Positions 1-64,000 of a DNA stretch of 64,000 bases are shown here, piece after piece. The DNA lies in the IMG/VR virus record IMGVR_UViG_3300020336_000481, positions 64,001 through 128,000 of that record; one strand, 5' to 3'. The notes under the pieces were generated by a model. It saw only the letters and a list, made by a program, of their open reading frames with translations. It had not been told where the DNA came from and did not search any database. The position numbers were made by a program, and so were the translations under genes. The stretch's first letter is position 1, and every line of letters starts with the position of its first letter. The DNA is from a virus (taxonomy: Duplodnaviria > Caudoviricetes).

Positions 1-2
1 CG

Positions 3-2831
3 AGCAACGAAGCAAGTATGTTATTCCATGCTGCAACTTTCATTACACCAGGCGTTGATGCTATTACAATGACCAATGGTGTAAGAGTAGAATGGCTTAA
101 TAGTTTTACATATTTTGCCAACAGAGGATTATATGCAGTACGAGGTTCAACAGGACATCAAAGTCCCGACGGGAGTACAATAAATTACGGAGCAGAAATA
201 CGTTCAATTGGATCTGCAAATGTATACGGAAACAAAGGTGCTGTAGCAGATGGTGCCGGCACACTAATGTATCTTATTAATCACAACTTTGCATACATAG
301 GCGTTGGTAAGTTTGTTGACAATGATCCAAGTAGATCTATACAAGCAAACGAAGTTGAAGAATTAAATTCAGGTAAAGTTTATTTTAGTTCAACAGACCA
401 TTTAGGTAATTTTAGGGTAGGAGATAGCTTTCTAGTTGACCAAGAATCAGGAGAAACTACACTTAACTTATCTGAAGCAGAAATAGACTCTTTTGGTGGC
501 TTAAATATTACAACTAGTGGTGCATTAACAGTTGTAAACGGAAACCTTGTAGAAACAGGAAATATTAGATTACAAGGTAATCAAATTTTATCTACAGCAA
601 ACGATATTAACATTGTTGCAAGTGGTTCTAATAATATTAATTTTTTAACAAGTTTAAACATTACTAATAATTTAGATATTACAGGTAATTTGACAGGTGC
701 TGGTAATTTAAAATTAGGCGATGAAAGTGTAGATACTGTAACATTTAATGATCCTTTTGATCAAAATATAAAACCTGCTGTGTCAGGAACCTTTGATTTA
801 GGAAGTCCTACACTACGCTGGAAAAATGCATTCTTATCACAAGCAGAAATTAGCGATATAAAAATATTTGATAACGTTATACAGACTAATGTTTCTAATG
901 CAGACTTAGAACTTCGTGCAAATGGTACTGGTAAAATATTAGTACCAAACAATAATGTAACTTTTAGTAATAACTTAACTGTCAACGGCACAACTAATTT
1001 ACAAGGTCTGTCAACTACAGGAAATATTGTACATTCAGGCAATTTACAATTAACAGGGAACTTTGATGTTACAGGTAACTTATCTGCAACACAAAATTTA
1101 ACAGTAAACAGTGATGTTTCCTTTCAAGAATTTAATATAACAGGGAACTTAATAGAAACTACACTTTCAGATGCAGATTTAGATTTACGTGCAAATGGCA
1201 CAGGAGACGTAGTTTTTAATGACTCAGCAACATTTAATGCATTAACTATTACACAACATTCCGACCTTATTGATGTTGACGTAACTTCTAGCGTACAAGC
1301 TACAGACTTTACAACAGATCAAATATTAGTTAGAGAAAACTTTATAGAAACAAGATTTAGTAATGCTGATTTAGATTTACGTGCTACTGGCAACATTGTT
1401 ATTCAAGAAAATACTACAGCAGAACAAAATCTAACAGTAAACGGCACAACAACATTAAAAAATACAGGAATTACAGGTACACTAACGCATGTAGGAAACA
1501 CAACACAAACAGGTAATAGAAATATTACAGGTAACACTACAATAACAAAAAATTTAGATGTTACTGGGTCAGCACAACTTGAAGAAATATTAATTGATGA
1601 CAATTATATAACTACAACTACGTCAAATGCAGATTTAGAATTACGTGCTAGTGGAAGTGGTAATATTATTGTTCCTAGTAATGATGTAGTAATCAGTAAA
1701 GATTTAGCTGTAGACGATTTAGTATTACAAAGTCAACTTACAGTAAACAATCTAACTGGAAATAATTTAAGTATTAATACATTTAATATTACAGGAGATT
1801 TTCAATTTGAAAATATTAATATCTCTGATAACGTAATTCAAACAACACTTTCAAATAGTGACTTAGAGCTACAGGCAAACGGCTCAGGAAATTTAAACTT
1901 TCAAGAAAATGTTGTTGTAAATAATAACTTATCTGCTGATAATTTAACAGGCGTACAAAACATCAATATTACTAGCGGTGTAACATTTGATCAATTTACT
2001 GGTAGCTCTAACATAAACTTTTTTGACAATGTAATACAAACCACAGTATCAAACAGTAACTTAGAACTTAGAACATCTGGCGCTGGTACTGTTAAATTAG
2101 ACGATTTTGATTTTACAAGCAGTGTAATTGCAAATAATGGTTCAAATAATATTCAATTTACGCCTGGTTCAAATAACTTAAATATATCTGCAACAGGGTC
2201 ATTGAAACTACCAGCAGGTGCTACAGCATCAGGGTCACAAGGACAAATTAGATATAACACTACTACAAATTCTTTTGAAGGATTTGACCCTAATAATATA
2301 CACTTTGGCGGAGTGTTTAGTTCAAACCGTTTAACCAATTTAGTAGCAGATACAAATAATAATATTATTGGTACAGTTAATAACTCTGTTAAACTTACTA
2401 TAAATGCACAAGGCGTAGAAACTACACAATTACAAACTGAGGATATTAATATCAACAGTACAACAATAAGGACTAATGTTTCTAATAGTGATTTAGTTCT
2501 TAACCCTAGCGGAGTAGGTATTGTAAAAATGGGTAATATCAATATTAGTGATAATACTATTGATAACACTACTAGCGGCGCCGCATTATTACAAACTACA
2601 GGTACAGGTTATGTAAAATATGATGGACAAAAAGGCTTTGTACTTCCAAGAGGAACTACAGCTAATCGTCCAGCAAGTCCTGCTGCAGGAGAAACAAGAT
2701 TTAATACTGACACTACATCAGTTGAAATTTATACTGGCTCAGATTGGGTTATTGCTACAGGTACAGGAGCAGTACAAACTAGGGTAGGAAATGAAAATCT
2801 TGCATTCGCTTTGAGTCTAGCACTAGGGTAA
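3..2831 (+). CDS. Large tail fibre/baseplate-associated structural protein, 5'-truncated by the window edge; paralog of 2974..7206
   Basis: Frame is open from position 3 (SNEASMLFH, matching the paralog's internal GSNEASMLFH). Many SNADLELRANGTG beta-repeats; C-terminal LPRGTTANRP...GETRFN module; ends AFALSLALG. Confidence 0.8.
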   Translation, partial: SNEASMLFHAATFITPGVDAITMTNGVRVEWLNSFTYFANRGLYAVRGSTGHQSPDGSTINYGAEIRSIGSANVYGNKGAVADGAGTLMYLINHNFAYIGVGKFVDNDPSRSIQANEVEELNSGKVYFSSTDHLGNFRVGDSFLVDQESGETTLNLSEAEIDSFGGLNITTSGALTVVNGNLVETGNIRLQGNQILSTANDINIVASGSNNINFLTSLNITNNLDITGNLTGAGNLKLGDESVDTVTFNDPFDQNIKPAVSGTFDLGSPTLRWKNAFLSQAEISDIKIFDNVIQTNVSNADLELRANGTGKILVPNNNVTFSNNLTVNGTTNLQGLSTTGNIVHSGNLQLTGNFDVTGNLSATQNLTVNSDVSFQEFNITGNLIETTLSDADLDLRANGTGDVVFNDSATFNALTITQHSDLIDVDVTSSVQATDFTTDQILVRENFIETRFSNADLDLRATGNIVIQENTTAEQNLTVNGTTTLKNTGITGTLTHVGNTTQTGNRNITGNTTITKNLDVTGSAQLEEILIDDNYITTTTSNADLELRASGSGNIIVPSNDVVISKDLAVDDLVLQSQLTVNNLTGNNLSINTFNITGDFQFENINISDNVIQTTLSNSDLELQANGSGNLNFQENVVVNNNLSADNLTGVQNINITSGVTFDQFTGSSNINFFDNVIQTTVSNSNLELRTSGAGTVKLDDFDFTSSVIANNGSNNIQFTPGSNNLNISATGSLKLPAGATASGSQGQIRYNTTTNSFEGFDPNNIHFGGVFSSNRLTNLVADTNNNIIGTVNNSVKLTINAQGVETTQLQTEDININSTTIRTNVSNSDLVLNPSGVGIVKMGNINISDNTIDNTTSGAALLQTTGTGYVKYDGQKGFVLPRGTTANRPASPAAGETRFNTDTTSVEIYTGSDWVIATGTGAVQTRVGNENLAFALSLALG

Positions 2832-2853
2832 TCAGCACTTAATTTTTTAATAA

Positions 2854-2861
2854 GATAAATA
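2854..2861 (+). promoter_or_regulatory. T4-like late promoter GATAAATA
   Basis: Same octamer recurs upstream of many structural genes in this window; resembles T4 late -10 TATAAATA. Confidence 0.7.
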
Positions 2862-2866
2862 TATGT

Positions 2867-2973
2867 AATGCAAAGTAAGACCATACTTGCAGGGTCAAAC
2901 TGTGGTTAGCCGGCAAAGAGCGAAAGCTGAAAATTAGGCTAGAGGGACAGGATCCCCGTGTTAAGGAGAAGAG
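2867..2973 (+). ncRNA. Candidate structured cis-regulatory RNA in a long 5' UTR
   Basis: GC-richer than its surroundings. Stems TGCAAAGTA/TACTTGCA, TAGCC/GGCTA, AGC-GAAA-GCT and GGGA/TCCC, plus a possible GACCA/TGGTT pseudoknot; followed by SD AAGGAG. Confidence 0.5.
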
Positions 2974-5900
2974 ATGGCAGTTGGTCGTATATCTGGTCCG
3001 CTCTTAAAGCCAAATCTCATTAGAAATGGGATTGATTTAGCTTTTGAGACGGATTTATTGTATCTTGATGTAAACAATCAAAGGATTGGTATCAAATCGA
3101 GTACTCCTCAACACGAGTTAGATGTTACAGGAACGGTTCGTTCAACTAACTTAGAGATCACAAACACTGCAAACATTGCAGACCTTACTATCCAAAACAG
3201 CACAATATCAACTAATTCAAGTTATTTAAATCTTGGAACACTTGATACTGTAGTATATCAAAATAAATTAAGAGTTGATAGCCTTGATATTGTAGGCAAC
3301 GTAATATCTTCTAATAATTCAAATGCAAATATAGAATTAAACCCTAACGGCACCGGTACTGTTGAAGTACTTGCAAATATGAATGTTACTGGCAATATAC
3401 ATGCTACAGGTAATATTAGTGCAGACGGTAATATTACAATAGGTGATGCTAACACTGATAATATTACAATTAATGCTGATGTAGCAAGTAACTTAATACC
3501 TGATGTTGATAACACATATACACTAGGTACCAGTACAAAAAGATGGCAAGATGTTTGGGTAAACAATTTAAATGCCACTACAATAAATTCTAATAGTGTT
3601 GCTATCGACGGCATTGATTTAATATTGCGCCAAGGAAATTTATACTACGTAGCAGAAAACGGTTCAGATACAAATTCAGGAGATCATCCACAAGACCCTT
3701 ATGCATCAATTACAAAAGCATTAACTGTTGCAACTGCCGGTGACACAGTACACGTATTCCCAGGCGAATATCAAGAAATATTTCCAATGACAATTCCAGT
3801 AGGTGTTACAATCAAAGGACACAGTATAAGAAGTGTTAATATATCACCTACATCAGGAACTAATACAAATGATGCATTTTTATTAAACGGTGAAACAACA
3901 GTTAGTGATTTAACAATCAAAGATTTTTACAATGGTTATGCATTTAAATTTGCATCTAATGCTTCGGTTACAAGTAGAAGTCCATACCTTAAAAATATAA
4001 CAGTAATTACAAAAGGTAGCGTAACAACAGCAGAAGATCCTAGAGGATTTAACCAAGGAGACGCTGGTAAAGGTGTACTAGCTGACGGGAAAGACGTTGC
4101 AAGTGGTAGTAACGAAGCAAGTATGTTATTTCATAGTTGTACATTTATAACACCAGGTGTAGATGCAGCAACTTTTACTAACGGAGTAAGAATTGAATGG
4201 CTAAACTGTTTTTCATACTTTGCTAATAAAGGAATTTCGGCATATGACGGTACTTCAAGTGACGGAAAATACGGTGACGGAAAAACACGTATTAGATTAA
4301 GTGGTATATCAGGCACCTTTACCGCAGGAAATACAGTAACATTTACAAGTACAGATAATTCAACAATAGTAGCTGTAACAGTTGAAAGTGTAGACAATGA
4401 CATACTTGTTGTTGACGGTAAAAATACAAATTTAATAGGATTCGACACTACGCCTGCAAGTATATCAAATGGTGCAGGAGCAACAGCAACAACTATTGAG
4501 AATGTAGATGTAAAAGACTTTGGTGCAGAAGTAAGAATGATAGGTAGTGCTAGTGTTTACGGTAACTTTGGCTTACACGGTGACGGTCCTGGAGTTATTG
4601 TTTATGCTGTAGGGCAGAATTTAGCTTATATAGGTAACGGAAAAGAAGTTACTAACGATCCGGGAACAGTAATACAAGCAAATGAAGTTGTAGAACTTAA
4701 CGGTGCTAAAATAAGATACAACTCAGTTGATCACAAAGGTGATTTTAGAGTAGGCGATCTTTTTACAGTTGACCAAGATACAGGTACAGTAAATTTTGTT
4801 GCAAGTGCATTAAATGTTGATCTTACTAACGGTGCAACATTTACAACAGGAAGCAATACTACATTTATAAATGGTGCTAGGATTGATACCGGTAATTTAA
4901 GAATAAGTGGAAACACAATAGAAAGCACAAGCGGAAATATTAACTTTAATAGTGCTACTAATTCAATTAACTTAAATGATAATGTAAACGTTACTGGTAA
5001 TATGGATGTTACTGGTAATATTACACTAGGCGGAAACATACAAATTGGTGACGAAGTTACTGATAGTATTACAATTACAGCTGGTATTAATAGTAATTTA
5101 GTACCAAGAACAACAGATACACATACATTAGGAACAAGTTCCTTAGAATGGAAAAATTTATACATTAATGAACTTGATGTAGACGATATACAAATTAATA
5201 CAAACTTTATTTCTACTACATCATCTAATGCAGACTTAGAACTTCGTGCTAACGGCACAGGTAAAATATTAGTACCAGGAAATAATGTTCAAGTTACAAA
5301 CGACCTTACAGTTAATGGAACTACAAATTTATCAAATTTAAATATTACAGGAAACTTTGGATTAGTAGGTAACTTTACAGAAACAGGTGATGTTAGTGTA
5401 ACAGGCGATGTAACAGTAAGCCAAGACTTAACCATAGGCGCCACTGCACAATTTGAAGAAATAAAAATAGAAGGTAATGTTATTACAACTACTTCTAGTA
5501 ATGCTGATTTAGAATTACAAGCAAATAGCGGCGGCAGAGTAATTATTCCGTCAAATGATGTTATAGTAAGTCAAGATTTAAATGTAACAGGTGCAGTAGC
5601 AGCAAATACAATTACTGCTCAAGGTAATATTGATGCTGATACTTTTACAACCGGCGATATACAAATTGACGATAATTTTATTACTACAACATTAAGCAAT
5701 TCTAATTTAGAACTTCGTGCAAATGGTACTGGAAAAGTAATAATACCAAGTAATGATATTGTTGCTTCACAAAATTTAACAGTAAATGGTACAACAACAT
5801 TAAAAGGCACAGGAATCACAGGAACAATTACACACGTAGGAAACACAACACAAACAGGTAATAGCAATATTACAGGTGATGTTACAATAAGTCAAGATTT

Positions 5901-7206
5901 AGATGTAACAGGTTCTGCACAATTTGAAGAAATATTAATTGATGACAATTATATAACTACAACTACAACAAACGCAGATTTAGAATTACGTGCAAATGGT
6001 ACTGGTAATATTATTGTTCCTAGTAATGATGTTACATTTAGTAAAGACTTAACTGTTAGCGGAACAACTACTGCAAACTCCTTAAACGTAAACGGAAACA
6101 TTACAGCTACTTCAGCAACACTTGACACCTTTATTGTTCAAGGAGATGTACAATTAGAAGATATTAGTATTGATGGTAATGTAATTACTACAACGTTAAC
6201 TAACAGTGATTTAGATTTACGTGCTAACGGTTCGGGTGTTGTTAGAATACCTAGTAATGATGTAACAATCACAAATGATTTACAAATTGGCGGTAACTTA
6301 ACTGTAAACAGTATTAATAGTGCTGGTACACTTACTGCAAATAATTTTAGCACAGGCGATATTTTAATTGATGATAACTTTATTACTACAACTTTAAGTA
6401 ATTCAAATTTAGAACTACGTACAAGTGGTACAGGTAGTGTTATTATTGACGACTTACAACTTAGCAATAGTAATATTACCACAAGCACTAGTGATATTAC
6501 TATAACTCCAGGAAGCGGTGATGTAATTGTTAACGGAACTGGTGCAGTTAAATTGCCAGTTGGTAATACTGCACAACGATCTACAGCAGTAACAGGACAA
6601 ATTAGATTTAACAGTGAACTTTCAAGATTTGAAGGCTACGACGGCGCAAACTGGATTAAATTAAACGGACTACAAGATATAGACGGGGATACCAGAGCAA
6701 CAGCAGAGCTTACAACAGGAGCAAATGATAACAAAATTAGATTTTATATCCAAGATAACGTAGTTGCAGACATAAATGCAAACGGGTTAAATACAAGTAG
6801 AGTAACCGTAGATGACATCGAAATAGATGGAAATAAGATAAGTACACTTACTACAAACACTGATTTGATTTTACAAGCAAACGGTACTGGTAACGTAAGG
6901 TTAGATAATTTTGGGTTTAACAGTAATATAATATCAAATACAGTTGCTGATAGTGTAACTACTTTTCAAAACTCTGGAAATGGTTACTTTAAAATAGACG
7001 GTACAGGCGGCTTTGTTATACCAAGAGGTACAAGTGTACAAAGGCCAACTGCCGTTGAAGTAGGAATGATAAGATATAATGAGGATGATGTAAGAGTTGA
7101 AGTTTATAACGGAACACAATGGACAAGTGTTGCAGGTGCTGCAGCAGGTATTACTATTACAGAATCACAAGACATTGCATTAGAATTAATATTGAGCTTA
7201 GGATAA
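2974..7206 (+). CDS. Large tail fibre/baseplate-associated structural protein (1410 aa)
   Basis: SD AAGGAG. YVAENGSDTNSG..PYASI pectin-lyase-like cap, SNADLELRANGTG repeats, C-terminal IPRGTSVQRP module, ends LILSLG. Confidence 0.8.
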   Translation: MAVGRISGPLLKPNLIRNGIDLAFETDLLYLDVNNQRIGIKSSTPQHELDVTGTVRSTNLEITNTANIADLTIQNSTISTNSSYLNLGTLDTVVYQNKLRVDSLDIVGNVISSNNSNANIELNPNGTGTVEVLANMNVTGNIHATGNISADGNITIGDANTDNITINADVASNLIPDVDNTYTLGTSTKRWQDVWVNNLNATTINSNSVAIDGIDLILRQGNLYYVAENGSDTNSGDHPQDPYASITKALTVATAGDTVHVFPGEYQEIFPMTIPVGVTIKGHSIRSVNISPTSGTNTNDAFLLNGETTVSDLTIKDFYNGYAFKFASNASVTSRSPYLKNITVITKGSVTTAEDPRGFNQGDAGKGVLADGKDVASGSNEASMLFHSCTFITPGVDAATFTNGVRIEWLNCFSYFANKGISAYDGTSSDGKYGDGKTRIRLSGISGTFTAGNTVTFTSTDNSTIVAVTVESVDNDILVVDGKNTNLIGFDTTPASISNGAGATATTIENVDVKDFGAEVRMIGSASVYGNFGLHGDGPGVIVYAVGQNLAYIGNGKEVTNDPGTVIQANEVVELNGAKIRYNSVDHKGDFRVGDLFTVDQDTGTVNFVASALNVDLTNGATFTTGSNTTFINGARIDTGNLRISGNTIESTSGNINFNSATNSINLNDNVNVTGNMDVTGNITLGGNIQIGDEVTDSITITAGINSNLVPRTTDTHTLGTSSLEWKNLYINELDVDDIQINTNFISTTSSNADLELRANGTGKILVPGNNVQVTNDLTVNGTTNLSNLNITGNFGLVGNFTETGDVSVTGDVTVSQDLTIGATAQFEEIKIEGNVITTTSSNADLELQANSGGRVIIPSNDVIVSQDLNVTGAVAANTITAQGNIDADTFTTGDIQIDDNFITTTLSNSNLELRANGTGKVIIPSNDIVASQNLTVNGTTTLKGTGITGTITHVGNTTQTGNSNITGDVTISQDLDVTGSAQFEEILIDDNYITTTTTNADLELRANGTGNIIVPSNDVTFSKDLTVSGTTTANSLNVNGNITATSATLDTFIVQGDVQLEDISIDGNVITTTLTNSDLDLRANGSGVVRIPSNDVTITNDLQIGGNLTVNSINSAGTLTANNFSTGDILIDDNFITTTLSNSNLELRTSGTGSVIIDDLQLSNSNITTSTSDITITPGSGDVIVNGTGAVKLPVGNTAQRSTAVTGQIRFNSELSRFEGYDGANWIKLNGLQDIDGDTRATAELTTGANDNKIRFYIQDNVVADINANGLNTSRVTVDDIEIDGNKISTLTTNTDLILQANGTGNVRLDNFGFNSNIISNTVADSVTTFQNSGNGYFKIDGTGGFVIPRGTSVQRPTAVEVGMIRYNEDDVRVEVYNGTQWTSVAGAAAGITITESQDIALELILSLG

Positions 7207-7209
7207 AAT

Positions 7210-7539
7210 ATGGCAACTTTTTTTAGAAATAGAGTAATAAAAAACGTAGGTAAAGTACCAATTGAAGTTGTGACTATTGGTGGTGCTAATCGAGCTACAG
7301 CCATTGGACTAAGTCTTACAAACTTAACATCAGAATTTTTATATGTAAATGTTTTTATAAAAGATGACACAAGTGTTTCAGGATACTATTTAAAAGATGC
7401 AGTGTTACCTGCAAATACAAGTTTAAGAGCAATCAATGGTGGAGAAAAATTAGTTCTACCAGAAAATAACGCACTATATGTATCGTCGAGTGTTGATGAT
7501 AGCGTAGACGTTATTTTAAGTTACGTGGAGATTACATAA
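7210..7539 (+). CDS. Small virion/tail-fibre accessory protein
   Basis: 109-aa beta-rich ORF directly after the fibre gene; resembles 21027..21347. Confidence 0.65.
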   Translation: MATFFRNRVIKNVGKVPIEVVTIGGANRATAIGLSLTNLTSEFLYVNVFIKDDTSVSGYYLKDAVLPANTSLRAINGGEKLVLPENNALYVSSSVDDSVDVILSYVEIT

Positions 7540-7919
7540 TGACTCAATATATAGGAACTAGTCCACAAGCAGTATTTGACGGATTTATTAAGAGATACTT
7601 TTATGGAATTAGACGTAACGACGACGGTGAATTGTTTTTAATTAAGATTGATCAATTCCAAGGCGGCACAGATCAAATTGCTATAATAAATGATATTGGA
7701 GATTTAGAAGATAACTTTGAAGATTTTGAAGAAGGTATTGATTATTTGTCAGGTGTAGACGAAACACATGACGTTGTTAATAAAAATTTAAAATATCCCC
7801 AATATAGATGGGACGGACGATCATTAATTTATTATATTGACCCTATTGACGGTCAATTTATACAAAAAATTAATCAACTACATGAATACGAAACTAATAT
7901 TTCGTCAGAAGGATACTAA
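7539..7919 (+). CDS. Hypothetical protein (structural operon)
   Basis: TAATG overlap with the previous gene, SD GGAG; acidic, 126 aa. Confidence 0.7.
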   Translation: MTQYIGTSPQAVFDGFIKRYFYGIRRNDDGELFLIKIDQFQGGTDQIAIINDIGDLEDNFEDFEEGIDYLSGVDETHDVVNKNLKYPQYRWDGRSLIYYIDPIDGQFIQKINQLHEYETNISSEGY

Positions 7920-7922
7920 CAG

Positions 7923-10900
7923 ATGTCAGAATTTAATTTAAATAGATTTAGGTATAATTGGAAAGGCGATTGGGTTACTGGTACTGCTTACAATAGAGAT
8001 GATATTGTAAAAGTAGGTGGTAAAACATATGTATGTTTAGTTACACATACTGCTAACGCTTCTTTCAACGTTGACTTAACAGCTACACTACCCGGCAGTA
8101 ATCCTTCTGTTCCTCAACCAAAATGGGTTGTAATGACGGAAAGTACAACTTATAAAGGAGCCTGGCAATCAGCAACTGAATATTATCCAGCAGATATTGT
8201 TTTAAAAGATGGTGTACTTTGGAAGTGTACAACTTATATAGGTAGTTCTTCTAACTGGGCAATTGACGAATCTAGTTGGGAAATATATGCAGGACATATT
8301 GATTTTAAGGGAGACTGGACAAACACAACCGATTATGGCCAAGGCGCACTAGTTAGGTATAACGGAATTGTATACAAATGTGTAACTTCACATGTAAGTC
8401 AAACTACACTAGAAGACGACTTATCAAAATGGGCAATATTCTATGAAGGAAGACATTTTGCAGGAACATGGGCAATATCAACTAATTATAGAAAAAATGA
8501 TTTTGTACTTTATGGAGGTTCAATATGGAAATGTACGCAAACACACACTAGCGGTATAGTTTCTATTGATACAACAAAATTTACAATAGCATTTCATGGA
8601 TTTGAAAATGAAGGCTACTGGACTAATGAAAAACAATATCAAACAGGCGACATTGTACGCTACGGCGGATATACGTATATTGCTGTTAATGTAAACAAAG
8701 ATAGTAATCCAGATGCAGCGTCAGGAACTAGTTTAGATAGCACGTTAGATTGGCAAGTTCTTTCATATGGTTATAACTTTAAAGGTGACTATAAATCAGA
8801 CAGACCTTACAGAGCAGGAGACGTTGTATTAAGAGGAGGTGATTTATACCTTGCACTAATTCCTATTGATAGAGAAGCTCAAGATGATAGTAGTATAGAT
8901 TACTTAGATACAGCAATATGGGAAAAATTAATACCAGGACAACAATGGTCAAAACAAGACGGACATGTTTTCTTTGATGTAGAAGTAAGAAGAAATGCTG
9001 CCAACACTGCAGATGTATATTTTATAGACGGATCAGAACGTCCACAACTTAGTTTACAAAAAGGTGTAACATATACTTTTGATCAAAGTACAGACTCAAA
9101 TGAAAATTATGGCGGCGGCACTAGCCATCCATTGTCTTTCTCATCTGATGATCCTGACGGAGATTCGGGTAGTGGATCGGCATATACTTACATGGTACAT
9201 TATTATCTTAATAATAATAAGGTAGTAAAATCTGATTATATAAGTGGTTTTGCAACAGCATGGCGAAGAAAAATAGAAATCATGGTAAACAAAAACACAA
9301 GTACAACTTTATTTTACTATTGTACTAGTCATATTGGAATGGGTAATTCATGTGATGTGTCGTCTGATATACAAGCAGAATCAGGAAGTTGGATCCAAGC
9401 AAACAAATATCATGTTGGAGACGTAGTTTATTTTTATGGTGATGCATACAGTTGTAACTTTGAACATACATCTAATACTGATAATTTCCCGGGTGATAAC
9501 GGAAGTGGTTATTTTTATTGGGATATATTAATACAAGGCGGTATTGATGCCGGCCTAAATACTAAAGGCGATTTACTTACATACGGTACTCCAACTACTA
9601 GTTCACTTAAAGGTGACGGCAGTTCACAAGGACTTACAAGTGTGCCTATTGGAGTTTCTGAACAATTACTTTCAGTAAACAACAATGACGAAGTATTTTG
9701 GAGAGAATATTTAGATTCAGCATTTAATGTTCATGTTACACAAAACGGTGTTGACGAAATAGGCAGAGGCCTAACAGCAGATAAACCTTTTAAAACTGTA
9801 GGATACGCATTAGAATTTGTACAAGAAAATTTTACAGCTAATACACCTGTTAAAGTAAAAATTGCAACTGGTAGATATACAGAAGCAGGACCAATGGTTA
9901 TTCCAGCAGGATGTGTTGTGATGGGAGATGAGCTAAGAGCCACAACTATTGAAGCACAACCAGCAATCAAAGAAATGTTAAATGACTTACCAATTACACA
10001 AGGATATTTAGATAGACTTACAAGCATAGTATTTGATCTGATTAATAACAATTTAATTAGTGCAAGTAACGGACACACCGAAGCACAAGTAAGAAACTTA
10101 CCAGCTGCTGGTGTAGGAATTTCTACAATAATTGCAAACCTTATTACAGATATTAAAAATTATCAAGATCAAGCATTAGGTAGCGGCGTTGATTCTCCAA
10201 CTGTTACAGGTACTAATACACTTACAGTTGACCAAGGTAGGTTAAATGCAGTTGCTATTTTAAGAGCAAACGTAAAATATCTTAAAAAAGAATTAACTAG
10301 TTTTGTTGATGCAAATAATTCAACTTACTCGTATACTGCTTCTAGAATGGAAAGCGATATTGAATTCTTTATCAAAGGTTTTATCTATGATTTACAATAT
10401 CCTGGAAATTACAAAACAGTGCTTATGGCTAGAAGATATTGTAATAGGCACAGCGGCTCTACACTAGATGATATGTTTTGGGTTAGAGACGTTACAGGTA
10501 TTAGAAATTGTACACTTGAAGGGTTGAGTGGAGGACTTAATCCTCCTGGAGTTTTTGACTTATATAGAAAACCAACCGGCGGAGCGTTTGTTGCACTTGA
10601 TCCAGGTTGGGGTCCAGCAGATGATAAAACATGGATTAAAACACGTTCACCATACTTACAAGGTGTTACTAATATAGGTACAGGTTGTGTTGGTAAAAAG
10701 ATTGACGGTGCATTACATAACGGTGGTAATAAATCTATGGTATCAAACGACTTTACGCAGGTATTAAGTGACGGAGTTGGTGCTTGGGTATTAAATAATG
10801 CTAGAGCAGAACTTGTGTCAGTATTTACATACTATTGTACGGTTGGATACCTAGCAGAAAATGGCGGTATTATACGTGCTACTAACGGTAACAATTCATA

Positions 10901-13850
10901 TGGTAGATATGGTGCTATTGCAGACGGTATAGATGCAACAGAAACACCAGCAACCGCTACTGTTAACGGAAGAAATCAAGAAGCAATAGTACAGTCAGTA
11001 TTTGCTGGAGAATTTTCAGATAATATATTTGGTATTGAATATAGTAATGCTGGGGAAAACTACACACAAGCAACAGCATCAATATTAGGTGCAGGTACAA
11101 ATGCCGTTTTAGAATTTGATGATTTTAGAACAGGCGGACTTTTTGAATCAAGAATTATTGATCCAGTTGACTCAGGTAGTTCAGGTGGAGCAAACTTTAC
11201 AGTAACAAACGGCAACGCACAACAACCTGATGGAATTGATGATTCATATCAAATTAAATTACAATCAACAGACACAGGTACAGCAGATAGTTACACTGGT
11301 ATGAAAATTATAATTACAGGTGGTGATGGTACAGGACAATACGGCATTGTAAATAGTTATAATGTTGGAACTAGAACTCTTAGTGTAATAAAAGAAACTA
11401 CAGGACTTCAAGGTTGGGATCATATTATTCCAGGTACTGCAACAGCAACGCAGTCAACTAATACACAATACAGAATTGAACCAAGAATAACATGTTCTGC
11501 GCCAGGATTTACTTCTAGTGCAGGTGATATAGGTGCAGGTATTGATACAATACACTCAGCGTACGGTGATACTACACAATCATTTACAGGTATTGCAGGA
11601 CAGTTAGGTACAGGAGGTGTTATAGACTTTGACGGATTAACACCAACAGCAGCAACATTTGACATACAGAAAATTGCAAAAAAATATACAGTTACTATAA
11701 ACACAGCAGGGTTAGGTTATGCAGTAGGAGATACAATTACTATAGCTGGTAACTTGGTAGGTGGAGTAACACCAGCAAATGATATTACAATTACAGTACA
11801 AAGTACTACCGACGATAGTTCAAACAGTATTGTAACTTTTGGTTATGCTGGAGTTGCAAGAAGTGGTAGATATGTTGTTTTAGGAGCTGCAGGAGTTAGG
11901 TATAGTGAAGATACTAGTTTATGGAATACTGTAACATTGCCAGGTACAACAGACTATGTACGTGTAAAAGCAGGTAATAATAGATTTGTTGCTATTAGAG
12001 AAAATCAAGGATCGTGTGCATATTCACTAGATGGTGTTACTTGGTCATCAGCAGTTATGCCTGCAAACCTTAAATGGATTGATATAACATATGGTGGCGG
12101 ACAATTTGTTGCTATTGCTGAAAATTCAAATACTGTGGCGTTAAGTTCAGATGGTATAAATTGGACATCACAAGCTATTCCAGATGACGGCGTTGGCGAT
12201 AGTGCAGCAACACAATGGCAACGTATTGCATACGGCAAAGGAAAATATGTAGTTGTTTCAGGTAGTGAAAGATGGACAGCAACATCAACAGATGGTGTTA
12301 CTTGGTCTAGACATCAAAATGCATTAGGAACATCTTATGCATTTATTGATTTTGTAGCGTTATCATATGGTAGAAATAAATGGATTGCATTGGCAACCAA
12401 CGGAACTAACACTTACAGTTTTGATGGTATAGTTTGGTATAACGGTGGAGACTTGCCGTTTGATGAAGACGGATCGTCAGCTTTACAATGGGAAGATTTA
12501 TCCTACGGTGACGGAGTTTGGATAGGAGTTGCAACTTCAGGTGGAACAGCAACTACAAGGGCTGCAAGTTCGCAAGACGGAATTAACTGGCAAGTAAGAT
12601 CTACATTAGTACAAAAAACTTGGAAAACAATAGTGTTTGGAGACTTTAATAATACTCCAATATGGTTAGCTTTAGGTGCTAATGATAATTTAGCATGTTC
12701 TAAAATAGTTACTGGAGCAACAGCATTACTTAGAGCAGATGTTGCATCAAACGGAATATTTAATTTTATAAAAATATGGGATCCAGGTAGCGGATATGAT
12801 TCTAGTAACCCACCTACAGTAACTATTATAGATAATACATATACTTTAGAAGTATTTTTAGAAAATAGAATTGGTAATGGAGTAATTGGAGAACCAAGTT
12901 TTGTAAATCGAGGACTTGGGTATAAGACAAGTAGTACTCAAGTTTCTATTACAGGTGACGGGTATGCTGATAGTTATACTAAAGGAGCAAATGTAACATT
13001 AGATGGAATATCAACAGTTCCAGGACCTGGTGCACAGCTTTACTTTACTGGAATATTAGATCTAGGTACAGCTGATCCTACTGATTTAAAACGTTATGTT
13101 GTAAGTAAAATTACAGATTTAGGACAAGATGATAGTGGAACAGGTACTAAGAAAGTTCGATTCCAAATATCTCCTCAGCTTAAAAATGGTGACAATCTTT
13201 TACATGCAACTTCAGTACAGATTAGAGAAAAGTATTCACAATGTAGAATATCAGGACATGATTTCTTAGACATTGGAACAGGAAACTTTAGTGAAACAAA
13301 CTATCCTACGTTATATTCAGGTGGAGCATATTTTGTAAGTGCTCCTGAAAACGAAGTTATTGAACAAAACGGCGGTCGTGTATTTTATACAAGTACAGAT
13401 CAAAATGGTAACTTTAGAACAGGTGAACTTTTTGCTGTTGAGCAGGCAACAGGTATTGTAACAATTAGTGCTGATTTCTTTGACTTAGACGGTCTAAGTG
13501 AATTATCACTAGGTGGAGTTAGACTAGGTGGATCAGGTGCAGTAATTAAAGAATTTAGTACTGACCCATTCTTTAGTCAGGATAGTAATAACGTTGTACC
13601 AACGCAACGTGCTATAACAACTTTCCTTGCAAATAGACTTAGTGTTGGTGGTTCTGACTTAGAAACAAACTTTTTAACAGCAGGGCAAATACAATTAGGC
13701 GGTCCAAATAATATAATAAGCACAACAATAGGAACAGAAATACAAATTCCGGTAATGGCAGTGTTTGATGGACCGGAATCGGGCATTAACGGAATATTAA
13801 TAGGACAAATGCTAACAAACAGGAACCCCTTTGATGAGTCCATGCAATAA
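7923..13850 (+). CDS. Giant virion structural protein (1975 aa): Trp/Tyr repeats, inserted cupredoxin-like domain, beta-helix and beta-propeller regions
   Basis: N-terminal W...Y..GD.V.YGG..Y.C repeats; HPLSFS...YYCTSHIGMG; S.DG..W propeller repeats; paralog of 13896..21005. Confidence 0.8.
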   Translation: MSEFNLNRFRYNWKGDWVTGTAYNRDDIVKVGGKTYVCLVTHTANASFNVDLTATLPGSNPSVPQPKWVVMTESTTYKGAWQSATEYYPADIVLKDGVLWKCTTYIGSSSNWAIDESSWEIYAGHIDFKGDWTNTTDYGQGALVRYNGIVYKCVTSHVSQTTLEDDLSKWAIFYEGRHFAGTWAISTNYRKNDFVLYGGSIWKCTQTHTSGIVSIDTTKFTIAFHGFENEGYWTNEKQYQTGDIVRYGGYTYIAVNVNKDSNPDAASGTSLDSTLDWQVLSYGYNFKGDYKSDRPYRAGDVVLRGGDLYLALIPIDREAQDDSSIDYLDTAIWEKLIPGQQWSKQDGHVFFDVEVRRNAANTADVYFIDGSERPQLSLQKGVTYTFDQSTDSNENYGGGTSHPLSFSSDDPDGDSGSGSAYTYMVHYYLNNNKVVKSDYISGFATAWRRKIEIMVNKNTSTTLFYYCTSHIGMGNSCDVSSDIQAESGSWIQANKYHVGDVVYFYGDAYSCNFEHTSNTDNFPGDNGSGYFYWDILIQGGIDAGLNTKGDLLTYGTPTTSSLKGDGSSQGLTSVPIGVSEQLLSVNNNDEVFWREYLDSAFNVHVTQNGVDEIGRGLTADKPFKTVGYALEFVQENFTANTPVKVKIATGRYTEAGPMVIPAGCVVMGDELRATTIEAQPAIKEMLNDLPITQGYLDRLTSIVFDLINNNLISASNGHTEAQVRNLPAAGVGISTIIANLITDIKNYQDQALGSGVDSPTVTGTNTLTVDQGRLNAVAILRANVKYLKKELTSFVDANNSTYSYTASRMESDIEFFIKGFIYDLQYPGNYKTVLMARRYCNRHSGSTLDDMFWVRDVTGIRNCTLEGLSGGLNPPGVFDLYRKPTGGAFVALDPGWGPADDKTWIKTRSPYLQGVTNIGTGCVGKKIDGALHNGGNKSMVSNDFTQVLSDGVGAWVLNNARAELVSVFTYYCTVGYLAENGGIIRATNGNNSYGRYGAIADGIDATETPATATVNGRNQEAIVQSVFAGEFSDNIFGIEYSNAGENYTQATASILGAGTNAVLEFDDFRTGGLFESRIIDPVDSGSSGGANFTVTNGNAQQPDGIDDSYQIKLQSTDTGTADSYTGMKIIITGGDGTGQYGIVNSYNVGTRTLSVIKETTGLQGWDHIIPGTATATQSTNTQYRIEPRITCSAPGFTSSAGDIGAGIDTIHSAYGDTTQSFTGIAGQLGTGGVIDFDGLTPTAATFDIQKIAKKYTVTINTAGLGYAVGDTITIAGNLVGGVTPANDITITVQSTTDDSSNSIVTFGYAGVARSGRYVVLGAAGVRYSEDTSLWNTVTLPGTTDYVRVKAGNNRFVAIRENQGSCAYSLDGVTWSSAVMPANLKWIDITYGGGQFVAIAENSNTVALSSDGINWTSQAIPDDGVGDSAATQWQRIAYGKGKYVVVSGSERWTATSTDGVTWSRHQNALGTSYAFIDFVALSYGRNKWIALATNGTNTYSFDGIVWYNGGDLPFDEDGSSALQWEDLSYGDGVWIGVATSGGTATTRAASSQDGINWQVRSTLVQKTWKTIVFGDFNNTPIWLALGANDNLACSKIVTGATALLRADVASNGIFNFIKIWDPGSGYDSSNPPTVTIIDNTYTLEVFLENRIGNGVIGEPSFVNRGLGYKTSSTQVSITGDGYADSYTKGANVTLDGISTVPGPGAQLYFTGILDLGTADPTDLKRYVVSKITDLGQDDSGTGTKKVRFQISPQLKNGDNLLHATSVQIREKYSQCRISGHDFLDIGTGNFSETNYPTLYSGGAYFVSAPENEVIEQNGGRVFYTSTDQNGNFRTGELFAVEQATGIVTISADFFDLDGLSELSLGGVRLGGSGAVIKEFSTDPFFSQDSNNVVPTQRAITTFLANRLSVGGSDLETNFLTAGQIQLGGPNNIISTTIGTEIQIPVMAVFDGPESGINGILIGQMLTNRNPFDESMQ

Positions 13851-13869
13851 TGAGTAATACTTGGCAAAG

Positions 13870-13877
13870 GATAAATA
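13870..13877 (+). promoter_or_regulatory. Late promoter GATAAATA
   Basis: Motif followed by SD GGAG and ATG at 13896. Confidence 0.7.
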
Positions 13878-13895
13878 TAGTAACGGAGAGTCTAA

Positions 13896-16800
13896 ATGGC
13901 AGAGTTTAAATTAGGAAGAATTAGATTTGTTTGGAAAAATACCTGGTCTACTTCTACCACTTATTATAAAGATGATGTAGTCTCGTTTGGAGGTCGAACT
14001 TATATTTGTGTAATTGGACACAATAGTTCAGCAGACTTCTTTACAGATTTTAATATAAGTCCACCAAAGTGGAACTTAGTAAGTGACGGAACATCGTGGA
14101 AAGGTGAGTGGAGTACAGGCGTTTCGTACATTGAAAACGACATTGTACAATACGGTGCAAGATTATATATCTGCCAAACTAATCATACATCCGTAAATGA
14201 CTCTACACTAGGTTTAGAAAATGATATAAGTGCTTGGCAACTATATGCCGAAGGCTTAGATTACAAAGGTGCTTGGACGACAGCAACAAGATACATTGTA
14301 AATGATGTAGTTAAATATGGCGGTACAACGTATGTTTGTAACACTTATCATACATCAGCTTCAACCGCGTCAAGCGGACTAGAATCAGATCAAGCAAAAT
14401 GGGATTACTTTAATCAAGGTTTAGAATACAACGGTGATTGGACTGCTAACACAAGATACAAAGTAAATGACATTGTTAGATACGGCGCAGCTCTTTGGAT
14501 TGTAACAACTCAACATACTTCGTCAACTAGTTTTGGATCAGACGAATCTAATTGGACACAGTTTGTAAGAGGTATTCAGTTTGAAACAGAATGGGACGTA
14601 CAGAAAAATTATCAGCCAGGCGATATTGTACGCTATGGCGGAAATCAATTTATTGCAAAAACAAATCACAGCGGTCAAAACCCTGTAACTTCAACTACAA
14701 ATTGGAGTGTTTATTCAGAAGGAATTAGATTCTTAGGCGAATGGGGAGAAGATAGTTCTAGCCAAGATTATAAAGTAGGTGAAGTTGTAAGACACGGAGC
14801 ATATACATATATTTGTACAGCTACGCATAACGGACAAGAACCACCAAATGCAAGTTATTGGAATAGATTAAACACTGGTTTAAAATGGCGTGGAATTTGG
14901 GCAGATGACAGACAATATATGTTAGGTGACGTTGTACGTTATCTTGATAACAGTTATGTTTGTATACTTGGACATTTATCAGAAGGTGACGATGGTTCAT
15001 CAGGTGTAGGCGCCGGCGCTGGTAATAGTAGACCAGATCAAGATACAACAGGCACTTATTGGAATATTATTGCAGTTGGTAGTGAACAAAGTGTTCTTAC
15101 TACAAAAGGTGACTTAGTTTATTATTCAGGAACAGCACCTACAAGATTACCAGTAGGAGCAGAAGGACAAGTACTTAGAGTTGGAACATCAGATATTCCT
15201 GAATGGGCATATATGGGTGTTGCAGATGATGTTTATCATGTTGCTACACACGGAACAGATGCTCCTGCTCCAACACATGGGCGTACAATTGATAAACCTT
15301 GGGCTTCGATTAGATATGCATGTAAGCAAGTAGAAGAAGGATTAAAAAATCCTAATGCAAAGTCTTTACTAGAATTAAATAGGCCATTTATACAAAAAGA
15401 AATTCGTAACTGGGTTGACTATCAAATTACTAATACAATAACACCGTTTGCGGGATCTTATGTATACGACACATTAAAATGTGAAAGAGATATGGGCCTT
15501 ATTGTTGATGCATTAATATGGGATATTACACACGGTGGAAATGTTAAATCTAGAGAATCAGCAATTAAGTATGTAACAGAACCAGGAAGTTTTTATACCT
15601 TAGGTCAAAGTGAAGAAACTGTTGCCGCAATTAATTACGGCTTAACAGTTATATCAAGTGTACTTGCACAAACTGCACCGTCTGCAAATTATCAAACACT
15701 TAACGGCGATAATTCTACAGCAGTAGTAACACAATACTTTGATAGTACGCTTATAGCAGAAACAGGCGTTTATACTGAGATTACAGGACTAGCAGGTATT
15801 ATTACAGGTGCAATTACTGCAAATAGTACTGCAAATATTCCTGTAAGACTTATTAGAAGTGTATTAATTAAAGTTGCAACAGGAAAATATTACGAAACAT
15901 TACCAATTTTAGTTCCAGCAGAAACTTGTGTAATAGGTGACGAACTTAGGTCTACAAATGTTCAACCAAGAAAAGCAAGTAATTCATCTCTTACATCAAG
16001 ATCAGATGCTGAATTTAGTTTTAAAGCATTAGAAAGAGTAGAATCAATAATCGGTGATATTGTTTTAGGATCAACTGTTTCTAAAACTACAGGCAATACT
16101 AAAACACAATCACAATTATTTCCATTTGGTGAAGCACAACAATCAAATGCTGCAAAACAATTAACAAGAATTATTAGAAGAAATGCTGATCATAAAGTTG
16201 GCGACAAAGTAGAAAGAACACTTGTTGCTACAGCATCAACACATGATGTAAACTATGGGTATGCTAGAGATTTACTTCTAGCTAACAAAGAATTTATTAA
16301 AGCTGAAGTTACCGGTTATTTAACGACAAACTATTCAACTTTAAAATATAGTAAAACAAAATGTAAACAGGATGTAGGATATATTATTGACTCTTTAGTT
16401 TATGATTTATCATATCAAGGTACATGGCAAAGTATTACTGCTGGACTTGCATATTATGCAGGTACATCAGGTTCATTGCAAATTAACAGCACAGAAAAAG
16501 CTGCAACACTACAAGCATATGTGTTTATGCGTTCTTTATTACAAACTATTGCACAGAATGTTACAGTTAATCCAACACAACAAAGTGCAATTACACAAAT
16601 AAACGGAACAGCAGGAAATACTGCAGCAGCGGCACAAATTAACACTTTGATGACAATAGTTATTGATATTATTAATTTAGGTACAGCTAGTGCTCCATCA
16701 ATTACATATCCAGACATAAGTGGCGTAGCATCGGCTTTAACAACTGCTTCAACAACGTTAAGTAGTAACTATACAACACTAAAAAGCGAGATGGTTGCTT

Positions 16801-19800
16801 TTATAAGTTACAACTTTCCAAATCTAACACATGACAGTGCCAAGTGTGAAAGAGACTTAGGTTACATTCTAGATGCAGCAAGATATGATTGGATGTTAGG
16901 AACTAATTTTGCCGGCATAGTAACTGCTTACAGTTATTTAAGAACTTCTGCTAATAAAGTTACAGGCCCGCAAAAAACTGCTACTCTAGCTGGTTTTGAG
17001 TTTGCTAGACAACGTGCTAGAACCAAAGTAGGCGGAAATAGTATAGCACAAGCATATATTGATAGTACTTTTGAAATTGTTAATGATATAATTTTAGGTG
17101 GTAGTAATGAAGCTAACACAAGACAAATTGACGAATTTAATAATTATAGTGCAATTAGACAACTTCAACTTAATGAAGACTTTATTGTCGACGAAGTACA
17201 CGCATACATAACTAACTACTACAAATCAAATGTAACTAATATTACAGGTAGCTCAAATACACTAACAGTGTCAAGCACAGCCTGGATGAAACAAAATATG
17301 ATGATTAAATTTGTTTCTCCAGATGATTCAACAAATACTGTTGTAGATGCAGGGTTGGTTGAAAATCAAATTTATTATGTAAAAGATATTAAAAGCTCAA
17401 CATCACTTACAATAAGCTCAACTATCGGCGGAGCAGAAGTAAGTTTAGTTGATTACGAATTTGACTTTGTAATTACTTTAGGTTACACTTATACTAGATC
17501 TGTTTGTAGCAGAGATATTAAAGAGTATTTGAAAGCAATACGATGGGATTTAAAATATCCAGCAGACTTTAGTAGAGAATATAGAGATACTGTAAATAGT
17601 ACTAATTTTAATTTTATAGTACCTGGAATTTATAAAACTGCACTAGCGGCAAGATATTATGGAAATGCAATAATTGGCTCTCAAGAAGAAGACTTTTATT
17701 ACTTAAGAAATGGTACAGGTATAAGATTACAAACATTAGACGGATTACAAGGCGACCTAGGTCCAGCAAATGCTTATGGAACAAGTCGACCATCAGCAGG
17801 TGCATATGCATCACTTGATCCGGGTTGGGGTCCAGATGACGAACGTGTTTGGATTACAGCAAGATCACCATATGTACAAAACTGTACAACATTTGGTACA
17901 GCGGCAACAGGCCAACGAATTGATGGAGCATTACACAACGGTGGTAATGACTCAATTGTTAGTAACGACTTTACACAAGTTATATCCGATGGTATAGGCG
18001 CACACATTCTTAACAATGGTAGAGCAGAACTTGTGTCAGTGTTTACATATTACTCACACGTAGGTTACCTTGCTGAGAGCGGAGGTAGAGTACGTGCTAC
18101 TAATGGTAATAACTCATACGGTGACTTTGGATCAGTTGCAGAAGGCTTTGATACAAGTGAAACACAGATAACAGGTGTAGTTGATAATAGCAGTCAATAT
18201 AGACCTACAATAAGTCTTGTACAAACAGACGGTGCAGCAGAGATTTTACAAGTAGAATACTCACATGCTGGTAGTGAAGCAACTAGATCAGAAATAAACT
18301 TCTTTGGTCCAGGTACTAACGAATTAGCTAAAGCAGACGAATTTAGAGATGACGGAGTATTCCAAGTTAGATTACTTGACTTAGATGATTCAAGTGGTGA
18401 CATTGGTGGTAGTGGTTATACTATTACTGCTAATACTGCACAGTCAGGAACAACGTCACAAATTATTTTAAGTGCAACAGATTCTGCAAGTTCATCAGAT
18501 TATCCTGGTATGAAAGTTATTATTACAGGCGGAACAGGTGCAGGACAATATGCTATAATTAATACATATAATTCAGGTACAAAGGTTGCTACAGTTAATA
18601 AACAATCAACAGGAACTTCGGGTTGGGAAACAGTTGTTCCAGGTAGAGAGATTGTAGCACCATCTAGTACATCAACATATCAAATTGAACCTGCAATATC
18701 ATTTAATGCTCCAACTAATACAAGTCAAGCAGCAACACTTCAAGCAAGTGATACTTGGAGAAGGGTGCATTATGTAAGAAGTAGTGCAAACTACACAGGC
18801 GTTACAGGAACTACTTCTGGACACACAGGTACAGTTGCAAGTTTTGATATTGATAGGGTTGATAGCAAATATTTTGTAACAATAGAAAACGGTGGAACTG
18901 ACTATACAAGATTAGAAACTGTTGTAGTTCCAGGAACTAGTTTAGGTGGAGCAACACCTGCTAACGATTTAACACTTACAATTACTACAGTAAATGCTGT
19001 TACAGGCGCTATTGTAGATTTTGATTTTGCTGGTAACGGATTAGGCGGCAAATATTTATTATTAGGTGATGACACTATTGCAAACGAAAGTATTGATGGA
19101 GTTACATGGACAGCTAAAACAGTACCAACAACAGGAAGTGGCGGTACTTGGAGAAATGTTGCAAATGGATTCTTAGATGACGGTAGTTCAAGTTTTGAGA
19201 CTACAGCCGCAGTAGCAGTTACTAATGGGTCATTAAATTACATGTACTCAACAAACGGTAATACATGGACAGGTGGAACGTTACCTAGTGGTATAGTTGG
19301 AACTGATACTAAAGATGTAGCGTACGGAGAAGTGATAACAGGTGTAAGTAGATTTGTAATTATTAATCCGCAAACTACAAACGTAATTACTTCAGATGAC
19401 GGAGGAGCAAGTTGGATATTAAGGTCAGGTGCATTACCAAGCACAGGACATGCACATATTACTTACGGCCAAGGACGTTTTGTTGCAGTAAAAGATAATG
19501 CATCAGCGGCTACAGATACATGCTGGAGTACAGATGGTGTTACTTGGACTCAAGGTGCATCACTTCCAACAGGTAACTCCTATAAAGATTTAGCTTATGG
19601 TAATAACTTGTTTATTGCAATAAGTAGCACAAACAATAAAGCAGCAATAAGTAGTGACGGTAAAACTTGGAGAGAAGTTAGTGTTCCAAGTATAGATGGA
19701 TCGTCAACATCTAACTATACAAGTATTGCTTACGGACACGGTGTATTTGTTGCGGCAGCAGATAACAACGCTACTGTACAAGATTATAACAGTGTAGTTT

Positions 19801-21005
19801 ATACCGAAGACGGTATACACTGGTATACACAAGGAGTAACAGTAGGTGGCAATATTCAAGGATTTGGCACAATAGCATTTGGTAATCCAAATAGAGTAGG
19901 TGGATTTGTTGCTATTGACAATGCAGGTTCTACAAATATAGCTACACTTGCAAAAATTGGTGCAAGAGCAAGAGGTAGAGCAAACATTGCTAGTGAAAAG
20001 ATATTTGAAATTAAAATGGAAGAACCAGGTTCGGGATACACAACACCGCCAACTATGACAGTTACAGATCCAAGTAATATTTACGATATTAACTTTACTG
20101 TAAGAACAGGTAAAGGTGTAAGTTCTCAACCAAGTTTTGAACATAGAGGCGCAGGCTTCCTTACTGCTACGGCAACAGTTGATGCAGTAGAGTATAATGG
20201 TGGTGCTGACTTCTTCCAAACAGGAAACTTTATTGCAGCAAGACGTTTAACTAAACGACCAGTTGCAGGGTCAAACGTAGTATTTGATAGTTTACCAAAT
20301 AAAACATTTAAATTAGTTGATGTGATTACGTTCTTAGGTACCAACGATGGATCATACACAGGATTTTTACAAATCAGTCCAAACATGACTGTTACAGATG
20401 CAGTCGTAGACGGTGATCCAATAACAATGCGTATACGTTACTCACAAGTACGTTTAACTGGACATGATTTCTTAGATATTGGTACAGGTAACTTTACTAA
20501 ATCAAACTATCCTGGTGTTCCTACAGTAGCACCAGACCAAACTAAAGAAACACAAGAGTCAAACGGCGGAAGAGTGTTCTTTACTGCAACTGACCAAGAT
20601 GGTAACTTTAGAGTTGGTAATTTGTTTAGTGTTGAACAAGCAACTGGTGTTGCGACATTGAATGCTGATGCATTTAATATTGCAGGTCTACAAGAACTTA
20701 CACTAGGTGAAGTTACACTAGGTGGTAATTCAGCAAGTATTACTGAATTTAGTACAGATCCGTTTTTTACAGCAAACTCGGATACTGTTGTACCAACACA
20801 AAGAGCTGTAAAAGCATATATTGAAGCACAAATTGGTGGAGGTGGTGCTTCACTAAATGTTAATAGTGTAACTGCTGGTGATATATTTGTTGGAAGTAAT
20901 ATTATTACCAACGTAACCAGCGGAGTGATAAATATAAACGCAAGAATGAACTTTATAGGCGGAGTTACAGGCATACCAATTGCTTTTAACTACTTCCTAA
21001 GGTAA
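13896..21005 (+). CDS. Giant virion structural protein (2369 aa), paralog of 7923..13850
   Basis: Same architecture, plus KC.RD.G.I.DA helical repeats; shared LDPGWGP, IDGALHNGGN and GHDFLDIGTGNF motifs. Confidence 0.8.
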   Translation: MAEFKLGRIRFVWKNTWSTSTTYYKDDVVSFGGRTYICVIGHNSSADFFTDFNISPPKWNLVSDGTSWKGEWSTGVSYIENDIVQYGARLYICQTNHTSVNDSTLGLENDISAWQLYAEGLDYKGAWTTATRYIVNDVVKYGGTTYVCNTYHTSASTASSGLESDQAKWDYFNQGLEYNGDWTANTRYKVNDIVRYGAALWIVTTQHTSSTSFGSDESNWTQFVRGIQFETEWDVQKNYQPGDIVRYGGNQFIAKTNHSGQNPVTSTTNWSVYSEGIRFLGEWGEDSSSQDYKVGEVVRHGAYTYICTATHNGQEPPNASYWNRLNTGLKWRGIWADDRQYMLGDVVRYLDNSYVCILGHLSEGDDGSSGVGAGAGNSRPDQDTTGTYWNIIAVGSEQSVLTTKGDLVYYSGTAPTRLPVGAEGQVLRVGTSDIPEWAYMGVADDVYHVATHGTDAPAPTHGRTIDKPWASIRYACKQVEEGLKNPNAKSLLELNRPFIQKEIRNWVDYQITNTITPFAGSYVYDTLKCERDMGLIVDALIWDITHGGNVKSRESAIKYVTEPGSFYTLGQSEETVAAINYGLTVISSVLAQTAPSANYQTLNGDNSTAVVTQYFDSTLIAETGVYTEITGLAGIITGAITANSTANIPVRLIRSVLIKVATGKYYETLPILVPAETCVIGDELRSTNVQPRKASNSSLTSRSDAEFSFKALERVESIIGDIVLGSTVSKTTGNTKTQSQLFPFGEAQQSNAAKQLTRIIRRNADHKVGDKVERTLVATASTHDVNYGYARDLLLANKEFIKAEVTGYLTTNYSTLKYSKTKCKQDVGYIIDSLVYDLSYQGTWQSITAGLAYYAGTSGSLQINSTEKAATLQAYVFMRSLLQTIAQNVTVNPTQQSAITQINGTAGNTAAAAQINTLMTIVIDIINLGTASAPSITYPDISGVASALTTASTTLSSNYTTLKSEMVAFISYNFPNLTHDSAKCERDLGYILDAARYDWMLGTNFAGIVTAYSYLRTSANKVTGPQKTATLAGFEFARQRARTKVGGNSIAQAYIDSTFEIVNDIILGGSNEANTRQIDEFNNYSAIRQLQLNEDFIVDEVHAYITNYYKSNVTNITGSSNTLTVSSTAWMKQNMMIKFVSPDDSTNTVVDAGLVENQIYYVKDIKSSTSLTISSTIGGAEVSLVDYEFDFVITLGYTYTRSVCSRDIKEYLKAIRWDLKYPADFSREYRDTVNSTNFNFIVPGIYKTALAARYYGNAIIGSQEEDFYYLRNGTGIRLQTLDGLQGDLGPANAYGTSRPSAGAYASLDPGWGPDDERVWITARSPYVQNCTTFGTAATGQRIDGALHNGGNDSIVSNDFTQVISDGIGAHILNNGRAELVSVFTYYSHVGYLAESGGRVRATNGNNSYGDFGSVAEGFDTSETQITGVVDNSSQYRPTISLVQTDGAAEILQVEYSHAGSEATRSEINFFGPGTNELAKADEFRDDGVFQVRLLDLDDSSGDIGGSGYTITANTAQSGTTSQIILSATDSASSSDYPGMKVIITGGTGAGQYAIINTYNSGTKVATVNKQSTGTSGWETVVPGREIVAPSSTSTYQIEPAISFNAPTNTSQAATLQASDTWRRVHYVRSSANYTGVTGTTSGHTGTVASFDIDRVDSKYFVTIENGGTDYTRLETVVVPGTSLGGATPANDLTLTITTVNAVTGAIVDFDFAGNGLGGKYLLLGDDTIANESIDGVTWTAKTVPTTGSGGTWRNVANGFLDDGSSSFETTAAVAVTNGSLNYMYSTNGNTWTGGTLPSGIVGTDTKDVAYGEVITGVSRFVIINPQTTNVITSDDGGASWILRSGALPSTGHAHITYGQGRFVAVKDNASAATDTCWSTDGVTWTQGASLPTGNSYKDLAYGNNLFIAISSTNNKAAISSDGKTWREVSVPSIDGSSTSNYTSIAYGHGVFVAAADNNATVQDYNSVVYTEDGIHWYTQGVTVGGNIQGFGTIAFGNPNRVGGFVAIDNAGSTNIATLAKIGARARGRANIASEKIFEIKMEEPGSGYTTPPTMTVTDPSNIYDINFTVRTGKGVSSQPSFEHRGAGFLTATATVDAVEYNGGADFFQTGNFIAARRLTKRPVAGSNVVFDSLPNKTFKLVDVITFLGTNDGSYTGFLQISPNMTVTDAVVDGDPITMRIRYSQVRLTGHDFLDIGTGNFTKSNYPGVPTVAPDQTKETQESNGGRVFFTATDQDGNFRVGNLFSVEQATGVATLNADAFNIAGLQELTLGEVTLGGNSASITEFSTDPFFTANSDTVVPTQRAVKAYIEAQIGGGGASLNVNSVTAGDIFVGSNIITNVTSGVININARMNFIGGVTGIPIAFNYFLR

Positions 21006-21026
21006 AAATAAACGGAGAAAAAAGAA

Positions 21027-21347
21027 ATGGCAAATGGAGTATTAGGAACAGCAGACCTAACAGCTACAACACTTACAACAGTGTATACAGTACCAGCAAA
21101 TACTTTTGCAGTAGTAAGTGTAAATGTTTGTAACCGTAGTTCGGCAGATGTAACAGTAAGAATTGCAACATCAGCAACAGCTACACCCACAAACGCTGAA
21201 TATATAGAATACGATGTGACCTTAGTAGGTAACGGTGCAGTTGAAAGAACTGGCGTTGTGTTACAGACAGGACAAAACGTTGTTGTATACGGATCAACCG
21301 GAGATATTTCAGCACAAGTTTTTGGCTTAGAAACATCAACAGTTTAA
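21027..21347 (+). CDS. Small virion/tail-fibre accessory protein
   Basis: 106 aa, TTVYTVPA..VNVCN motif typical of small phage fibre-associated proteins; SD GGAG. Confidence 0.7.
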   Translation: MANGVLGTADLTATTLTTVYTVPANTFAVVSVNVCNRSSADVTVRIATSATATPTNAEYIEYDVTLVGNGAVERTGVVLQTGQNVVVYGSTGDISAQVFGLETSTV

Positions 21348-21357
21348 GGAAAATAAA

Positions 21358-22308
21358 ATGGCACGTAAAGTAACAACAGGAATAGTCGGAGCTCCGATAT
21401 TAGGTAACTTAAATGTTAGAGGAAATCTTATTACCACAATTGGTACTAACGCTAATCTAACAATAAATCCAAACGGAAGTGGTACAACATTGTTTAGTGG
21501 GAATGCATCTGTTCAATCTGCTGGTAGTTTAAAACTAAATGACTCAGATAATTCAAACTTTATAGGACTTAAGGCTCCAGGAACTTTAAGTGGCGACTAT
21601 ACACTTACATGGCCTAATGGTTACGGAAGTGCTAACTCATTTTTGCAAACAGATGGCGCAGGAAACTTGACGTGGGGAACTGCAGCAATATCAATTACAA
21701 ATGACACAACAACAAACGCAAATCGTTATGTAACTTTTGTATCAACTGATAGTGGTAGCTTTACAGGAGTAAATGTAACAAGTAGTAAACTTTTATTTAA
21801 TCCATCAACTGGTGCATTAACAATTACTGGACCAATAACAGGTGGAACAGCTGCAAGTGATCAATTAATTTTAAGAAGTACTACTAGTGGATCAAAAGGA
21901 TATGTATACATTGATGAAACTACAGCAAGTTCGAGTACTACATCAGGCGCATTAAGAGTGGGCGGCGGCGTAGGTATTGGCGGAGCATGTTACGTTGGCG
22001 GAGCCTTATCAGCACAAAGTTTAACAGAAACATCAAGTATAGCACTTAAAGAAAACATTAATCCAATTGAGTCAGCTTTAGAAAAGTTGCAACAACTAAC
22101 AGGTGTAACATACGATAGAAAAAACGGTAGTACAAAAAATGAAGCAGGGTTAATTGCTGAACATGTAAATAACGTTTTACCTAATATTGTTACTAAAGAT
22201 ATGCAGGGAAATCCAGAAGGAATTAATTATACAAAATTAACAGCATATTTAGTTGAAGCAGTTAAGACACTCAAGAAGGAATTAGATGATTTAAAAGGGA
22301 GAAAGTAA
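21358..22308 (+). CDS. Tail fibre protein with C-terminal peptidase S74 intramolecular chaperone
   Basis: TSSIALKENI (Ser-x4-Lys dyad), GLIAEHV, INYTKLTAYLVEAVK and terminal coiled coil. Confidence 0.8.
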   Translation: MARKVTTGIVGAPILGNLNVRGNLITTIGTNANLTINPNGSGTTLFSGNASVQSAGSLKLNDSDNSNFIGLKAPGTLSGDYTLTWPNGYGSANSFLQTDGAGNLTWGTAAISITNDTTTNANRYVTFVSTDSGSFTGVNVTSSKLLFNPSTGALTITGPITGGTAASDQLILRSTTSGSKGYVYIDETTASSSTTSGALRVGGGVGIGGACYVGGALSAQSLTETSSIALKENINPIESALEKLQQLTGVTYDRKNGSTKNEAGLIAEHVNNVLPNIVTKDMQGNPEGINYTKLTAYLVEAVKTLKKELDDLKGRK

Positions 22309-22312
22309 TAAA

Positions 22313-23176
22313 ATGGCAACGCTTAAGAATACAGCCATAAGCGGATCATTAACACTCCCATCAGGCACTACCGCACAAAGACCTGTTAATCCACCAAACG
22401 GCGCATTACGTTTTAATACTACCCTTGGATATGCAGAAATATATTTACATGGATTTTGGGGAGACATAGTTTCAGGAACAGATCTTCCAGTAGGTAGAGA
22501 CTGTGTGTGTTGGTTAGATGCAAATGTACCTGAAAGTAATACAGGATCAGGAACAACTTGGTATGATTTATCAGGTAACAATCATCACGGAACATTAAAC
22601 TCTATTACAAGAACAACAAATGGCAGTTTAAGTACAAATAATCAAAATGTAATGCAGTGCAACGCTAGTAGTAGTAGCTACATTAATGTTGTACATGGCG
22701 GACTAGATTTGCGTACAGTTAATACAGGTTATACAGTTATGCATGTTACACGTTATAGCGGTGGATCTAGAGGAAGAACATGGAATGCAGCTTCAAACAA
22801 TTGGCTCTTAGGCCATTGGAGTTCAGGGGCTACAAATCACTACGCAGAAGGATGGGTGTATGGCTCCTCAGGTGGCGGCCAAGTTGTTAATGACGAAAAT
22901 TGGCGATGTTATGCGGCCACTGGTAAAATAGATAGAGATCATTATTCTTTTTGGATAGACGGACAAAGAGTAGCGTTTGAAGATACAGGCGGATCAAATG
23001 GTCCTAACAGTTTTAGATTTGGCACTTATACTAATTTTGGTGAAGTTTCAAATGCTCAAACTGCATTGTTTATGGCTTGGAACAGAGCACTATCAAGTGA
23101 CGAAGTAAAACAAACACAAAATGCAATTCAAACTAGATTTGGACTTACACACAATCAGGTTTACTCTCAAGGATAA
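22313..23176 (+). CDS. Receptor-binding/fibre protein with LamG/concanavalin-A-like lectin domain
   Basis: WLDA...GSGTTWYDLSGNNHHGTL and WNRALSSDEV...RFG motifs; N-terminal LPSGTTAQRP anchor. Confidence 0.75.
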   Translation: MATLKNTAISGSLTLPSGTTAQRPVNPPNGALRFNTTLGYAEIYLHGFWGDIVSGTDLPVGRDCVCWLDANVPESNTGSGTTWYDLSGNNHHGTLNSITRTTNGSLSTNNQNVMQCNASSSSYINVVHGGLDLRTVNTGYTVMHVTRYSGGSRGRTWNAASNNWLLGHWSSGATNHYAEGWVYGSSGGGQVVNDENWRCYAATGKIDRDHYSFWIDGQRVAFEDTGGSNGPNSFRFGTYTNFGEVSNAQTALFMAWNRALSSDEVKQTQNAIQTRFGLTHNQVYSQG

Positions 23177-23179
23177 ATA
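23172..23179 (+). promoter_or_regulatory. Late promoter GATAAATA
   Basis: Overlaps the stop of the previous gene, upstream of ATG 23203. Confidence 0.6.
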
Positions 23180-23202
23180 TGGTAGTTAGGGAAACAACAT
23201 AA

Positions 23203-25107
23203 ATGGCAAGACTTAATAGCACAACAATTAATGATACAGGTTACCTATCTATCCCTGTAGGAACAGAAGCACAACGAATAGCAACAGTTTCAGGCACTAC
23301 TGTATTTTTTACAAGTGCAGGTAATACTTCTTGGACTGTTCCTGCTAACGTTTACAACGTAGAAGTTTTAGTTGTAGGCGGTGGTGGAGGTGGTGGTTCA
23401 GACATGGGTGGCGGTGGAGGCGGCGGTGGAGTCGTTTATGACGGTACCTATGGCGTTACTCCTGGAGCCTCAATAAGTATTACAGTTGCTAGTGGCGGAT
23501 CAGGTGGTCCAGCAGGAGCTAACCAATCACGTGGTAGTAACGGTGGAAACTCAGTTTTTGGAAATATCACAGCATATGGCGGTGGTGGAGGTGCTAGTAG
23601 ACATTCATCAAACGGAGCACCGGCAAGTGACGGCGCAAGTGGTGGAGGCGGATCAGGCGGTAGAGGTAGCGGTACAACAAGTTACGGCGGTACTCCAGGT
23701 AAAGCAATTTATGACCAAGGTTATGAAGGTTCTCCATCAGGAACTACTTGGTATCCAGGCGGTGGCGGCGGTGCCGGCGGCGTAGGAAGACATTCACCAG
23801 GTGATGGCGGTCAAGGTGTTGTAAATAATATTACAGGATCAGACATATTCTGGGGTGGCGGTGGAGGCGGCTCTGGATATAGTGCTAGAGGCGGCAACGG
23901 CGGTATTGGTGGAGGCGGCGGTGGCGCCGTTCTCACTACATATGGTGGTATTGGTTACAATAATGGAGCCGGAGGTGGTGGCGGTGGTATAAACACTTGG
24001 GCACAAACTCCAGGCGGTGCCGGAGGTGCAAACACTGGTGGCGGTGGAGGTGGTGGAGCACACTACAACTCCAACAACGCTGGTGGTACTGGCGGATCAG
24101 GTATTGTTGTTGTAAAATATAACACAACTTCACAAGATGCTAATCCAGTTACTGGCGGAATACGTATTAATAGCGATAATCAAGAAGTTGAAGTTCTTTC
24201 AGGTACAGGAGATTGGCAAACACTTACAACTCCTTATAAAGCAAGACAAGTTATTACAACATCTTATATGATGGGCGGATATAAAAGTTCAGCTGCATGG
24301 AACAATGTTAATAGGACATCTCATGCAACAGACACTACACAAAATTTAGGTGACGGATCTTTAGAACGTTCATTTAATTATCAATCTGGTGCAACTGGCA
24401 AAGATATTGGTTACGTATTTGGAGCAGGTAATGGTCATGCTATACCTAGTAACTATATTATAGGTTATAACATGCGTACAGAATCTCAATATACAGGTAT
24501 GCAATCAAGAACATTATCAGGTAATAGTTATAATTCAGGAACTATACAAAAAGAATTTTATATGGCTTGGCACTCCGGCGGACAAAGTAGTAATACTGTA
24601 CACAAATATAATTTAATGAATGAAGTTATGGTTACTGAAACTGCTGGATTTTACACAGGCAACACATGGGGAATGTATTGGGAAAATGAAGGATCACTAT
24701 ATTGGGAAAATGATTCACGTTTAATGAATTTTTCAACAGGTGCATGGACATCATGGAGCGGTACACAACCTAGTAATCATCACCAACAAAAATCTTTAAT
24801 GGGGAAATTAAACTTTTGTTGGGCAGGTAATCAAGGTTCTTATAACGGTGGTAATAGCTTCCGTAGAACAAGTTTTGTTACAAGGCAAACTTCTGGTACA
24901 TATAGCAAGCCTCGAGCAAACTGTGGAGAAGAAAATTTTGCATGTGGTCAAGATTGGGGTTACATGATAGGTAATTATGATGGTGCTCAAAACAATGGAT
25001 CATTTAAATGGTATTACTATACGGAAACAGGTGTTAACGGAGGCACAACTATGGAGCCAAAAGGTAAGGCAGGAGCAAGTTCAGGCTTCTGTACATGGAG
25101 AGATTAA
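23203..25107 (+). CDS. Glycine-rich tail fibre/receptor-binding protein with C-terminal propeller-like domain
   Basis: VLVVGGGGGGG...GGSGIVVVKY glycine-rich domain; C-terminal domain paralogous to 25108..26133; ends WRD. Confidence 0.75.
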   Translation: MARLNSTTINDTGYLSIPVGTEAQRIATVSGTTVFFTSAGNTSWTVPANVYNVEVLVVGGGGGGGSDMGGGGGGGGVVYDGTYGVTPGASISITVASGGSGGPAGANQSRGSNGGNSVFGNITAYGGGGGASRHSSNGAPASDGASGGGGSGGRGSGTTSYGGTPGKAIYDQGYEGSPSGTTWYPGGGGGAGGVGRHSPGDGGQGVVNNITGSDIFWGGGGGGSGYSARGGNGGIGGGGGGAVLTTYGGIGYNNGAGGGGGGINTWAQTPGGAGGANTGGGGGGGAHYNSNNAGGTGGSGIVVVKYNTTSQDANPVTGGIRINSDNQEVEVLSGTGDWQTLTTPYKARQVITTSYMMGGYKSSAAWNNVNRTSHATDTTQNLGDGSLERSFNYQSGATGKDIGYVFGAGNGHAIPSNYIIGYNMRTESQYTGMQSRTLSGNSYNSGTIQKEFYMAWHSGGQSSNTVHKYNLMNEVMVTETAGFYTGNTWGMYWENEGSLYWENDSRLMNFSTGAWTSWSGTQPSNHHQQKSLMGKLNFCWAGNQGSYNGGNSFRRTSFVTRQTSGTYSKPRANCGEENFACGQDWGYMIGNYDGAQNNGSFKWYYYTETGVNGGTTMEPKGKAGASSGFCTWRD

Positions 25108-26133
25108 ATGGCTAATTTAAAAAATACCAATATTAATGATACAGGACATTTAAATTTACCAGCTGGCAATGTTACAGGTAACGGCGTAATTAGATATAGT
25201 GCAACAGAAGGTAAGTTACAAGTTTTTAATACTCAAACTGCAGGCGGAACTTGGGGTGATGCAACTCAACCATATTTAACAAGACAAATTATTACCACAG
25301 GTTATATTCACGGAGGGTATGCTTCGTCAGTTGTTTGGTCAAGAACAAACAAAAGTGAATTTGCTACAGACACAACAATAGATTTAGGTAATACACAGGA
25401 AGGTGCTCATAACTATAAAGCAAGTATGTGGGATAACACTACAAACTATACGTTTGGAGGACTTGCTAACGCTCACTGTGCTTCTAACAACACAGTAACA
25501 GCATATAATATGCGAACTGAAATAAGTTATACATCTGGATACACTAGATCAATGCCTTGGAGTACTAACAATCCTGCATGTTTCCAACATGAACACTATA
25601 GAGGATGGTTTACAGGCGGAGGAAGTGCTGCAACATATGAAATGGATTTTTCTACAGCAACATTATCTAATTTAGGTGTAAATTCAGGTACAAGTGGAGG
25701 TAGTTGGGGTATATCACACGAAAAATATAGCATCTATATGCCTGCTAACCAAGGGTTTATGCATTCAACAAAAAATTATTATTCAAGATCAGGTAGCAAT
25801 CCACAAGGTGATAAACATCAACACTGCGGACAATTTAAACACGCTTACCACATTGGAGGCCGCGAAAGTAATCCAAGTACTAACTGGCGTGAAACCAATA
25901 TGCTTACTGATGTAACAGCAGATACTATTGGAGCAAAACCAGCATACAGCGGTGAAGAAAATTCAATAGTTGGACAAGATTGGTTTTACGGAGTTGGATG
26001 GTATCAAGGATCACACGTTAATACTGCTTTCAAATTTGTATATGCTACTAGACAATCAACTAGTGGATATTCAAGTTTAGCTGCTAAAGGAGTAAACGGG
26101 CAAAGTTCAGCAACGATGTCTTGGAGAGACTAG
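25108..26133 (+). CDS. Receptor-binding-like protein, paralog of the C-terminal half of 23203..25107
   Basis: Shares INDTG.L.LP.G N-terminus, PY..RQ.ITT.Y..GGY, GEEN...GQDW and terminal WRD. Confidence 0.7.
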   Translation: MANLKNTNINDTGHLNLPAGNVTGNGVIRYSATEGKLQVFNTQTAGGTWGDATQPYLTRQIITTGYIHGGYASSVVWSRTNKSEFATDTTIDLGNTQEGAHNYKASMWDNTTNYTFGGLANAHCASNNTVTAYNMRTEISYTSGYTRSMPWSTNNPACFQHEHYRGWFTGGGSAATYEMDFSTATLSNLGVNSGTSGGSWGISHEKYSIYMPANQGFMHSTKNYYSRSGSNPQGDKHQHCGQFKHAYHIGGRESNPSTNWRETNMLTDVTADTIGAKPAYSGEENSIVGQDWFYGVGWYQGSHVNTAFKFVYATRQSTSGYSSLAAKGVNGQSSATMSWRD

Positions 26134-26137
26134 GTAT

Positions 26138-26145
26138 GGTAAATA
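26138..26145 (+). promoter_or_regulatory. Late promoter variant GGTAAATA
   Basis: TAAATA core upstream of SD AGGAG and ATG 26177. Confidence 0.55.
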
Positions 26146-26176
26146 TTTGCACGTTAAAAACTATAGGAGTTAACAC

Positions 26177-27052
26177 ATGACCAATGACAGACTAGTACAA
26201 TATCATTCAGAAAAATTCAACAGTCAAATAAATTCTGATGTAAGTATGCTAAATGACCAAGATAAAGATGTTGTTAGCAGATCAATTAATAAAGAATGGA
26301 CAAATCCTAAATTTAAATTAAAATGGTTTGTAGGTAATGCACAAATTACTCCGTATGCAAAATTTAGACAGTGGTTATTAGAAATTAAATCTAAAGAAGA
26401 GTCAATTGAAAATATGGAATATGAGATTGCTAAACATAATGTTGAAATTGAAAGATTTAAACGTATTGAAGAAGAGTCGCATGATGAATTAGATAAAAAG
26501 ATGGCTGGCATTGAAAAATGGAACAGTGAAAGACTTTTTTATACATCTAGAAGAAGATTACAAGATTGGTACTTAGAGCGTCAACAACTAATTGATCTTA
26601 TCAACGAATTTATGGAGTCAGAAGAAGGTACAGTTCCAGACGGTTCAGGCAGAACTTGGTGGGATATAATTGACACCGAAGAAGAAGATATATGGGAAAA
26701 AGAATATTGGACAAATAGGCTAGGAAAACAAGCAGCAACTGATATGATTTTTTACGGTAGAATTAACAGTGGTAACATGGATGCTATTTTACAATTACCA
26801 CCAGAACAACAAGCAGAAACATTATCACTAGCAGTTAACTTTAGTACTAAGTTACAAAGTTATCAAAATACGTTAGAAAATAAAGCACAAGAAGCAATGA
26901 AGATCGGCATAAATACAGATGATAAAGAATTATTATCACCAAAAGAAATGGCAGAGCAAATCGCATCACAGCCTGACAGAAAAACTGCTCAAAAAGAACT
27001 TGGTAATGATAAAAAACAAGGAGATTTATTAGATGAAGTATATGATATATGA
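26177..27052 (+). CDS. Hypothetical coiled-coil protein
   Basis: 291 aa, charged helical sequence; SD AGGAG. Confidence 0.75.
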   Translation: MTNDRLVQYHSEKFNSQINSDVSMLNDQDKDVVSRSINKEWTNPKFKLKWFVGNAQITPYAKFRQWLLEIKSKEESIENMEYEIAKHNVEIERFKRIEEESHDELDKKMAGIEKWNSERLFYTSRRRLQDWYLERQQLIDLINEFMESEEGTVPDGSGRTWWDIIDTEEEDIWEKEYWTNRLGKQAATDMIFYGRINSGNMDAILQLPPEQQAETLSLAVNFSTKLQSYQNTLENKAQEAMKIGINTDDKELLSPKEMAEQIASQPDRKTAQKELGNDKKQGDLLDEVYDI

Positions 27053-27578
27053 GACCATTGGTAGCGATGACGTTAGAAATGATCCATCAAAAATTAAAAT
27101 CATAGATTATTTCTGGCTTTACACCATCTCCGAAGTATCTGATGATTTCCCACATGAATGGTTAAAAGGTGAAGAAATAACTAGGCAAGTTGCTCATTCT
27201 TACTATTTTCCTGGAGCAGTAGAGAACGAAATTAGTATTATGCGTAGTACTACTAACCCAGAAGACATGATGGAACCTACAAGTTTAGGTGATAATGACT
27301 ACGAAAAAGTAAATTATGCACTTACTGTAGACGATAGATTAAATGCTGTTAATCTTATGAAAGCAACAATGCGTTTACATGCAACACATTACTGTAAAAA
27401 TGAAGCAGAACGTAATAGATTAATTGCAGCTCTAAATACATTATCACAGTTATCTGAAACACAGATGTTTATGGCAACATATTTTGATTGGGACTGTGCA
27501 TATACGTACAATAAGACTAAAACTAAAGAATTTGATTTTAGTGTTACTGAGCCCTGGGCAGCTACTCCAATAGAATAA
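27033..27578 (+). CDS. Hypothetical protein
   Basis: 181 aa, overlaps the upstream gene, SD AGGAG. Confidence 0.7.
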   Translation: MKYMIYETIGSDDVRNDPSKIKIIDYFWLYTISEVSDDFPHEWLKGEEITRQVAHSYYFPGAVENEISIMRSTTNPEDMMEPTSLGDNDYEKVNYALTVDDRLNAVNLMKATMRLHATHYCKNEAERNRLIAALNTLSQLSETQMFMATYFDWDCAYTYNKTKTKEFDFSVTEPWAATPIE

Positions 27579-27585
27579 AAATCAC

Positions 27586-27614
27586 TTGCATTGATATATT
27601 ACCTGTGCTATAAT
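27586..27614 (+). promoter_or_regulatory. Sigma70-type promoter TTGCAT-N17-TATAAT with extended -10 TG
   Basis: Direct reading; precedes SD GGAG and TTG start 27637; an AATAAGTA late-like motif overlaps the -10. Confidence 0.65.
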
Positions 27615-27636
27615 AAGTATAGTATAGGAGATACAT

Positions 27637-29310
27637 TTGCCAAAAAATATTTTTAGTGTTCCGTTAAATCCAAAATTAACGCCTGAGCAATTTATTACAT
27701 TTTATAACTTTTTATTAGAACATAAAGAGTATATTAGAGATGTATATTTTACCTGCAGGATTGCGCCTTTTATGAAAGATGCAATGGGTGATATTTTTGT
27801 TAATGATGATGATTACGATCATGCTATTGAACAAGCATTAGTAATTCAAAACAATCTTGGTATTCCGATAAGTGCAACATTTAATAATATACAGGTCCCT
27901 CCTAGCCAAAAAAACTTAGATATTTTTATTAAGAATTTTAAACCTCTTTATGATAGAGGTATTAAGGTTGCTACAATTCCACACACGCATTGGATGGCAA
28001 CTGGTCAAATTAAACGTGCTTTTCCAGAACTATATGTAAAAAATACAATTCTTAGAGATGTTAGAGTTGCTGCAGAAATTGTAAATTTAGCAAAATACGG
28101 ATTTGATTACATTAACTTAGACAGAGACTTAATGCGTGACAGGGATACATTGTTAAGGTTAGTTGAAGCTAAAAAATGGATTAAAGACAATTTAAATAAA
28201 GAAGTACATTATAGCTTACTAGCCAATGAAGGATGCAAGGGCAACTGTCCTATGATGGTTGAACACTTTGAATATAATAATACAAGAGAAGGCAATAGTC
28301 CTCAATATTTTAATGAACCTATTAGTAGGGTAAGTTGTCCTAAGTGGGATGTAGACGATCCTAGTGTACACTTAAAAACAGCAAATATTCCGCCTTGGAG
28401 AGAAGATTGGCAAGAGCTGTTAGATGACTTAGGAGTTGATGTATTTAAAATGCATGGTCGAGAAGCTGTTAGTAGATTATTTGAAACATTAGATATTATT
28501 AAGCGTTGGGCAAATAACGAAGATATATTATTTGATAATTTTGAAGAATACTTAAATGATAATAATTTAAAAGATAAACCTATTAATGCTTGGCGTAAAA
28601 AAATTAAAAACTGTAAGTTTGATTGTTGGGAATGTCATTTTTGTGATGACATTTATAAAATTAAATCAAAGAATGATCATACAGACTTAGTTAAGCATGT
28701 AGCACAAGCTATACTTGATAGCGGAGTTCCTAGTGTAAATATTAAAATACCAGGCTTGACATCTAGAAGAGTACAGACATTATTAAATTTAATTGCTAAA
28801 AAAAGTAATCTGTATATGGAACTTGGAAGTGGACTAGGTGCAACTTTGTGTAGTGTTCTTTACAAAAATAATATAAATGCTATTGCTATTGACAACTGGG
28901 AACAAAATATACAACCTGCTAGGAAAGACTTACCTAATTTACCAGATAATCAATTTGATATGTTTTATAAAAATGTTCAAGATAGTAAAGGTCCTAATGA
29001 TGTACAAATAATAAATGAAGATTTATTTTATGTTGATCCTTCTAAGTATAGTAATGTAGACTTCTGGTTTTATGACGGACCACATGATCAAGAAAGCACT
29101 GCAAAAGCTATTATAAGATATGCACCATGTTTAGCAGATCAATCTGTATTAATATTTGACGATGCTAATTGGCAAGGAGTAGTTGACGGTGCTAGAGAAG
29201 GTGTTAATCAAGCAGGTTTAGTGGTTAATTATGAAAAAATTGTGTTAGGAGACGAAGAAGACCCTAACGGATGGTGGAACGGTTTGTATATAATGGTGGT
29301 AGAAAAATGA
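27637..29310 (+). CDS. Peptidase-U32-family (putative Fe-S hydroxylase) domain fused to a class I SAM methyltransferase (Methyltransf_24-like)
   Basis: LLANEGCKGNCP...H...SC, DVFKMHGRE (U32 xxKIEGR-like), CKFDCWECHFC; C-terminal MELGSGLG, FYDGPH, LIFDDANW. Confidence 0.7.
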   Translation: MPKNIFSVPLNPKLTPEQFITFYNFLLEHKEYIRDVYFTCRIAPFMKDAMGDIFVNDDDYDHAIEQALVIQNNLGIPISATFNNIQVPPSQKNLDIFIKNFKPLYDRGIKVATIPHTHWMATGQIKRAFPELYVKNTILRDVRVAAEIVNLAKYGFDYINLDRDLMRDRDTLLRLVEAKKWIKDNLNKEVHYSLLANEGCKGNCPMMVEHFEYNNTREGNSPQYFNEPISRVSCPKWDVDDPSVHLKTANIPPWREDWQELLDDLGVDVFKMHGREAVSRLFETLDIIKRWANNEDILFDNFEEYLNDNNLKDKPINAWRKKIKNCKFDCWECHFCDDIYKIKSKNDHTDLVKHVAQAILDSGVPSVNIKIPGLTSRRVQTLLNLIAKKSNLYMELGSGLGATLCSVLYKNNINAIAIDNWEQNIQPARKDLPNLPDNQFDMFYKNVQDSKGPNDVQIINEDLFYVDPSKYSNVDFWFYDGPHDQESTAKAIIRYAPCLADQSVLIFDDANWQGVVDGAREGVNQAGLVVNYEKIVLGDEEDPNGWWNGLYIMVVEK

Positions 29311-30830
29311 ATAAACAAATAAAAGAATTAATTATTTTTGGTGGCGGAACCAGTGGTTGGTTGACAGCGTCATACTTGGTAAAAAATTTACAGTCTCCTT
29401 GTAAAATTACACTTATAGAAGACGTGTCAGCAGGACCTATTGGTGTAGGAGAAGGCACACAGCCTCTTACTGCAAAGTTTTTATTTGAATGTGGCATTGA
29501 TCCTAAAAGGTGGATGAAGCCAAGTAATGCAGCATTCAAATACGGAGTTGAGCTAACGGGCTGGAACGATATACCTTATTTTGTAGACAATGATACTCCT
29601 ACTAACTATATGGCTTCACAAATTGATTTTATTAATAGATATTTTCATAACCAACCTTACGAAGAATATGCAAAATGGCATCCTGCATATAGATTAGCTA
29701 AGAAAAATGTAAGTCCTAAATTAGAAACAAACTTAGATGTTAGTTTTGGAATAGGACCAGAGGGGTTTGGTGCTGTACATTTTAGTGCATATGATATTAT
29801 AGATACTCTTAAAAAAATAGTAGGTCCAAAAATTATTCATGTAGATGCTAAAATAGTACAAGCAAAAACTAACTCCGAAGGCATAAGTGATCTTATAGAC
29901 GATAAGGGTAACACATATACTGCAGATTTATTTTTAGATTGTAGTGGATTTAAAAGTGCATTGTTAGGCAAAGGAGTAAAAAGCGAATTTGTATCATATA
30001 AAGAACAAGGTTGGTTATTAAATGATAGTGCAGTAGCAATGCCAACACAATATACTAATCCTCAAGAAGAGTGCCATCCGTATACAAAAGCTACTACAAT
30101 GACAAGTGGTTGGCGTTGGACTATCCCAACATATAAAAGAATTGGAAACGGATACGTTTATAGTAGTGATTTCTTAAGTGAAGAAGAAGCTGAAAAAGAA
30201 TTAAGAGAATCAGTAAATGATTTTGAAACCCCTGTAAAACATTTAAAAATGAGATGTGGATCGCATAAAGAAGTTGCAAAGAAAAATGTAGTGGGCATTG
30301 GATTAGCGGCTGGATTTATTGAACCACTAGAAGCAACCGGCATAACATTTACAACATCTTTAGCTAAAAGTGTTACAGACTTATTAAATCTAAATGGAAT
30401 GAATTGGGACGATAAAGTACGTGATTTTATTAATCAAGGCTTTTACGAAATGTCAACAGAAATACTTGCATTTGTATGGAGTCATTATCACTTTAGCAAA
30501 AAAGATGATACTCCTTATTGGAAAGCAATAAGAGAACAAAAACTTACAGATTTGCCTTCCGACGCTCAACATATTATTTCACAGTATTGGCCAAAGCCTA
30601 AACCGTTTTTATTCTTTAGTCAGCAATCTATGTTTACTAGTATTCAATGGTGGTCAATGATTCATGCAGGAGGAGGTTATAATACTTCTATTAGTTTAAG
30701 TGAAAAAGAAAAAGATTATTTTGAGTATTTTATAAAAAATACTAACAACAGAATAGAAATGGCTGAGGAGTTATTTCCCAATCATTATGAATTTTTAAAG
30801 GAGTGGTATGACGAATGGAAAATAAGTTAG
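29307..30830 (+). CDS. Flavin-dependent (tryptophan-halogenase family) halogenase
   Basis: GGGTSGW FAD motif, GVGEGT, catalytic-Lys region AFKYG, GWRWTIP (WxWxIP), GFIEPLEATG; ATGA overlap with the upstream gene places the start at 29307. Confidence 0.9.
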   Translation: MNKQIKELIIFGGGTSGWLTASYLVKNLQSPCKITLIEDVSAGPIGVGEGTQPLTAKFLFECGIDPKRWMKPSNAAFKYGVELTGWNDIPYFVDNDTPTNYMASQIDFINRYFHNQPYEEYAKWHPAYRLAKKNVSPKLETNLDVSFGIGPEGFGAVHFSAYDIIDTLKKIVGPKIIHVDAKIVQAKTNSEGISDLIDDKGNTYTADLFLDCSGFKSALLGKGVKSEFVSYKEQGWLLNDSAVAMPTQYTNPQEECHPYTKATTMTSGWRWTIPTYKRIGNGYVYSSDFLSEEEAEKELRESVNDFETPVKHLKMRCGSHKEVAKKNVVGIGLAAGFIEPLEATGITFTTSLAKSVTDLLNLNGMNWDDKVRDFINQGFYEMSTEILAFVWSHYHFSKKDDTPYWKAIREQKLTDLPSDAQHIISQYWPKPKPFLFFSQQSMFTSIQWWSMIHAGGGYNTSISLSEKEKDYFEYFIKNTNNRIEMAEELFPNHYEFLKEWYDEWKIS

Positions 30831-31396
30831 CACTAGTTCATGCAGATTTATGGTCAAAAAGTAATGTTGGTACTATAGATCAACGACAAGATTTACTAAA
30901 ACAAATTCTTGCAGCAAAACAAGAAGGCAGTGTAGAAATTCAAGAAAGCAATGCAGGATGCTGGAGGTCAAGAGTAGAATATGAAAATTTAGATTGGCTG
31001 TTTACAGATCTTAAAACAATAGTTCAAAATGCTAGTGAATATTACTTTGATATTGACGAAGTATTTAGAAGTAGAGTGGTTGACAAACAAGTTAAATTTA
31101 GTTATTGGACAAACGTAAACGAATATAATGCATCTAATGTATTACATACACATAACAAAGACACGTTTACAGCTACATATTATCTACAAGGTAGTAGCAC
31201 AGGAACACTTAATTTTGTAAATCCTGCTAACATGACTTTAGAATGTTCAAACATATCACCAATGACGAGATCTGTTGCTGTTCAACCAGAAGATGGAGAT
31301 TTATTTGTGTGGCCAGGCTGGGTGCCACATGAAGTTGTACCTAATCCTAGTCAAAGGCAACGAATTAATATTGCATTTAGTATACAAGTATCATGA
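30815..31396 (+). CDS. Putative 2OG-Fe(II) oxygenase (TIGR02466-like)
   Basis: WTNVN...HTH...YYL...P..GDLFVWPGWVPHEV...RINIAF. Confidence 0.8.
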   Translation: MENKLALVHADLWSKSNVGTIDQRQDLLKQILAAKQEGSVEIQESNAGCWRSRVEYENLDWLFTDLKTIVQNASEYYFDIDEVFRSRVVDKQVKFSYWTNVNEYNASNVLHTHNKDTFTATYYLQGSSTGTLNFVNPANMTLECSNISPMTRSVAVQPEDGDLFVWPGWVPHEVVPNPSQRQRINIAFSIQVS

Positions 31397-32139
31397 TTTT
31401 TAAAAAGAAAAATAAAATAGAGTTTTTTTCAAAAGTTCCTGGAGTAGCGGAAACATTTCCAATTATTCCTACATCTAAGTTTAAACCTAAATGGGTAGAA
31501 GCATGTAAAAACGACTTTATAAGAAATAAAGGTTCTAAACAACCTAGTCACTTACAACTATGCCCTGGTATATTTGAAGTGTACAAATACGGGTACGTAG
31601 TTCCAATGTGGCATGATGTTACAATAAAAACTTTTAGAGATAGGGAAGATTTTGAAGCTGGAACTCCTAGTAAGCATTTAAATGAAATGTATAACGGAGA
31701 AGTAGTAGGTACACATCCTTATGAAATAACAAAATGGCTACCAAAAAGACCTTACAGTAAACATGCATTTGTTAAATTAAACACACCTTGGCATGTTATT
31801 GCTCCGCCTGGTGTAAAGTTTTTAGTTATACCTATCCCTTATGCTGACAATTATGACTATGAAAGTGCTATCGGAATCTTAGACCCTTCAGTAAGTACAG
31901 AAGTAAATATCCAAGCATACTGGAATGTAAATGAAGGAGAAAGAAAAATATTTGCAGGAACACCTATGATGCAACTTGTTCCTATAAGTGAAAAGTCGTT
32001 TGATCTAGATGTAAGAGATGCGACAGAGCATGATAAAATATGGTTAGACAAACGTACATACATATACATCTTTGGATACAAAGTTGATAAAGCAAAAATG
32101 AAAGAAGCATACTTAAAACATTTTGGAGGTAAAAAATGA
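31393..32139 (+). CDS. Hypothetical protein, DUF6065-like/dUTPase-like fold; paralog of 32551..33309
   Basis: CPGI, KLNTPW, PPG, GTPMMQLVP motifs. Confidence 0.6.
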   Translation: MIFKKKNKIEFFSKVPGVAETFPIIPTSKFKPKWVEACKNDFIRNKGSKQPSHLQLCPGIFEVYKYGYVVPMWHDVTIKTFRDREDFEAGTPSKHLNEMYNGEVVGTHPYEITKWLPKRPYSKHAFVKLNTPWHVIAPPGVKFLVIPIPYADNYDYESAIGILDPSVSTEVNIQAYWNVNEGERKIFAGTPMMQLVPISEKSFDLDVRDATEHDKIWLDKRTYIYIFGYKVDKAKMKEAYLKHFGGKK

Positions 32140-32558
32140 TACACGAATTAGTTACTAATGAATTAGTAATCTATACACAAGAACTAAGAGACGCAAAAGA
32201 TGATGTGTACAAACAACGTAAAGTACAGAAAGATAGGAAGAAAGCGGCAATGTGGTTACGCTTGTGGTTAGATCATCAAGAAATCTATTTAACATGGGAA
32301 GATGACAACGGAAATGATGTAAGTTCTATTGCAAGTACTACATGTGAATGGGAAGAACCCCCTATGTTTCCCACAACACCAATGTCAATAGAAATTATTC
32401 ATGGTGAAGAAGTAGAAGAAGATCAGTATATAAGATTTTATCAAAAACCTTCTGTTACACCTACAGCAGTACATATTGATAAGATTAAAAATTGGGTAAC
32501 AACTAATAACGATATTAAAAAACTGTCAGAAATATTTGGTAAAAATTTATATGCTTAA
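32136..32558 (+). CDS. Hypothetical protein
   Basis: SD GGAGG, ATGA overlap. Confidence 0.7.
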   Translation: MIHELVTNELVIYTQELRDAKDDVYKQRKVQKDRKKAAMWLRLWLDHQEIYLTWEDDNGNDVSSIASTTCEWEEPPMFPTTPMSIEIIHGEEVEEDQYIRFYQKPSVTPTAVHIDKIKNWVTTNNDIKKLSEIFGKNLYA

Positions 32559-33309
32559 TTTTTTTAGTAAAAAACCTAAATTAGAATTTGTTTCTTTAAT
32601 GCCAGAAGTTGCAGAATTAATGCCTATCATCCCTGCACGAGAACAAAATTTTAAATGGACAAAGTCTGCCTTAGATCATTACAAAAAAATTAAAAAAGAA
32701 ACTCCAGAGCAAGATTCATTTCATCACATAGCAAAGTGCCCAGGTATTTTAAATGTGATGAAGCAAGGATGGATACATAGAAGCTATCAAGATATATTTG
32801 TAAAAATAGAAAATGATCAGTTTGGTTGGAAAACACCTATAGACCAAAGTAAAGCAGATGTAGGTCATAAGTGGACATGGCCTTATCTTGGGTTACATGA
32901 TAAAGATATTATGGGTCCGTATTGTTTAGAAAGAGGAGCATATCATTCAATAGTAAAAATACAAACACCGTGGCTTGTTTATGTTCCTAAAGGATATCAA
33001 TTACTAATTACGCCTTTGCCGTATCCTGATATACATAAGTTTGAATCAACTACAGGATTTTTAAATGGTGGAGAAGGACCACAGTTTTTAAATGTACAAC
33101 TGTTTTGGTATGCACATAACGAAGAAGTTTTTATACCAAAAGGTACTCCGTTATGTCAATACCATTTAATTAAAAAAGAAGAAATAGAAGTTGAACAAAG
33201 AGCATACACAGAAAACGATTTAAAAAATTTACGTAAAAGAAATAATGTTGTAACTAGTAAGTTCAATAAAACATACAGTGATTTAAGGAAGATAACATGG
33301 AAAACTTAA
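32551..33309 (+). CDS. Hypothetical protein, DUF6065-like; paralog of 31393..32139
   Basis: KCPGI, KIQTPW, PKG, GTPLCQY; ATG at 32551 aligns with the paralog's N-terminus. Confidence 0.6.
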   Translation: MLNFFSKKPKLEFVSLMPEVAELMPIIPAREQNFKWTKSALDHYKKIKKETPEQDSFHHIAKCPGILNVMKQGWIHRSYQDIFVKIENDQFGWKTPIDQSKADVGHKWTWPYLGLHDKDIMGPYCLERGAYHSIVKIQTPWLVYVPKGYQLLITPLPYPDIHKFESTTGFLNGGEGPQFLNVQLFWYAHNEEVFIPKGTPLCQYHLIKKEEIEVEQRAYTENDLKNLRKRNNVVTSKFNKTYSDLRKITWKT

Positions 33310-33890
33310 CTTTAGAAGACTTTATCTTAGTAAAAAAGAATGCAATTAGTCCAGCAGATTGCAGAAAAGTTACTAATTATTTTGACGAAATGCAAAAATT
33401 AAACTTGACGTTTGATAGGCATCAGTTGCGTGATAGTCCTGGACATGAAAAGAAAGACGAAACATGTTTTCCAATGGAGCCTGATACATTAGCATTGCCA
33501 AAAACACATCCTGTATTACATACTATTGTAACTTCTGTAAAAGAAGCAATGAGTGACTATATTGTTGAATATAGTATTTTACAAGATACAAGTAGTCACG
33601 GAATTAGAAGTTGTAGAATACAAAAAACAGCAAAAGGCGGCGGATATCATAGATGGCATTTTGAAAGCGAAGGATTACCTTCATGTAATAGATTTTTAGT
33701 TTTTTCAATATACTTAAATAATGTTATGCAAGGTGGCGAAACAGAATTTTTATATCAGTCTAAAAGAATTGAGCCAGAAGAAGGCACACTACTAATATGG
33801 CCTGCTGGTTTTACACACGTACACCGAGGTAATCCTCCACTTAGTGGTAATAAATATATAGCAACAGGTTGGATTGAATACTTTGAATAA
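33297..33890 (+). CDS. 2OG-Fe(II) oxygenase (prolyl-4-hydroxylase-like)
   Basis: GGGYHRWHFE...YLN...GGETEF...WPAGFTHVHRG...KYIATGW. Confidence 0.85.
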   Translation: MENLTLEDFILVKKNAISPADCRKVTNYFDEMQKLNLTFDRHQLRDSPGHEKKDETCFPMEPDTLALPKTHPVLHTIVTSVKEAMSDYIVEYSILQDTSSHGIRSCRIQKTAKGGGYHRWHFESEGLPSCNRFLVFSIYLNNVMQGGETEFLYQSKRIEPEEGTLLIWPAGFTHVHRGNPPLSGNKYIATGWIEYFE

Positions 33891-34155
33891 AAAAGAATTA
33901 TATAATATACTAGGTGTAGATCCTAGTTGTTCTAAAAAAGAACTTAAAACAGCTTTTCGCAAATTAGCTGCACAACACCATCCTGACAAAGGTGGCGATG
34001 TAGAAATATTTAAAAAAATTAAATCAGCATTTGAGTTATTATCATTAGATAAAGAGTCTAACTTACCAACTAGACAAAGTAAACCTCAAGATGATTGGTT
34101 TAACTCAATGTTTGGTGGAAAAACAGGACCTTATAAACGCAATGGCATTTCATAA
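33874..34155 (+). CDS. Small DnaJ (J-domain) protein
   Basis: LYNILGV...ELKTAFRKLAAQHHPDKGG...IKSAFELL. Confidence 0.85.
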   Translation: MNTLNKKELYNILGVDPSCSKKELKTAFRKLAAQHHPDKGGDVEIFKKIKSAFELLSLDKESNLPTRQSKPQDDWFNSMFGGKTGPYKRNGIS

Positions 34156-34354
34156 AGCAGAACTTATAATTAATAGCCATAAAGATACGTATTTTAGTAA
34201 TAAAGCACACGAACATATTTTACAGTTTGAAAAACGATATTATTACATAAATTTTAAATTATCACATGATAAAACTTTTGTTACATTTGATAATGACGAA
34301 TCCTTAGAACAGTTTAAAAAGCACTGGAAACACTACCTTCGCGTTGTATACTAA
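34142..34354 (+). CDS. Hypothetical small protein
   Basis: ORF overlapping the end of the J-domain gene; start uncertain. Confidence 0.45.
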   Translation: MAFHKAELIINSHKDTYFSNKAHEHILQFEKRYYYINFKLSHDKTFVTFDNDESLEQFKKHWKHYLRVVY

Positions 34355-34359
34355 TTAAC

Positions 34360-34367
34360 GATAAATA
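34360..34367 (+). promoter_or_regulatory. Late promoter GATAAATA
   Basis: Upstream of SD AAGGA and ATG 34389. Confidence 0.7.
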
Positions 34368-34388
34368 CATTAGTTAAAGGATAGATAT

Positions 34389-35906
34389 ATGGCAAGTGAT
34401 CCAATTGTAAATAGAATTCGTATTATTCCTCGCCCCGACGGTTTTCTTGATCGTAATGTAGGCTCGAGTGGAGAAGTATTCTATGACAAACAAGCAAATA
34501 CTTTAAGGCTATATGATGGCAAGTTAGCTGGCGGCTATACATTATTAACATCAGGAAATTTATCACAACAACTTAGTGCATCTGGAGTTGCTGTTTTAGA
34601 AAAAACTGTTACTGTAGGAGTTGACACAGTAGCAAGTCAAGGATCCGGTGTATTTTATATTGACGGTGTAGAAAAACCTCAACTTAATTTAGTTAGAGGA
34701 TACACGTATGTCTTTGATCAAAGCGATGCAACTAACGAAAACTATGCTAGTTTATACCACCCATTAATGTTTAGTACAGTAGAGAACGGTGAACTTGCAG
34801 GTGGTGGACATTATAATACAGGTGTTGTTTATTTGTTAGATGATGATCCTGTTACAATGGCAAAATATGTGTCAGGATTTCAAGCAGCTACTACAAGAAA
34901 AGTTTTACTTACAGTAAAAACTAGCACACCTAATTCACTTTTTTATTGGTGTCATTTTCATTTAAATCAAGGAAACAGTATTACAGTTGCAGACCCAGGA
35001 ACAGGCTCTGGCAGCGGTGGAGGCGGTGGATCAGCTAGTGTAGAAGTTTCTGACACAGTACCAGCTACTCCTACATCAGGTAATATATGGTTTAATAGTT
35101 CAAGTGGTAGATTGTATGTATACGCAGGCGACACAGATAGTAATCAATGGGTGCAACCAACTGTGCCGGTTTTTCCAACATTTAAAACAGTAGCAATTAA
35201 AGACAGCGATAGTGCTACAATAGTAGCATCATCAGTAGCTGATACACTTACCTTTGAACAAGGTACTGGAATAGATTTACAAATTAATAGTGCTACAAAT
35301 ACTCTTACAATTACTTCTGCTTCAAGCAGCAGTGTAGGTAATTTTAGTTTTGCATCTAGTATTATTGATACAGATGATAGTAGTAGTATTATAATTACAC
35401 CCAGTGTTACAGTAAGTAGCGACTTAACTGTAGAAAATGATTTAGTTGTAAACAACACATTGTCTGCAAAACAGTTTATTAATACAAGTATAGGAGCACC
35501 AATATTAGATAGTGCATCAACACTTTCATTTGTTGCCCCAGATGGTGTATTAATAAGAGGTGAATTAAAATTAGAAAACAATAACATCACAGGCGTAGGT
35601 ACAATTAACAATGAACCTACACCTTTTATCATGGGAGTGCTAGATGGTAGCACAAACGCATGGTCAGGAGGAGGAGTTTCAGGAATAGTTGATAATGCCG
35701 TAGGCGATCATACACTAACATTTACTTCAAATCTTGGTACCACTGTAGACGATTTCCAAGTACTTGCAACAGTGCAAGATAAAACAGCTGGCCACAGTTG
35801 TGTAATATCAAAACCAGCTGTAAATCAAATTAGAGTTAATGTAGATAATTTATCAGGAACAGGAGTAGATTCCAAGGTATTTCTTGTAATTTATAAAACA
35901 GCATAA
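34389..35906 (+). CDS. Tail fibre-like protein with cupredoxin-like domain
   Basis: N-terminal GEVFYD...LRLYDG...GG fibre module; HPLMFS...YWCHFHLNQG; P..GNIWFNS..GRLYVY fibre motif. Confidence 0.7.
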   Translation: MASDPIVNRIRIIPRPDGFLDRNVGSSGEVFYDKQANTLRLYDGKLAGGYTLLTSGNLSQQLSASGVAVLEKTVTVGVDTVASQGSGVFYIDGVEKPQLNLVRGYTYVFDQSDATNENYASLYHPLMFSTVENGELAGGGHYNTGVVYLLDDDPVTMAKYVSGFQAATTRKVLLTVKTSTPNSLFYWCHFHLNQGNSITVADPGTGSGSGGGGGSASVEVSDTVPATPTSGNIWFNSSSGRLYVYAGDTDSNQWVQPTVPVFPTFKTVAIKDSDSATIVASSVADTLTFEQGTGIDLQINSATNTLTITSASSSSVGNFSFASSIIDTDDSSSIIITPSVTVSSDLTVENDLVVNNTLSAKQFINTSIGAPILDSASTLSFVAPDGVLIRGELKLENNNITGVGTINNEPTPFIMGVLDGSTNAWSGGGVSGIVDNAVGDHTLTFTSNLGTTVDDFQVLATVQDKTAGHSCVISKPAVNQIRVNVDNLSGTGVDSKVFLVIYKTA

Positions 35907-37507
35907 TGAGTGAAAAAGAATATATTGTAGTAGTAAAAAAAGGTGTAGACTTAGAAGTATTTGATGCTGATTTAGCATCAGATACTGGTGACAGTACTAT
36001 TCCTGAAAGAGCTGTTACAGTAGCAAATCCTAGACTAGGATCAAAGAGAATGACACACTGGATGCTTACAGACGATGAAGCACAAGCCCTAAAAAACGAT
36101 CCAAGAGTACTTGATGTAGAAATCCCTGTTGAGCAACGCGACGATATAGTTATACACCCACGTGCAATACAAACCGGAACGTTTAACAAAACAAATTCTT
36201 CAACAGGCATTAATTGGGGTCTAAACAGATGCGTAAGTGCTTCTAATAATTGGCCTTCAACTATCACAGAAAAAGTAGCGGCTGAGTATCCTTATGCATT
36301 AGACGGTACAGGTGTAGATGTTGTTATACAAGATAGCGGCATTGAACCTAATCATCCTGAATGGCAAGACACTAATAGCAATTCAAGATTAAAACAAATT
36401 GATTGGTTTACAGAAAGTGGTATCTCAGGAACACAATCTGCAAGTTTTTATAGTGATACAGACGGACACGGTACTCATTGTGCAGGAATTAGTGCAGGCA
36501 AAACTTATGGCTGGGCAAAGAATGCACATATATATGCACAAAAGGTCTCAGGATTAGAAGGTCCAGCAGATAGCAGTGGTATCAGTACGGCAAACTGCTT
36601 TGATACAATACGATTATGGCACTCTGCAAAAACTAACGGCAGACCTACAGTTGTAAACATGAGTTGGGGATATTCTACAACATTAATTGGAACCCCTGAT
36701 CCTACTAGCGGTACGCATTATAATGACAACACCGGTGTTATGGATACATGGACTTATGGTGATACAGGTTATACTACAGATAACAATATTTGGCAAAATA
36801 CAGGATTTGTGCCTAATCAAAGAAGCGGTAATAGAACAATACCTGTAAGACTATCAAGTGTAGATGCAGAAATAGATGATATGATTGATGCTGGAATACA
36901 TGTTATAATTGCAGCTGGAAATGATTACACAGTTAGTGCTAAAGATACTGCTACTGCCGCAGATCATTTTAATGACAGCATACAAATAGGCGGAGTAACT
37001 TATTATTATCATAGAGGCTCTAGTCCAAGATCTACAACTAATGAAGGTTTAGTAGTGGGAAGTATAGATGCTGATCTACAAGGTGAGTCAGATAAAATTG
37101 CACCATATTCTACAAGAGGCCCAGCAGTTGATATTCTTGCTCCTGGTTCTAACATAGTTTCAGCTTGTAGTACTGCAAGTATATACACAACGGCAGCTTA
37201 CCCTCCAGATACAACTTACAAAATTACAAATATTGATGGTACGAGTTTTGCAGCTCCACAAGTTGCAGGATTAGCAGCTCTTTATTTACAAGTACTTCCA
37301 AACTTAACTACAAGCGAATTAAAAACAAAAATACTTAATGATTCATTAAGTGTTGTATATGATAACCCTAATGCATATCAAGGTCCGCCTTTAAATTATT
37401 TAAATTATGGTAACGGACTATACGGAACTCCAAATAAAATGATGTTTAGTAAATATGGCCGTAATTCATCTTTTGAAATAAAAGGTAGTCTTAATGTTAA
37501 CATGTAA
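35906..37507 (+). CDS. Subtilisin-like S8 serine protease
   Basis: Catalytic motifs IQDSG, HGTHCAG and GTSFAAPQVAG; oxyanion AAGN; N-terminal I9-like prodomain. Confidence 0.9.
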   Translation: MSEKEYIVVVKKGVDLEVFDADLASDTGDSTIPERAVTVANPRLGSKRMTHWMLTDDEAQALKNDPRVLDVEIPVEQRDDIVIHPRAIQTGTFNKTNSSTGINWGLNRCVSASNNWPSTITEKVAAEYPYALDGTGVDVVIQDSGIEPNHPEWQDTNSNSRLKQIDWFTESGISGTQSASFYSDTDGHGTHCAGISAGKTYGWAKNAHIYAQKVSGLEGPADSSGISTANCFDTIRLWHSAKTNGRPTVVNMSWGYSTTLIGTPDPTSGTHYNDNTGVMDTWTYGDTGYTTDNNIWQNTGFVPNQRSGNRTIPVRLSSVDAEIDDMIDAGIHVIIAAGNDYTVSAKDTATAADHFNDSIQIGGVTYYYHRGSSPRSTTNEGLVVGSIDADLQGESDKIAPYSTRGPAVDILAPGSNIVSACSTASIYTTAAYPPDTTYKITNIDGTSFAAPQVAGLAALYLQVLPNLTTSELKTKILNDSLSVVYDNPNAYQGPPLNYLNYGNGLYGTPNKMMFSKYGRNSSFEIKGSLNVNM

Positions 37508-37513
37508 TAAATA
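37506..37513 (+). promoter_or_regulatory. Late promoter variant AATAAATA
   Basis: Upstream of SD GAGG and ATG 37531. Confidence 0.5.
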
Positions 37514-37530
37514 TACAAAAGAGGTAATCA

Positions 37531-39372
37531 ATGGCTATTAATTTTCCAAATACCCCAGTAGTAGATGACATATACACAGAAGGTGGTTCATCTTGGCAAT
37601 GGGACGGTACTGCGTGGAATGCTTTAGGTGCAGGTATTACACCTCCTAGTGTAGATCAATTTAAAACGTTTAATGCTGATACAGGTACTACTACAGCAAA
37701 TACACAAAACGATGTGCTTACAGTAGCAGGTGGCACTGATGTAACTACTAGTATAACAGGCGATATACTAACTATTAATGCATCAGTATCTGCGGGAGAC
37801 TCAAATCAAAATGCATTTAGTAATGTAGGTACCGATGCAGGAACAGTTGTTGCATCAACTACGACAGATACTTTTAATATTCAAGGTGGTACCAAAATAG
37901 CTACCCAAGCAAATGATAAAACTATCACTATTGATGTTGATAATTTAGGCATAAATGATCTAATAGACGTTGATACAGCATCAAGTGCTCCATCTAGTGG
38001 ACAAGTGTTAAAATGGAACGGCGTTAATTGGGCTCCTGGAACAGATGCAACATCAGGCGGTGGTGGATCAGATGCTGATACCTTAGACGGATTTGATGGA
38101 AGTTATTATTTAAATTATAACAATTTAAGTAACAGACCTAATATCAATAGTTTTACAACAGTTACAGTAAACGGACAAAATAACGTTGTTGCAGATGCTG
38201 CAAGTGATACAATAACTTATGTTGCAGGCTCAGGAATTAGTCTTACTACAAATGCTGTGACAGACTCTATTACATTTGAAAACTCTGCACCAAACGTTGA
38301 TCAAAATATTTTTAAGACTTTTAATGCAGACAGTGGCACAACAACAGCAAATTCTACAACTGATACACTAACTATAGCAGGCGGTACTGGATTAACTTCA
38401 AATCTTGTAGGAGATACACTAACTCTTAATGTAAATTCTTCGTTAAGTTTTGCAGGCGAAACAACTCTTAATGCTGGTAGTAACAATCTTAATTTAAGTA
38501 CAACTAATGGCGATGTTATGGTTAGTGCTAACGGCGGAAGAGTATCAATAGAATCAGCCGTTGGCAACTTAGAAATACTAAACACAGCAGCTAGTCCAGC
38601 AAATGTAAAAATACAATCTGCTGGCGGCGTAATTTTTAGTAACGGAACTACGCAATATATTTTTCCAGTAAATGACGGCACCGCAGACCAAGTGCTACAA
38701 ACAAATGGTTCAGGTGTATTATCATTTGCAGATGTATCCGGTGGTGGTGGAGGAGAATCTAATCAAAATGCATTTAGTACTATTGCGGTAGCAGGACAAA
38801 GTAATATTGAAGCTGATACTGCAACAGATACATTAAATGTAGCTGCAGGTGCAGGTATTTCTCTTACTAATACTCCTGGAACAGACACAATAACAATAAC
38901 AAATACAGTATCGGCAGGTGCGGCAAACTTTATACAATTAGGTGACATTGCACAGTCATTAGCATCAGGATATGGTAGTAACTTAACACCAGATCAAATA
39001 TTTGAAAATGCTATTGTTACTTTAAGAGTTGGCGCAACTGGCAACAACAGTGCATACTTGTTTAACAGTCATTACAGTGGAAACAATCCAACAATATATG
39101 CACTAAGCGGAACTACTATTGCATTTGATTTAACAGGTAGTGCAGGACATCCTTTCGAAATTCAAGATGGTACTGGCACAGCTTACAACATAGGATTAGT
39201 ACACGTTGGTGGTGACGGTTCAGTTAATACAGGGTCAAATGCTCAAAATAAAGAGTTTGGAACATTATATTGGAGAATACCGGAATCAATTTCCGGCGGT
39301 TATAGATATCAATGTACAGCTCATGCACCAATGGTTGGTTCTATACAAGTTAAACGTTTCTCAGCTATTTAG
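37531..39372 (+). CDS. Tail fibre protein with internal repeats and C-terminal cupredoxin-like domain
   Basis: MAINFP..WQWDG N-terminus; about five F.T...D.....A....D.L..AGG repeats; GHPF...YQCTAHAPM. Confidence 0.75.
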   Translation: MAINFPNTPVVDDIYTEGGSSWQWDGTAWNALGAGITPPSVDQFKTFNADTGTTTANTQNDVLTVAGGTDVTTSITGDILTINASVSAGDSNQNAFSNVGTDAGTVVASTTTDTFNIQGGTKIATQANDKTITIDVDNLGINDLIDVDTASSAPSSGQVLKWNGVNWAPGTDATSGGGGSDADTLDGFDGSYYLNYNNLSNRPNINSFTTVTVNGQNNVVADAASDTITYVAGSGISLTTNAVTDSITFENSAPNVDQNIFKTFNADSGTTTANSTTDTLTIAGGTGLTSNLVGDTLTLNVNSSLSFAGETTLNAGSNNLNLSTTNGDVMVSANGGRVSIESAVGNLEILNTAASPANVKIQSAGGVIFSNGTTQYIFPVNDGTADQVLQTNGSGVLSFADVSGGGGGESNQNAFSTIAVAGQSNIEADTATDTLNVAAGAGISLTNTPGTDTITITNTVSAGAANFIQLGDIAQSLASGYGSNLTPDQIFENAIVTLRVGATGNNSAYLFNSHYSGNNPTIYALSGTTIAFDLTGSAGHPFEIQDGTGTAYNIGLVHVGGDGSVNTGSNAQNKEFGTLYWRIPESISGGYRYQCTAHAPMVGSIQVKRFSAI

Positions 39373-39628
39373 AATCTTTAATTATTTTTTCAATTTCAGC
39401 AACACAATCGTGAATTTTAATTCTAGTGTCACGCAAATTTTGCGGTTTAATATAACCGTTTAGTGTTGTATCGTGTACAGTATTAACTTCGGTAGCATGT
39501 TCTTGTAGTTCAGATACTAAGTTCATTACCATGATTTTTGCTTTAGGATTATGAGTATTTTGAATAAATCTATTAAAACGTTTTAAATCGTATACAAATT
39601 TTTCTTCTTTAAATAAATCGTAAATCAT
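39365..39628 (-). CDS. Hypothetical protein
   Basis: 87 aa, coupled to the upstream cupin gene. Confidence 0.6.
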   Translation of the reverse strand: MIYDLFKEEKFVYDLKRFNRFIQNTHNPKAKIMVMNLVSELQEHATEVNTVHDTTLNGYIKPQNLRDTRIKIHDCVAEIEKIIKDSK

Positions 39629-39981
39629 TTAATATTATTTGCACTAATTACTGTAAAAACATCAGTTGGCAAAAAACTATTAGATACTTCATTAATGCTT
39701 CCTGTTGTTTCTAAACATTCCCAACTATGTGGATGTAATGGCGGAGCGTGATAAACATCTCCTTCTTTTAATTCTTTTTGTAACAATTTTCCAGACTGTG
39801 TGTCAATAAACCTTAATAAAAATTTACCATTGTTTATAAAGAATGTTTTATTAGCATCAGAATGAAAACGTAAATCAGTCTTTGCATTTTTGTTTTCAAA
39901 TAATAAAATTTTTGCAACATATCCTGGTTGCATTGCCCAAACAAGTTCCTTGCCCCATTTATGATTGTTTACTTGACTCAT
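39625..39981 (-). CDS. Cupin-fold protein (sugar isomerase-like)
   Basis: KWGKELVW...FH...LKEGDVYHAPPLHPH...EVS; SD AGGAG. Confidence 0.65.
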   Translation of the reverse strand: MSQVNNHKWGKELVWAMQPGYVAKILLFENKNAKTDLRFHSDANKTFFINNGKFLLRFIDTQSGKLLQKELKEGDVYHAPPLHPHSWECLETTGSINEVSNSFLPTDVFTVISANNIK

Positions 39982-39989
39982 GTTTTCTC

Positions 39990-40418
39990 CTATAATAAAT
40001 CTATCATTTTAAAGACAGTATCTAATTTTGTAACATTAGTTTTATTTGATAGTGTTGCTCTAAGACCTTGATGTAATGGCTTAGGCCATTTTCCAAAACT
40101 AACCCAAGCATAGCCATCATGTTCTTCATTAAGTACTGGAATAAACTCTTTTTCAATAACACAAACATATGTATGAAAAAGAAATTGTGAATCATTGCTT
40201 ATAAAAGTTTCAAGAGGTATTGTTTTTTTAATAGTAACTTCACCAATTTCTTCTTTTATTTCACGTTTTAATCCCTGCCAAGCTGATTCAGTACCTTCTG
40301 TTGTACCGCCTACAAGACCAAACAAATTTGACTGTTTGCCTTTTGTTCTATGCAAAAATAGAAAACGTTTTGTATCAAGGGTGTAAAAAAGTGCACCACT
40401 ACATATAATCTGATCCAT
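39990..40418 (-). CDS. Nudix hydrolase
   Basis: Complete Nudix box G-TTEGT-E-SAWQGLK-REIKEEIG; LNEEH..YAW; start placed at ATG 40418. Confidence 0.85.
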   Translation of the reverse strand: MDQIICSGALFYTLDTKRFLFLHRTKGKQSNLFGLVGGTTEGTESAWQGLKREIKEEIGEVTIKKTIPLETFISNDSQFLFHTYVCVIEKEFIPVLNEEHDGYAWVSFGKWPKPLHQGLRATLSNKTNVTKLDTVFKMIDLL

Positions 40419-40431
40419 ACAAATAATTATC

Positions 40432-41850
40432 TTAATATTGGAATAACCAGGAGCCATTTGGATATTCGCCTTCGAAACTTAATATCCATTCATCGTTATC
40501 AAATTTGTATTGTACACCGGTATTTAGGTTAGTAGTATAAACAATATTTGCAGACGAGTCATCGGTGCTTGAATCAAATACAACGTGCCATTTAGAACCA
40601 TCCCATTCAATAATATCATTTGCACCAGCTATGAAGTTTGAATTATCTGCATTTTTCCAAGCATCTGCACCATCAGTATTAGAAGAATCTCCTATAGCAT
40701 CAAGTAACAATATTCTAACACCTGCAGTTTTTAGACTCTCAGGATTGCTTTTTTGTGGATCAATTATATAATTTATTTTATTGTTATCACCAGTAGGACC
40801 ATGTATTATTGTATCAGCTGGAAAAGTATCACTGTCCCAATTTATAATTAAACGTCTTTCATCTGTTGTGTCTATTGCAACAGTGCCACTAACAACGGTG
40901 TTAATATCTTTTCGTCTTAGTTGTATTTGTGTAACACCTGCTATGTATTTTTGCGGCACAGCTTCAAACCATGATGTCCATGTAGTTTCACCTGCAACAC
41001 CATTATTCACAAGTTGTGCAGTATTACCCATTACAAGTAAGTCAAAGTCGTTGTAATTTGTACCTAATGTTCCTATAGTATTTGGATATGTAATTTTTTT
41101 AGTTGTTGTAGTAGTACCGTCTTCACTTGTTAACACTTGTCGAACTTCAGCCATACCATAATCAGTGTCAACAAGTTGTATTGTTTCGTTAAAAATATTT
41201 GTTATAATATTTGTAATTACTCCTAAGCGTTTTACTTTTGCTGGAGGACTTATATAGATAGGTGTTTTTAATGTTAATGTTGCTACGTCAATTTCGCTCT
41301 CTGTACCCATAGGTATACTTCTACTAGTAAAATTAATTCCTTCTAAATTAACAACAGTTAAACTTGTCCAGTCTATGTAATTGTCTGTAGTTTGTATTTC
41401 TAAACTAGGATTAAACAATACTAATACTTGTTCTAGTATTTGTAATTTTTGTTCAGTATTAGTTGACCATATATCAACATTTACTGATAGCTGATAAGGT
41501 GTTGGCATTAAACGTTCTACTGTATAATTTTTACCTTGCTTGTTTAGATATAATTGTGTGCCATCGTCATAATCTTTTTCACGTACATTAACTTTACTAA
41601 TATAACTTGCATCAGCAAGACGTGCAGTGTCTAATTCTAACTCAGTCATATAAACTGCCATACGCGGAGCACTAGGAATTTTATTCTCTGAATTGTCTCT
41701 TATTATACTACCAACTTGACGTGTTAAATCGCCGTATACAACAGGAATTTGTGTTAGGGCACCTTTACCATCCTTGTAACTAATATTGCTTACTAGCCTT
41801 ACTAGTTGCGTTACATAGCGCCTTATTTGTCCGTCATAGAAATGTTGCAT
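40432..41850 (-). CDS. Tail sheath stabiliser/terminator protein (T4 gp15-like) with C-terminal extension
   Basis: HFYDGQIRRY...IPVVYG...PRM...PTPY.L...QILEQVLVLFNP. Confidence 0.7.
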   Translation of the reverse strand: MQHFYDGQIRRYVTQLVRLVSNISYKDGKGALTQIPVVYGDLTRQVGSIIRDNSENKIPSAPRMAVYMTELELDTARLADASYISKVNVREKDYDDGTQLYLNKQGKNYTVERLMPTPYQLSVNVDIWSTNTEQKLQILEQVLVLFNPSLEIQTTDNYIDWTSLTVVNLEGINFTSRSIPMGTESEIDVATLTLKTPIYISPPAKVKRLGVITNIITNIFNETIQLVDTDYGMAEVRQVLTSEDGTTTTTKKITYPNTIGTLGTNYNDFDLLVMGNTAQLVNNGVAGETTWTSWFEAVPQKYIAGVTQIQLRRKDINTVVSGTVAIDTTDERRLIINWDSDTFPADTIIHGPTGDNNKINYIIDPQKSNPESLKTAGVRILLLDAIGDSSNTDGADAWKNADNSNFIAGANDIIEWDGSKWHVVFDSSTDDSSANIVYTTNLNTGVQYKFDNDEWILSFEGEYPNGSWLFQY

Positions 41851-42998
41851 TAATTATCTGCCTTTGGTCTAAGTGCTTTTGATAGGCTTTGTCTTTCAGG
41901 AACTTGTTTTCCACCTATAGTATTTGTAGCTGTATTATTAATAAACGTACCTTTTTGTGTGTTACGATTATCAGTATTAGTAAGAGTCATTCTTACATTA
42001 TCTTCATATTTAACCCATCTTGTACCATCATATCTAAATAACCGGTTTGGAGCAAAATCTGTACGTAGGAAAAAATCACCTGTTGCACTACTTAACGGAA
42101 AAGAAATACCGTGTCCAAAGTTACTTCCGTCTGGTACTCCACCGTCTCCTAATAAGTAGCCATTATATCCTTCTTTTGCAGGACTTACAGAGCTTGTAGT
42201 AACAGTACTACCATCGTCACCAACTGTTTCAGTAAGACTTGTGTTGCCTTTACTGTCAGTTGAAAGAGTATAATAATGACTTATGTCATAACCACTTTTT
42301 GGTGCGTCAGCTTCTGCTTGTAATACAACAGCATCATTAATTTCTTTTTCTTTATTATATGTAGATAATACATCACGTAAACTAGGGCCACCACCTAAAT
42401 CATCTTCTTTAGCTGCTCTATCTAATATATCTTTGTATTCTTGTGAATCTACTATTTGTTTTAGTTTTAATCTGTATAAATGCGGATACCAAGTTTGTGT
42501 AAATCCTTCTGCAGCTCTTGTTACATCTTCTATAACATAAAATCTTTTAAGAGCTACGTCAAAATCATTTAATGCGTATTCGTCTTTTAAATGTGGTAAT
42601 TCTATTACATCACCTGACATCAATTTTCTACCAAGAGTTTTTACACTGCTTCGTATATGTACAGTCATAAACAATGTATCATTACTTAAAAATAAACCAA
42701 ACTGGCTTAAATCAAAATCAATATCTTGAACATTGTAAATACCACGCATTGAGTAGATGTCGGAATCATATTTTCTATCTCTATTTTCTAAAAATAGTAA
42801 ATCTTGTATATTTGTTTCATCTAATATATCACGTTTAGGTTGATCAGCAGTTGCATCCTCTTCACTTGGACTTTCTGGCCCTAAGTATTTGTGGACGTGA
42901 ATGTCTGTTCCACCTACAGTGAACATTTCGTTAATTTGACGATCTAAAAATTCATAGTCGTTACTTTTATTTGGTTTATATAAACTAAGTCTTGGCAT
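41850..42998 (-). CDS. Neck/head-closure protein (T4 gp14-like)
   Basis: LSQFGLFL, GDVIELPHL; sits between gp15-like and gp13-like genes. Confidence 0.6.
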   Translation of the reverse strand: MPRLSLYKPNKSNDYEFLDRQINEMFTVGGTDIHVHKYLGPESPSEEDATADQPKRDILDETNIQDLLFLENRDRKYDSDIYSMRGIYNVQDIDFDLSQFGLFLSNDTLFMTVHIRSSVKTLGRKLMSGDVIELPHLKDEYALNDFDVALKRFYVIEDVTRAAEGFTQTWYPHLYRLKLKQIVDSQEYKDILDRAAKEDDLGGGPSLRDVLSTYNKEKEINDAVVLQAEADAPKSGYDISHYYTLSTDSKGNTSLTETVGDDGSTVTTSSVSPAKEGYNGYLLGDGGVPDGSNFGHGISFPLSSATGDFFLRTDFAPNRLFRYDGTRWVKYEDNVRMTLTNTDNRNTQKGTFINNTATNTIGGKQVPERQSLSKALRPKADN

Positions 42999-43003
42999 AT
43001 ACA

Positions 43004-43024
43004 TATTTATCGTAACGATAAATA
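43004..43024. promoter_or_regulatory. Palindromic back-to-back late promoters TATTTATCGT-A-ACGATAAATA
   Basis: Perfect 10-bp inverted repeat, with one GATAAATA facing each divergent neck gene. Confidence 0.75.
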
Positions 43025-43045
43025 CAATGACGGAGAACTATTTAC

Positions 43046-43804
43046 ATGAGTAGCCTAAAAACACAAAAACAAGAAGTATTTGATTATGTCTATGCCCTAT
43101 TAGGTGGAGGTATGGTTGATGTAGAGCTAGATCCAGTGCATTATGAAACTGCATTAGGAAAAGCACTAGGAAAATTTAGACAACGTAGTGATAACAGTGT
43201 TGAAGAATCATACATGTTTATGCCAACTGTAATAGATCAAAATGAGTACACATTACCAAGTGAAGTAGTTGAAGTTAGAAAATTATTTCGTAGAAGTGTA
43301 GGATCAAGAACAGGTGGTGGCGATGGCGGAACACTATTTGAACCTTTTAACTTAGCATATACTAATACTTACTTACTATCAAGTAGTAATATGGGCGGAC
43401 TAGCTACATATGATATGTTTAGTCAGTATCAAGAACTAGTAGGACGTATGTTTGGATCATTTATAGAATTTAAATGGAATACACAAACTAAAAAATTAAC
43501 ACTACTGCAACGCCCAAGAACAGAAGAAGATTTATTATTGTATTGCTACAATTACAGAGGTGACGACCAATTACTAGACGATTACTTAGCAAAGCAGTGG
43601 ATTAAAGATTATACACTAGCTAATTGTAAATATATGTTAGGTGAAGCACGTTCAAAATTTGCTACTATATCAGGGCCGCAAGGAGGTTCAACTCTAAACG
43701 GTGATGCACTTAAAGCCGAAGGTACAGCTGAAATGGAAAAATTAGAAGAAGAACTTAAAACAGCAGTAGCTGGCGGTGTTGGATACGGCTTCACAATTGG
43801 TTAA
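43046..43804 (+). CDS. Neck protein (T4 gp13-like head-tail adaptor)
   Basis: LGGGMVDVELD...WIKDYTLA..K..LGEARSKF...GPQGG.TLNG. Confidence 0.8.
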   Translation: MSSLKTQKQEVFDYVYALLGGGMVDVELDPVHYETALGKALGKFRQRSDNSVEESYMFMPTVIDQNEYTLPSEVVEVRKLFRRSVGSRTGGGDGGTLFEPFNLAYTNTYLLSSSNMGGLATYDMFSQYQELVGRMFGSFIEFKWNTQTKKLTLLQRPRTEEDLLLYCYNYRGDDQLLDDYLAKQWIKDYTLANCKYMLGEARSKFATISGPQGGSTLNGDALKAEGTAEMEKLEEELKTAVAGGVGYGFTIG

Positions 43805-43811
43805 AAAACAC

Positions 43812-43840
43812 TTGACATTAGATAAGTTTTAAAGTATAAT
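43812..43840 (+). promoter_or_regulatory. Consensus sigma70 promoter TTGACA-N17-TATAAT
   Basis: Exact consensus upstream of the dNMP kinase gene. Confidence 0.85.
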
Positions 43841-43866
43841 AATAAAATTATATGGAGAAACAACAA

Positions 43867-44478
43867 ATGATTGTAGGTGTATGCGGCTTAATTGGCAGTG
43901 GCAAAGATACTATTGCTTCTTATCTTATTGAAGAACACGGATATCAAAAAATAAGTTTTGCAGACAAATTAAAAGATTCTGTTGCAGAGCTATTTGATTG
44001 GGATCGTGAAATGCTTGAAGGTCAAACAGACGATTCGAGAGAGTGGCGAGAACAACCAGATAAATTTTGGACACAAGAAACAGGTAGAACAATTACACCA
44101 AGATTAGTATTACAAGAATTTGGTACTGAGTGTATGCGTAACGGTTTCTTTGATGGTATTTGGGTTAGCTCTACTAAACGTATACTAATTAATAATCCTC
44201 ATAAAAACTTTGTTATTCCAGATGTAAGATTTCCTAATGAAGCATTAATGTTGCAAAAAGTAGGAGGTCAAGTTTGGAGAGTAAGAAGAGGCACAGATCC
44301 TGTTTGGTTTAGAATGTATCAAGACATTGGAGTAGAACCTAAAGATATTCATCCTAGTGAATGGGCTTGGGCTAATACAAATTTTACAACAATATTTGAT
44401 AATAACAGTACAATTGAAGATCTTAAAAATCAGGTACAAGGTCACCTTGCTTCCACTTTACACCCTGTTTCTGCATAA
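43867..44478 (+). CDS. Deoxynucleoside monophosphate kinase (T4 gp1-like)
   Basis: GLIGSGKDT P-loop, SFADKLK, TPRLVLQEFGTE, DVRFPNE, HPSE; SD GGAG favours ATG 43867. Confidence 0.88.
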   Translation: MIVGVCGLIGSGKDTIASYLIEEHGYQKISFADKLKDSVAELFDWDREMLEGQTDDSREWREQPDKFWTQETGRTITPRLVLQEFGTECMRNGFFDGIWVSSTKRILINNPHKNFVIPDVRFPNEALMLQKVGGQVWRVRRGTDPVWFRMYQDIGVEPKDIHPSEWAWANTNFTTIFDNNSTIEDLKNQVQGHLASTLHPVSA

Positions 44479-44758
44479 TACGCTGACAGTTAGCACATAC
44501 AGTTTTTAAGTTATTAAATCTACAATTATTTAAATCACCGTCAATATGGTAAACATTAAACTGTTCAGTGTGTTTACTTTTAAATCCGCAACGTTCACAT
44601 TCTTGTTTCTTTTCATACCCTTTTTGTTTCCATTTAGGTATGCCGTGATTTAATCCATTGCGTAAACATTTCTCGCACAAACTTCTATAAAAGGTTTTAG
44701 TTCCTTTTTTATAATTTATAGCAGCAGGTCGTTGTCCGCACTTGCATAAAGGTCTCAT
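44423..44758 (-). CDS. HNH-endonuclease-like zinc-binding protein
   Basis: CxC/CxxC pairs; VYHIDGDLNN...NLKTVCANCQ. Confidence 0.7.
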   Translation of the reverse strand: MRPLCKCGQRPAAINYKKGTKTFYRSLCEKCLRNGLNHGIPKWKQKGYEKKQECERCGFKSKHTEQFNVYHIDGDLNNCRFNNLKTVCANCQRIMQKQGVKWKQGDLVPDF

Positions 44759-44825
44759 ATTGTATTTACCTCACCTTTTCGGTGCCTTTTTATGGGGGTA
44801 TATTATAGGGTTTTTGAAAATAAAT

Positions 44826-44833
44826 GCTAAATA
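44826..44833 (+). promoter_or_regulatory. Late promoter variant GCTAAATA
   Basis: Upstream of SD AGGAG and the sheath ATG. Confidence 0.6.
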
Positions 44834-44867
44834 GTTATAACAAATCGTATCCAATAGGAGAAATATA

Positions 44868-47800
44868 ATGGCATTAACATCACCAGGTGTACAAGTAAGT
44901 GTAATAGACGAAAGCTTCTACACCCCAGCAGAACCGGGAACAGTCCCAATGGTTTTTGTTGCATCGGCAGAGAACAGATTAAACAGTTCGGGCACAGGTA
45001 CAGCAACAGGAACATTAAAAGCAAACGCAGGTAAGCCTTTCTTACTTACTTCGCAGAGAGATCTTTCAGAAACTTTTGGAGATCCAGTATTTAAAACAGA
45101 TTCAAATAACAACCCAATACACGCAGGCGAGCTTAACGAGTATGGTTTACAATCTGCATATTCATTCTTAGGAGTGAGCAACAGAGCATACGTTGTAAGA
45201 GCAGACTTAGATACAGCTCAATTAGAGCCAACTGCAATAGCACCAGCGGCAAATCCAGCAGCAGGAACATATTGGTTTGATACACAAGTATCACTATTTG
45301 GTATTCAACAATGGAACGGTAGCGCCATTACTACTACTGGTGGACAAAGTTTCACTAATAAAGTTCCTAGAATGATTACAGCAGCTAGTGACACTGATTC
45401 AGGCTCGTTAGTTACAAACGGATACGAAGGCATGAAACCTAAGAGCAGCATTGGTGCTGTTGGTGATTATGCTATTGTAGCAACAAGCACATTAAACAGA
45501 TTATACTACAGAAACACAAGCGGTACATGGGTATTAGTAGGTAGTGATCCTTGGTCAAAGAGTTGGCCAACAGTTAAAGGCACACTTGTTAATCCTTCAT
45601 TTAGCGGATCGAGTTCGTTTACAATTAACGGTACTGTTGTTTCTGTTTCAGGTTCAGATACAGTAACTGATGTTGCAGCAACAATTAACGGATTGTTAAT
45701 TTCAGGTGTAACAGCTAGTGCTGTTGACGGAAGATTAGAAATTTACAGTGATGGAACAGGATCGGCTGCAGGTGATTCAACTGCCGGCGGTAACATTGAT
45801 GTTGTTCAAAGTTCAGGAACTGCTTTAGGATTATTAGGTATTACAGCAGGAACTTACTATCCACCAGCATTACAAATTTCAGGACATACATCAGTTCCAG
45901 AATTTAAGTCAAGCGACACTTATTCAAGACCAACAGGTAGTGTATGGTTTAAAACTACACAACCTAACTTAGGTGCAAGAATAAGAATTAAAGAATGGAA
46001 CGATCAAACACTTTTATGGGACGCTGTGGAAGCTCCAATTTACGACACTAACGAAGCAGCACTTTACGGTTTAGATAAAGCTAACGGTGGAAGCGGTATT
46101 GCAGTAGGCGATGTATTTGCTAAATCAAATACAGCAGGTGACACACAACCTCTTGCAACGTTTACTTTATACCGTAGATCAAACAGTGGTGTTACAAGTA
46201 TTACTAGTAGCAAAGTAATTGCAGGAAGCCTAGGTTCAGGATCTAAGAGTTTTAATATTAAAGCAACAGATGCTGGGCAAACTTCTTGGGGTACAACTAG
46301 TACAGTAACATTTACAGCTGGCGGTGTTGCAGGTGATGCAAGTTTACTTGCAGGTGCAATCAATGATAAAAATATTGAAAACGTAAGTGCATCAGTAGAT
46401 ACGCAGAATAGAGTTGTAATTAGTCACTCACAAGGTGGCGATATACACCTAACAGACACAAGTGGTGCATTAGCTGGTATAGGTTACGCACCATATGTTA
46501 GTGCAACTAGTGGTACTGTTGGCTTATCATATGCAGACGGAACTAACTCTAGCACAAGTCCAAATCAATTTATTGCAAGTAACTGGGCAGTGTTAACTTA
46601 CACAGCATCAGACAATGCACCTACAGCAACAGCAACTAACGGCCAACTTTGGTATAGTTCAGTTGTTGATGAAGTAGATTTACTTGTACACAACGGTACA
46701 ACATGGGTAGGTTACTTATATAACGGTGGCACATCAGGAATAACAGCAAGTCCATATTACAACGCTGATGCATCATTAACACCAGACCCAAGTGGTCCAA
46801 TTGTTAGTGCATCAGAACCAACTGTACAGTCAGACGGTACTGCACTTAAAACAGGTGATATTTGGATTAGCACAGCAGACTTAGAAAACTATCCAACAAT
46901 GTATAGATATAATGCGGCACTTGCTTCAGGATTAAGATGGGTACTATTAGATAGCAGTGATCAAACATCAGAAGATGGTATACTATTTGCTGATGCAAGA
47001 TATGCTACATCAGGTGGTACTGCTTCTTTATTAGAAGCTTCAAGCATTGAAGATTTACTTAACAGTGCTTACTTAGACACTGATGCTCCAGATCCAGCAC
47101 TATATCCAAAAGGTATGTTGTTATGGAATACTAGACGTTCAGGATTTAACGTTAAGAAATTTGTAAGAAACTATGTTGATGTTTCTACAGACAACACAAG
47201 ATATGCACCAGGTGGAAGCGATGAGAGCATGGACAGTTACTATCCACACAGATGGGTAACTGAGTCAGGTAATCAAGAGAACGGCGCAGGTAGCTTTGGA
47301 CGTAAAGCACAACGTAAAGTTGTTGTACAAGCGTTACAAGCAGTAGTTAATAAAAACGATGACATTAGAGATGATGAGTCAAGATTATTCAACTTAATGG
47401 CAACACCAGGATATCCAGAACTAATTGGTGAAATGATTAGCTTGAATAACGATAGAGGATTAACAGCATTTATCGTAGGTGATAGTCCGTTTAGACTAAC
47501 ACCAGATGCAACATCACTTAATAACTGGGCAACTAACGTAAACAAAGCAGTAGAAGATAACGACAATGGATTAGTAAGTAGAGATGAATACTTAGGTGTA
47601 TTTTATCCAGCAGGATTCACAAGTGATAACTTTGGTAGAAATGTTGTAGTTCCAGCTTCGCACATGATGTTAAGAACTATTGCATTAAGTGATCAAGTTA
47701 GCTATCCATGGTTTGCACCAGCAGGCACAAGACGTGGCGGAATCAGCAATGCAAGTTCAACAGGTTATATTAATAGCGAAGGCGAATTTACAGCAGTAGC

Positions 47801-48239
47801 ACTTAATGAAGGACAAAGAGATACATTATACAGCAATAACATAAACCCAATTACGTTTATTACAGGTGCTGGACTTGTTAACTTTGGACAGAAAACTCGT
47901 GCAAGAGCAGCTAGTTCTTTAGATAGAATTAACGTAGCACGTTTGGTTATCTACTTACGTAGTCAACTTAATCAACTTGCTAAGCCTTACATCTTTGAGC
48001 CAAATGATAAAATCACACGTGATGAGATTAAACAAGCGGCTGAAAGTTTAATGCTTGAATTAGTAGGTCAAAGAGCGTTATATGACTTCTTAGTAGTATG
48101 TGATGAATCAAACAACACTGCATCTAGGATTGACAAGAACGAACTATATTTAGATATTGCAATAGAACCAGTAAAAGCAGTGGAGTTCATTTACATTCCA
48201 TTAAGACTTAAAAATACTGGAGAAATAGCAGGACTTTAA
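44868..48239 (+). CDS. Contractile tail sheath protein (T4 gp18-like) with large insertion domains
   Basis: MALTSPGVQVSVIDES; PWFAPAGTRRG; INPI; LDRINVARL; FEPND; PVKAVEFIYI. Confidence 0.93.
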   Translation: MALTSPGVQVSVIDESFYTPAEPGTVPMVFVASAENRLNSSGTGTATGTLKANAGKPFLLTSQRDLSETFGDPVFKTDSNNNPIHAGELNEYGLQSAYSFLGVSNRAYVVRADLDTAQLEPTAIAPAANPAAGTYWFDTQVSLFGIQQWNGSAITTTGGQSFTNKVPRMITAASDTDSGSLVTNGYEGMKPKSSIGAVGDYAIVATSTLNRLYYRNTSGTWVLVGSDPWSKSWPTVKGTLVNPSFSGSSSFTINGTVVSVSGSDTVTDVAATINGLLISGVTASAVDGRLEIYSDGTGSAAGDSTAGGNIDVVQSSGTALGLLGITAGTYYPPALQISGHTSVPEFKSSDTYSRPTGSVWFKTTQPNLGARIRIKEWNDQTLLWDAVEAPIYDTNEAALYGLDKANGGSGIAVGDVFAKSNTAGDTQPLATFTLYRRSNSGVTSITSSKVIAGSLGSGSKSFNIKATDAGQTSWGTTSTVTFTAGGVAGDASLLAGAINDKNIENVSASVDTQNRVVISHSQGGDIHLTDTSGALAGIGYAPYVSATSGTVGLSYADGTNSSTSPNQFIASNWAVLTYTASDNAPTATATNGQLWYSSVVDEVDLLVHNGTTWVGYLYNGGTSGITASPYYNADASLTPDPSGPIVSASEPTVQSDGTALKTGDIWISTADLENYPTMYRYNAALASGLRWVLLDSSDQTSEDGILFADARYATSGGTASLLEASSIEDLLNSAYLDTDAPDPALYPKGMLLWNTRRSGFNVKKFVRNYVDVSTDNTRYAPGGSDESMDSYYPHRWVTESGNQENGAGSFGRKAQRKVVVQALQAVVNKNDDIRDDESRLFNLMATPGYPELIGEMISLNNDRGLTAFIVGDSPFRLTPDATSLNNWATNVNKAVEDNDNGLVSRDEYLGVFYPAGFTSDNFGRNVVVPASHMMLRTIALSDQVSYPWFAPAGTRRGGISNASSTGYINSEGEFTAVALNEGQRDTLYSNNINPITFITGAGLVNFGQKTRARAASSLDRINVARLVIYLRSQLNQLAKPYIFEPNDKITRDEIKQAAESLMLELVGQRALYDFLVVCDESNNTASRIDKNELYLDIAIEPVKAVEFIYIPLRLKNTGEIAGL

Positions 48240-48242
48240 ATT

Positions 48243-48250
48243 GATAAATA
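48243..48250 (+). promoter_or_regulatory. Late promoter GATAAATA
   Basis: Upstream of SD AGGAG and the tail tube ATG. Confidence 0.7.
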
Positions 48251-48273
48251 ATACTACAATAGGAGCAAATTAA

Positions 48274-48900
48274 ATGGCAGTTTCAACATTATCAAATATT
48301 ACAGTACCTTTAGCAGGGGGGCAAAGTGCAACTACTCAAGGTTTGTTGATGCCGAAGCTTCAATATCGCTTTAGGGTGTCACTTGAAAACTTTGGTGTTA
48401 GTACACCAACTACAGAACTTACAAAACAAGTTATTGATGTGACTCGTCCTACGGTAGCGTTTGAACCAATACAAATTGATGTATACAACTCAAAAGCATA
48501 CTTAGCAGGTAAACATACTTGGTCACCAATTACACTAAACTTACGTGAAGACGTAAACCGTGAAGTTCAAAAACTTGTTGGTGAGCAGTTGCAGAAACAA
48601 TTCGACTTTTTCGAACAGTCAAGTGCAGCATCAGGACAAGATTATAAATTTACAACACGTATTGAAATCTTAGACGGTGCAAATGGAAACACAACTCCAA
48701 CAGTACTTGAAACGTTTGAATTATATGGTTGCTTTGTTACAAATGCAAACTACAATACATTAGCATATGCTAACAATGAGCCAGTAACAATTACACTAGA
48801 AATGCAGTATGATAACGCTATTCAGACAGATGCTGAAGGCGGAATTGGTACAGCAGTAGGTAGAGCCGGTGGATCTTTGATCACAGGCGGCGGATCTTAA
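48274..48900 (+). CDS. Tail tube protein (T4 gp19-like)
   Basis: Follows the sheath gene; RFRV...RP...AGKHTWSPIT...LYGCF...YD. Confidence 0.85.
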   Translation: MAVSTLSNITVPLAGGQSATTQGLLMPKLQYRFRVSLENFGVSTPTTELTKQVIDVTRPTVAFEPIQIDVYNSKAYLAGKHTWSPITLNLREDVNREVQKLVGEQLQKQFDFFEQSSAASGQDYKFTTRIEILDGANGNTTPTVLETFELYGCFVTNANYNTLAYANNEPVTITLEMQYDNAIQTDAEGGIGTAVGRAGGSLITGGGS

Positions 48901-48922
48901 ACTAGGTATTATAACATTACAC

Positions 48923-48954
48923 AATAAAGGGGCTTTTATAGCCCCTTTATTTTT
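48923..48954 (+). terminator. Intrinsic terminator
   Basis: 12-bp stem AATAAAGGGGCT/AGCCCCTTTATT followed by Ts. Confidence 0.8.
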
Positions 48955-48976
48955 ATCTACGTACTTTATTATTTCG

Positions 48977-48984
48977 GATAAATA
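48977..48984 (+). promoter_or_regulatory. Late promoter GATAAATA, 5 nt before ATG (leaderless)
   Basis: GATAAATA-TTAGT-ATG with no SD. Confidence 0.7.
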
Positions 48985-48989
48985 TTAGT

Positions 48990-50285
48990 ATGGGAAAGTT
49001 CAACGGATTTTTAGATAACATAGCAGACGGCCTTACTAATCCTAAGGGCAACTTAGGAGATTGGGCACACGCTAGACGCCTTTATGTAGATGATAATCTA
49101 CGATTAGCACCTAAGCAAAAATTCTTATATCACTGTCATTTTACATTAGATCCTGTAGTTAGATCTATTATTCCTGATCTTGTTGACAAACATAACTTAG
49201 AAATAGGTATGCTTGTAAAGTCTGCAGAGTTACCTAAGTATTCAGCGGCAGTAGAAACAAAAAACAAGTATAATAGAAAAAAGAATATACAAACAAATAT
49301 ACAGTACGAACCAATTACTATTACATTCCATGATGATAACTTTGGTGTTACTACTGCATTATTAGAAGCGTATTATAGATATTATTTTGCTGATGCAAAC
49401 TATGGTACTATGCCTGGAGCATACAGTAAAACAGCAGGAGGAATGGACAACACATACTTAGGTAGTGGAAGAAATCAAGATAAATTTGGTTTAGATAATA
49501 ATATAAGTGTTCCATTTTTTCAAAATATACAAATTTCACAAATGGCTAGAAAGTCATTTACTACACATACTTTAGTAAATCCAATTATTACTAACTGGCA
49601 ACATGATTCATTAGATAACGGTGATGGTAGTACGACACTAGTTAATACCATAACACTCTTATATGAAGCAGTTTGGTATGATCGAGGTGAAGTACAAGCC
49701 GGTGCAAACGGAAGTCCAAAAGGATTTGGATCACCAGATCATTACGATAGAGTACCTAGTCCAATTACAATTATTGGCGGCGGCCAATTAGGGTTAGGCG
49801 GTATCTTTGGTACTGCAATAGATTTATATGATTATATAATGAAGGGTAAAAACTTTAGTAATCCGTTACAAGCAGGATTAGCTGCTGTAAACTTAATAGG
49901 TAATATACGTAACTTATCTAAAGAAGGACTACGCCAAGAAGGATTTAATTTACTTACAAAAGCAATAGGCAGTGCAGCAGGAGTAGATGTATCAGGAGTA
50001 CAACGTACATTTTTTCCAAAGTCTAGTAATGGCGGAGGTAAAGCAAAAGACTTAGCAATAGCAACAGCAGTTGTAGCAGGTGGATCGTTTGCTGTTAATG
50101 CATTTCAAAAAAATCAAGCACGTAACGGAAATGCAAAAGTTGCAGATAGTCTTGGATTTAAAAGTTATCAAAAAACATATCAAACAGCCGGGGGCACAGG
50201 TGGAGTTAACGGAGCAAAAACATCTTGGGAAAATTTAAACTCATCTGACAAACAAACATATATAAACGAAGCAATAGGAACTTAA
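48990..50285 (+). CDS. Tail-tube-fold baseplate/tube junction protein (gp48/gp54-like)
   Basis: VKSAELPK...YEPITITFHDD...LVNPIIT.W...ITLLYE tube-like motifs. Confidence 0.6.
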   Translation: MGKFNGFLDNIADGLTNPKGNLGDWAHARRLYVDDNLRLAPKQKFLYHCHFTLDPVVRSIIPDLVDKHNLEIGMLVKSAELPKYSAAVETKNKYNRKKNIQTNIQYEPITITFHDDNFGVTTALLEAYYRYYFADANYGTMPGAYSKTAGGMDNTYLGSGRNQDKFGLDNNISVPFFQNIQISQMARKSFTTHTLVNPIITNWQHDSLDNGDGSTTLVNTITLLYEAVWYDRGEVQAGANGSPKGFGSPDHYDRVPSPITIIGGGQLGLGGIFGTAIDLYDYIMKGKNFSNPLQAGLAAVNLIGNIRNLSKEGLRQEGFNLLTKAIGSAAGVDVSGVQRTFFPKSSNGGGKAKDLAIATAVVAGGSFAVNAFQKNQARNGNAKVADSLGFKSYQKTYQTAGGTGGVNGAKTSWENLNSSDKQTYINEAIGT

Positions 50286-50286
50286 T

Positions 50287-50661
50287 ATGGCGCAAACAAA
50301 CTTACCAGTAACTCCAGCAAAGAAAGGAAGCGATAGTGATGTAAAGAATTTCTTTAATCAATACTTTACAGAAAAACTTTCATTTCCATCTAATGATGTA
50401 GATGCAGTTATAGGATTTTTTGAGTCAAGAGATTTTGAACGGACTGCGGCAATTAGTGTTGCTACAGCATTATTAGAACAAGCAAAAATAGACGATGTAA
50501 AAGTATTTAAATTACTTGATACGCTTAAAGGATTAGACAATGTACAACTTAGCGTAGTAGTAGGAGAAGTTTTAAACTTTAATAGATCTAAAACATCTAC
50601 ATTAGGTTTTAAACGTGATAGTAATGTATCTAAACTTGAGCAACGTAATGTAAAGGTATAA
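50287..50661 (+). CDS. Hypothetical protein
   Basis: 124-aa ORF in operon. Confidence 0.7.
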   Translation: MAQTNLPVTPAKKGSDSDVKNFFNQYFTEKLSFPSNDVDAVIGFFESRDFERTAAISVATALLEQAKIDDVKVFKLLDTLKGLDNVQLSVVVGEVLNFNRSKTSTLGFKRDSNVSKLEQRNVKV

Positions 50662-50662
50662 G

Positions 50663-51097
50663 ATGTCTCGTTTTGCTCAAGGCAAGTATACCTTAAAAAA
50701 TCCCGAAAAATATTCTGGAACTAAAACTCCTACTTACCGTAGTAGTTGGGAATTTGCCTTTATGCGTTTCTGTGACGAGCATCCTAGTGTAAGTCAATGG
50801 GCTAGTGAAGCAGTACGCATACCATATAAAAATCCACTTACAGGTAAGCACACTATATATGTGCCAGACTTTTTTATTGTATACTCAGATCAAAAAGGCA
50901 AACAACGAGTAGAACTAATAGAAGTTAAACCTGCAAATCAAACAATTAAAGAAAAACTAGGAAGATCAAGACACAATCAAGCGGCATGGGTAGTCAATCA
51001 AGTTAAGTGGGAAGCGGCTAGAGCATGGTGCAGACAAAAGAAAATATTTTTTCGTGTAGTAACGGAAACTGATATTTTCCATCAAGGAAGTAGATAA
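50663..51097 (+). CDS. Head completion nuclease (T4 gp4-like, TnsA-type PD-(D/E)XK fold)
   Basis: YRSSWE, WASE, YVPDF, IEVKP, NQVKWEAA. Confidence 0.85.
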   Translation: MSRFAQGKYTLKNPEKYSGTKTPTYRSSWEFAFMRFCDEHPSVSQWASEAVRIPYKNPLTGKHTIYVPDFFIVYSDQKGKQRVELIEVKPANQTIKEKLGRSRHNQAAWVVNQVKWEAARAWCRQKKIFFRVVTETDIFHQGSR

Positions 51098-51699
51098 TGT
51101 TAGATTATGAAACATATAAAGAAAAAATGTTAACTATTGCAAACCAATACGATAAAAGAGCTCGAGGAGGAAAGTATATCCGTAAGTGGGATTATCATTG
51201 GTTAGAAAAAAAGTTTTTTTATGACTACGGAGATTTTAGTAATATGAAAACAGTTATTGACATAGGAACAGGAGTCGGTATGCTACCGTACTTGCTTATG
51301 TCAAAAGGCCACCAAGTTGAAGCTACAGATATAGCAGAAGATATTTCAGGACCTATGTTTACACAATGTTGTGATTTAATTGGTCTTAAAAGACATTCAT
51401 TGTTTATAAATGATAGTAAGCCAATGGACTTTCCAGGAAAATACGATATGCTTGTTGCTACTAGAACTGAGTTTGATAGAGAGTGTTTAACACCCGGTGA
51501 TATATTTAATTGGAAGTTCTTTTTAGATGATGCGTTTAAATACGTAAAAAGAGTATATATAAAAACAAATTTTGCTGGAAGTGGTAACCATTTTCCTGAT
51601 TATATACGTCCTTTTGTAAGTAATCCCGGCGGTCCAGGAACTGGATTAGGTAAACCTTATAGAGCATATTACATAAAAGTAGATAAAGACCAATGGTAA
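51097..51699 (+). CDS. Class I SAM-dependent methyltransferase
   Basis: VIDIGTGVG motif I, ATD motif II. Confidence 0.7.
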   Translation: MLDYETYKEKMLTIANQYDKRARGGKYIRKWDYHWLEKKFFYDYGDFSNMKTVIDIGTGVGMLPYLLMSKGHQVEATDIAEDISGPMFTQCCDLIGLKRHSLFINDSKPMDFPGKYDMLVATRTEFDRECLTPGDIFNWKFFLDDAFKYVKRVYIKTNFAGSGNHFPDYIRPFVSNPGGPGTGLGKPYRAYYIKVDKDQW

Positions 51700-51700
51700 G

Positions 51701-51708
51701 GATAAATA
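51701..51708 (+). promoter_or_regulatory. Late promoter GATAAATA
   Basis: Upstream of ATG 51735. Confidence 0.7.
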
Positions 51709-51734
51709 ATAGTAGCAGTTAATAGGAATATACT

Positions 51735-52226
51735 ATGACTAAAAAACTTGAAGAAATGTTAAACTTGCCTGATTCTAAAGAACTTATCGAAAAAGCTAAG
51801 AATAAAGATAAAGCAGAAACAGCAGTAATAGAACAAAAAGAAACAATGCGTGATATTGCTGAGTTTGACAAAATAGCGGCCGCATTACCAGCTGTAAAAG
51901 GCTTAGGTGAAATGGCGGATAAGGAACTAAACGAAGTTGCTCAAAAAGCAATGGATGCCTATGACGATTTAATGGATTTAGGTATGAACGTTGAAAGCCG
52001 TTATAGTGGCCGAGTATTTGAAGTTGCTGGCGGAATGCTTAAAACTAGTTTAGATGCTAAAGTTGCAAAAATGGATAAGAAACTTAAAATGATAGAATTA
52101 CAACTTAAGAAAGAAAAACTTGATAACGACTCTGGACCAAATGAAGACGGCATAGTAAATGGCGAAGGTTACGTAGTATCAGATCGTAATACTTTGCTAG
52201 AGAAACTGCGTAATATTGATAAATAA
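51735..52226 (+). CDS. Putative terminase small subunit (gp16-like)
   Basis: Helical protein with RVFEVA motif reminiscent of gp16 PRAxEV; upstream of the large terminase. Confidence 0.45.
   Translation: MTKKLEEMLNLPDSKELIEKAKNKDKAETAVIEQKETMRDIAEFDKIAAALPAVKGLGEMADKELNEVAQKAMDAYDDLMDLGMNVESRYSGRVFEVAGGMLKTSLDAKVAKMDKKLKMIELQLKKEKLDNDSGPNEDGIVNGEGYVVSDRNTLLEKLRNIDK
52218..52225 (+). promoter_or_regulatory. Late promoter GATAAATA
   Basis: At the gene end, upstream of ATG 52246. Confidence 0.6.
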
Positions 52227-52245
52227 TGTATAAGGAATAGGTAAT

Positions 52246-52815
52246 ATGAAAAATTTTATAGATATACTTACAGAGTCTGCAAAAACTTATAAGTTCAAAA
52301 TTAGAATAGCTGGCGAAATGCCAGAAGGTTTCCAAGACACAATGGAAACAGCATTACAAAAATATGAACTTATAAATTGTAGTGCAGGTAAGCGTACACC
52401 TATTCAGGAAAAACCTTTAGATTTTCCACAACTACAAAATATGGAAGTACACAACTTTGAATGCGAAGTAAAGTATCCTACAACTCCGCATGTACTAGAA
52501 CATTATCTAGTAAATGCATGTGGTGTAACACACAGCCATATTATTGTTAGAGGTGAAAATGATCCTATTGAAACTCAACAGGATGGAATTGCTTCTTCGG
52601 AAACATATCAATCTATGCTAGATACAGAAGAAATGAGTAAACCAGATCCAGAAGCTCACAAACAAGTTGGCGGTGGTAGAGTTATGGAATTACTTAAAGA
52701 ACTGGAAAAAGCATCTAAAGAAAAAGAAATAGATCCTATTGCAGATATAAAACCTGGCGATAGTAAAGATATTTCACCAGAACAAAATAATACAAGTCCA
52801 ATAGGGAGCAAATAA
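52246..52815 (+). CDS. Hypothetical late protein
   Basis: 189 aa; MKNFIDILTES N-terminus typical of T4-like head-associated proteins. Confidence 0.7.
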   Translation: MKNFIDILTESAKTYKFKIRIAGEMPEGFQDTMETALQKYELINCSAGKRTPIQEKPLDFPQLQNMEVHNFECEVKYPTTPHVLEHYLVNACGVTHSHIIVRGENDPIETQQDGIASSETYQSMLDTEEMSKPDPEAHKQVGGGRVMELLKELEKASKEKEIDPIADIKPGDSKDISPEQNNTSPIGSK

Positions 52816-53618
52816 TGAAATTAGTGGATCTTAAAGATTTATATAAAGAAATAGTTCTAATCGACGAGGGTAAAGATAAGTTACCTTCAAAAGCACACGT
52901 AATGAAGATGTGTAAAGATGGAATGACAAAAGCAGAAATGTGCAAGATGCATCCAAACTGTGATCAAGACAAACTTAAAGCTATGATCGATGATTGTAAA
53001 AAAGAAATGAAAGAAAACGTTAACGAAGCTTCGTCAATGAATATTTCAATGTCAGGTGAAACATCGTCAGAAGTTGCAGAGTTAATGAACATGCTTAAAA
53101 ATGCAGGAATGCCTGATGCTAAACCAGTAGGTCCAGTATCGCTTCCGATGGACGGACCAATGGACGGACCAATGGACAGACCAAATGACGGTCATGATGA
53201 CATGGTATCTAAATTAAAAATGCTTGGCAAACAAGGACCAGCATCAAGTCCATGTGAAGATGATGTTGAAGAAGATGATAGATATTCAGCAAGTACAGAA
53301 CCTGATCCAGAATATAAAGATGATGATTATATGATTCATGACTTAGCAGGTGGTTTAAATAGAAGTAAAAAACAATACACTAAAGCACAAGATGGCGACA
53401 ATCCAATAGCTGTAGAAAATAGCATTTATGAAGAATTAAAAGCTAGATACGAAGCAGCTAAAGCAGAAGCTAAATTTGACGAAATGGGCTGTAAAAAAGA
53501 AATGATGAAACTTAACGCAAGTGGTTGTACAAAAGAATCTATGTATAAAAAAGTTAACGCAGAATATAATTGCGGAAGAGAAAAGTTTGAAAAGTTATAC
53601 GCAAGTAATTGTGGTTAA
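52815..53618 (+). CDS. Hypothetical acidic Met/Cys-rich late protein
   Basis: 267 aa, TAATG-coupled to the previous gene. Confidence 0.7.
   Translation: MKLVDLKDLYKEIVLIDEGKDKLPSKAHVMKMCKDGMTKAEMCKMHPNCDQDKLKAMIDDCKKEMKENVNEASSMNISMSGETSSEVAELMNMLKNAGMPDAKPVGPVSLPMDGPMDGPMDRPNDGHDDMVSKLKMLGKQGPASSPCEDDVEEDDRYSASTEPDPEYKDDDYMIHDLAGGLNRSKKQYTKAQDGDNPIAVENSIYEELKARYEAAKAEAKFDEMGCKKEMMKLNASGCTKESMYKKVNAEYNCGREKFEKLYASNCG
53145..53192 (+). repeat. 12-bp tandem repeat x4 (ccaatggacgga consensus) encoding PMDG-PMDG-PMDR-PNDG
   Basis: Direct reading. Confidence 0.8.
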
Positions 53619-53642
53619 TAATAATTAACTCCCTCCAGACTC

Positions 53643-53669
53643 AATAGGGCCTACGGGCCCTATTTTTTT
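53643..53669 (+). terminator. Intrinsic terminator with C(UACG)G tetraloop
   Basis: AATAGGGCC-TACG-GGCCCTATT plus T-tract. Confidence 0.85.
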
Positions 53670-53670
53670 G

Positions 53671-53678
53671 GTTAAATA
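53671..53678 (+). promoter_or_regulatory. Late promoter GTTAAATA, 5 nt before the terminase ATG
   Basis: GTTAAATA-CTTAT-ATG with no SD. Confidence 0.65.
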
Positions 53679-53683
53679 CTTAT

Positions 53684-55264
53684 ATGAGCAAAAGTTTAGA
53701 CGGCGTTTTAACAAAAAAAGCCAATCAAAAAGAAACATTTACAGAAGATCAAATACAAGACCTTGCTAAATGCATGGATCCTAAAGAAGGATACTTATAT
53801 TTTGCACGTAAGTTTGCGTATATACAGCATCCTGTAAAAGGTAAGTTACTGTTTGATCCTTACATATATCAAGAAGGTCTAATGCTTAGTTACCATAACC
53901 ATCGTTTTAATATAAACATGTTACCAAGGCAAACAGGTAAAACTACATGCGCCGGCATTTACTTGTTATGGTACGCTATGTTTAATCCAGACCAAACAAT
54001 ACTTATTGCCGCACACAAGTATGCAGGTGCTCAAGAGATTATGCAACGTATTAGATACGCATATGAACTATGTCCTGATCATGTTAGAGCAGGTGTTACA
54101 AACTACAACAAAGGTAGTATGGAGTTTGAAAACGGATCACGTATTGTTAGTGCTACTACAACAGGAAACACAGGACGTGGTATGAGTATTTCATTATTAT
54201 ACTGTGACGAGTTTGCATTTGTTAATCCGGGTATTGCACAAGAGTTTTGGACTTCGATATCACCTACACTAGCAACAGGTGGTCGTGCTATTATTACTAG
54301 TACACCTAATTCAGATGAAGATACATTTGCTACTATTTGGAAACAAGCCGAAGAGAAGTTTGACGAACACGGTAATGAGCAAGAGATAGGCATAAATGGA
54401 TTCCACAGTTTTACATGTTCGTGGGACGAACATCCTGACAGAGACGACGAATGGAAAGTAGAAGAAATTGGTCGAATTGGTGAAGAAAGATTTAGGCGTG
54501 AATATGGTTGTGAATTTTTAGTATATGATGAAACATTAATTAACAGTATTCATTTAGCAAACATGGAAGGATCACAACCTTTAATGAATATGGGTCAGAC
54601 ACGCTGGTATAAAAAGATAATGAAAAATCAAACATATTGCATAGCACTAGATCCTGCAATGGGTACTGGGGGCGACTTTGCTGCAATACAAGTATTTGAA
54701 GTACCTAGTTATGAACAAGTTGCAGAATGGCGACACAACACTTCTCCTATTCCTACACAAATACGAATATTAAAAGATATATGTGATTATATTCAAGAAC
54801 AACAAGATTCGTCTAGTGGTATATATTGGAGTGTTGAAAATAACTCAATAGGTGAAGCCGCACTAATTGTTATTAATGATTTTGGTGAAGAAAATATCCC
54901 TGGTATGTTTGTAAGTGAACCTATACGTAAAGGACATGTACGTAAGTTTCGAAAAGGATTCAATACAACACACGGTACAAAAATCAGTGCATGTGCTAGA
55001 CTAAAAACTATGATAGAAAATAACAAAATGAAATTACATTCTGGGGCTTTATTAAGTGAACTTAAAGGTTATATTGCAACAGGAAATAGTTTTAAAGCTA
55101 AAACAGGCGATACTGATGATCTTGTAAGTGCAGTGCTTCTAGTCATTAGAATGATGGTTGTATTAAAGGATTGGGATCCAAGAGTATACAATACCTTTGT
55201 AACTATAGAAAATGAGGAAGATTATGAACCGCCAATGCCTATATTTGTTTCTACCAATTATTGA
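53684..55264 (+). CDS. Terminase large subunit (T4 gp17-like)
   Basis: PRQTGKT Walker A, LLYCDEFAF Walker B, ITSTPN, FRREYGCEF, ALDPAMG.GGD and TDDLV nuclease motifs. Confidence 0.95.
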   Translation: MSKSLDGVLTKKANQKETFTEDQIQDLAKCMDPKEGYLYFARKFAYIQHPVKGKLLFDPYIYQEGLMLSYHNHRFNINMLPRQTGKTTCAGIYLLWYAMFNPDQTILIAAHKYAGAQEIMQRIRYAYELCPDHVRAGVTNYNKGSMEFENGSRIVSATTTGNTGRGMSISLLYCDEFAFVNPGIAQEFWTSISPTLATGGRAIITSTPNSDEDTFATIWKQAEEKFDEHGNEQEIGINGFHSFTCSWDEHPDRDDEWKVEEIGRIGEERFRREYGCEFLVYDETLINSIHLANMEGSQPLMNMGQTRWYKKIMKNQTYCIALDPAMGTGGDFAAIQVFEVPSYEQVAEWRHNTSPIPTQIRILKDICDYIQEQQDSSSGIYWSVENNSIGEAALIVINDFGEENIPGMFVSEPIRKGHVRKFRKGFNTTHGTKISACARLKTMIENNKMKLHSGALLSELKGYIATGNSFKAKTGDTDDLVSAVLLVIRMMVVLKDWDPRVYNTFVTIENEEDYEPPMPIFVSTNY

Positions 55265-55270
55265 TAAATA
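55263..55270 (+). promoter_or_regulatory. Late promoter GATAAATA
   Basis: 8 nt before ATG 55279, no SD. Confidence 0.6.
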
Positions 55271-55278
55271 CTTGCAAC

Positions 55279-57321
55279 ATGGATAAGAACTTAAACGTAA
55301 TAGCAGAAGAGCTTTTTAATAAAATCAGGGGAAGATTCCCATCTGTAACAATTGGTAACGACGAAGGTAAAGTTACTAATGTACCTACCGAAGCTAGATT
55401 TTTTGATTTTAACTTTACAGAAGGGGCTAATGACTTAGGTAAAGTAAGTATTAGTTTAGAAGACAAAGCGATTGCTATAATGTATAGTAACAGTTTTATC
55501 ACAGCAGAAGATACTTTAACAAAAAACAAATGGTACGATTTTTTAAAAGAGATAAGATTTTTTGCTAAGAAAAGATTACTTAACTTTGATACAAGAGACA
55601 TAACTAAGAGTAACTTAAACAAAAGAGATTATAAGTTTTTAGCATCAAATACCGGAGAGCAAACAATGTCAGAATCGAAATTATACGGAACAAGCCGTAT
55701 TAGCTATCAGGATGTTGATTCAGCAAGAATAAACATTAGGCATAATAGATCAGTAAACCCTGATTTACCAGCAGGTAGAACACAATACATCGAAACAATT
55801 TACATAGAAAGTTCAGACGGTGAACGCTTTAAATATCCATACAAACATCTAAGTGGTGCAAGAGCAATGGCAAGACACGTTGCTGAAGGTGGCAAACCAT
55901 ACGATAAATTTGGAACACAAATTGTAGGTCTTAGTGAAGAATTAGCAAAACTTAAAAAATTTAAAATGGCATTAGGTCGTAATAACATTATGGCTGAAGG
56001 ATTATCAGAATATACTAGTATTGTTACAGATCGTATTGAAGAAATTAAAGAAGGTATTCTTGCTTTACAAACTAAAGAAGCATATGAAATTACAAAAGAA
56101 ACATTTGAACATATTTCTGTAGAAGAGAAGACAACCATGCCTGATGAGACTGCTGCTAATTGGATTGATCAACTAACAGTAAAACAATTTAACGAAGAAC
56201 TTAAAGATACTTTTCCTTTTGTATATAGATTAGTAAAAGAAAAAACAACACCTAAAGAACTTAATAACATGGAAGATTTGTTAGGTGAAAATCAAATTGA
56301 TGAAATTGCTGGTCCGGTAATAAAGGTTGCAAAAGAACTTTTTACAGCGGCAGGTTTTTCAAAAAAGATTGTAGCTGCACTTGCAACAGTAGGAGGTCTA
56401 TTTGGACTTAAAAAGTTATTAGAAATTACAAGTCTAAAAAATAGCCCATTAGGTAAAGCAATAAAAGCAAAATGTGATTCTGGAGACCCAACAACAATAG
56501 TTGACAGTAATGGTAAAGAATTAGGGTGGTGTGAGCACTATGATCTATTAGACTTATATGCAGAAGCAGATAACTTATCTATTTGGACATTACACTCAAT
56601 AGTATATGATGACAGTCCTTATAAAAATAATCCATATGTAATACGTAGACTGAATAAAGGTCAGTCAGATGAATCAAATGATACTATCGATGTAAAGTTT
56701 GGCAAAGACGGAAGTATGGAAAAAGCAGATGATAAACCTAAAATTCCAGTAAGTGAATTTATTTTATCATTGTTTGATAGAAACAAAGGTACTTTTCCAA
56801 AAGGTGAAACAGCAGTATTAACAGCAGTAGAAAAAGATTATGGCGAACAGTATATCAACCCTGCTAAACAGTTTATTGAAAAAATTACTACAAAGTTTGA
56901 AGAGTTAAACACAGAAGGCAATGCATACGCACACGCTGTAAGAAAAGCCAAAATGAATGGCAAGAAAAAAGGTGATGTAGTTGACGGCCCAGACGGCGAC
57001 AAAATTGAATTAGAAAAGTTTGACCCAAGACAAGAACAAAGCCGTGAAGCTCAAGCAATGGAAGAACTAATGACAGCATATGAGCAAGGTGGCGAAGAAT
57101 CCCTAGCAAAAGAAATGGGAATAACTACGCAAGAACTTGATCAAGAAATCAATGAAATGGGTAGAGAACATAACTTACACCCAGACGATGATAGAGATGA
57201 AATTATCGAACGTGTTGTTGAAGCAACAGTTGACAATGCTGATTGGGAAGAACAGTTTGAAGCTATGCAACGATTAGCTGGTTTAGACAGTCAAAAAAAA
57301 AGACTAACGAATCAAAGTTAG
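55279..57321 (+). CDS. Large hypothetical late protein; possibly extended by a -1 frameshift
   Basis: ORF after the late promoter; ends RLAGLDSQKK over an A9 run. Confidence 0.75.
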   Translation: MDKNLNVIAEELFNKIRGRFPSVTIGNDEGKVTNVPTEARFFDFNFTEGANDLGKVSISLEDKAIAIMYSNSFITAEDTLTKNKWYDFLKEIRFFAKKRLLNFDTRDITKSNLNKRDYKFLASNTGEQTMSESKLYGTSRISYQDVDSARINIRHNRSVNPDLPAGRTQYIETIYIESSDGERFKYPYKHLSGARAMARHVAEGGKPYDKFGTQIVGLSEELAKLKKFKMALGRNNIMAEGLSEYTSIVTDRIEEIKEGILALQTKEAYEITKETFEHISVEEKTTMPDETAANWIDQLTVKQFNEELKDTFPFVYRLVKEKTTPKELNNMEDLLGENQIDEIAGPVIKVAKELFTAAGFSKKIVAALATVGGLFGLKKLLEITSLKNSPLGKAIKAKCDSGDPTTIVDSNGKELGWCEHYDLLDLYAEADNLSIWTLHSIVYDDSPYKNNPYVIRRLNKGQSDESNDTIDVKFGKDGSMEKADDKPKIPVSEFILSLFDRNKGTFPKGETAVLTAVEKDYGEQYINPAKQFIEKITTKFEELNTEGNAYAHAVRKAKMNGKKKGDVVDGPDGDKIELEKFDPRQEQSREAQAMEELMTAYEQGGEESLAKEMGITTQELDQEINEMGREHNLHPDDDRDEIIERVVEATVDNADWEEQFEAMQRLAGLDSQKKRLTNQS

Positions 57322-57377
57322 CACCAAAATCCCCCGATTGGAAAACTGTTAAACTTTTAGGTGAAACCCTTTATATA

Positions 57378-57734
57378 ATGGGAGACGATATAGAGCACGT
57401 TATTGCTGCAGACGGTTTACCAATATACAATGGTTCTCGCACACAACTAATACGTTACGGTCAAACCAATATAGAAAAAGCAGGATACGGATATCCAACA
57501 GATTACACTCAAATAATGGACACTTGGATTAATAAAAATCAATATGATGAATTTCGAAAACTAAGAAGTTTATCAAACCCTAGTGATCGTATGCAGCTTG
57601 AGTATCTTAAACTATTACGTCCAAAGTTAAAAAATGTGTCAGGGATTGGACAAAAAATAGATAAATTATTAACATCAGCACCTTTTAAAGGATTTGATGT
57701 AGAAATTGATGATCCTACCTACGGTAACGCATAG
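57378..57734 (+). CDS. Hypothetical ORF, probably the -1 frame extension of 55279..57321
   Basis: Frame is open from 57261 through the A9 run at 57293-57301; no well-spaced SD at ATG 57378. Confidence 0.55.
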   Translation: MGDDIEHVIAADGLPIYNGSRTQLIRYGQTNIEKAGYGYPTDYTQIMDTWINKNQYDEFRKLRSLSNPSDRMQLEYLKLLRPKLKNVSGIGQKIDKLLTSAPFKGFDVEIDDPTYGNA

Positions 57735-57759
57735 ATTACCAAAAAAGATAAAAAATAGG

Positions 57760-57788
57760 TTGACTTTTACTAAATAATATCGTATAGT
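57760..57788 (+). promoter_or_regulatory. Sigma70-type promoter TTGACT-N17-TATAGT with an embedded CTAAATA late motif
   Basis: Direct reading, upstream of gp32. Confidence 0.7.
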
Positions 57789-57867
57789 ATATATTGTGCT
57801 GTACATATAAAGGCACAAGTAGCAATGTAGCTACTGCACATAGGCATAACAAATAGGAGGCATAACT

Positions 57868-58851
57868 ATGGCATCATTGGCAGAAATCAGAGCAAAACTG
57901 AAAGAACAAGAATCACGCACAGGTGGTTCTCAAAGCGGCGGCGGCGATAACGCAATTTACCCATTTTGGAATATCAAAGAAGGCGAGTCGGCAACGATGC
58001 GTTTCTTACCAGATGGAGATGACACAAACACTTTCTTTTGGAAAGAACGTTTGATGATCAAACTTCCATTTGCAGGAGTTAAAGGTCAAACTGACTCACG
58101 TCCTGTACAAGTACAAGTTCCTTGTATGGAAATGTACGGAGAAGCATGTCCGGTACTACAAGAAGTACGTCCTTGGTTTAAAGATCCAAGTCTAGAAGAT
58201 ATGGGTCGTAAGTATTGGAAAAAGCGTTCATACGTATTCCAAGGGTTTGTAACGGAAAATCCACTTGCAGAAGATAGTGCTCCGGAGAATCCAATTCGAA
58301 GGTTTATTATTGGGCCACAAATTTTCCAAATTATTAAAGCGGCTCTTATGGATCCAGACATGGAAGAATTACCAACAGATTATACTGCTGGTGTAGACTT
58401 CCGTCTTAACAAAACAACCAAAGGTGGTTATGCAGATTATTCAACATCTACTTGGGCTCGTAGAGAGCGTCCATTAAGTGATGCTGAAATGAATGCAGTA
58501 AACACACATGGTTTGTTTAACATGAGCGACTTTTTGCCTAAGAAGCCAGACGAAGTGGCTGTAAAAGTCATTAAAGAAATGTTTGAAGCATCAGTTGATG
58601 GTGAAGCATATGACATGGATCGTTTTGGTCAATATTTCCGTCCAGCGGGAATGTCGGCAAGAACGGGTGATCCACAAAATAGAACACCCGAAGCAAGTAC
58701 TCCTGCTCCGACGTCAGCACCTGAGACAGCTACTACTCCAGCAGTAGAAACTGCAACGGCTCCTGAAGCACCAGCGGCTGAAGCGGCACCTGAAACAGGC
58801 AGTGGCGAAGCAAAAGATATCCTTGCAATGATTAGAGCAAGACAGTCTTAA
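57868..58851 (+). CDS. Single-stranded DNA-binding protein (T4 gp32-like)
   Basis: MRFLPD, CPV, YWKKRSY, GVDFRL.K...GYADYSTS; SD AGGAGG. Confidence 0.88.
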   Translation: MASLAEIRAKLKEQESRTGGSQSGGGDNAIYPFWNIKEGESATMRFLPDGDDTNTFFWKERLMIKLPFAGVKGQTDSRPVQVQVPCMEMYGEACPVLQEVRPWFKDPSLEDMGRKYWKKRSYVFQGFVTENPLAEDSAPENPIRRFIIGPQIFQIIKAALMDPDMEELPTDYTAGVDFRLNKTTKGGYADYSTSTWARRERPLSDAEMNAVNTHGLFNMSDFLPKKPDEVAVKVIKEMFEASVDGEAYDMDRFGQYFRPAGMSARTGDPQNRTPEASTPAPTSAPETATTPAVETATAPEAPAAEAAPETGSGEAKDILAMIRARQS

Positions 58852-58865
58852 TATAAACAAGATTC

Positions 58866-58885
58866 GTAGGGGAGCAATCCCCTAC
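58866..58885 (+). other. Intergenic GNRA hairpin GTAGGGGA-GCAA-TCCCCTAC (mRNA stabiliser or weak terminator)
   Basis: 8-bp stem with no strong U-tract. Confidence 0.6.
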
Positions 58886-58906
58886 TAGCTTTAACAAGGA
58901 GAAAAT

Positions 58907-59986
58907 ATGGCTAAATCATTCGATGTAAGTAAATTTAGAAAAGACTTAACAAAGTCTATTCAAGGTATGAGTACAGGATTTAATGACCCAACTGATTGGG
59001 TTAGTACTGGCTCATATGCACTAAACTATCTTATTAGTGGTGACTTTCACAAAGGTGTTCCACTAGGTAAGGTAACAGTTTTTGCAGGAGAATCTGGCGC
59101 AGGCAAAAGTTATTTTGCGGCAGGTAATATTGTAAGAAACGCACAAGAACAAGGCATCTACGTAGTTTTAATTGACTCAGAGAATGCACTTGACCAAGCA
59201 TGGCTAGAAGCACTTGGTGTTGATTGTGACGAATCAAAACTACTCAAGTTAAGTATGAGTATGATTGATGATGTTGCAAAAACTATCTCAACGTTTATGA
59301 CAGACTATAAAGCAATGGACGAAACAGATCGTCCTAAAGTGTTGTTTGTAATTGATTCGTTGGGTATGTTGCTAACACCAACTGATGTTGATCAGTTTAA
59401 CAAAGGTGATATGAAAGGTGATATGGGTCGTAAGCCTAAAGCACTAACATCACTTGTACGTAACACTGTTAACATGATTGGTGCTCATAACGTAGGTCTA
59501 GTATGTACTAACCACACATATGCATCACAAGATATGTTTGATCCAGATGATAAAATCAGTGGCGGTCAAGGCTTTATCTATGCATCATCTATTGTAGTAG
59601 CAATGAAAAAATTGAAACTAAAAGAAGATGAAGACGGTAATAAAACTAGTGAAGTGCATGGCATTAGAGCAGGTTGTAAAGTAATGAAAACTCGTTATGC
59701 AAAACCGTTCGAAGGCGTACAAGTAAAAATTCCATATTCAACTGGTATGGATCCGTATAGCGGTATTGTAGATCTTTTTGAAAAGAAAGGCGTTATTGAA
59801 AAAACTGGTAATAGGTTAAAATACGTAATGTCCGACGGAACAGAGATCCTAGAGTATCGTAAAAATTGGACAGGCGACAAATTAAAAGATGTTATGTCTG
59901 ATTATCTTAAAAAAGAATCTTCTGTGGTAAATACCTCTGATGTAGTTGAAGAAACTACTGAAGAATTATCTACAGAGGAGATTTAA
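58907..59986 (+). CDS. uvsX: RecA-like recombinase UvsX
   Basis: GESGAGKS Walker A, IDSENA, VIDSLG, NHTY, SGG. Confidence 0.92.
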   Translation: MAKSFDVSKFRKDLTKSIQGMSTGFNDPTDWVSTGSYALNYLISGDFHKGVPLGKVTVFAGESGAGKSYFAAGNIVRNAQEQGIYVVLIDSENALDQAWLEALGVDCDESKLLKLSMSMIDDVAKTISTFMTDYKAMDETDRPKVLFVIDSLGMLLTPTDVDQFNKGDMKGDMGRKPKALTSLVRNTVNMIGAHNVGLVCTNHTYASQDMFDPDDKISGGQGFIYASSIVVAMKKLKLKEDEDGNKTSEVHGIRAGCKVMKTRYAKPFEGVQVKIPYSTGMDPYSGIVDLFEKKGVIEKTGNRLKYVMSDGTEILEYRKNWTGDKLKDVMSDYLKKESSVVNTSDVVEETTEELSTEEI

Positions 59987-59988
59987 AT

Positions 59989-60222
59989 ATGGACGAAGGT
60001 CAAATTACAGATAGCTGGAATTTGTTTAAAGAATATCTAGATAAAAAGCAAATTGAACTTGTTGCTGAAAAATATGTAGATCTTTTAGCAGATTACGGTG
60101 TAGAAGACCAAACGTTAATAGCAACACTTGGTAGTTGCCCACATCTTGATAATGCAATTAACTATTATTTAGATATGGATGATGAACTTGTTGCTGACGA
60201 CGAAGTTGATTGGGATGAATAA
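59989..60222 (+). CDS. Hypothetical acidic protein
   Basis: SD AGGAG, 77 aa. Confidence 0.7.
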   Translation: MDEGQITDSWNLFKEYLDKKQIELVAEKYVDLLADYGVEDQTLIATLGSCPHLDNAINYYLDMDDELVADDEVDWDE

Positions 60223-60677
60223 TGGGTTGGTATAGCGAGATATCTCGAAACATTGGTAAGATACCTGATGCAATTAAATTCTTTGAATCAGAATTACAAG
60301 ACGCACGGGTTGAGGTAAAACTAAAAGGCAATGTTGAAAAGGCTGCGGCAAATATGCCCGGCATTGTTGAACACAGGTTTAACCAACTACAAGAGATTGA
60401 AGCTATACTCAACTACATGAATATTGAACTTCGACGTTTACGTAGTTCGTATTTCAAAAAATATCTTGAAAACTATCAACGAGCTCTGTCAAGCCGTGAC
60501 GTTGAAAAATACGTTGACGGTGAGGCAGACGTTGTTGATTATGAAAAGATTATTAATGAGTTTGCCTTACTTAGAAATAAATGGTTAGGATTATTAAAAG
60601 GACTTGATCAAAAACAGTGGCAGATAACAAATGTAGTTAAATTAAGAGTTGCTGGAATGGAAGATGCATCAGTCTAA
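60222..60677 (+). CDS. uvsY: Recombination mediator UvsY-like protein
   Basis: Helical; YVDGEAD...KGLDQKQWQITNVVKLR C-terminal pattern; near uvsX. Confidence 0.7.
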   Translation: MGWYSEISRNIGKIPDAIKFFESELQDARVEVKLKGNVEKAAANMPGIVEHRFNQLQEIEAILNYMNIELRRLRSSYFKKYLENYQRALSSRDVEKYVDGEADVVDYEKIINEFALLRNKWLGLLKGLDQKQWQITNVVKLRVAGMEDASV

Positions 60678-61503
60678 ATATAATGTAATATCAAGTGCAA
60701 ATCAAAAATATTGGGAATCGGGTTCAAGGATCAATACGTTAACATGGGATCTAAATCTTGCTTCATATATTAATATACACACATATGCTGAAGATAAACT
60801 AGATACAACGGGGTTTAGCACACGTTGCCATTGGTATGATCTATATAATGAATGTCCTGATATATTAGAGTTTAAAGAAAAATACAAAGACGATCCTCAT
60901 TACAACGGAACAAAAGAAACAGGCTTACAAGCATACAAGTTCAATGCAATTAAGTTTGCACATAAAACATTTCCAATATTTGATCTAGCAAAAAAATTAA
61001 ATACAGGTTGGCTTATGTGGGTTGATAGTGATGTTATAATTTATAAAACATTAGAAAAAGATTTCTTAAATCAAATTTGTCCTCAAAGTAAAGCAATTAC
61101 ATACTTAGGCAGACCGTCAATGTATAGTGAATGCGGCTTTATAGGATTTAATTTAGACATGCCAGAAACTAAAATATTCTTAGAACGTTTTAAAGACTTT
61201 TATACTAGCGGCAATCTTAGTAATATTAGAGAAACACACGACTCATTTGTATTTGATCAAGTTATGGAATCATTCTCGGACAAAACAAAATTTTATAACT
61301 TAAATACATATGCAAAGACTAACAAGCATCCGTTTTTACAATCTGTTTTAAAAGAACGTATGACACATGCTAAGGGTTTAGAAAAATTAAGAGTACAAAG
61401 AAAATATTTAAAACGTTTTAAGATGCATAAATTTTTAGAAGAACATGATCGAATGATGGAGTTTCTACATAAAAAATATGGTCATCTTGGCGCTATAAAA
61501 TAG
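60664..61503 (+). CDS. Putative GT-A glycosyltransferase
   Basis: KFAHK...WVDSD (DxD)...ECGFIGF...HDSFVF. Confidence 0.65.
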   Translation: MHQSKYNVISSANQKYWESGSRINTLTWDLNLASYINIHTYAEDKLDTTGFSTRCHWYDLYNECPDILEFKEKYKDDPHYNGTKETGLQAYKFNAIKFAHKTFPIFDLAKKLNTGWLMWVDSDVIIYKTLEKDFLNQICPQSKAITYLGRPSMYSECGFIGFNLDMPETKIFLERFKDFYTSGNLSNIRETHDSFVFDQVMESFSDKTKFYNLNTYAKTNKHPFLQSVLKERMTHAKGLEKLRVQRKYLKRFKMHKFLEEHDRMMEFLHKKYGHLGAIK

Positions 61504-61515
61504 AAAGAGAGATTA

Positions 61516-62085
61516 ATGTTGCAAGAACATTTAGGCGGACATGCCGGCAAAACACATTTAGATAAAATGGCGATAGCCTGGATTAAAGAAAAATTTTTAG
61601 CAAAAAGTTTTTTAGATATAGGATGTGGTCCTGGAGGCATGGTCGAATATGCAACTTCGCAAGGCTTAGATGCAGTGGGCATCGATGGCGATCATACTCT
61701 TAAAAGATTTGACGATAGTAAATTTATATTACACGACTTTACTAACGGTCCTTGTCCATTGTCTAAACAGTATGACTTTGGTTGGAGTTGTGAGTTTGTA
61801 GAACATGTATATGAAAAATATATTCCTAACTATATTCAATCTTTTCAAAATTGTAAAGTAGTAATGATTACATATGCTCCACCAGGTTGGGTAGGACATC
61901 ATCATGTTAACTGTCAAGAAGAATATTATTGGATCGATAAATTTAAAGGATACGGATTAGAATATAGAAAAGATTGGACTGAAGAATTGCGTAAAATTAG
62001 CTCTATGAATACTAAAAAAGGCAACGCTACGAAAAAATCTTTTGTAAAAAATAGAGGATTAATTTTTCAGAATGTCGCAAGATAA
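61516..62085 (+). CDS. Class I SAM-dependent methyltransferase
   Basis: FLDIGCGPG, GIDG, CEFVEH, GHHHVNCQ...YW. Confidence 0.8.
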   Translation: MLQEHLGGHAGKTHLDKMAIAWIKEKFLAKSFLDIGCGPGGMVEYATSQGLDAVGIDGDHTLKRFDDSKFILHDFTNGPCPLSKQYDFGWSCEFVEHVYEKYIPNYIQSFQNCKVVMITYAPPGWVGHHHVNCQEEYYWIDKFKGYGLEYRKDWTEELRKISSMNTKKGNATKKSFVKNRGLIFQNVAR

Positions 62086-63013
62086 AGAACCTTTAGTTTT
62101 AGGAATAGAAGAAATGTATAGGAATCATCCTATACCTAATCTACCAAATTTTAAAATTGTACCTTTTAACGATCCTTTATTAGAACAAGCAGACATATAC
62201 ATACAAAATAATATTATAGATCAAAAAAGAAAAAAATTTAAAAAATATTATCAATATATTATTGACAGCGGTAAGCCTTATATATGTGTTGAGTCTGCTG
62301 TATTTAGACGCAACATGAAACAGCCTCCACACCCAAAAGCATATCATAGATACAGTTGGTTTAGTTATTTTAGAGACGAAGGCTTATATAATAATTTAAA
62401 TTCAAGTGGAGATCGTTGGAAAAAAATACAACAAGATCAAAATATAGAAATAAAAGATTGGCGACACGAAGGCGAATATATATTATTGATTATGCAACGC
62501 CCTGGAGATAGTAGTTTAAAAAACTTAATGGCTAAGCATGGCGACTACGAATCTTTTATTACTAATGTATTAAACGAAATAAGAACATATACTGATAGAA
62601 AAATACGTATAAGATTACATCCGTTAAGACAAGAAATACAACACGAAATCTTAAAAAAAATAAATGCACCTAATATTGAAATTAGTACAAATATACAAGG
62701 AGCAGGTTTACTAGAAGGTGGAAATGGATTATACGAAGACTTTAAACATGCAAGAGTAGTTGTAGGATTTAATTCAAATGCACTAACAGAAAGTGTATGT
62801 GAAGGCATACCTACTTTTAGTTTATGCCCAAGTTCAATGGCTTGGGAGTGTTCAAACCACGATTTAAAATATATAGAAACTCCTGTTATAGATTTAGATA
62901 GGACATACTGGTTGCGTAATTTAGGTTATTGTCAATGGAGTGAAGAAGAAATAGAAAGGGGCGATCCTTGGTATCATCTCAGATCATTGTATCCAGATAA
63001 CTTGGCTCGATAA
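62072..63013 (+). CDS. Capsule-polysaccharide-biosynthesis-like (GT-B) protein
   Basis: MQRPGDSS, IRLHP, NSNALTESVCEGIP. Confidence 0.65.
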   Translation: MSQDKEPLVLGIEEMYRNHPIPNLPNFKIVPFNDPLLEQADIYIQNNIIDQKRKKFKKYYQYIIDSGKPYICVESAVFRRNMKQPPHPKAYHRYSWFSYFRDEGLYNNLNSSGDRWKKIQQDQNIEIKDWRHEGEYILLIMQRPGDSSLKNLMAKHGDYESFITNVLNEIRTYTDRKIRIRLHPLRQEIQHEILKKINAPNIEISTNIQGAGLLEGGNGLYEDFKHARVVVGFNSNALTESVCEGIPTFSLCPSSMAWECSNHDLKYIETPVIDLDRTYWLRNLGYCQWSEEEIERGDPWYHLRSLYPDNLAR

Positions 63014-63016
63014 GTA
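63009..63016 (+). promoter_or_regulatory. Late promoter variant GATAAGTA, 5 nt before ATG
   Basis: GATAAGTA-TTACT-ATG. Confidence 0.5.
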
Positions 63017-63021
63017 TTACT

Positions 63022-63798
63022 ATGGAACAAGTTGTATTAGTTACAGGTGGTTTTGACCCCTTACACTCAGGACACATTGAGTACTTTAAAGAAGCAAAAA
63101 AACTTGGCACTAAACTAATTGTTGGTGTTAATTCGGACGATTGGCTTACACGTAAAAAAGGCAGACCATTTATGCCATTTACAGAACGTGTTGCACTTAT
63201 AGAAGAAATGAAAGTAGTTGATAAAGTTATCGGCTTTGATGATAGCGATGACAGTGCATGTCATGCTATATTCCATACTATGAGTACACACGGATCTGGA
63301 ACTAAAGTTATCTTTGCTAACGGCGGAGATAGGACTAATACTACTACACCTGAATACAAAACATATAGTAGCTATCCACATGTAGATTTTGTATTTGGAG
63401 TTGGCGGCGAACATAAAATGAATTCTAGTAGTTGGATACTAGAGGAATGGAAAGCCCCAAAGACAGAGCGTACATGGGGATATTACAGAGTGATACATGA
63501 ATACGATAAACACACTAAAGTAAAAGAGTTAGCAGTACCGCCCGGCGGCAAACTGTCAATGCAACGCCACAAAGAACGTGCAGAGCATTGGTTTATTGCA
63601 GAAGGTACAGCAACAGTATATACAATAAACAATAAGACAGATATAGAAACATTAGGAGTATATCAACAGCATAAGTCATTACACATACCTGTAGGCACTT
63701 GGCATCAACTTGCTAATGAGCATGACACTGATTTAAAATTAGTAGAAATACAATATGGTACTAAATGCGTGGAGGAAGACATTGAACGAAGATCTTAA
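63022..63798 (+). CDS. Cytidylyltransferase-family nucleotidyltransferase fused to a mannose-6-phosphate-isomerase-type cupin
   Basis: TGGFDPLHSGH, NSDDWL.RKKG, FANGGDR, SSS; RTWGYY...LSMQRH..RAEHW...EIQYG..C.EEDI.R. Confidence 0.85.
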   Translation: MEQVVLVTGGFDPLHSGHIEYFKEAKKLGTKLIVGVNSDDWLTRKKGRPFMPFTERVALIEEMKVVDKVIGFDDSDDSACHAIFHTMSTHGSGTKVIFANGGDRTNTTTPEYKTYSSYPHVDFVFGVGGEHKMNSSSWILEEWKAPKTERTWGYYRVIHEYDKHTKVKELAVPPGGKLSMQRHKERAEHWFIAEGTATVYTINNKTDIETLGVYQQHKSLHIPVGTWHQLANEHDTDLKLVEIQYGTKCVEEDIERRS

Positions 63799-64000
63799 AG
63801 TATTTGTAGGATACGATAGTCGAGAAGATATTGCATATCAAGTATGTAAACACTCATTAGAACAAAATAACAAAAAGAAAAATATAAAAATTGAACCTAT
63901 CGCGTTGAGTCAATTACAAGAAGATTTAATCTATACAAGAGATGTAGACCCGTTAGCAAGTACCGAGTTTACGTTCAGCAGATTCTTAGTTCCGTATCTT
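63782..64000 (+). CDS. Glycosyltransferase, 3'-truncated by the window edge (absent from the ORF track)
   Basis: SD GGAGG plus TTG start; reads VFVGYDSREDIAYQVCKHS...ASTEFTFSRFLVPYL. Confidence 0.75.
   Translation, partial: MNEDLKVFVGYDSREDIAYQVCKHSLEQNNKKKNIKIEPIALSQLQEDLIYTRDVDPLASTEFTFSRFLVPYL

Follow-up and report, generated by a model that had tools for sequence, protein, structure and literature searches.

Halogenase, oxygenase and methyltransferase genes form a two-module candidate tailoring cassette among the tail-fibre genes of a marine T4-like phage

What do oxidative and methylating enzymes modify when their genes lie within a block of phage tail-fibre genes? We addressed this question at positions 26177-34155 of a 64-kb window (the whole stretch of DNA analysed, 64,000 nucleotides) from a 147-kb contig, a fragment of the genome of an uncultured marine T4-like phage. 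We found ten ORFs there, all on the + strand and overlapping or abutting, as a preliminary description had it: neighbouring cassette genes share 4-40 nt, ATGA start/stop overlaps form three of the junctions (29307-29310, 31393-31396 and 32136-32139), and these and other overlaps extend through 27033-34155. Pfam matches bore out the flavin halogenase, two 2OG oxygenases, methyltransferase domain and J domain named in that description. The absences it listed held for NRPS/PKS and transporter families in every scan of the cassette genes, and for flavin reductase (PF01613) over the contig, which is a fragment.

Fibre genes flank the cassette on both sides, as previously described and here supported by PHROG and Pfam matches. 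Upstream on the + strand are a 316-aa fibre-tip protein with a C-terminal Peptidase_S74 intramolecular chaperone domain (21358..22308; PF13884, E 2.9e-11; many tail-fibre PHROGs) and a 287-aa fibre-type protein (22313..23176; W 3.5%) with a conserved fibre N-terminus, to which its PHROG matches are confined. They are followed by two candidate substrates, a glycine-rich fibre-tip protein of 634 aa (23203..25107; 24% Gly) and its 341-aa paralog (25108..26133; phrog_1417), also a fibre-tip protein; two such phrog_1417-type genes are kept in related loci. The 634-aa protein combines a Gly_rich_2 domain (PF21722, E 7.4e-16) with a C-terminal phrog_1417 domain (E 8.7e-47) and contains several X-Pro-Gly sites and, close to the C-terminus, a conserved PKG motif. 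Downstream, also on the + strand, fibre/baseplate-type genes of 505, 533 and 613 aa (34389..39372) have PHROG tail matches and are found downstream in relatives too; the second of the three has a subtilase S8 domain (PF00082, E 1.8e-35). The enrichment in Trp, His and Tyr attributed to the upstream proteins is modest, with W content of 2.5-3.5% in three of them compared to 0.6-1.6% in other fibre proteins. The 634-aa and 341-aa proteins end in CTWRD and MSWRD, but such WRD-type tails do not track the halogenase, since halogenase-bearing relatives end in GFRE or FSTGI.

The late-promoter-like sequence GATAAATA occurs 12 times in the window compared to 5.9 expected, with eight + strand copies 6-27 nt 5' of structural gene starts, while the canonical TATAAATA has 0 copies compared to 11.9 expected. 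Within the cassette there is no GATAAATA; + strand copies flank it at 23172..23179, 24 nt 5' of the 634-aa gene, and at 34360..34367, 22 nt 5' of the next fibre gene and at the downstream end of the unit. Because the overlaps across 27033-34155 are bounded by these sites with none internal, the cassette reads as one transcription-type unit, presumably expressed late. Between 23172 and 34360 we found one weak terminator-like site, at 25310, and sites of this kind occur no more often than in shuffles.

The cassette begins with an acidic protein of 291 aa, largely helical by eye (26177..27052, +; phrog_1409 = T4-GC353, E 1.4e-38), whose gene is a conserved partner 5' of homologs of the 557-aa gene, adjacent or one small gene apart, in P-HM2, S-CAM4, P-SSM4 and Ralstonia phage RP31. 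The 181-aa protein (27033..27578, +) had no Pfam, PHROG or NCBIfam match; it has the position of the small protein in related loci, where its 25 homologs occupy the same place wherever the flank is present. The 557-aa protein (27637..29310, +), which has at least 1968 relatives and homologs named "O-methyltransferase YrrM" by JGI, had been called a U32-methyltransferase fusion. Its methyltransferase half stood, with Methyltransf_24 at residues 395-509 (Pfam) and a class I SAM O-methyltransferase fold (top Z 16.5; TrmR among the fold matches, Z 15.2). For the U32 half, the structure model shows an N-terminal TIM barrel, seven Cys are invariant (C200, C204, C234, C326, C330, C333 and C336), language-model similarity is 0.90-0.92 (Atlas) and hhalign gave 62.6% probability over 125 columns against UbiU/UbiV/TrhP/RlhA, but U32 (PF01136) was matched neither by this protein in Pfam nor by ten remote relatives. 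The modelled barrel is probably U32-like and of Fe-S type, and the fusion is predicted to catalyse hydroxylation followed by O-methylation. In P-HM2, S-CAM4 and P-SSM4 this family lies 3' of a glycine-rich fibre-type gene (T4-GC351).

The flavin-dependent halogenase (29307..30830, +; Pfam Trp_halogenase, 289 bits, E 7e-86) likely starts at ATG 29307, which overlaps the TGA stop of the gene before it; the longest ORF begins at 29271. Judged from its alignment to PrnA it is intact, retaining GxGxxG, the equivalents of PrnA Lys79 and Glu346, and WxWxIP. It is followed by a 193-aa 2OG-FeII_Oxy_5/TIGR02466-type oxygenase (30815..31396, +; conserved H111-x-H113...H172, R183), located 3' of the halogenase in most close relatives, and by a 248-aa protein with a conserved Cys (31393..32139, +; phrog_7084; 32% identity to its homolog Syn9 gp43). 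The model of the latter (pLDDT 91.7) has a dUTPase-like fold (Z 9.3), the top 22 matches all being dUTPase or dCTP deaminase, and its segments CPGIF-E/D, PKRPxS, GILD and PxxQL resemble dUTPase motifs I-IV. A second dUTPase-fold paralog of 257 aa (32536..33309, +; phrog_7084, E 1.5e-39; 29% identity to the first) has the Asp of GILD replaced (GFLN). The earlier label "DUF6065-like" is retained in part: the 248-aa model resembles an Atlas cluster (TM 0.73/0.86) of which 41% of members carry DUF6065, but the paralogs had no DUF6065 match in Pfam even at E 10, and the fold is dUTPase-like. Between them, a 140-aa protein (32136..32558, +) had no family match in Pfam, PHROG or NCBIfam scans, though 12 homologs have the same position in related loci. 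The last two genes encode a 197-aa prolyl-4-hydroxylase-type 2OG-Fe(II) oxygenase (33297..33890, +; 2OG-FeII_Oxy_3, PF13640, E 2.3e-10; H121-x-E123...H176) and a 93-aa J-domain-only protein with an HPD motif (33874..34155, +; DnaJ PF00226, E 5.3e-15), preceded by AATAAATA at 33849. Both oxygenases exceed Pfam cut-offs, and PF13640 is of prolyl/lysyl-hydroxylase type, with known substrates that are mostly proteins.

We assessed synteny in 91 related viral loci, forming 58 clusters at 70% identity of the halogenase. The proposed linkage to fibre genes was positive: of 41 informative clusters, 32 have a fibre-like gene no more than 8 genes upstream of the halogenase, compared to a contig baseline of ~0.30. 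A unit of glycine-rich fibre-tip protein(s), small protein, optionally the TIM-barrel/seven-Cys protein, and halogenase recurs across these loci, Syn9 and P-RSM6, and its order is detectable to 27-30% identity; with a Gly_rich_2 protein and the TIM-barrel/Cys protein it was found at 27%, while Syn9 and P-RSM6 have Gly-rich proteins, a p170-family small protein, then halogenases. IMG/VR relatives retain the full order (fibre-tip, 291 aa, 181 aa, 557 aa, halogenase, oxygenase, dUTPase-fold, fibre genes) to ~50% halogenase identity, with extra oxygenase genes inserted in some. The genes fall into two separable modules, one pairing the 291-aa protein and the 557-aa fusion, the other combining the halogenase with oxygenase and dUTPase-fold protein. 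Each module is found alone in cultured phages, so the single coordinated pathway of the preliminary description is not borne out; cultured carriers include Syn9, Syn10, P-RSM6 and S-RIM44 for the halogenase part and P-HM2, P-SSM4 and S-RIM2 for the 557-aa part. The recurrent fibre-tip-to-halogenase unit, the two-module build and the flanking GATAAATA sites are new here.

The best reading, a tentative one, is that late-made enzymes tailor the neighbouring glycine-rich fibre-tip proteins (genes at 23203 and 25108), which are concrete, testable candidate targets; the protein substrate, expression timing and order of chemistry are what we infer. The cassette would then be a late-expressed tailoring module within the tail-fibre gene block, with two separable parts of which these proteins would be the most likely common target. 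In the first (291-aa and 181-aa proteins, 557-aa fusion), the U32-like Fe-S TIM barrel would place a hydroxyl group on an sp2 carbon, and this group would then be methylated by the fused O-methyltransferase. In the second, the halogenase would halogenate an electron-rich aromatic ring with host-made FADH2, with the 2OG oxygenase and dUTPase-fold proteins as accessories, and the prolyl-hydroxylase-type oxygenase and J-domain co-chaperone would come after it. A fibre-protein target is suggested by the protein substrates of the PF13640 type together with the X-Pro-Gly and PKG sites of the 634-aa protein, and a role in fibre maturation fits the J domain and chaperone-type neighbours. Against this reading, the substrates of known U32 enzymes are RNA bases or precursors of ubiquinone and not proteins (PMC6599085, PMC5727448, PMC10990095), and the published interpretation of such clusters, that of Syn9 included, is secondary-metabolite synthesis, not virion modification (PMC2938197). 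Same-family halogenases occur outside a fibre context, adjacent to psbA (S-MbCM6), replication genes (S-B64) and nrd genes (P-SSM2), and in Ralstonia jumbo phage RP31 the 291-aa/TIM-barrel pair is flanked by no detectable fibre-tip homolog. In the sequences compared, some halogenase-bearing relatives lack the Trp-bearing C-terminal tail, the dUTPase-superfamily proteins point to nucleotides, and the loci are non-independent members of a strongly collinear phage family, in which synteny may reflect an insertion hot spot and not function.

The enzymes might instead tailor a small molecule, a peptide or a free amino acid in the infected cell, the fibre region merely tolerating the cargo, which we consider rather unlikely; this corresponds to the secondary-metabolite or host-metabolite interpretation in print for the Syn9 cluster. 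Characterised flavin halogenases of the Trp_halogenase family use free or carrier-bound small molecules, and the substrates of the cyanophage halogenase VirX1 were reportedly small molecules in vitro. In bacterial neighbourhoods, Trp-type halogenases and JmjC/2OG dioxygenases occur together with TonB receptors and peptide synthetases, from which this interpretation was argued (Iyer et al. 2010, PMC2938197), VirX1 is reported to iodinate diverse substrates, and the halogenases of S-MbCM6 and P-SSM2 lie within auxiliary-gene islands. However, scaffold synthase, carrier protein and transporter are absent from the cassette and its relatives, and the deep glycine-rich, small, (TIM-barrel), halogenase order is left unexplained. 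Marine picocyanobacteria, moreover, are to our knowledge not producers of such compounds.

A target among pyrimidine nucleotides or nucleic acid seems improbable: the U32-like domain would add a hydroxyl at pyrimidine C5, which the fused O-methyltransferase would convert to give a 5-methoxy base, as with TrhP and TrmR for mo5U in tRNA, nucleotide binding would fall to the dUTPase-fold proteins, and halogenase and oxygenases would further modify bases of phage DNA or tRNA/rRNA. No halogenated base is known to us from any phage. The known U32 enzymes TrhP (tRNA ho5U34), RlhA (rRNA ho5C2501) and UbiU/UbiV, B. subtilis yrrMNO with two U32 genes and the O-methyltransferase TrmR (YrrM), and existing trhO-trmR fusions (PMC5727448) speak for such a target, as do the JGI name, the TrmR fold match and the specific dUTPase/dCTP-deaminase fold of the 248-aa protein with its presumed motif-like segments. 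Yet the lack of a PF01136 match and the hhalign value leave U32 membership not established, TrmR is indistinct from other catechol-type O-methyltransferases in fold score, both oxygenase families differ from those acting on nucleic acid (AlkB, TET/JBP), no tRNA gene lies in the window, and DNA-precursor or tRNA enzymes would be oddly placed among late fibre genes. Most doubtful is that independently acquired accessory genes share no target and sit in a recombination-tolerant structural spot, each acting on its own host substrate, for instance by 2-oxoglutarate consumption, a role already suggested for 2OG oxygenases of cyanophages. This would agree with the separable modules, the highly variable gene content 3' of the halogenase among relatives, and the reading of cyanophage 2OG oxygenases as host 2OG/nitrogen signalling or DNA repair (Sullivan et al. 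2010), but tight pairs recur far beyond chance, a dUTPase-fold gene being the immediate 3' neighbour of a halogenase for 14 of 17 phage records. A 2OG oxygenase lies within 3 genes of the halogenase in 38 of 45 clusters, ATGA overlaps couple the 557-aa and halogenase genes and, further on, the oxygenase and dUTPase-fold genes, and every oxidative enzyme of the 147-kb contig lies within this one cassette.

Compared with known systems, the cassette is a small representative of the Syn9-type dioxygenase/halogenase cluster (gp40-gp54; Iyer, Abhiman, de Souza, Aravind 2010, PMC2938197), which likewise lies behind glycine-rich fibre genes. It is much smaller, with one halogenase and two dioxygenases compared to two and ten, and has two dUTPase-fold paralogs and a J-domain gene, whereas the cassette scans found no JmjC/MINA-type member; its halogenase is ATGA-coupled to the TIM-barrel/Cys and O-methyltransferase fusion, which Syn9 lacks. 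VirX1 of cyanophage Syn10 (PDB 6qgm) shares the Pfam family and catalytic motifs of the window halogenase (phmmer E 1.2e-51), and the Syn10 record also has a dUTPase-fold homolog beside halogenase genes, but identity is only ~30%, PrnA matches better in sequence (E 7e-65) and, past residue ~430, the C-terminal substrate module does not align. The 557-aa fusion has C-x3-C spacing, compared to C-x6-C, which we take to be the U32 signature spacing, and an extra C-x3-C-x2-C-x2-C cluster. TrhP/TrhP1-P2 with TrmR (yrrMNO), RlhA and UbiU/UbiV (PMC6599085, PMC5727448, PMC10990095) similarly have conserved Cys following the late strands of a TIM barrel, and pairing U32 with a YrrM-class O-methyltransferase follows the same logic, an sp2 carbon being hydroxylated and then O-methylated; here, in contrast, the two domains are fused and lie in a neighbourhood of fibre genes in place of translation or quinone genes. 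In bacterial operons, prolyl/lysyl hydroxylases have been proposed to modify collagen-like/tail-collar proteins encoded with them (PMC2938197), and these are likewise paralleled by a PF13640-type enzyme beside glycine-rich structural proteins with X-Pro-Gly and X-Lys-Gly. The glycine-rich domain here is, however, Gly_rich_2, with Gly runs and not a G-X-Y collagen repeat, and hydroxylation is putative. Further such hydroxylases are those of chlorella virus and mimivirus. Rki of the T4-like phage RB43 is a similarly short, J-domain-only protein with HPD, while the J-domain gene here belongs to a fibre/tailoring cassette and in some relatives (45% identity) lies 3' of the halogenase, one small gene away.

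The ten ORFs that the preliminary description had assigned to the cassette (26177–34155, + strand) were all present as described, within a tail-fibre block that spans 2974–39372 and encodes three giant fibre proteins (1410, 1975 and 2369 aa). Tip proteins comprise a 316-aa protein with a Peptidase_S74 chaperone domain, which is followed by a 287-aa fibre-type protein, and the two phrog_1417 members directly upstream of the cassette, of 634 aa (23203–25107; Gly_rich_2 domain, 24% Gly) and 341 aa (25108–26133). Fibre/baseplate-type proteins of 505, 533 and 613 aa are encoded downstream. In the 533-aa protein (35906–37507), whose gene lies between two fibre-type genes at a position kept in related loci, the subtilase S8 domain is full-length (E = 1.8e-35). 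The phrog_1417 tip proteins (23203–26133; homologs in compared loci L001, L002 and L008–L018) share the C-terminal motif (E/Q/A)-(P/A)-K-G-x2-G-x-S-S-(G/A), with an X-Lys-Gly site inside it, a few residues from the end, whether a halogenase is present or absent, and only the P-HM2 homolog is without it. At the other end of the cassette, a possibly coding 87-aa His/Phe/Lys-rich ORF without a family match (34091–34354) shares its first 65 nt, in a different frame, with the end of the J-domain gene. The window covers bases 64001–128000 of a 147-kb IMG/VR virus contig, which has a CheckV completeness of 42% and contains an ORF of 5051 aa (contig positions 17902–33057); together these suggest that the genome might far exceed the usual cyanomyovirus size. 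G+C is ~0.34, nearly all genes are on the + strand, and the closest protein matches are from T4-like cyanomyoviruses (Kyanoviridae), at 43–46% identity for the 557-aa protein and 26–33% for the halogenase; megablast of the cassette against deposited phages returned zero near-identical DNA.

We assessed linkage between the halogenase and fibre genes using 14 close IMG/VR relatives and, in total, 91 loci, whose 105 halogenase ORFs fall into 58 clusters (70% identity). Being the loci most similar to the window halogenase and sharing ancestry, they give counts that reflect conservation and not independent events. The order fibre-tip gene, 291-aa gene, 181-aa gene, 557-aa gene, halogenase, oxygenase, dUTPase-fold gene and further fibre genes was kept down to ~50% halogenase identity, with extra oxygenase genes sometimes inserted in the close IMG/VR relatives. 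In relatives with 45% halogenase identity, the next genes after the halogenase are a small gene, a J-domain gene and, on the opposite strand, a dUTPase-fold gene. A 2OG oxygenase was found at most three genes from the halogenase in 38 of 45 clusters, a dUTPase-fold gene at most three genes downstream in 21 of 53, and a TIM-barrel/Cys protein at most two genes upstream in 21 of 55. The linkage to fibre genes that the preliminary description had proposed to check was positive, with a fibre-like gene at most eight genes upstream in 32 of 41 clusters compared to a baseline of 0.30, calculated for the window's contig from size or Gly content only.

The recurrent unit consists of one or more Gly-rich proteins, a small protein of the 181-aa or '170-aa' family, an optional TIM-barrel/Cys protein and the halogenase. 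It recurs at a member that shares only 27% identity with the N-terminal domain of the 557-aa protein; the upstream gene there encodes Gly_rich_2. Syn9 shows the same unit, with gp36/38/39 containing 22–35% Gly, gp40 belonging to the 170-aa family and gp41/42 being halogenases, and P-RSM6 has Gly-rich proteins, a 170-aa-family small protein and halogenases in the Syn9 order. The dUTPase-fold family occurs in 17 deposited phage records and lies directly downstream of a halogenase in 14 of them. A WRD or Trp-bearing fibre tail was rejected as a marker of the halogenase: the suggested link between WRD-ending receptor-binding proteins and the halogenase fails as a rule in this small sample, in which halogenase-bearing relatives have fibre proteins ending in GFRE or FSTGI. 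S-CAM4 and P-HM2, likewise a small sample, have neither a halogenase nor Trp in the fibre tail.

The halogenase (29307–30830) matched PF04820 (E = 7e-86, 289.3 bits, cut-off 21) and phrog_2928 (E = 4e-97). Alignment to PrnA showed that GGGTSGW (GxGxxG), AAFK (Lys equivalent to PrnA K79), SGWRWTIP (WxWxIP) and EPLEATG (Glu equivalent to PrnA E346) are all kept, and these catalytic motifs were invariant in 10 relatives. Against the PrnA, RebH and Thal classes, the top alignments extend to about residue 427–431 of 519, short of the C-terminus, where a free-tryptophan-binding module would be sought. Translation probably begins at the 29307 ATG, which shares bases with the stop codon (TGA) of the preceding 557-aa gene. 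As first described, no flavin reductase (PF01613) was detected in the 147-kb contig, itself a fragment, and a host reductase could act as partner.

Both oxygenases were recovered by family profiles. The 197-aa protein matched PF13640, of the prolyl-hydroxylase type (41.7 bits, cut-off 27), and contains the iron triad H121-F-E123 and H176, with each His at least 90% conserved among 39 relatives. It also matches PHROGs called 'DNA endonuclease' (phrog_2297 and phrog_274), so that some such names, denV among them, may be wrong. A denV-annotated gene (T4-GC100) directly follows the 557-aa homolog in several cultured cyanophages, namely P-SSM4 (compared locus L025, 9695–10204), Syn19 and Syn33. The 193-aa protein (30815–31396) matched PF13759 (2OG-FeII_Oxy_5; 59.2 bits, cut-off 27) and scored below the cut-off for TIGR02466 (49.1 against 62.5 bits). 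Across ~37 relatives its conserved residues are H111-x-H113...H172 and R183, with His replacing the usual iron-binding carboxylate, and the iron site may be of a three-His type. The 93-aa protein is a DnaJ domain (PF00226, 55.7 bits, cut-off 27.8) with HPD in HHPDKGG. The 291-, 181- and 140-aa proteins matched no named family in Pfam (including at E 10), PHROGs or NCBIfam, and no cassette protein matched a JmjC or cupin family in these three collections.

The protein of 557 aa (27637–29310) had been called a U32-methyltransferase fusion, and the methyltransferase part of that assignment was borne out by both profile and fold. A class I SAM-dependent O-methyltransferase occupies the C-terminal third (Methyltransf_24, 31.9 bits, cut-off 26.3), with a Gly-rich SAM loop and E395, G397 and G401 invariant, and its Rossmann-type fold aligned with 5x7f (Z 16.5, rmsd 3.0, 170 residues) and TrmR (Z 15.2). 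The N-terminal part is modeled as a (beta/alpha) barrel with the cysteines in low-confidence loops. Seven Cys, candidate ligands for a 4Fe-4S cluster, are invariant among 30 family members at 24–45% identity (C200, C204 and C234, plus C326-x3-C-x2-C-x2-C336, comprising C326, C330, C333 and C336), a spacing unlike that of the U32 signature. PF01136 (U32) had no match in the N-terminal 388 residues at E 10, in a six-frame search of the contig or in 10 remote relatives, and profile searches of PDB sequences with the family alignments gave no U32 match. When the complete 557-residue model served as query, most fold matches came from the methyltransferase domain and from generic TIM barrels (MetF, pyruvate kinase). 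Using hhalign, the 30 family members aligned with E. coli UbiU, UbiV, TrhP and RlhA over 125 barrel-core columns (probability 62.6%, E = 7.3e-5), and in a language-model (Atlas) search the protein scored 0.90–0.92 to clusters in which 20% of members carry PF01136. Given the Pfam failure, the hhalign result and the nearness to partly U32 clusters, we label the barrel U32-like and not a shown member of the family.

U32 enzymes carry out prephenate-dependent hydroxylation of the C5 of RNA pyrimidines or of the ubiquinone ring, while ho5U is a substrate for methylation by TrmR, a YrrM-class O-methyltransferase; in B. subtilis, hydroxylase and methylase functions are both carried by the yrrMNO operon (PMC5727448; PMC10990095). 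If the U32 likeness is real, the fusion would by analogy follow the same hydroxylate-then-O-methylate logic as U32 and TrmR. It occurs in ~120 cyanophage genomes on deposit and in ~2000 proteins from metagenomes, in every case under a hypothetical-protein annotation, and is a candidate hydroxylase-methylase that deserves its own test.

The 248-aa (31393–32139) and 257-aa (32536–33309) proteins, previously termed DUF6065-like paralogs, are paralogous in that both belong to phrog_7084. Neither matched PF19541 (DUF6065) or the rest of Pfam at E 10, although the 248-aa model (pLDDT 91.7) resembles an Atlas cluster with PF19541 on 41% of its members (TM 0.73/0.86, 202 residues). The fold of this model is that of dUTPase/dCTP deaminase (VIA Z 9.3, rmsd 2.6 over 124 residues): the 22 highest-ranked rows of the fold search were all dUTPases or dCTP deaminases, with only 37 chains at Z of at least 2, and Foldseek gave TM up to 0.66 (by target) to the dUTPase superfamily. 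In the family alignment, segments similar to dUTPase motifs I–IV were seen by eye, at 13–20% identity to dUTPases, and no Gly-rich C-terminus resembling motif V was seen by eye. The nearly invariant GILD Asp is lost in the 257-aa paralog, which reads GFLN and may lack catalytic activity. A predicted complex of the halogenase and the 248-aa protein, with alignments supplied for both, scored 0.00, which speaks neither for nor against an interaction.

The cassette is two modules and not one pathway. The preliminary description had proposed a single coordinated modification pathway, which does not hold because the modules occur apart in cultured phages. Homologs of the 557-aa protein were found in 126 deposited phage records, and in P-HM2, S-CAM4 and P-SSM4 they end a conserved block of T4-GC351 (Gly-rich), GC352, GC353 (the 291-aa family) and GC354, listed as hypothetical proteins in the supplement of Sullivan et al. 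2010; no halogenase was found in these three genomes. Conversely, Syn9, P-RSM6, P-SSM2, Sf-CH11 and S-MbCM6 have halogenases, and the TIM-barrel/Cys protein was not found in them. The Ralstonia jumbo phage RP31 (277 kb; compared locus L026, 5389–7041) encodes the 291-aa family and TIM-barrel/seven-Cys pair at 42% identity and without the methyltransferase, which suggests that the two proteins form a unit that works outside cyanophages. A second 346-aa gene follows the RP31 pair. RP31 ORF139 resembled a fibre-tip homolog beside the pair by eye and was rejected since jackhmmer did not confirm it. Halogenases also occur at sites other than fibre genes, including beside psbA (S-MbCM6), between replication genes (S-B64) and near nrd genes (P-SSM2). 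The window lineage has both modules side by side, with translational coupling between them.

Expression signals were assessed by counting late-promoter motifs. The canonical T4 late motif TATAAATA was absent from the 64-kb window compared to 11.9 ± 3.7 copies expected, and was therefore rejected as the late promoter of this phage; GATAAATA fits instead, with 12 copies against 5.9 expected, at 2854, 13870, 20927, 23172, 34360, 43017, 48243, 48977, 51701, 52218 and 55263 on the + strand and at 43004–43011 on the − strand. Eight of the + strand copies lie 6–27 nt before starts of structural genes, and those at 23172 and 34360 precede the 634-aa and 505-aa genes. The late motif seems to be G-first in this phage, with the T-first form avoided. 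No copy of GATAAATA lies within 27637–33890, the stretch of overlapping genes. The variant GGTAAATA precedes 26177, the variant AATAAATA precedes the J-domain gene, a TATAAT box is located ~20 nt upstream of the 557-aa gene, and terminator-like sites were no commoner than in shuffles. The simplest reading, as we infer it, is that the cassette would be co-transcribed with the fibre-tip genes late in infection.

We tentatively favor tailoring of fibre proteins by these enzymes, at somewhat less than even chances and with synteny as the one line of evidence, since it best explains the deeply conserved order of Gly-rich proteins followed by enzymes, the chaperone-type neighbors and the oxygenase of protein-hydroxylase type. 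The published view that the target is a small molecule or peptide fits the known activity of flavin halogenases, and we regard it as unlikely here. Genes for a scaffold, a carrier or export are missing, in agreement with the earlier observation that a scaffold synthase and transporter are absent. Modification of a nucleotide or nucleic acid would accord with the analogy to U32/TrmR and with the dUTPase-superfamily proteins. Both family assignments are insecure, and such a target would not explain why the genes sit among late fibre genes; we consider it improbable. The recurring tight pairs contradict the idea that the genes are an unrelated pile-up, as does the ATGA coupling, and it is the least credible of these explanations.

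Under fibre tailoring, Gly-rich tail-fibre tip proteins might be made by the ribosome and then receive halogen, hydroxyl and methoxy groups on aromatic, Pro or Lys residues from the enzymes whose genes lie directly behind theirs, a proposal that we consider doubtful in this specific form. If true, halogenated virion proteins would be seen for the first time, and they would be the natural substrates long sought for VirX1-type viral halogenases, cyanophage enzymes that serve as biocatalysts; the U32-like/O-methyltransferase fusion would be the first protein-acting member of that hydroxylase class. Chemically tailored fibres would add a new layer of host-range determination in some of the ocean's most abundant viruses. 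Marine phage 2OG oxygenases have so far been explained by guesses that include nitrogen signaling, DNA repair and metabolites, and the conserved order of Gly-rich receptor-binding-type proteins followed by enzymes indicates a specific protein for mass spectrometry in cultured phages. Overall, the preliminary description was largely right in its observations and its interpretation is supported in part: the fibre linkage is real, the single pathway was not upheld, and the virion proteins are candidate substrates. What the case adds is a more sharply defined substrate hypothesis that can be tested, along with attention to the 557-aa fusion as a widespread protein.

A comparable array has been described in Syn9, comprising ten dioxygenases and two Trp-type halogenases, and was interpreted as secondary-metabolite synthesis (Iyer et al. 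2010, PMC2938197). Both the Syn9 cluster and the window have halogenase genes, several unrelated dioxygenases and a dUTPase-fold Cys protein in a same-strand array behind fibre genes, and Syn9 gp43, encoded directly after the Syn9 halogenases, is 32% identical to the window 248-aa protein. The window array is smaller, with one halogenase and two dioxygenases, and is without a JmjC/MINA-type member, which in Syn9 is gp49. The cassette is a small variant of the already known Syn9-type cluster.

Follow-up and report, generated by a model that had tools for sequence, protein, structure and literature searches.

The window, the whole stretch of 64,000 nucleotides analysed here, comes from a Caudoviricetes virus and carries at positions 27637 to 29310 (+ strand) a gene whose product joins two domains. 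The open reading frame listing confirmed the gene as given in the initial annotation, with 557 codons for amino acids, a TTG start and a TGA stop. AGGAG lies 5 nucleotides 5' of the TTG. A candidate promoter upstream (TTGCAT, 17 nt, TATAAT) fell below the scanner threshold, and promoter-like sites were not enriched. Transcription of the fusion gene was seen as index matches in three metatranscriptome runs only. The protein is matched over its full length by phrog_1458 (E 6e-174). The AF2 model of the whole chain has a pLDDT of 94.7 and a pTM of 0.87, and the latter value suggests that the two domains are packed in a fixed arrangement.

The fusion gene is surrounded by genes of a recurrent neighbourhood. 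Two Gly/Tyr/Trp-rich fibre-module proteins (phrog_1417; 23203 to 26133, + strand), which are candidate substrates, are encoded 5' of the cassette in 62-68 of 80 loci. The first of them also carries Gly_rich_2, and phrog_1417 matches ORF139 of Ralstonia phage RP31 weakly (E 2.4e-4). On the 3' side, a flavin-dependent halogenase of the Trp type (29307 to 30830, + strand; PF04820, E 7e-86) follows directly in 48 of 75 loci. Its ATG overlaps the TGA of the fusion gene in an A-ATG-A junction and, on this reading of the sequence, the two genes are translationally coupled. A 2OG-Fe(II) oxygenase comes next (30815 to 31396, + strand; PF13759, E 6e-16) and is present in 46 loci. The fusion gene and its coupled halogenase belong to a fibre-adjacent tailoring cassette, and the flavin halogenase and 2OG-Fe(II) oxygenases agree with the O2-dependent oxygenases that had been noted as neighbours. 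No tRNA gene was found in the 64-kb window and no chorismate mutase is encoded in the phage fragment. As the completeness of the phage record is only about 42%, the absence of a chorismate mutase, like that of a PF01596 match described below, means little.

A near-invariant neighbour is the gene for phrog_1409 (T4-GC 353; 26177 to 27052, + strand), an obligate partner of 291 amino acids without cysteine that lies 5' of the fusion gene in 71 of 72 viral loci. It occurs in 126 phage records and the U32-like domain also in 126, with the same taxonomic breakdown, Ralstonia jumbo phages included. In phage RP31 the partner (ORF137) is directly 5' of a homologue that has the U32-like domain only. The partner looks helical by eye and belongs to no known fold or family, with no match in Pfam, the PDB or the ESM atlas. 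A small open reading frame of 181 amino acids (27033 to 27578, + strand) between partner and fusion gene is a variable cassette member (32 of 72 loci) and gave no family matches. The N-terminal extensions of three relatives (P0134, P0233 and P0237) were considered as fused copies of the partner and rejected. In P0233 and P0237 the extension duplicates part of the U32-like domain, and since all three differ from the partner protein there is no Rosetta-stone fusion.

The N-terminal domain (residues 1-365; 27637 to 28731, + strand) was assigned by Foldseek, VIA and hhalign to the U32 superfamily, as an eight-stranded TIM barrel with a helical Cys-rich tail. Foldseek ranked the U32 protein Mk0906 (5d88) first, with an E of 9e-7 and a TM of 0.69. 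An exhaustive VIA search, in PDB copies that contained no other solved U32 structure, also placed 5d88 at rank 1 (Z 16.8, rmsd 3.3 A, 228/247 aligned, model residues 1-281), and other TIM barrels reached a Z of 12.9 at most. Mk0906 is the best structural match, yet it shares only 8% identity with the phage domain, which has an additional long excursion between strands 7 and 8 (about residues 197-268) and an extra C-terminal helical tail with four cysteines. In hhalign, the N-terminal family matched the U32 profile at 92.4% probability (E 5e-7); the match spans 143 columns and keeps barrel strands 2-6 in register. Two independent sub-alignments repeated the match at 90% and 79%, and reversed or unrelated control profiles gave 0.1-0.5%. 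Two bridging open reading frames (L056 and L057) are matched both by the HMM of the fusion family and by PF01136, and E. coli TrhP scored 22.3 bits. The nearest ESM-atlas clusters bear the name Peptidase U32. The structure search and the controlled profile comparison therefore bear out the U32 TIM barrel first proposed for this domain.

Other searches did not reveal this relationship. PF01136 matched neither the fusion protein nor 61 of 62 relatives (the single match had an E of 0.033), and it gave no match in a genome that carries three homologues. No U32 match was returned by Pfam and NCBIfam for the fusion protein and 20 relatives, or by phmmer and the family profile against the PDB, and hhalign against single UbiU or UbiV sequences was not significant. 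The description as a U32 Fe-S protein joined to a methyltransferase is upheld for fold and profile homology but not for PF01136 or the canonical Cys/Glu signature. From model and profiles together, the domain is best regarded as a U32 protein that has diverged deeply from the rest of the superfamily.

Conservation was assessed in an alignment of 77 sequences reaching down to about 25% identity. Seven cysteines are invariant (C200, C204, C234, C326, C330, C333 and C336). The three motifs quoted in the initial annotation are all present, NEGCKGNCP at residues 197-205, KMHGRE within residues 270-276 and CKFDCWECHFC at residues 326-336, and by sequence their presence is far above chance level. The first (28225 to 28251, + strand) follows barrel strand 7 and holds the putative Fe-S ligands C200 and C204 together with the near-invariant E198. 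RVSCPKW (residues 231-237; 28327 to 28347, + strand) contains the invariant C234 and a conserved W237. FKMHGRE (residues 270-276; 28444 to 28464, + strand) lies on barrel strand 8, with K271, G274 and R275 at least 90-97% conserved. The invariant Cx3Cx2Cx2C block (residues 326-336; 28612 to 28644, + strand) is shared with the bacterial and Ralstonia-phage homologues and is absent from canonical U32 proteins. It is a candidate second metal site (Zn or Fe-S) or donor of a fourth ligand.

Canonical U32 proteins carry a four-Cys motif, Cx6Cx15Cx3/4C, and an essential Glu, represented in TrhP by E162, C170 and C177 (PMC6599085; PMC10990095). This motif is not kept in the fusion family, which has C200x3C204x29C234 and the separate C326x3Cx2Cx2C336. 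In a low-confidence extension of the profile alignment, C200 and C204 align with the U32 GALC..GRC pair, C234 with the fourth U32 cysteine (C-R-W) and VDVFKMHGR with the V..lKIEGR block. Of the four cysteine positions of the U32 cluster, three are matched in this low-confidence region with non-canonical spacing, and the third U32 cysteine has no counterpart there. The essential Glu would lie eight residues before the first cysteine, where S193 or Y192 is found instead; a conserved E198 is located two residues ahead of C200. The first motif, with its spacing of Cx3C...x29...C, is therefore U32-like only in part.

The degenerate catalytic signature raises the question of whether the U32-like domain is an enzyme at all. 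The methyltransferase could be the sole catalyst, and the U32-like domain a redox-inactive, metal-stabilised module that recognises the substrate together with the partner. Four cysteines within 11 residues could form a structural Zn site, and weak zinc-finger matches were obtained. However, each of the eight barrel strands carries at its C-terminal end polar residues with a conservation of at least 97% (D35, N83/N84, H116, K135/N136/T137, D162/R163, E198, K271/H273/R275), as expected of an active site in a TIM barrel. The most distant relatives, in Ralstonia jumbo phage RP31 and in bacteria, also keep the U32-like domain in proteins without any methyltransferase. A purely recognising role is therefore considered quite improbable. 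The same relatives suggest that methylation is an add-on and not intrinsic to the U32-like family, and that the two activities need not target the same atom.

The C-terminal domain (28732 to 29307, + strand) is a class I SAM methyltransferase domain of the Methyltransf_24 family and resembles O-methyltransferases in the structure search. PF13578 matches residues 395-509 (E 2.6e-7; 31.9 bits, cut-off 26.3), in line with the methyltransferase domain named earlier. In 72 full-length sequences the SAM-binding motif I, E395-x-G397-x-x-x-G401 (28816 to 28839, + strand), and D419, an acidic residue after strand 2 (within 28885-28899, + strand), are at least 97% conserved. FYDGPHD (residues 478-484) and FDDANW (residues 507-512) at 29068 to 29172 (+ strand) supply the candidate metal or catalytic residues D480, H483, D508, D509 and N511. 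These are likewise at least 97% conserved and align with two metal-ligand blocks in 3ntv, FIDAxK and DN. 3ntv was the best and only PDB methyltransferase found by profile (E 0.024), and it has been described as the closest homologue of TrmR (PMC6158493). On this weak alignment, the TrmR triad D133/D159/N160 would correspond to D480, D508 and D509/N511. The TrmR family itself, PF01596, had no match up to an E of 10 across the whole phage record.

In the VIA search with this domain, ranks 1-24 (5d88 aside) are all O-methyltransferases with a Z of 15.6-16.8, followed by RNA and C-methyltransferases at about 15. TrmR (5zw3) scored 15.8, less than 1 Z from the best methyltransferase matches. The cation-dependent COMT/CCoAOMT enzymes (5x7f, 8c9s, TomG, SafC, Synechocystis 3cbg and Rv0187; Z 16-16.8) share with the phage domain the Rossmann fold, motif I and, on the weak 3ntv alignment, putative Asp/Asp/Asn-type residues at the metal positions. 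By sequence, however, the phage domain belongs to Methyltransf_24 (PF13578) and not to Methyltransf_3 (PF01596). The N-terminal lid helices of the COMT class are replaced by part of the U32-like domain (about residues 215-260) in 10 of 50 structural alignments. The C-terminal domain is accordingly predicted to be a conserved SAM enzyme of the O-methyltransferase type.

The sugar O-methyltransferases MeT1, MycF, NovP and SpnH fall in the same structural class (Z 15-16.5). Together with the GH18 and GH5 enzymes among the generic TIM-barrel matches (Z 11-12) and the adjoining fibre genes, they would fit a TIM-barrel enzyme and sugar O-methyltransferase that remodel a fibre or host-surface glycan, with a U32 likeness that is structural only. 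Against this, 5d88 scores 4 Z units over all glycosidases, and profile-profile comparison finds homology to U32 specifically. The seven invariant cysteines are atypical of glycosidases, and no glycosidase catalytic motif was seen. A carbohydrate target of this kind would be a long shot.

The association of a U32 protein with an O-methyltransferase has a close parallel. U32 Fe-S ligands and prephenate chemistry have been described (10.1101/587956; PMC10990095). RlhA, TrhP and UbiU/UbiV are Fe-S-dependent, O2-independent and prephenate-dependent hydroxylation factors, and for UbiU/V prephenate has been demonstrated to donate the oxygen. In B. subtilis, the trmR-trhP2-trhP1 operon makes tRNA mo5U34 (PMC6599085; PMC6158493). 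TrhP (YegQ) or TrhP1-TrhP2 (YrrO-YrrN) converts tRNA U34 to ho5U34, and TrmR (YrrM) converts this to mo5U34. Both systems link a U32-type domain genetically to a COMT-like O-methyltransferase with a Mg site (putative in the phage protein), in one operon for TrhP/TrmR and in one polypeptide in the phage. TrhP and the phage domain also have in common the first two cysteines after barrel strand 7 and, in the low-confidence part of the alignment, K-x-x-G-R on strand 8. The phage cysteines differ from the Cx6Cx15Cx3C of TrhP in being arranged as Cx3C..x29..C with an extra Cx3Cx2Cx2C, the Glu at the E162 position is missing, and PF01136, PF16325 and PF01596 are all unmatched. The phage gene furthermore has an unrelated obligate partner, phrog_1409, and adjoins fibre rather than translation genes. 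By analogy with this operon, a precise precedent, the idea of hydroxylation followed by methylation is partly supported.

The same precedent suggests that the fusion could be a viral analogue of TrhP plus TrmR, or be RlhA-like. It would then form 5-methoxy-uridine or -cytidine in host or phage tRNA or rRNA, or a 5-methoxypyrimidine in phage DNA. The characterised non-quinone U32 proteins all act on C5 of RNA pyrimidines, TrmR shares an operon with U32 genes, and TrmR and 3ntv are among the structural and profile matches of the methyltransferase domain. A nucleic-acid target is nevertheless judged unlikely. The window lacks a tRNA gene, PF01596 is unmatched, the cassette is made up of halogenase, 2OG oxygenase and fibre genes rather than nucleotide or translation genes, and the RNA pathways have no counterpart of the obligate partner. 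Net charge was rejected as a test of RNA binding: the fusion protein has a pI of 5.2, and TrhP is also acidic (pI 5.8), which makes this property uninformative. A nucleic-acid target would amount to a substrate-specific version of the favoured explanation.

A second comparison is provided by UbiU-UbiV, which with UbiT and then UbiG carry out the O2-independent hydroxylation of ubiquinone and its subsequent O-methylation. In that system a U32 Fe-S hydroxylation factor requires a second protein and its hydroxyl products are O-methylated, as is proposed for the fusion. The cysteine spacings of UbiU and UbiV (Cx6Cx16Cx38C and CxnCx12Cx3C) are also non-canonical, so ligand positions drift within the U32 family. 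In contrast to UbiU-UbiV, the phage partner lacks cysteine and is no paralogue of U32 proteins, the methyltransferase is COMT-like and not UbiG-like, and no SCP2/UbiT-like gene was seen.

The favoured explanation builds on the fold, homology, conserved residues, fusion, partner co-occurrence and cassette established above. It holds that the fusion is a two-domain tailoring enzyme that, assisted by its partner, performs Fe-S hydroxylation and then O-methylation to yield a methoxy group, and we give it about an even chance. Methoxy addition is proposed because a U32-like domain is fused to an O-methyltransferase-type domain and accompanied by one constant partner. A [4Fe-4S] cluster would be coordinated by C200, C204 and C234, with the fourth ligand supplied by either the Cx3Cx2Cx2C block or E209/H210. 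The N-terminal domain may then hydroxylate an sp2 carbon (aromatic or heteroaromatic), and the fused metal-dependent O-methyltransferase, of the COMT/CCoAOMT/TrmR class, would methylate the new hydroxyl with SAM. The phrog_1409 protein probably works with the fusion, possibly as a complex, as UbiU needs UbiV and TrhP1 needs TrhP2. For the substrate, aromatic residues of proteins or peptides, such as the neighbouring fibre proteins, are ranked first with a chance of roughly one in three. Lower in the ranking come pyrimidines of RNA or DNA, and quinones or small aromatics. In its most specific form, the proposal would make the fusion and its partner a viral O2-independent (prephenate-type) hydroxylase/O-methyltransferase that post-translationally methoxylates aromatic residues in the Gly/Tyr/Trp-rich fibre proteins encoded alongside, in a cassette with the coupled halogenase and several 2OG oxygenases. 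This detailed version is doubtful; if correct, the cassette would be dedicated to the chemical tailoring of receptor-binding proteins in phages, and the enzyme would be the first of the U32 type to act on a protein.

U32 proteins have been described as almost exclusively bacterial or archaeal and as comprising twelve subfamilies, of which three have assigned functions; hydroxylation in vitro has so far been shown for no U32 protein (PMC10990095). The fusion family would form a thirteenth, Pfam-invisible branch, with large numbers of members among the marine viruses that infect oxygenic phototrophs. The fusion had been called unexpected in a phage, but it is not rare and is widespread in cyanomyoviruses. 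S-RIM2, Syn19, P-HM2 and S-ShM2 are among the cultured phages with the gene. The U32-like family was found in at least 589 contigs of IMG/VR and 123 records of cultured cyanophages, in jumbo phages, and as stand-alone homologues in mostly anaerobic bacteria. These bacterial homologues, the fused form in 156 of 160 viral loci, the phrog_1409 partner and the halogenase coupling are new here. With a hydroxylase-type domain covalently tied to an O-methyltransferase, a stable, mass-tagged methoxy product is to be expected, and such a product could ease the trapping of U32 chemistry. The partner gene and the coupled halogenase are concrete leads toward the target. Should this be a virion fibre protein, the enzyme would bring a novel type of chemistry to the host range of phages; should it be RNA or DNA, the modification would be a new epitranscriptomic or epigenetic mark of viral origin.

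Among the bacterial homologues, gene neighbourhoods are heterogeneous. Two Dehalogenimonas paralogues adjoin B12-radical-SAM/PqqD genes; both are in one genome and were therefore counted as one event, and the observation is a lead only. A protein that joins the U32-like domain to a DUF7483 fibre domain (P0125) was considered as a link to the virion and rejected as a probable chimera. Only a single copy was found, on a contig of 1986 bp, and its nearest relatives (92% identity) match residues 1-374 only. Methyltransferase fusions make up 76 of the 80 loci retrieved with it.

The fusion gene (27637..29310, + strand) lies in a low-GC T4-like cyanophage fragment from an IMG/VR record of 147 kb with an estimated completeness of ~42%. 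According to the ORF listing it begins with TTG, ends with TGA and encodes 557 aa; inspection of the sequence places an AGGAG 5 nt 5' of the start codon. The motifs reported in the initial annotation were located at residues 197-205 (NEGCKGNCP), 270-276 (FKMHGRE) and 326-336 (CKFDCWECHFC). The C-terminal SAM methyltransferase domain it described was recovered by Pfam as Methyltransf_24 (residues 395-509, E 2.6e-7, exceeding the cut-off), with the motifs MELGSGLG, FYDGPHD and FDDANW. This is the sole Pfam domain of the protein, and the first 365 residues gave zero Pfam matches. In PHROGs, the full-length protein was assigned to phrog_1458 and its N-terminal part to phrog_36869, both of uncharacterised function. 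Upstream of the TTG (27585-27636), a TTGCAT and a TATAAT separated by 17 nt precede the AGGAG; the -35 hexamer fits at only 3 of 6 positions and the site was unlisted by the promoter scanner, whose scan found no enrichment of promoter-like sites in the region around the gene.

Assignment of the N-terminal domain to the U32 superfamily draws on structure and profile comparison. Neither the fusion protein nor 20 distant relatives matched PF01136 or NCBIfam models, and just one of 62 family members touched PF01136 (E 0.033). PDB searches by phmmer and with the family profile gave no matches, and PF01136 matches were also absent from a Dehalogenimonas genome that carries three homologues. Confident AlphaFold predictions from alignments of 77 and 62 sequences (full model: pLDDT 94.7, pTM 0.87; domain model: pLDDT 93.3) contain an eight-stranded alpha/beta barrel. 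With the domain model, Foldseek ranked Mk0906 (5d88), the only solved U32 structure, first (E 9e-7, TM 0.69). VIA-align, run exhaustively over 48,161 chains, also placed 5d88 first (Z 16.8, rmsd 3.3 A, 228/247 residues), ahead of MTHFR, F420/luciferase-like and GH18 folds (Z <=12.9). A U32 profile was assembled from 31 PF01136 proteins (E. coli TrhP, RlhA and UbiU, and proteins of sampled genomes), and hhalign aligned the family to it over 143 columns with 92.4% probability (E 5e-7), pairing barrel strands 2-6 in register (DIYFT/AVYxG, SxTFNN/YvtlNt, FPxxxxKNT/PxlpiHaSTQ, INLDRxLxRD/vVLaRELS). Bacterial and phage sub-alignments independently reached 90% and 79%, and reversed profiles and unrelated alignments gave 0.1-0.5%. 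The family HMM matches E. coli TrhP at 22.3 bits and found two bridging ORFs (L056, L057) that are also weak PF01136 matches; the ESM atlas independently returned clusters named Peptidase U32. The proposed U32-type TIM barrel is thus upheld by both fold and profile, and the domain is a deeply divergent member of the superfamily that lies outside the Pfam model. Two family proteins (P0233, P0237) have ~170-aa N-terminal extensions with weak similarity to the initial third of the domain itself (E 1e-4 and 6e-5), a partial tandem duplication that recalls RlhA and other U32 proteins with two domains.

The barrel and the helices that follow it carry seven cysteines (C200, C204, C234, C326, C330, C333 and C336) that are invariant in 77 sequences down to ~25% identity. 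Published U32 ligands generally follow the spacing Cx6Cx15Cx3/4C, with Cx6Cx16Cx38C given for UbiU and CxnCx12Cx3C for UbiV (10.1101/587956), and TrhP has been shown to depend on E162, C170 and C177 (PMC6599085). When the hhalign alignment is extended, at low confidence, C200 and C204 fall on the first two U32 cysteines with three residues deleted, C234 falls on the fourth (aCRW vs SCPKW) and VDVFKMHGR falls on lKIEGR. The model secondary structure is consistent with this topology, the first two cysteines following strand 7 and the K-x-x-G-R block forming strand 8. Alignment to the U32 profile revealed no counterpart in the family for the third U32 cysteine or for the Glu at position -8; E198, E209 and H210 are conserved instead. 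The U32-like Cys motif of the initial annotation holds for three positions, at low confidence, and lacks the other two elements. The invariant Cx3Cx2Cx2C block (326-336), placed by the predicted structure in the helices after the barrel, could donate a fourth ligand or form a separate Zn/Fe-S site. From these observations we infer that Fe-S binding by the domain is plausible. Alternatively, the U32-like module could be non-catalytic and only the methyltransferase active, or the two domains could be a glycan-directed enzyme pair. Both readings are disfavoured by the U32-specific homology and by conservation within the barrel that resembles an active site.

The methyltransferase domain is marked as an active enzyme under selection by residues conserved at >=97% in 72 non-identical full-length sequences: E395, G397 and G401 (motif I), D419, Y479-D480-G481-x-H483, D508-D509-A510-N511-W512, K534 and W546-W547-N548-G549. 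With the full model, the top VIA matches of this domain are nearly all metal-dependent O-methyltransferases (including 5x7f, S. avermitilis COMT, TomG, MeT1, SafC, Synechocystis 3cbg and Rv0187), tied within 1 Z at 15.6-16.8. TrmR (5zw3) is among the matches at Z 15.8, and sugar O-methyltransferases, then RNA or C-methyltransferases at Z ~15, follow. A sequence-profile search of the PDB found a single methyltransferase, 3ntv (E 0.024), in which FIDAAK corresponds to FYDGPH and DN to DD. TrmR, which binds Mg through D133, D159 and N160, has 3NTV as its nearest structural homologue (PMC6158493). The model for the TrmR/COMT family, PF01596, gave no match. The domain thus appears O-methyltransferase-like by structure and active-site layout and lies outside the TrmR family by sequence.

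The pairing of these two domains has a precedent in B. subtilis, where a single operon of yrrM (trmR, COMT-like), yrrN (trhP2) and yrrO (trhP1) takes U34 by way of ho5U34 to mo5U34 (PMC6599085). O-methylation likewise comes after the UbiU/V hydroxylations, for which prephenate is the demonstrated oxygen donor; in vitro reconstitution of a U32 enzyme has so far not been achieved (PMC10990095). The same two activity types reside in separate genes in B. subtilis, whereas here they share a single chain, and this is the strongest argument for a hydroxylate-then-methylate enzyme. The U32-like domain would hydroxylate an sp2 carbon with the help of a [4Fe-4S] cluster and independently of O2, and SAM-dependent O-methylation would follow. 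The fusion is conserved in 156 of 160 viral loci fetched; four are split, three of them with a separate methyltransferase ORF. In Ralstonia phage RP31 the gene is N-only, and no homologue of the methyltransferase was detected. The literature searched contains no description of U32 proteins in viruses; new here are a Pfam-invisible U32 branch, its altered metal-ligand pattern and its fusion to an O-methyltransferase, in viruses.

Just upstream on the same strand (26177-27052) lies an obligate partner gene (phrog_1409, T4-GC 353), whose 291-aa product has zero Cys, looks helical by eye and matched nothing in Pfam, the PDB or the ESM atlas. Of 72 viral loci that could be assessed, 71 have the partner in this upstream, same-strand position, and in P-HM2 it is directly 5' of the fusion gene. 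In RP31, its homologue ORF137 (blastp 1.7e-20, HMM 1e-32) is directly 5' of the N-only gene. It is found in 126 phage records with a breakdown (77/38/8/3, all phage records) identical to that of the U32-like domain, and it is absent from the bacterial loci. Because the pair is kept from cyanomyoviruses to a Ralstonia jumbo phage with matching phylogenetic profiles, we read it as a functional partnership. This fits U32 biology: UbiU depends on UbiV, and TrhP1 on TrhP2.

The neighbourhood forms an aromatic-tailoring cassette beside fibre genes. Upstream genes encode a Peptidase_S74 chaperone, Gly_rich_2 and two Gly/Tyr/Trp-rich phrog_1417 proteins (62-68 of 80 loci), and the C-terminal Peptidase_S74 intramolecular chaperone domain of the 21358-22308 product marks the block as a genuine fibre or spike module. 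RP31 ORF139 also weakly matches the phrog_1417 family (E 2.4e-4). Downstream, the ATG of a halogenase gene (29307-30830) overlaps the TGA of the fusion gene (A-ATG-A, 29307-29310), an arrangement that implies translational coupling; the two are adjacent in 48 of 75 loci. The ORF listing starts the halogenase at 29271, probably too far upstream. A 2OG oxygenase follows the halogenase in 46 loci, and the cassette is extended by two paralogous phrog_7084 proteins of unknown function (31393-32139 and 32536-33309; phrog_7084 is present in 42 of 80 related loci) and by another 2OG-Fe(II) oxygenase (PF13640, 33297-33890), in agreement with the O2-dependent oxygenases noted initially. In S-ShM2 (L071, 236-4288), a 6-kb insertion with three 2OG-Fe(II) oxygenases, petE and gnd separates T4-GC 353 from the fusion gene (T4-GC 354), so linkage to the fibre genes is not absolute; the junction seems prone to the insertion of auxiliary genes. 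Aromatic residues of a protein or peptide are tentatively ranked first as substrate on weak evidence: the position of the cassette next to fibre genes, the coupling to the halogenase and the RiPP-type radical-SAM/PqqD neighbours of two Dehalogenimonas paralogues; RNA or DNA pyrimidines and small aromatics or quinones rank below. In Dehalogenimonas, two of the three stand-alone paralogues adjoin genes for B12-binding radical-SAM proteins of 714-715 aa that end in a PqqD (RiPP recognition) domain (L015:8364-10505, L017:3744-5888), and reductive dehalogenase genes are nearby.

By tblastn, the protein is present in 126 of 50,697 phage records, all annotated as hypothetical: 123 cyanomyoviruses (including S-RIM2, S-RIM12, S-CAM4, S-ShM2/S-RIM14, Syn19/Syn2/Syn33, P-HM2, P-RSM1/3, MbCM1 and S-H25) and three Ralstonia jumbo phages. 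Among 8000 candidates scored from a large protein collection, 1968 were relatives, and IMG/VR holds at least 589. Clustering at 50% identity leaves 266 representatives for the N-terminal domain alone, and many of these are stand-alone proteins 330-450 aa long. Stand-alone forms are found in Dehalococcoidales (one Dehalogenimonas has three copies), Pirellulaceae, Brocadiia, Phycisphaerae, Arcobacter and others. Three marine contigs binned as Pelagibacterales, Thaumarchaeota and Chloroflexota MAGs (L023, L028, L029) carry a U32-like gene at ~35% identity and weakly match the fibre-like phrog_1417 family; they may be mis-binned viral contigs. The exact DNA was found in marine and estuarine metagenomes from at least 10 studies (2013-2025) and in three metatranscriptome runs (38-84% of sampled words).
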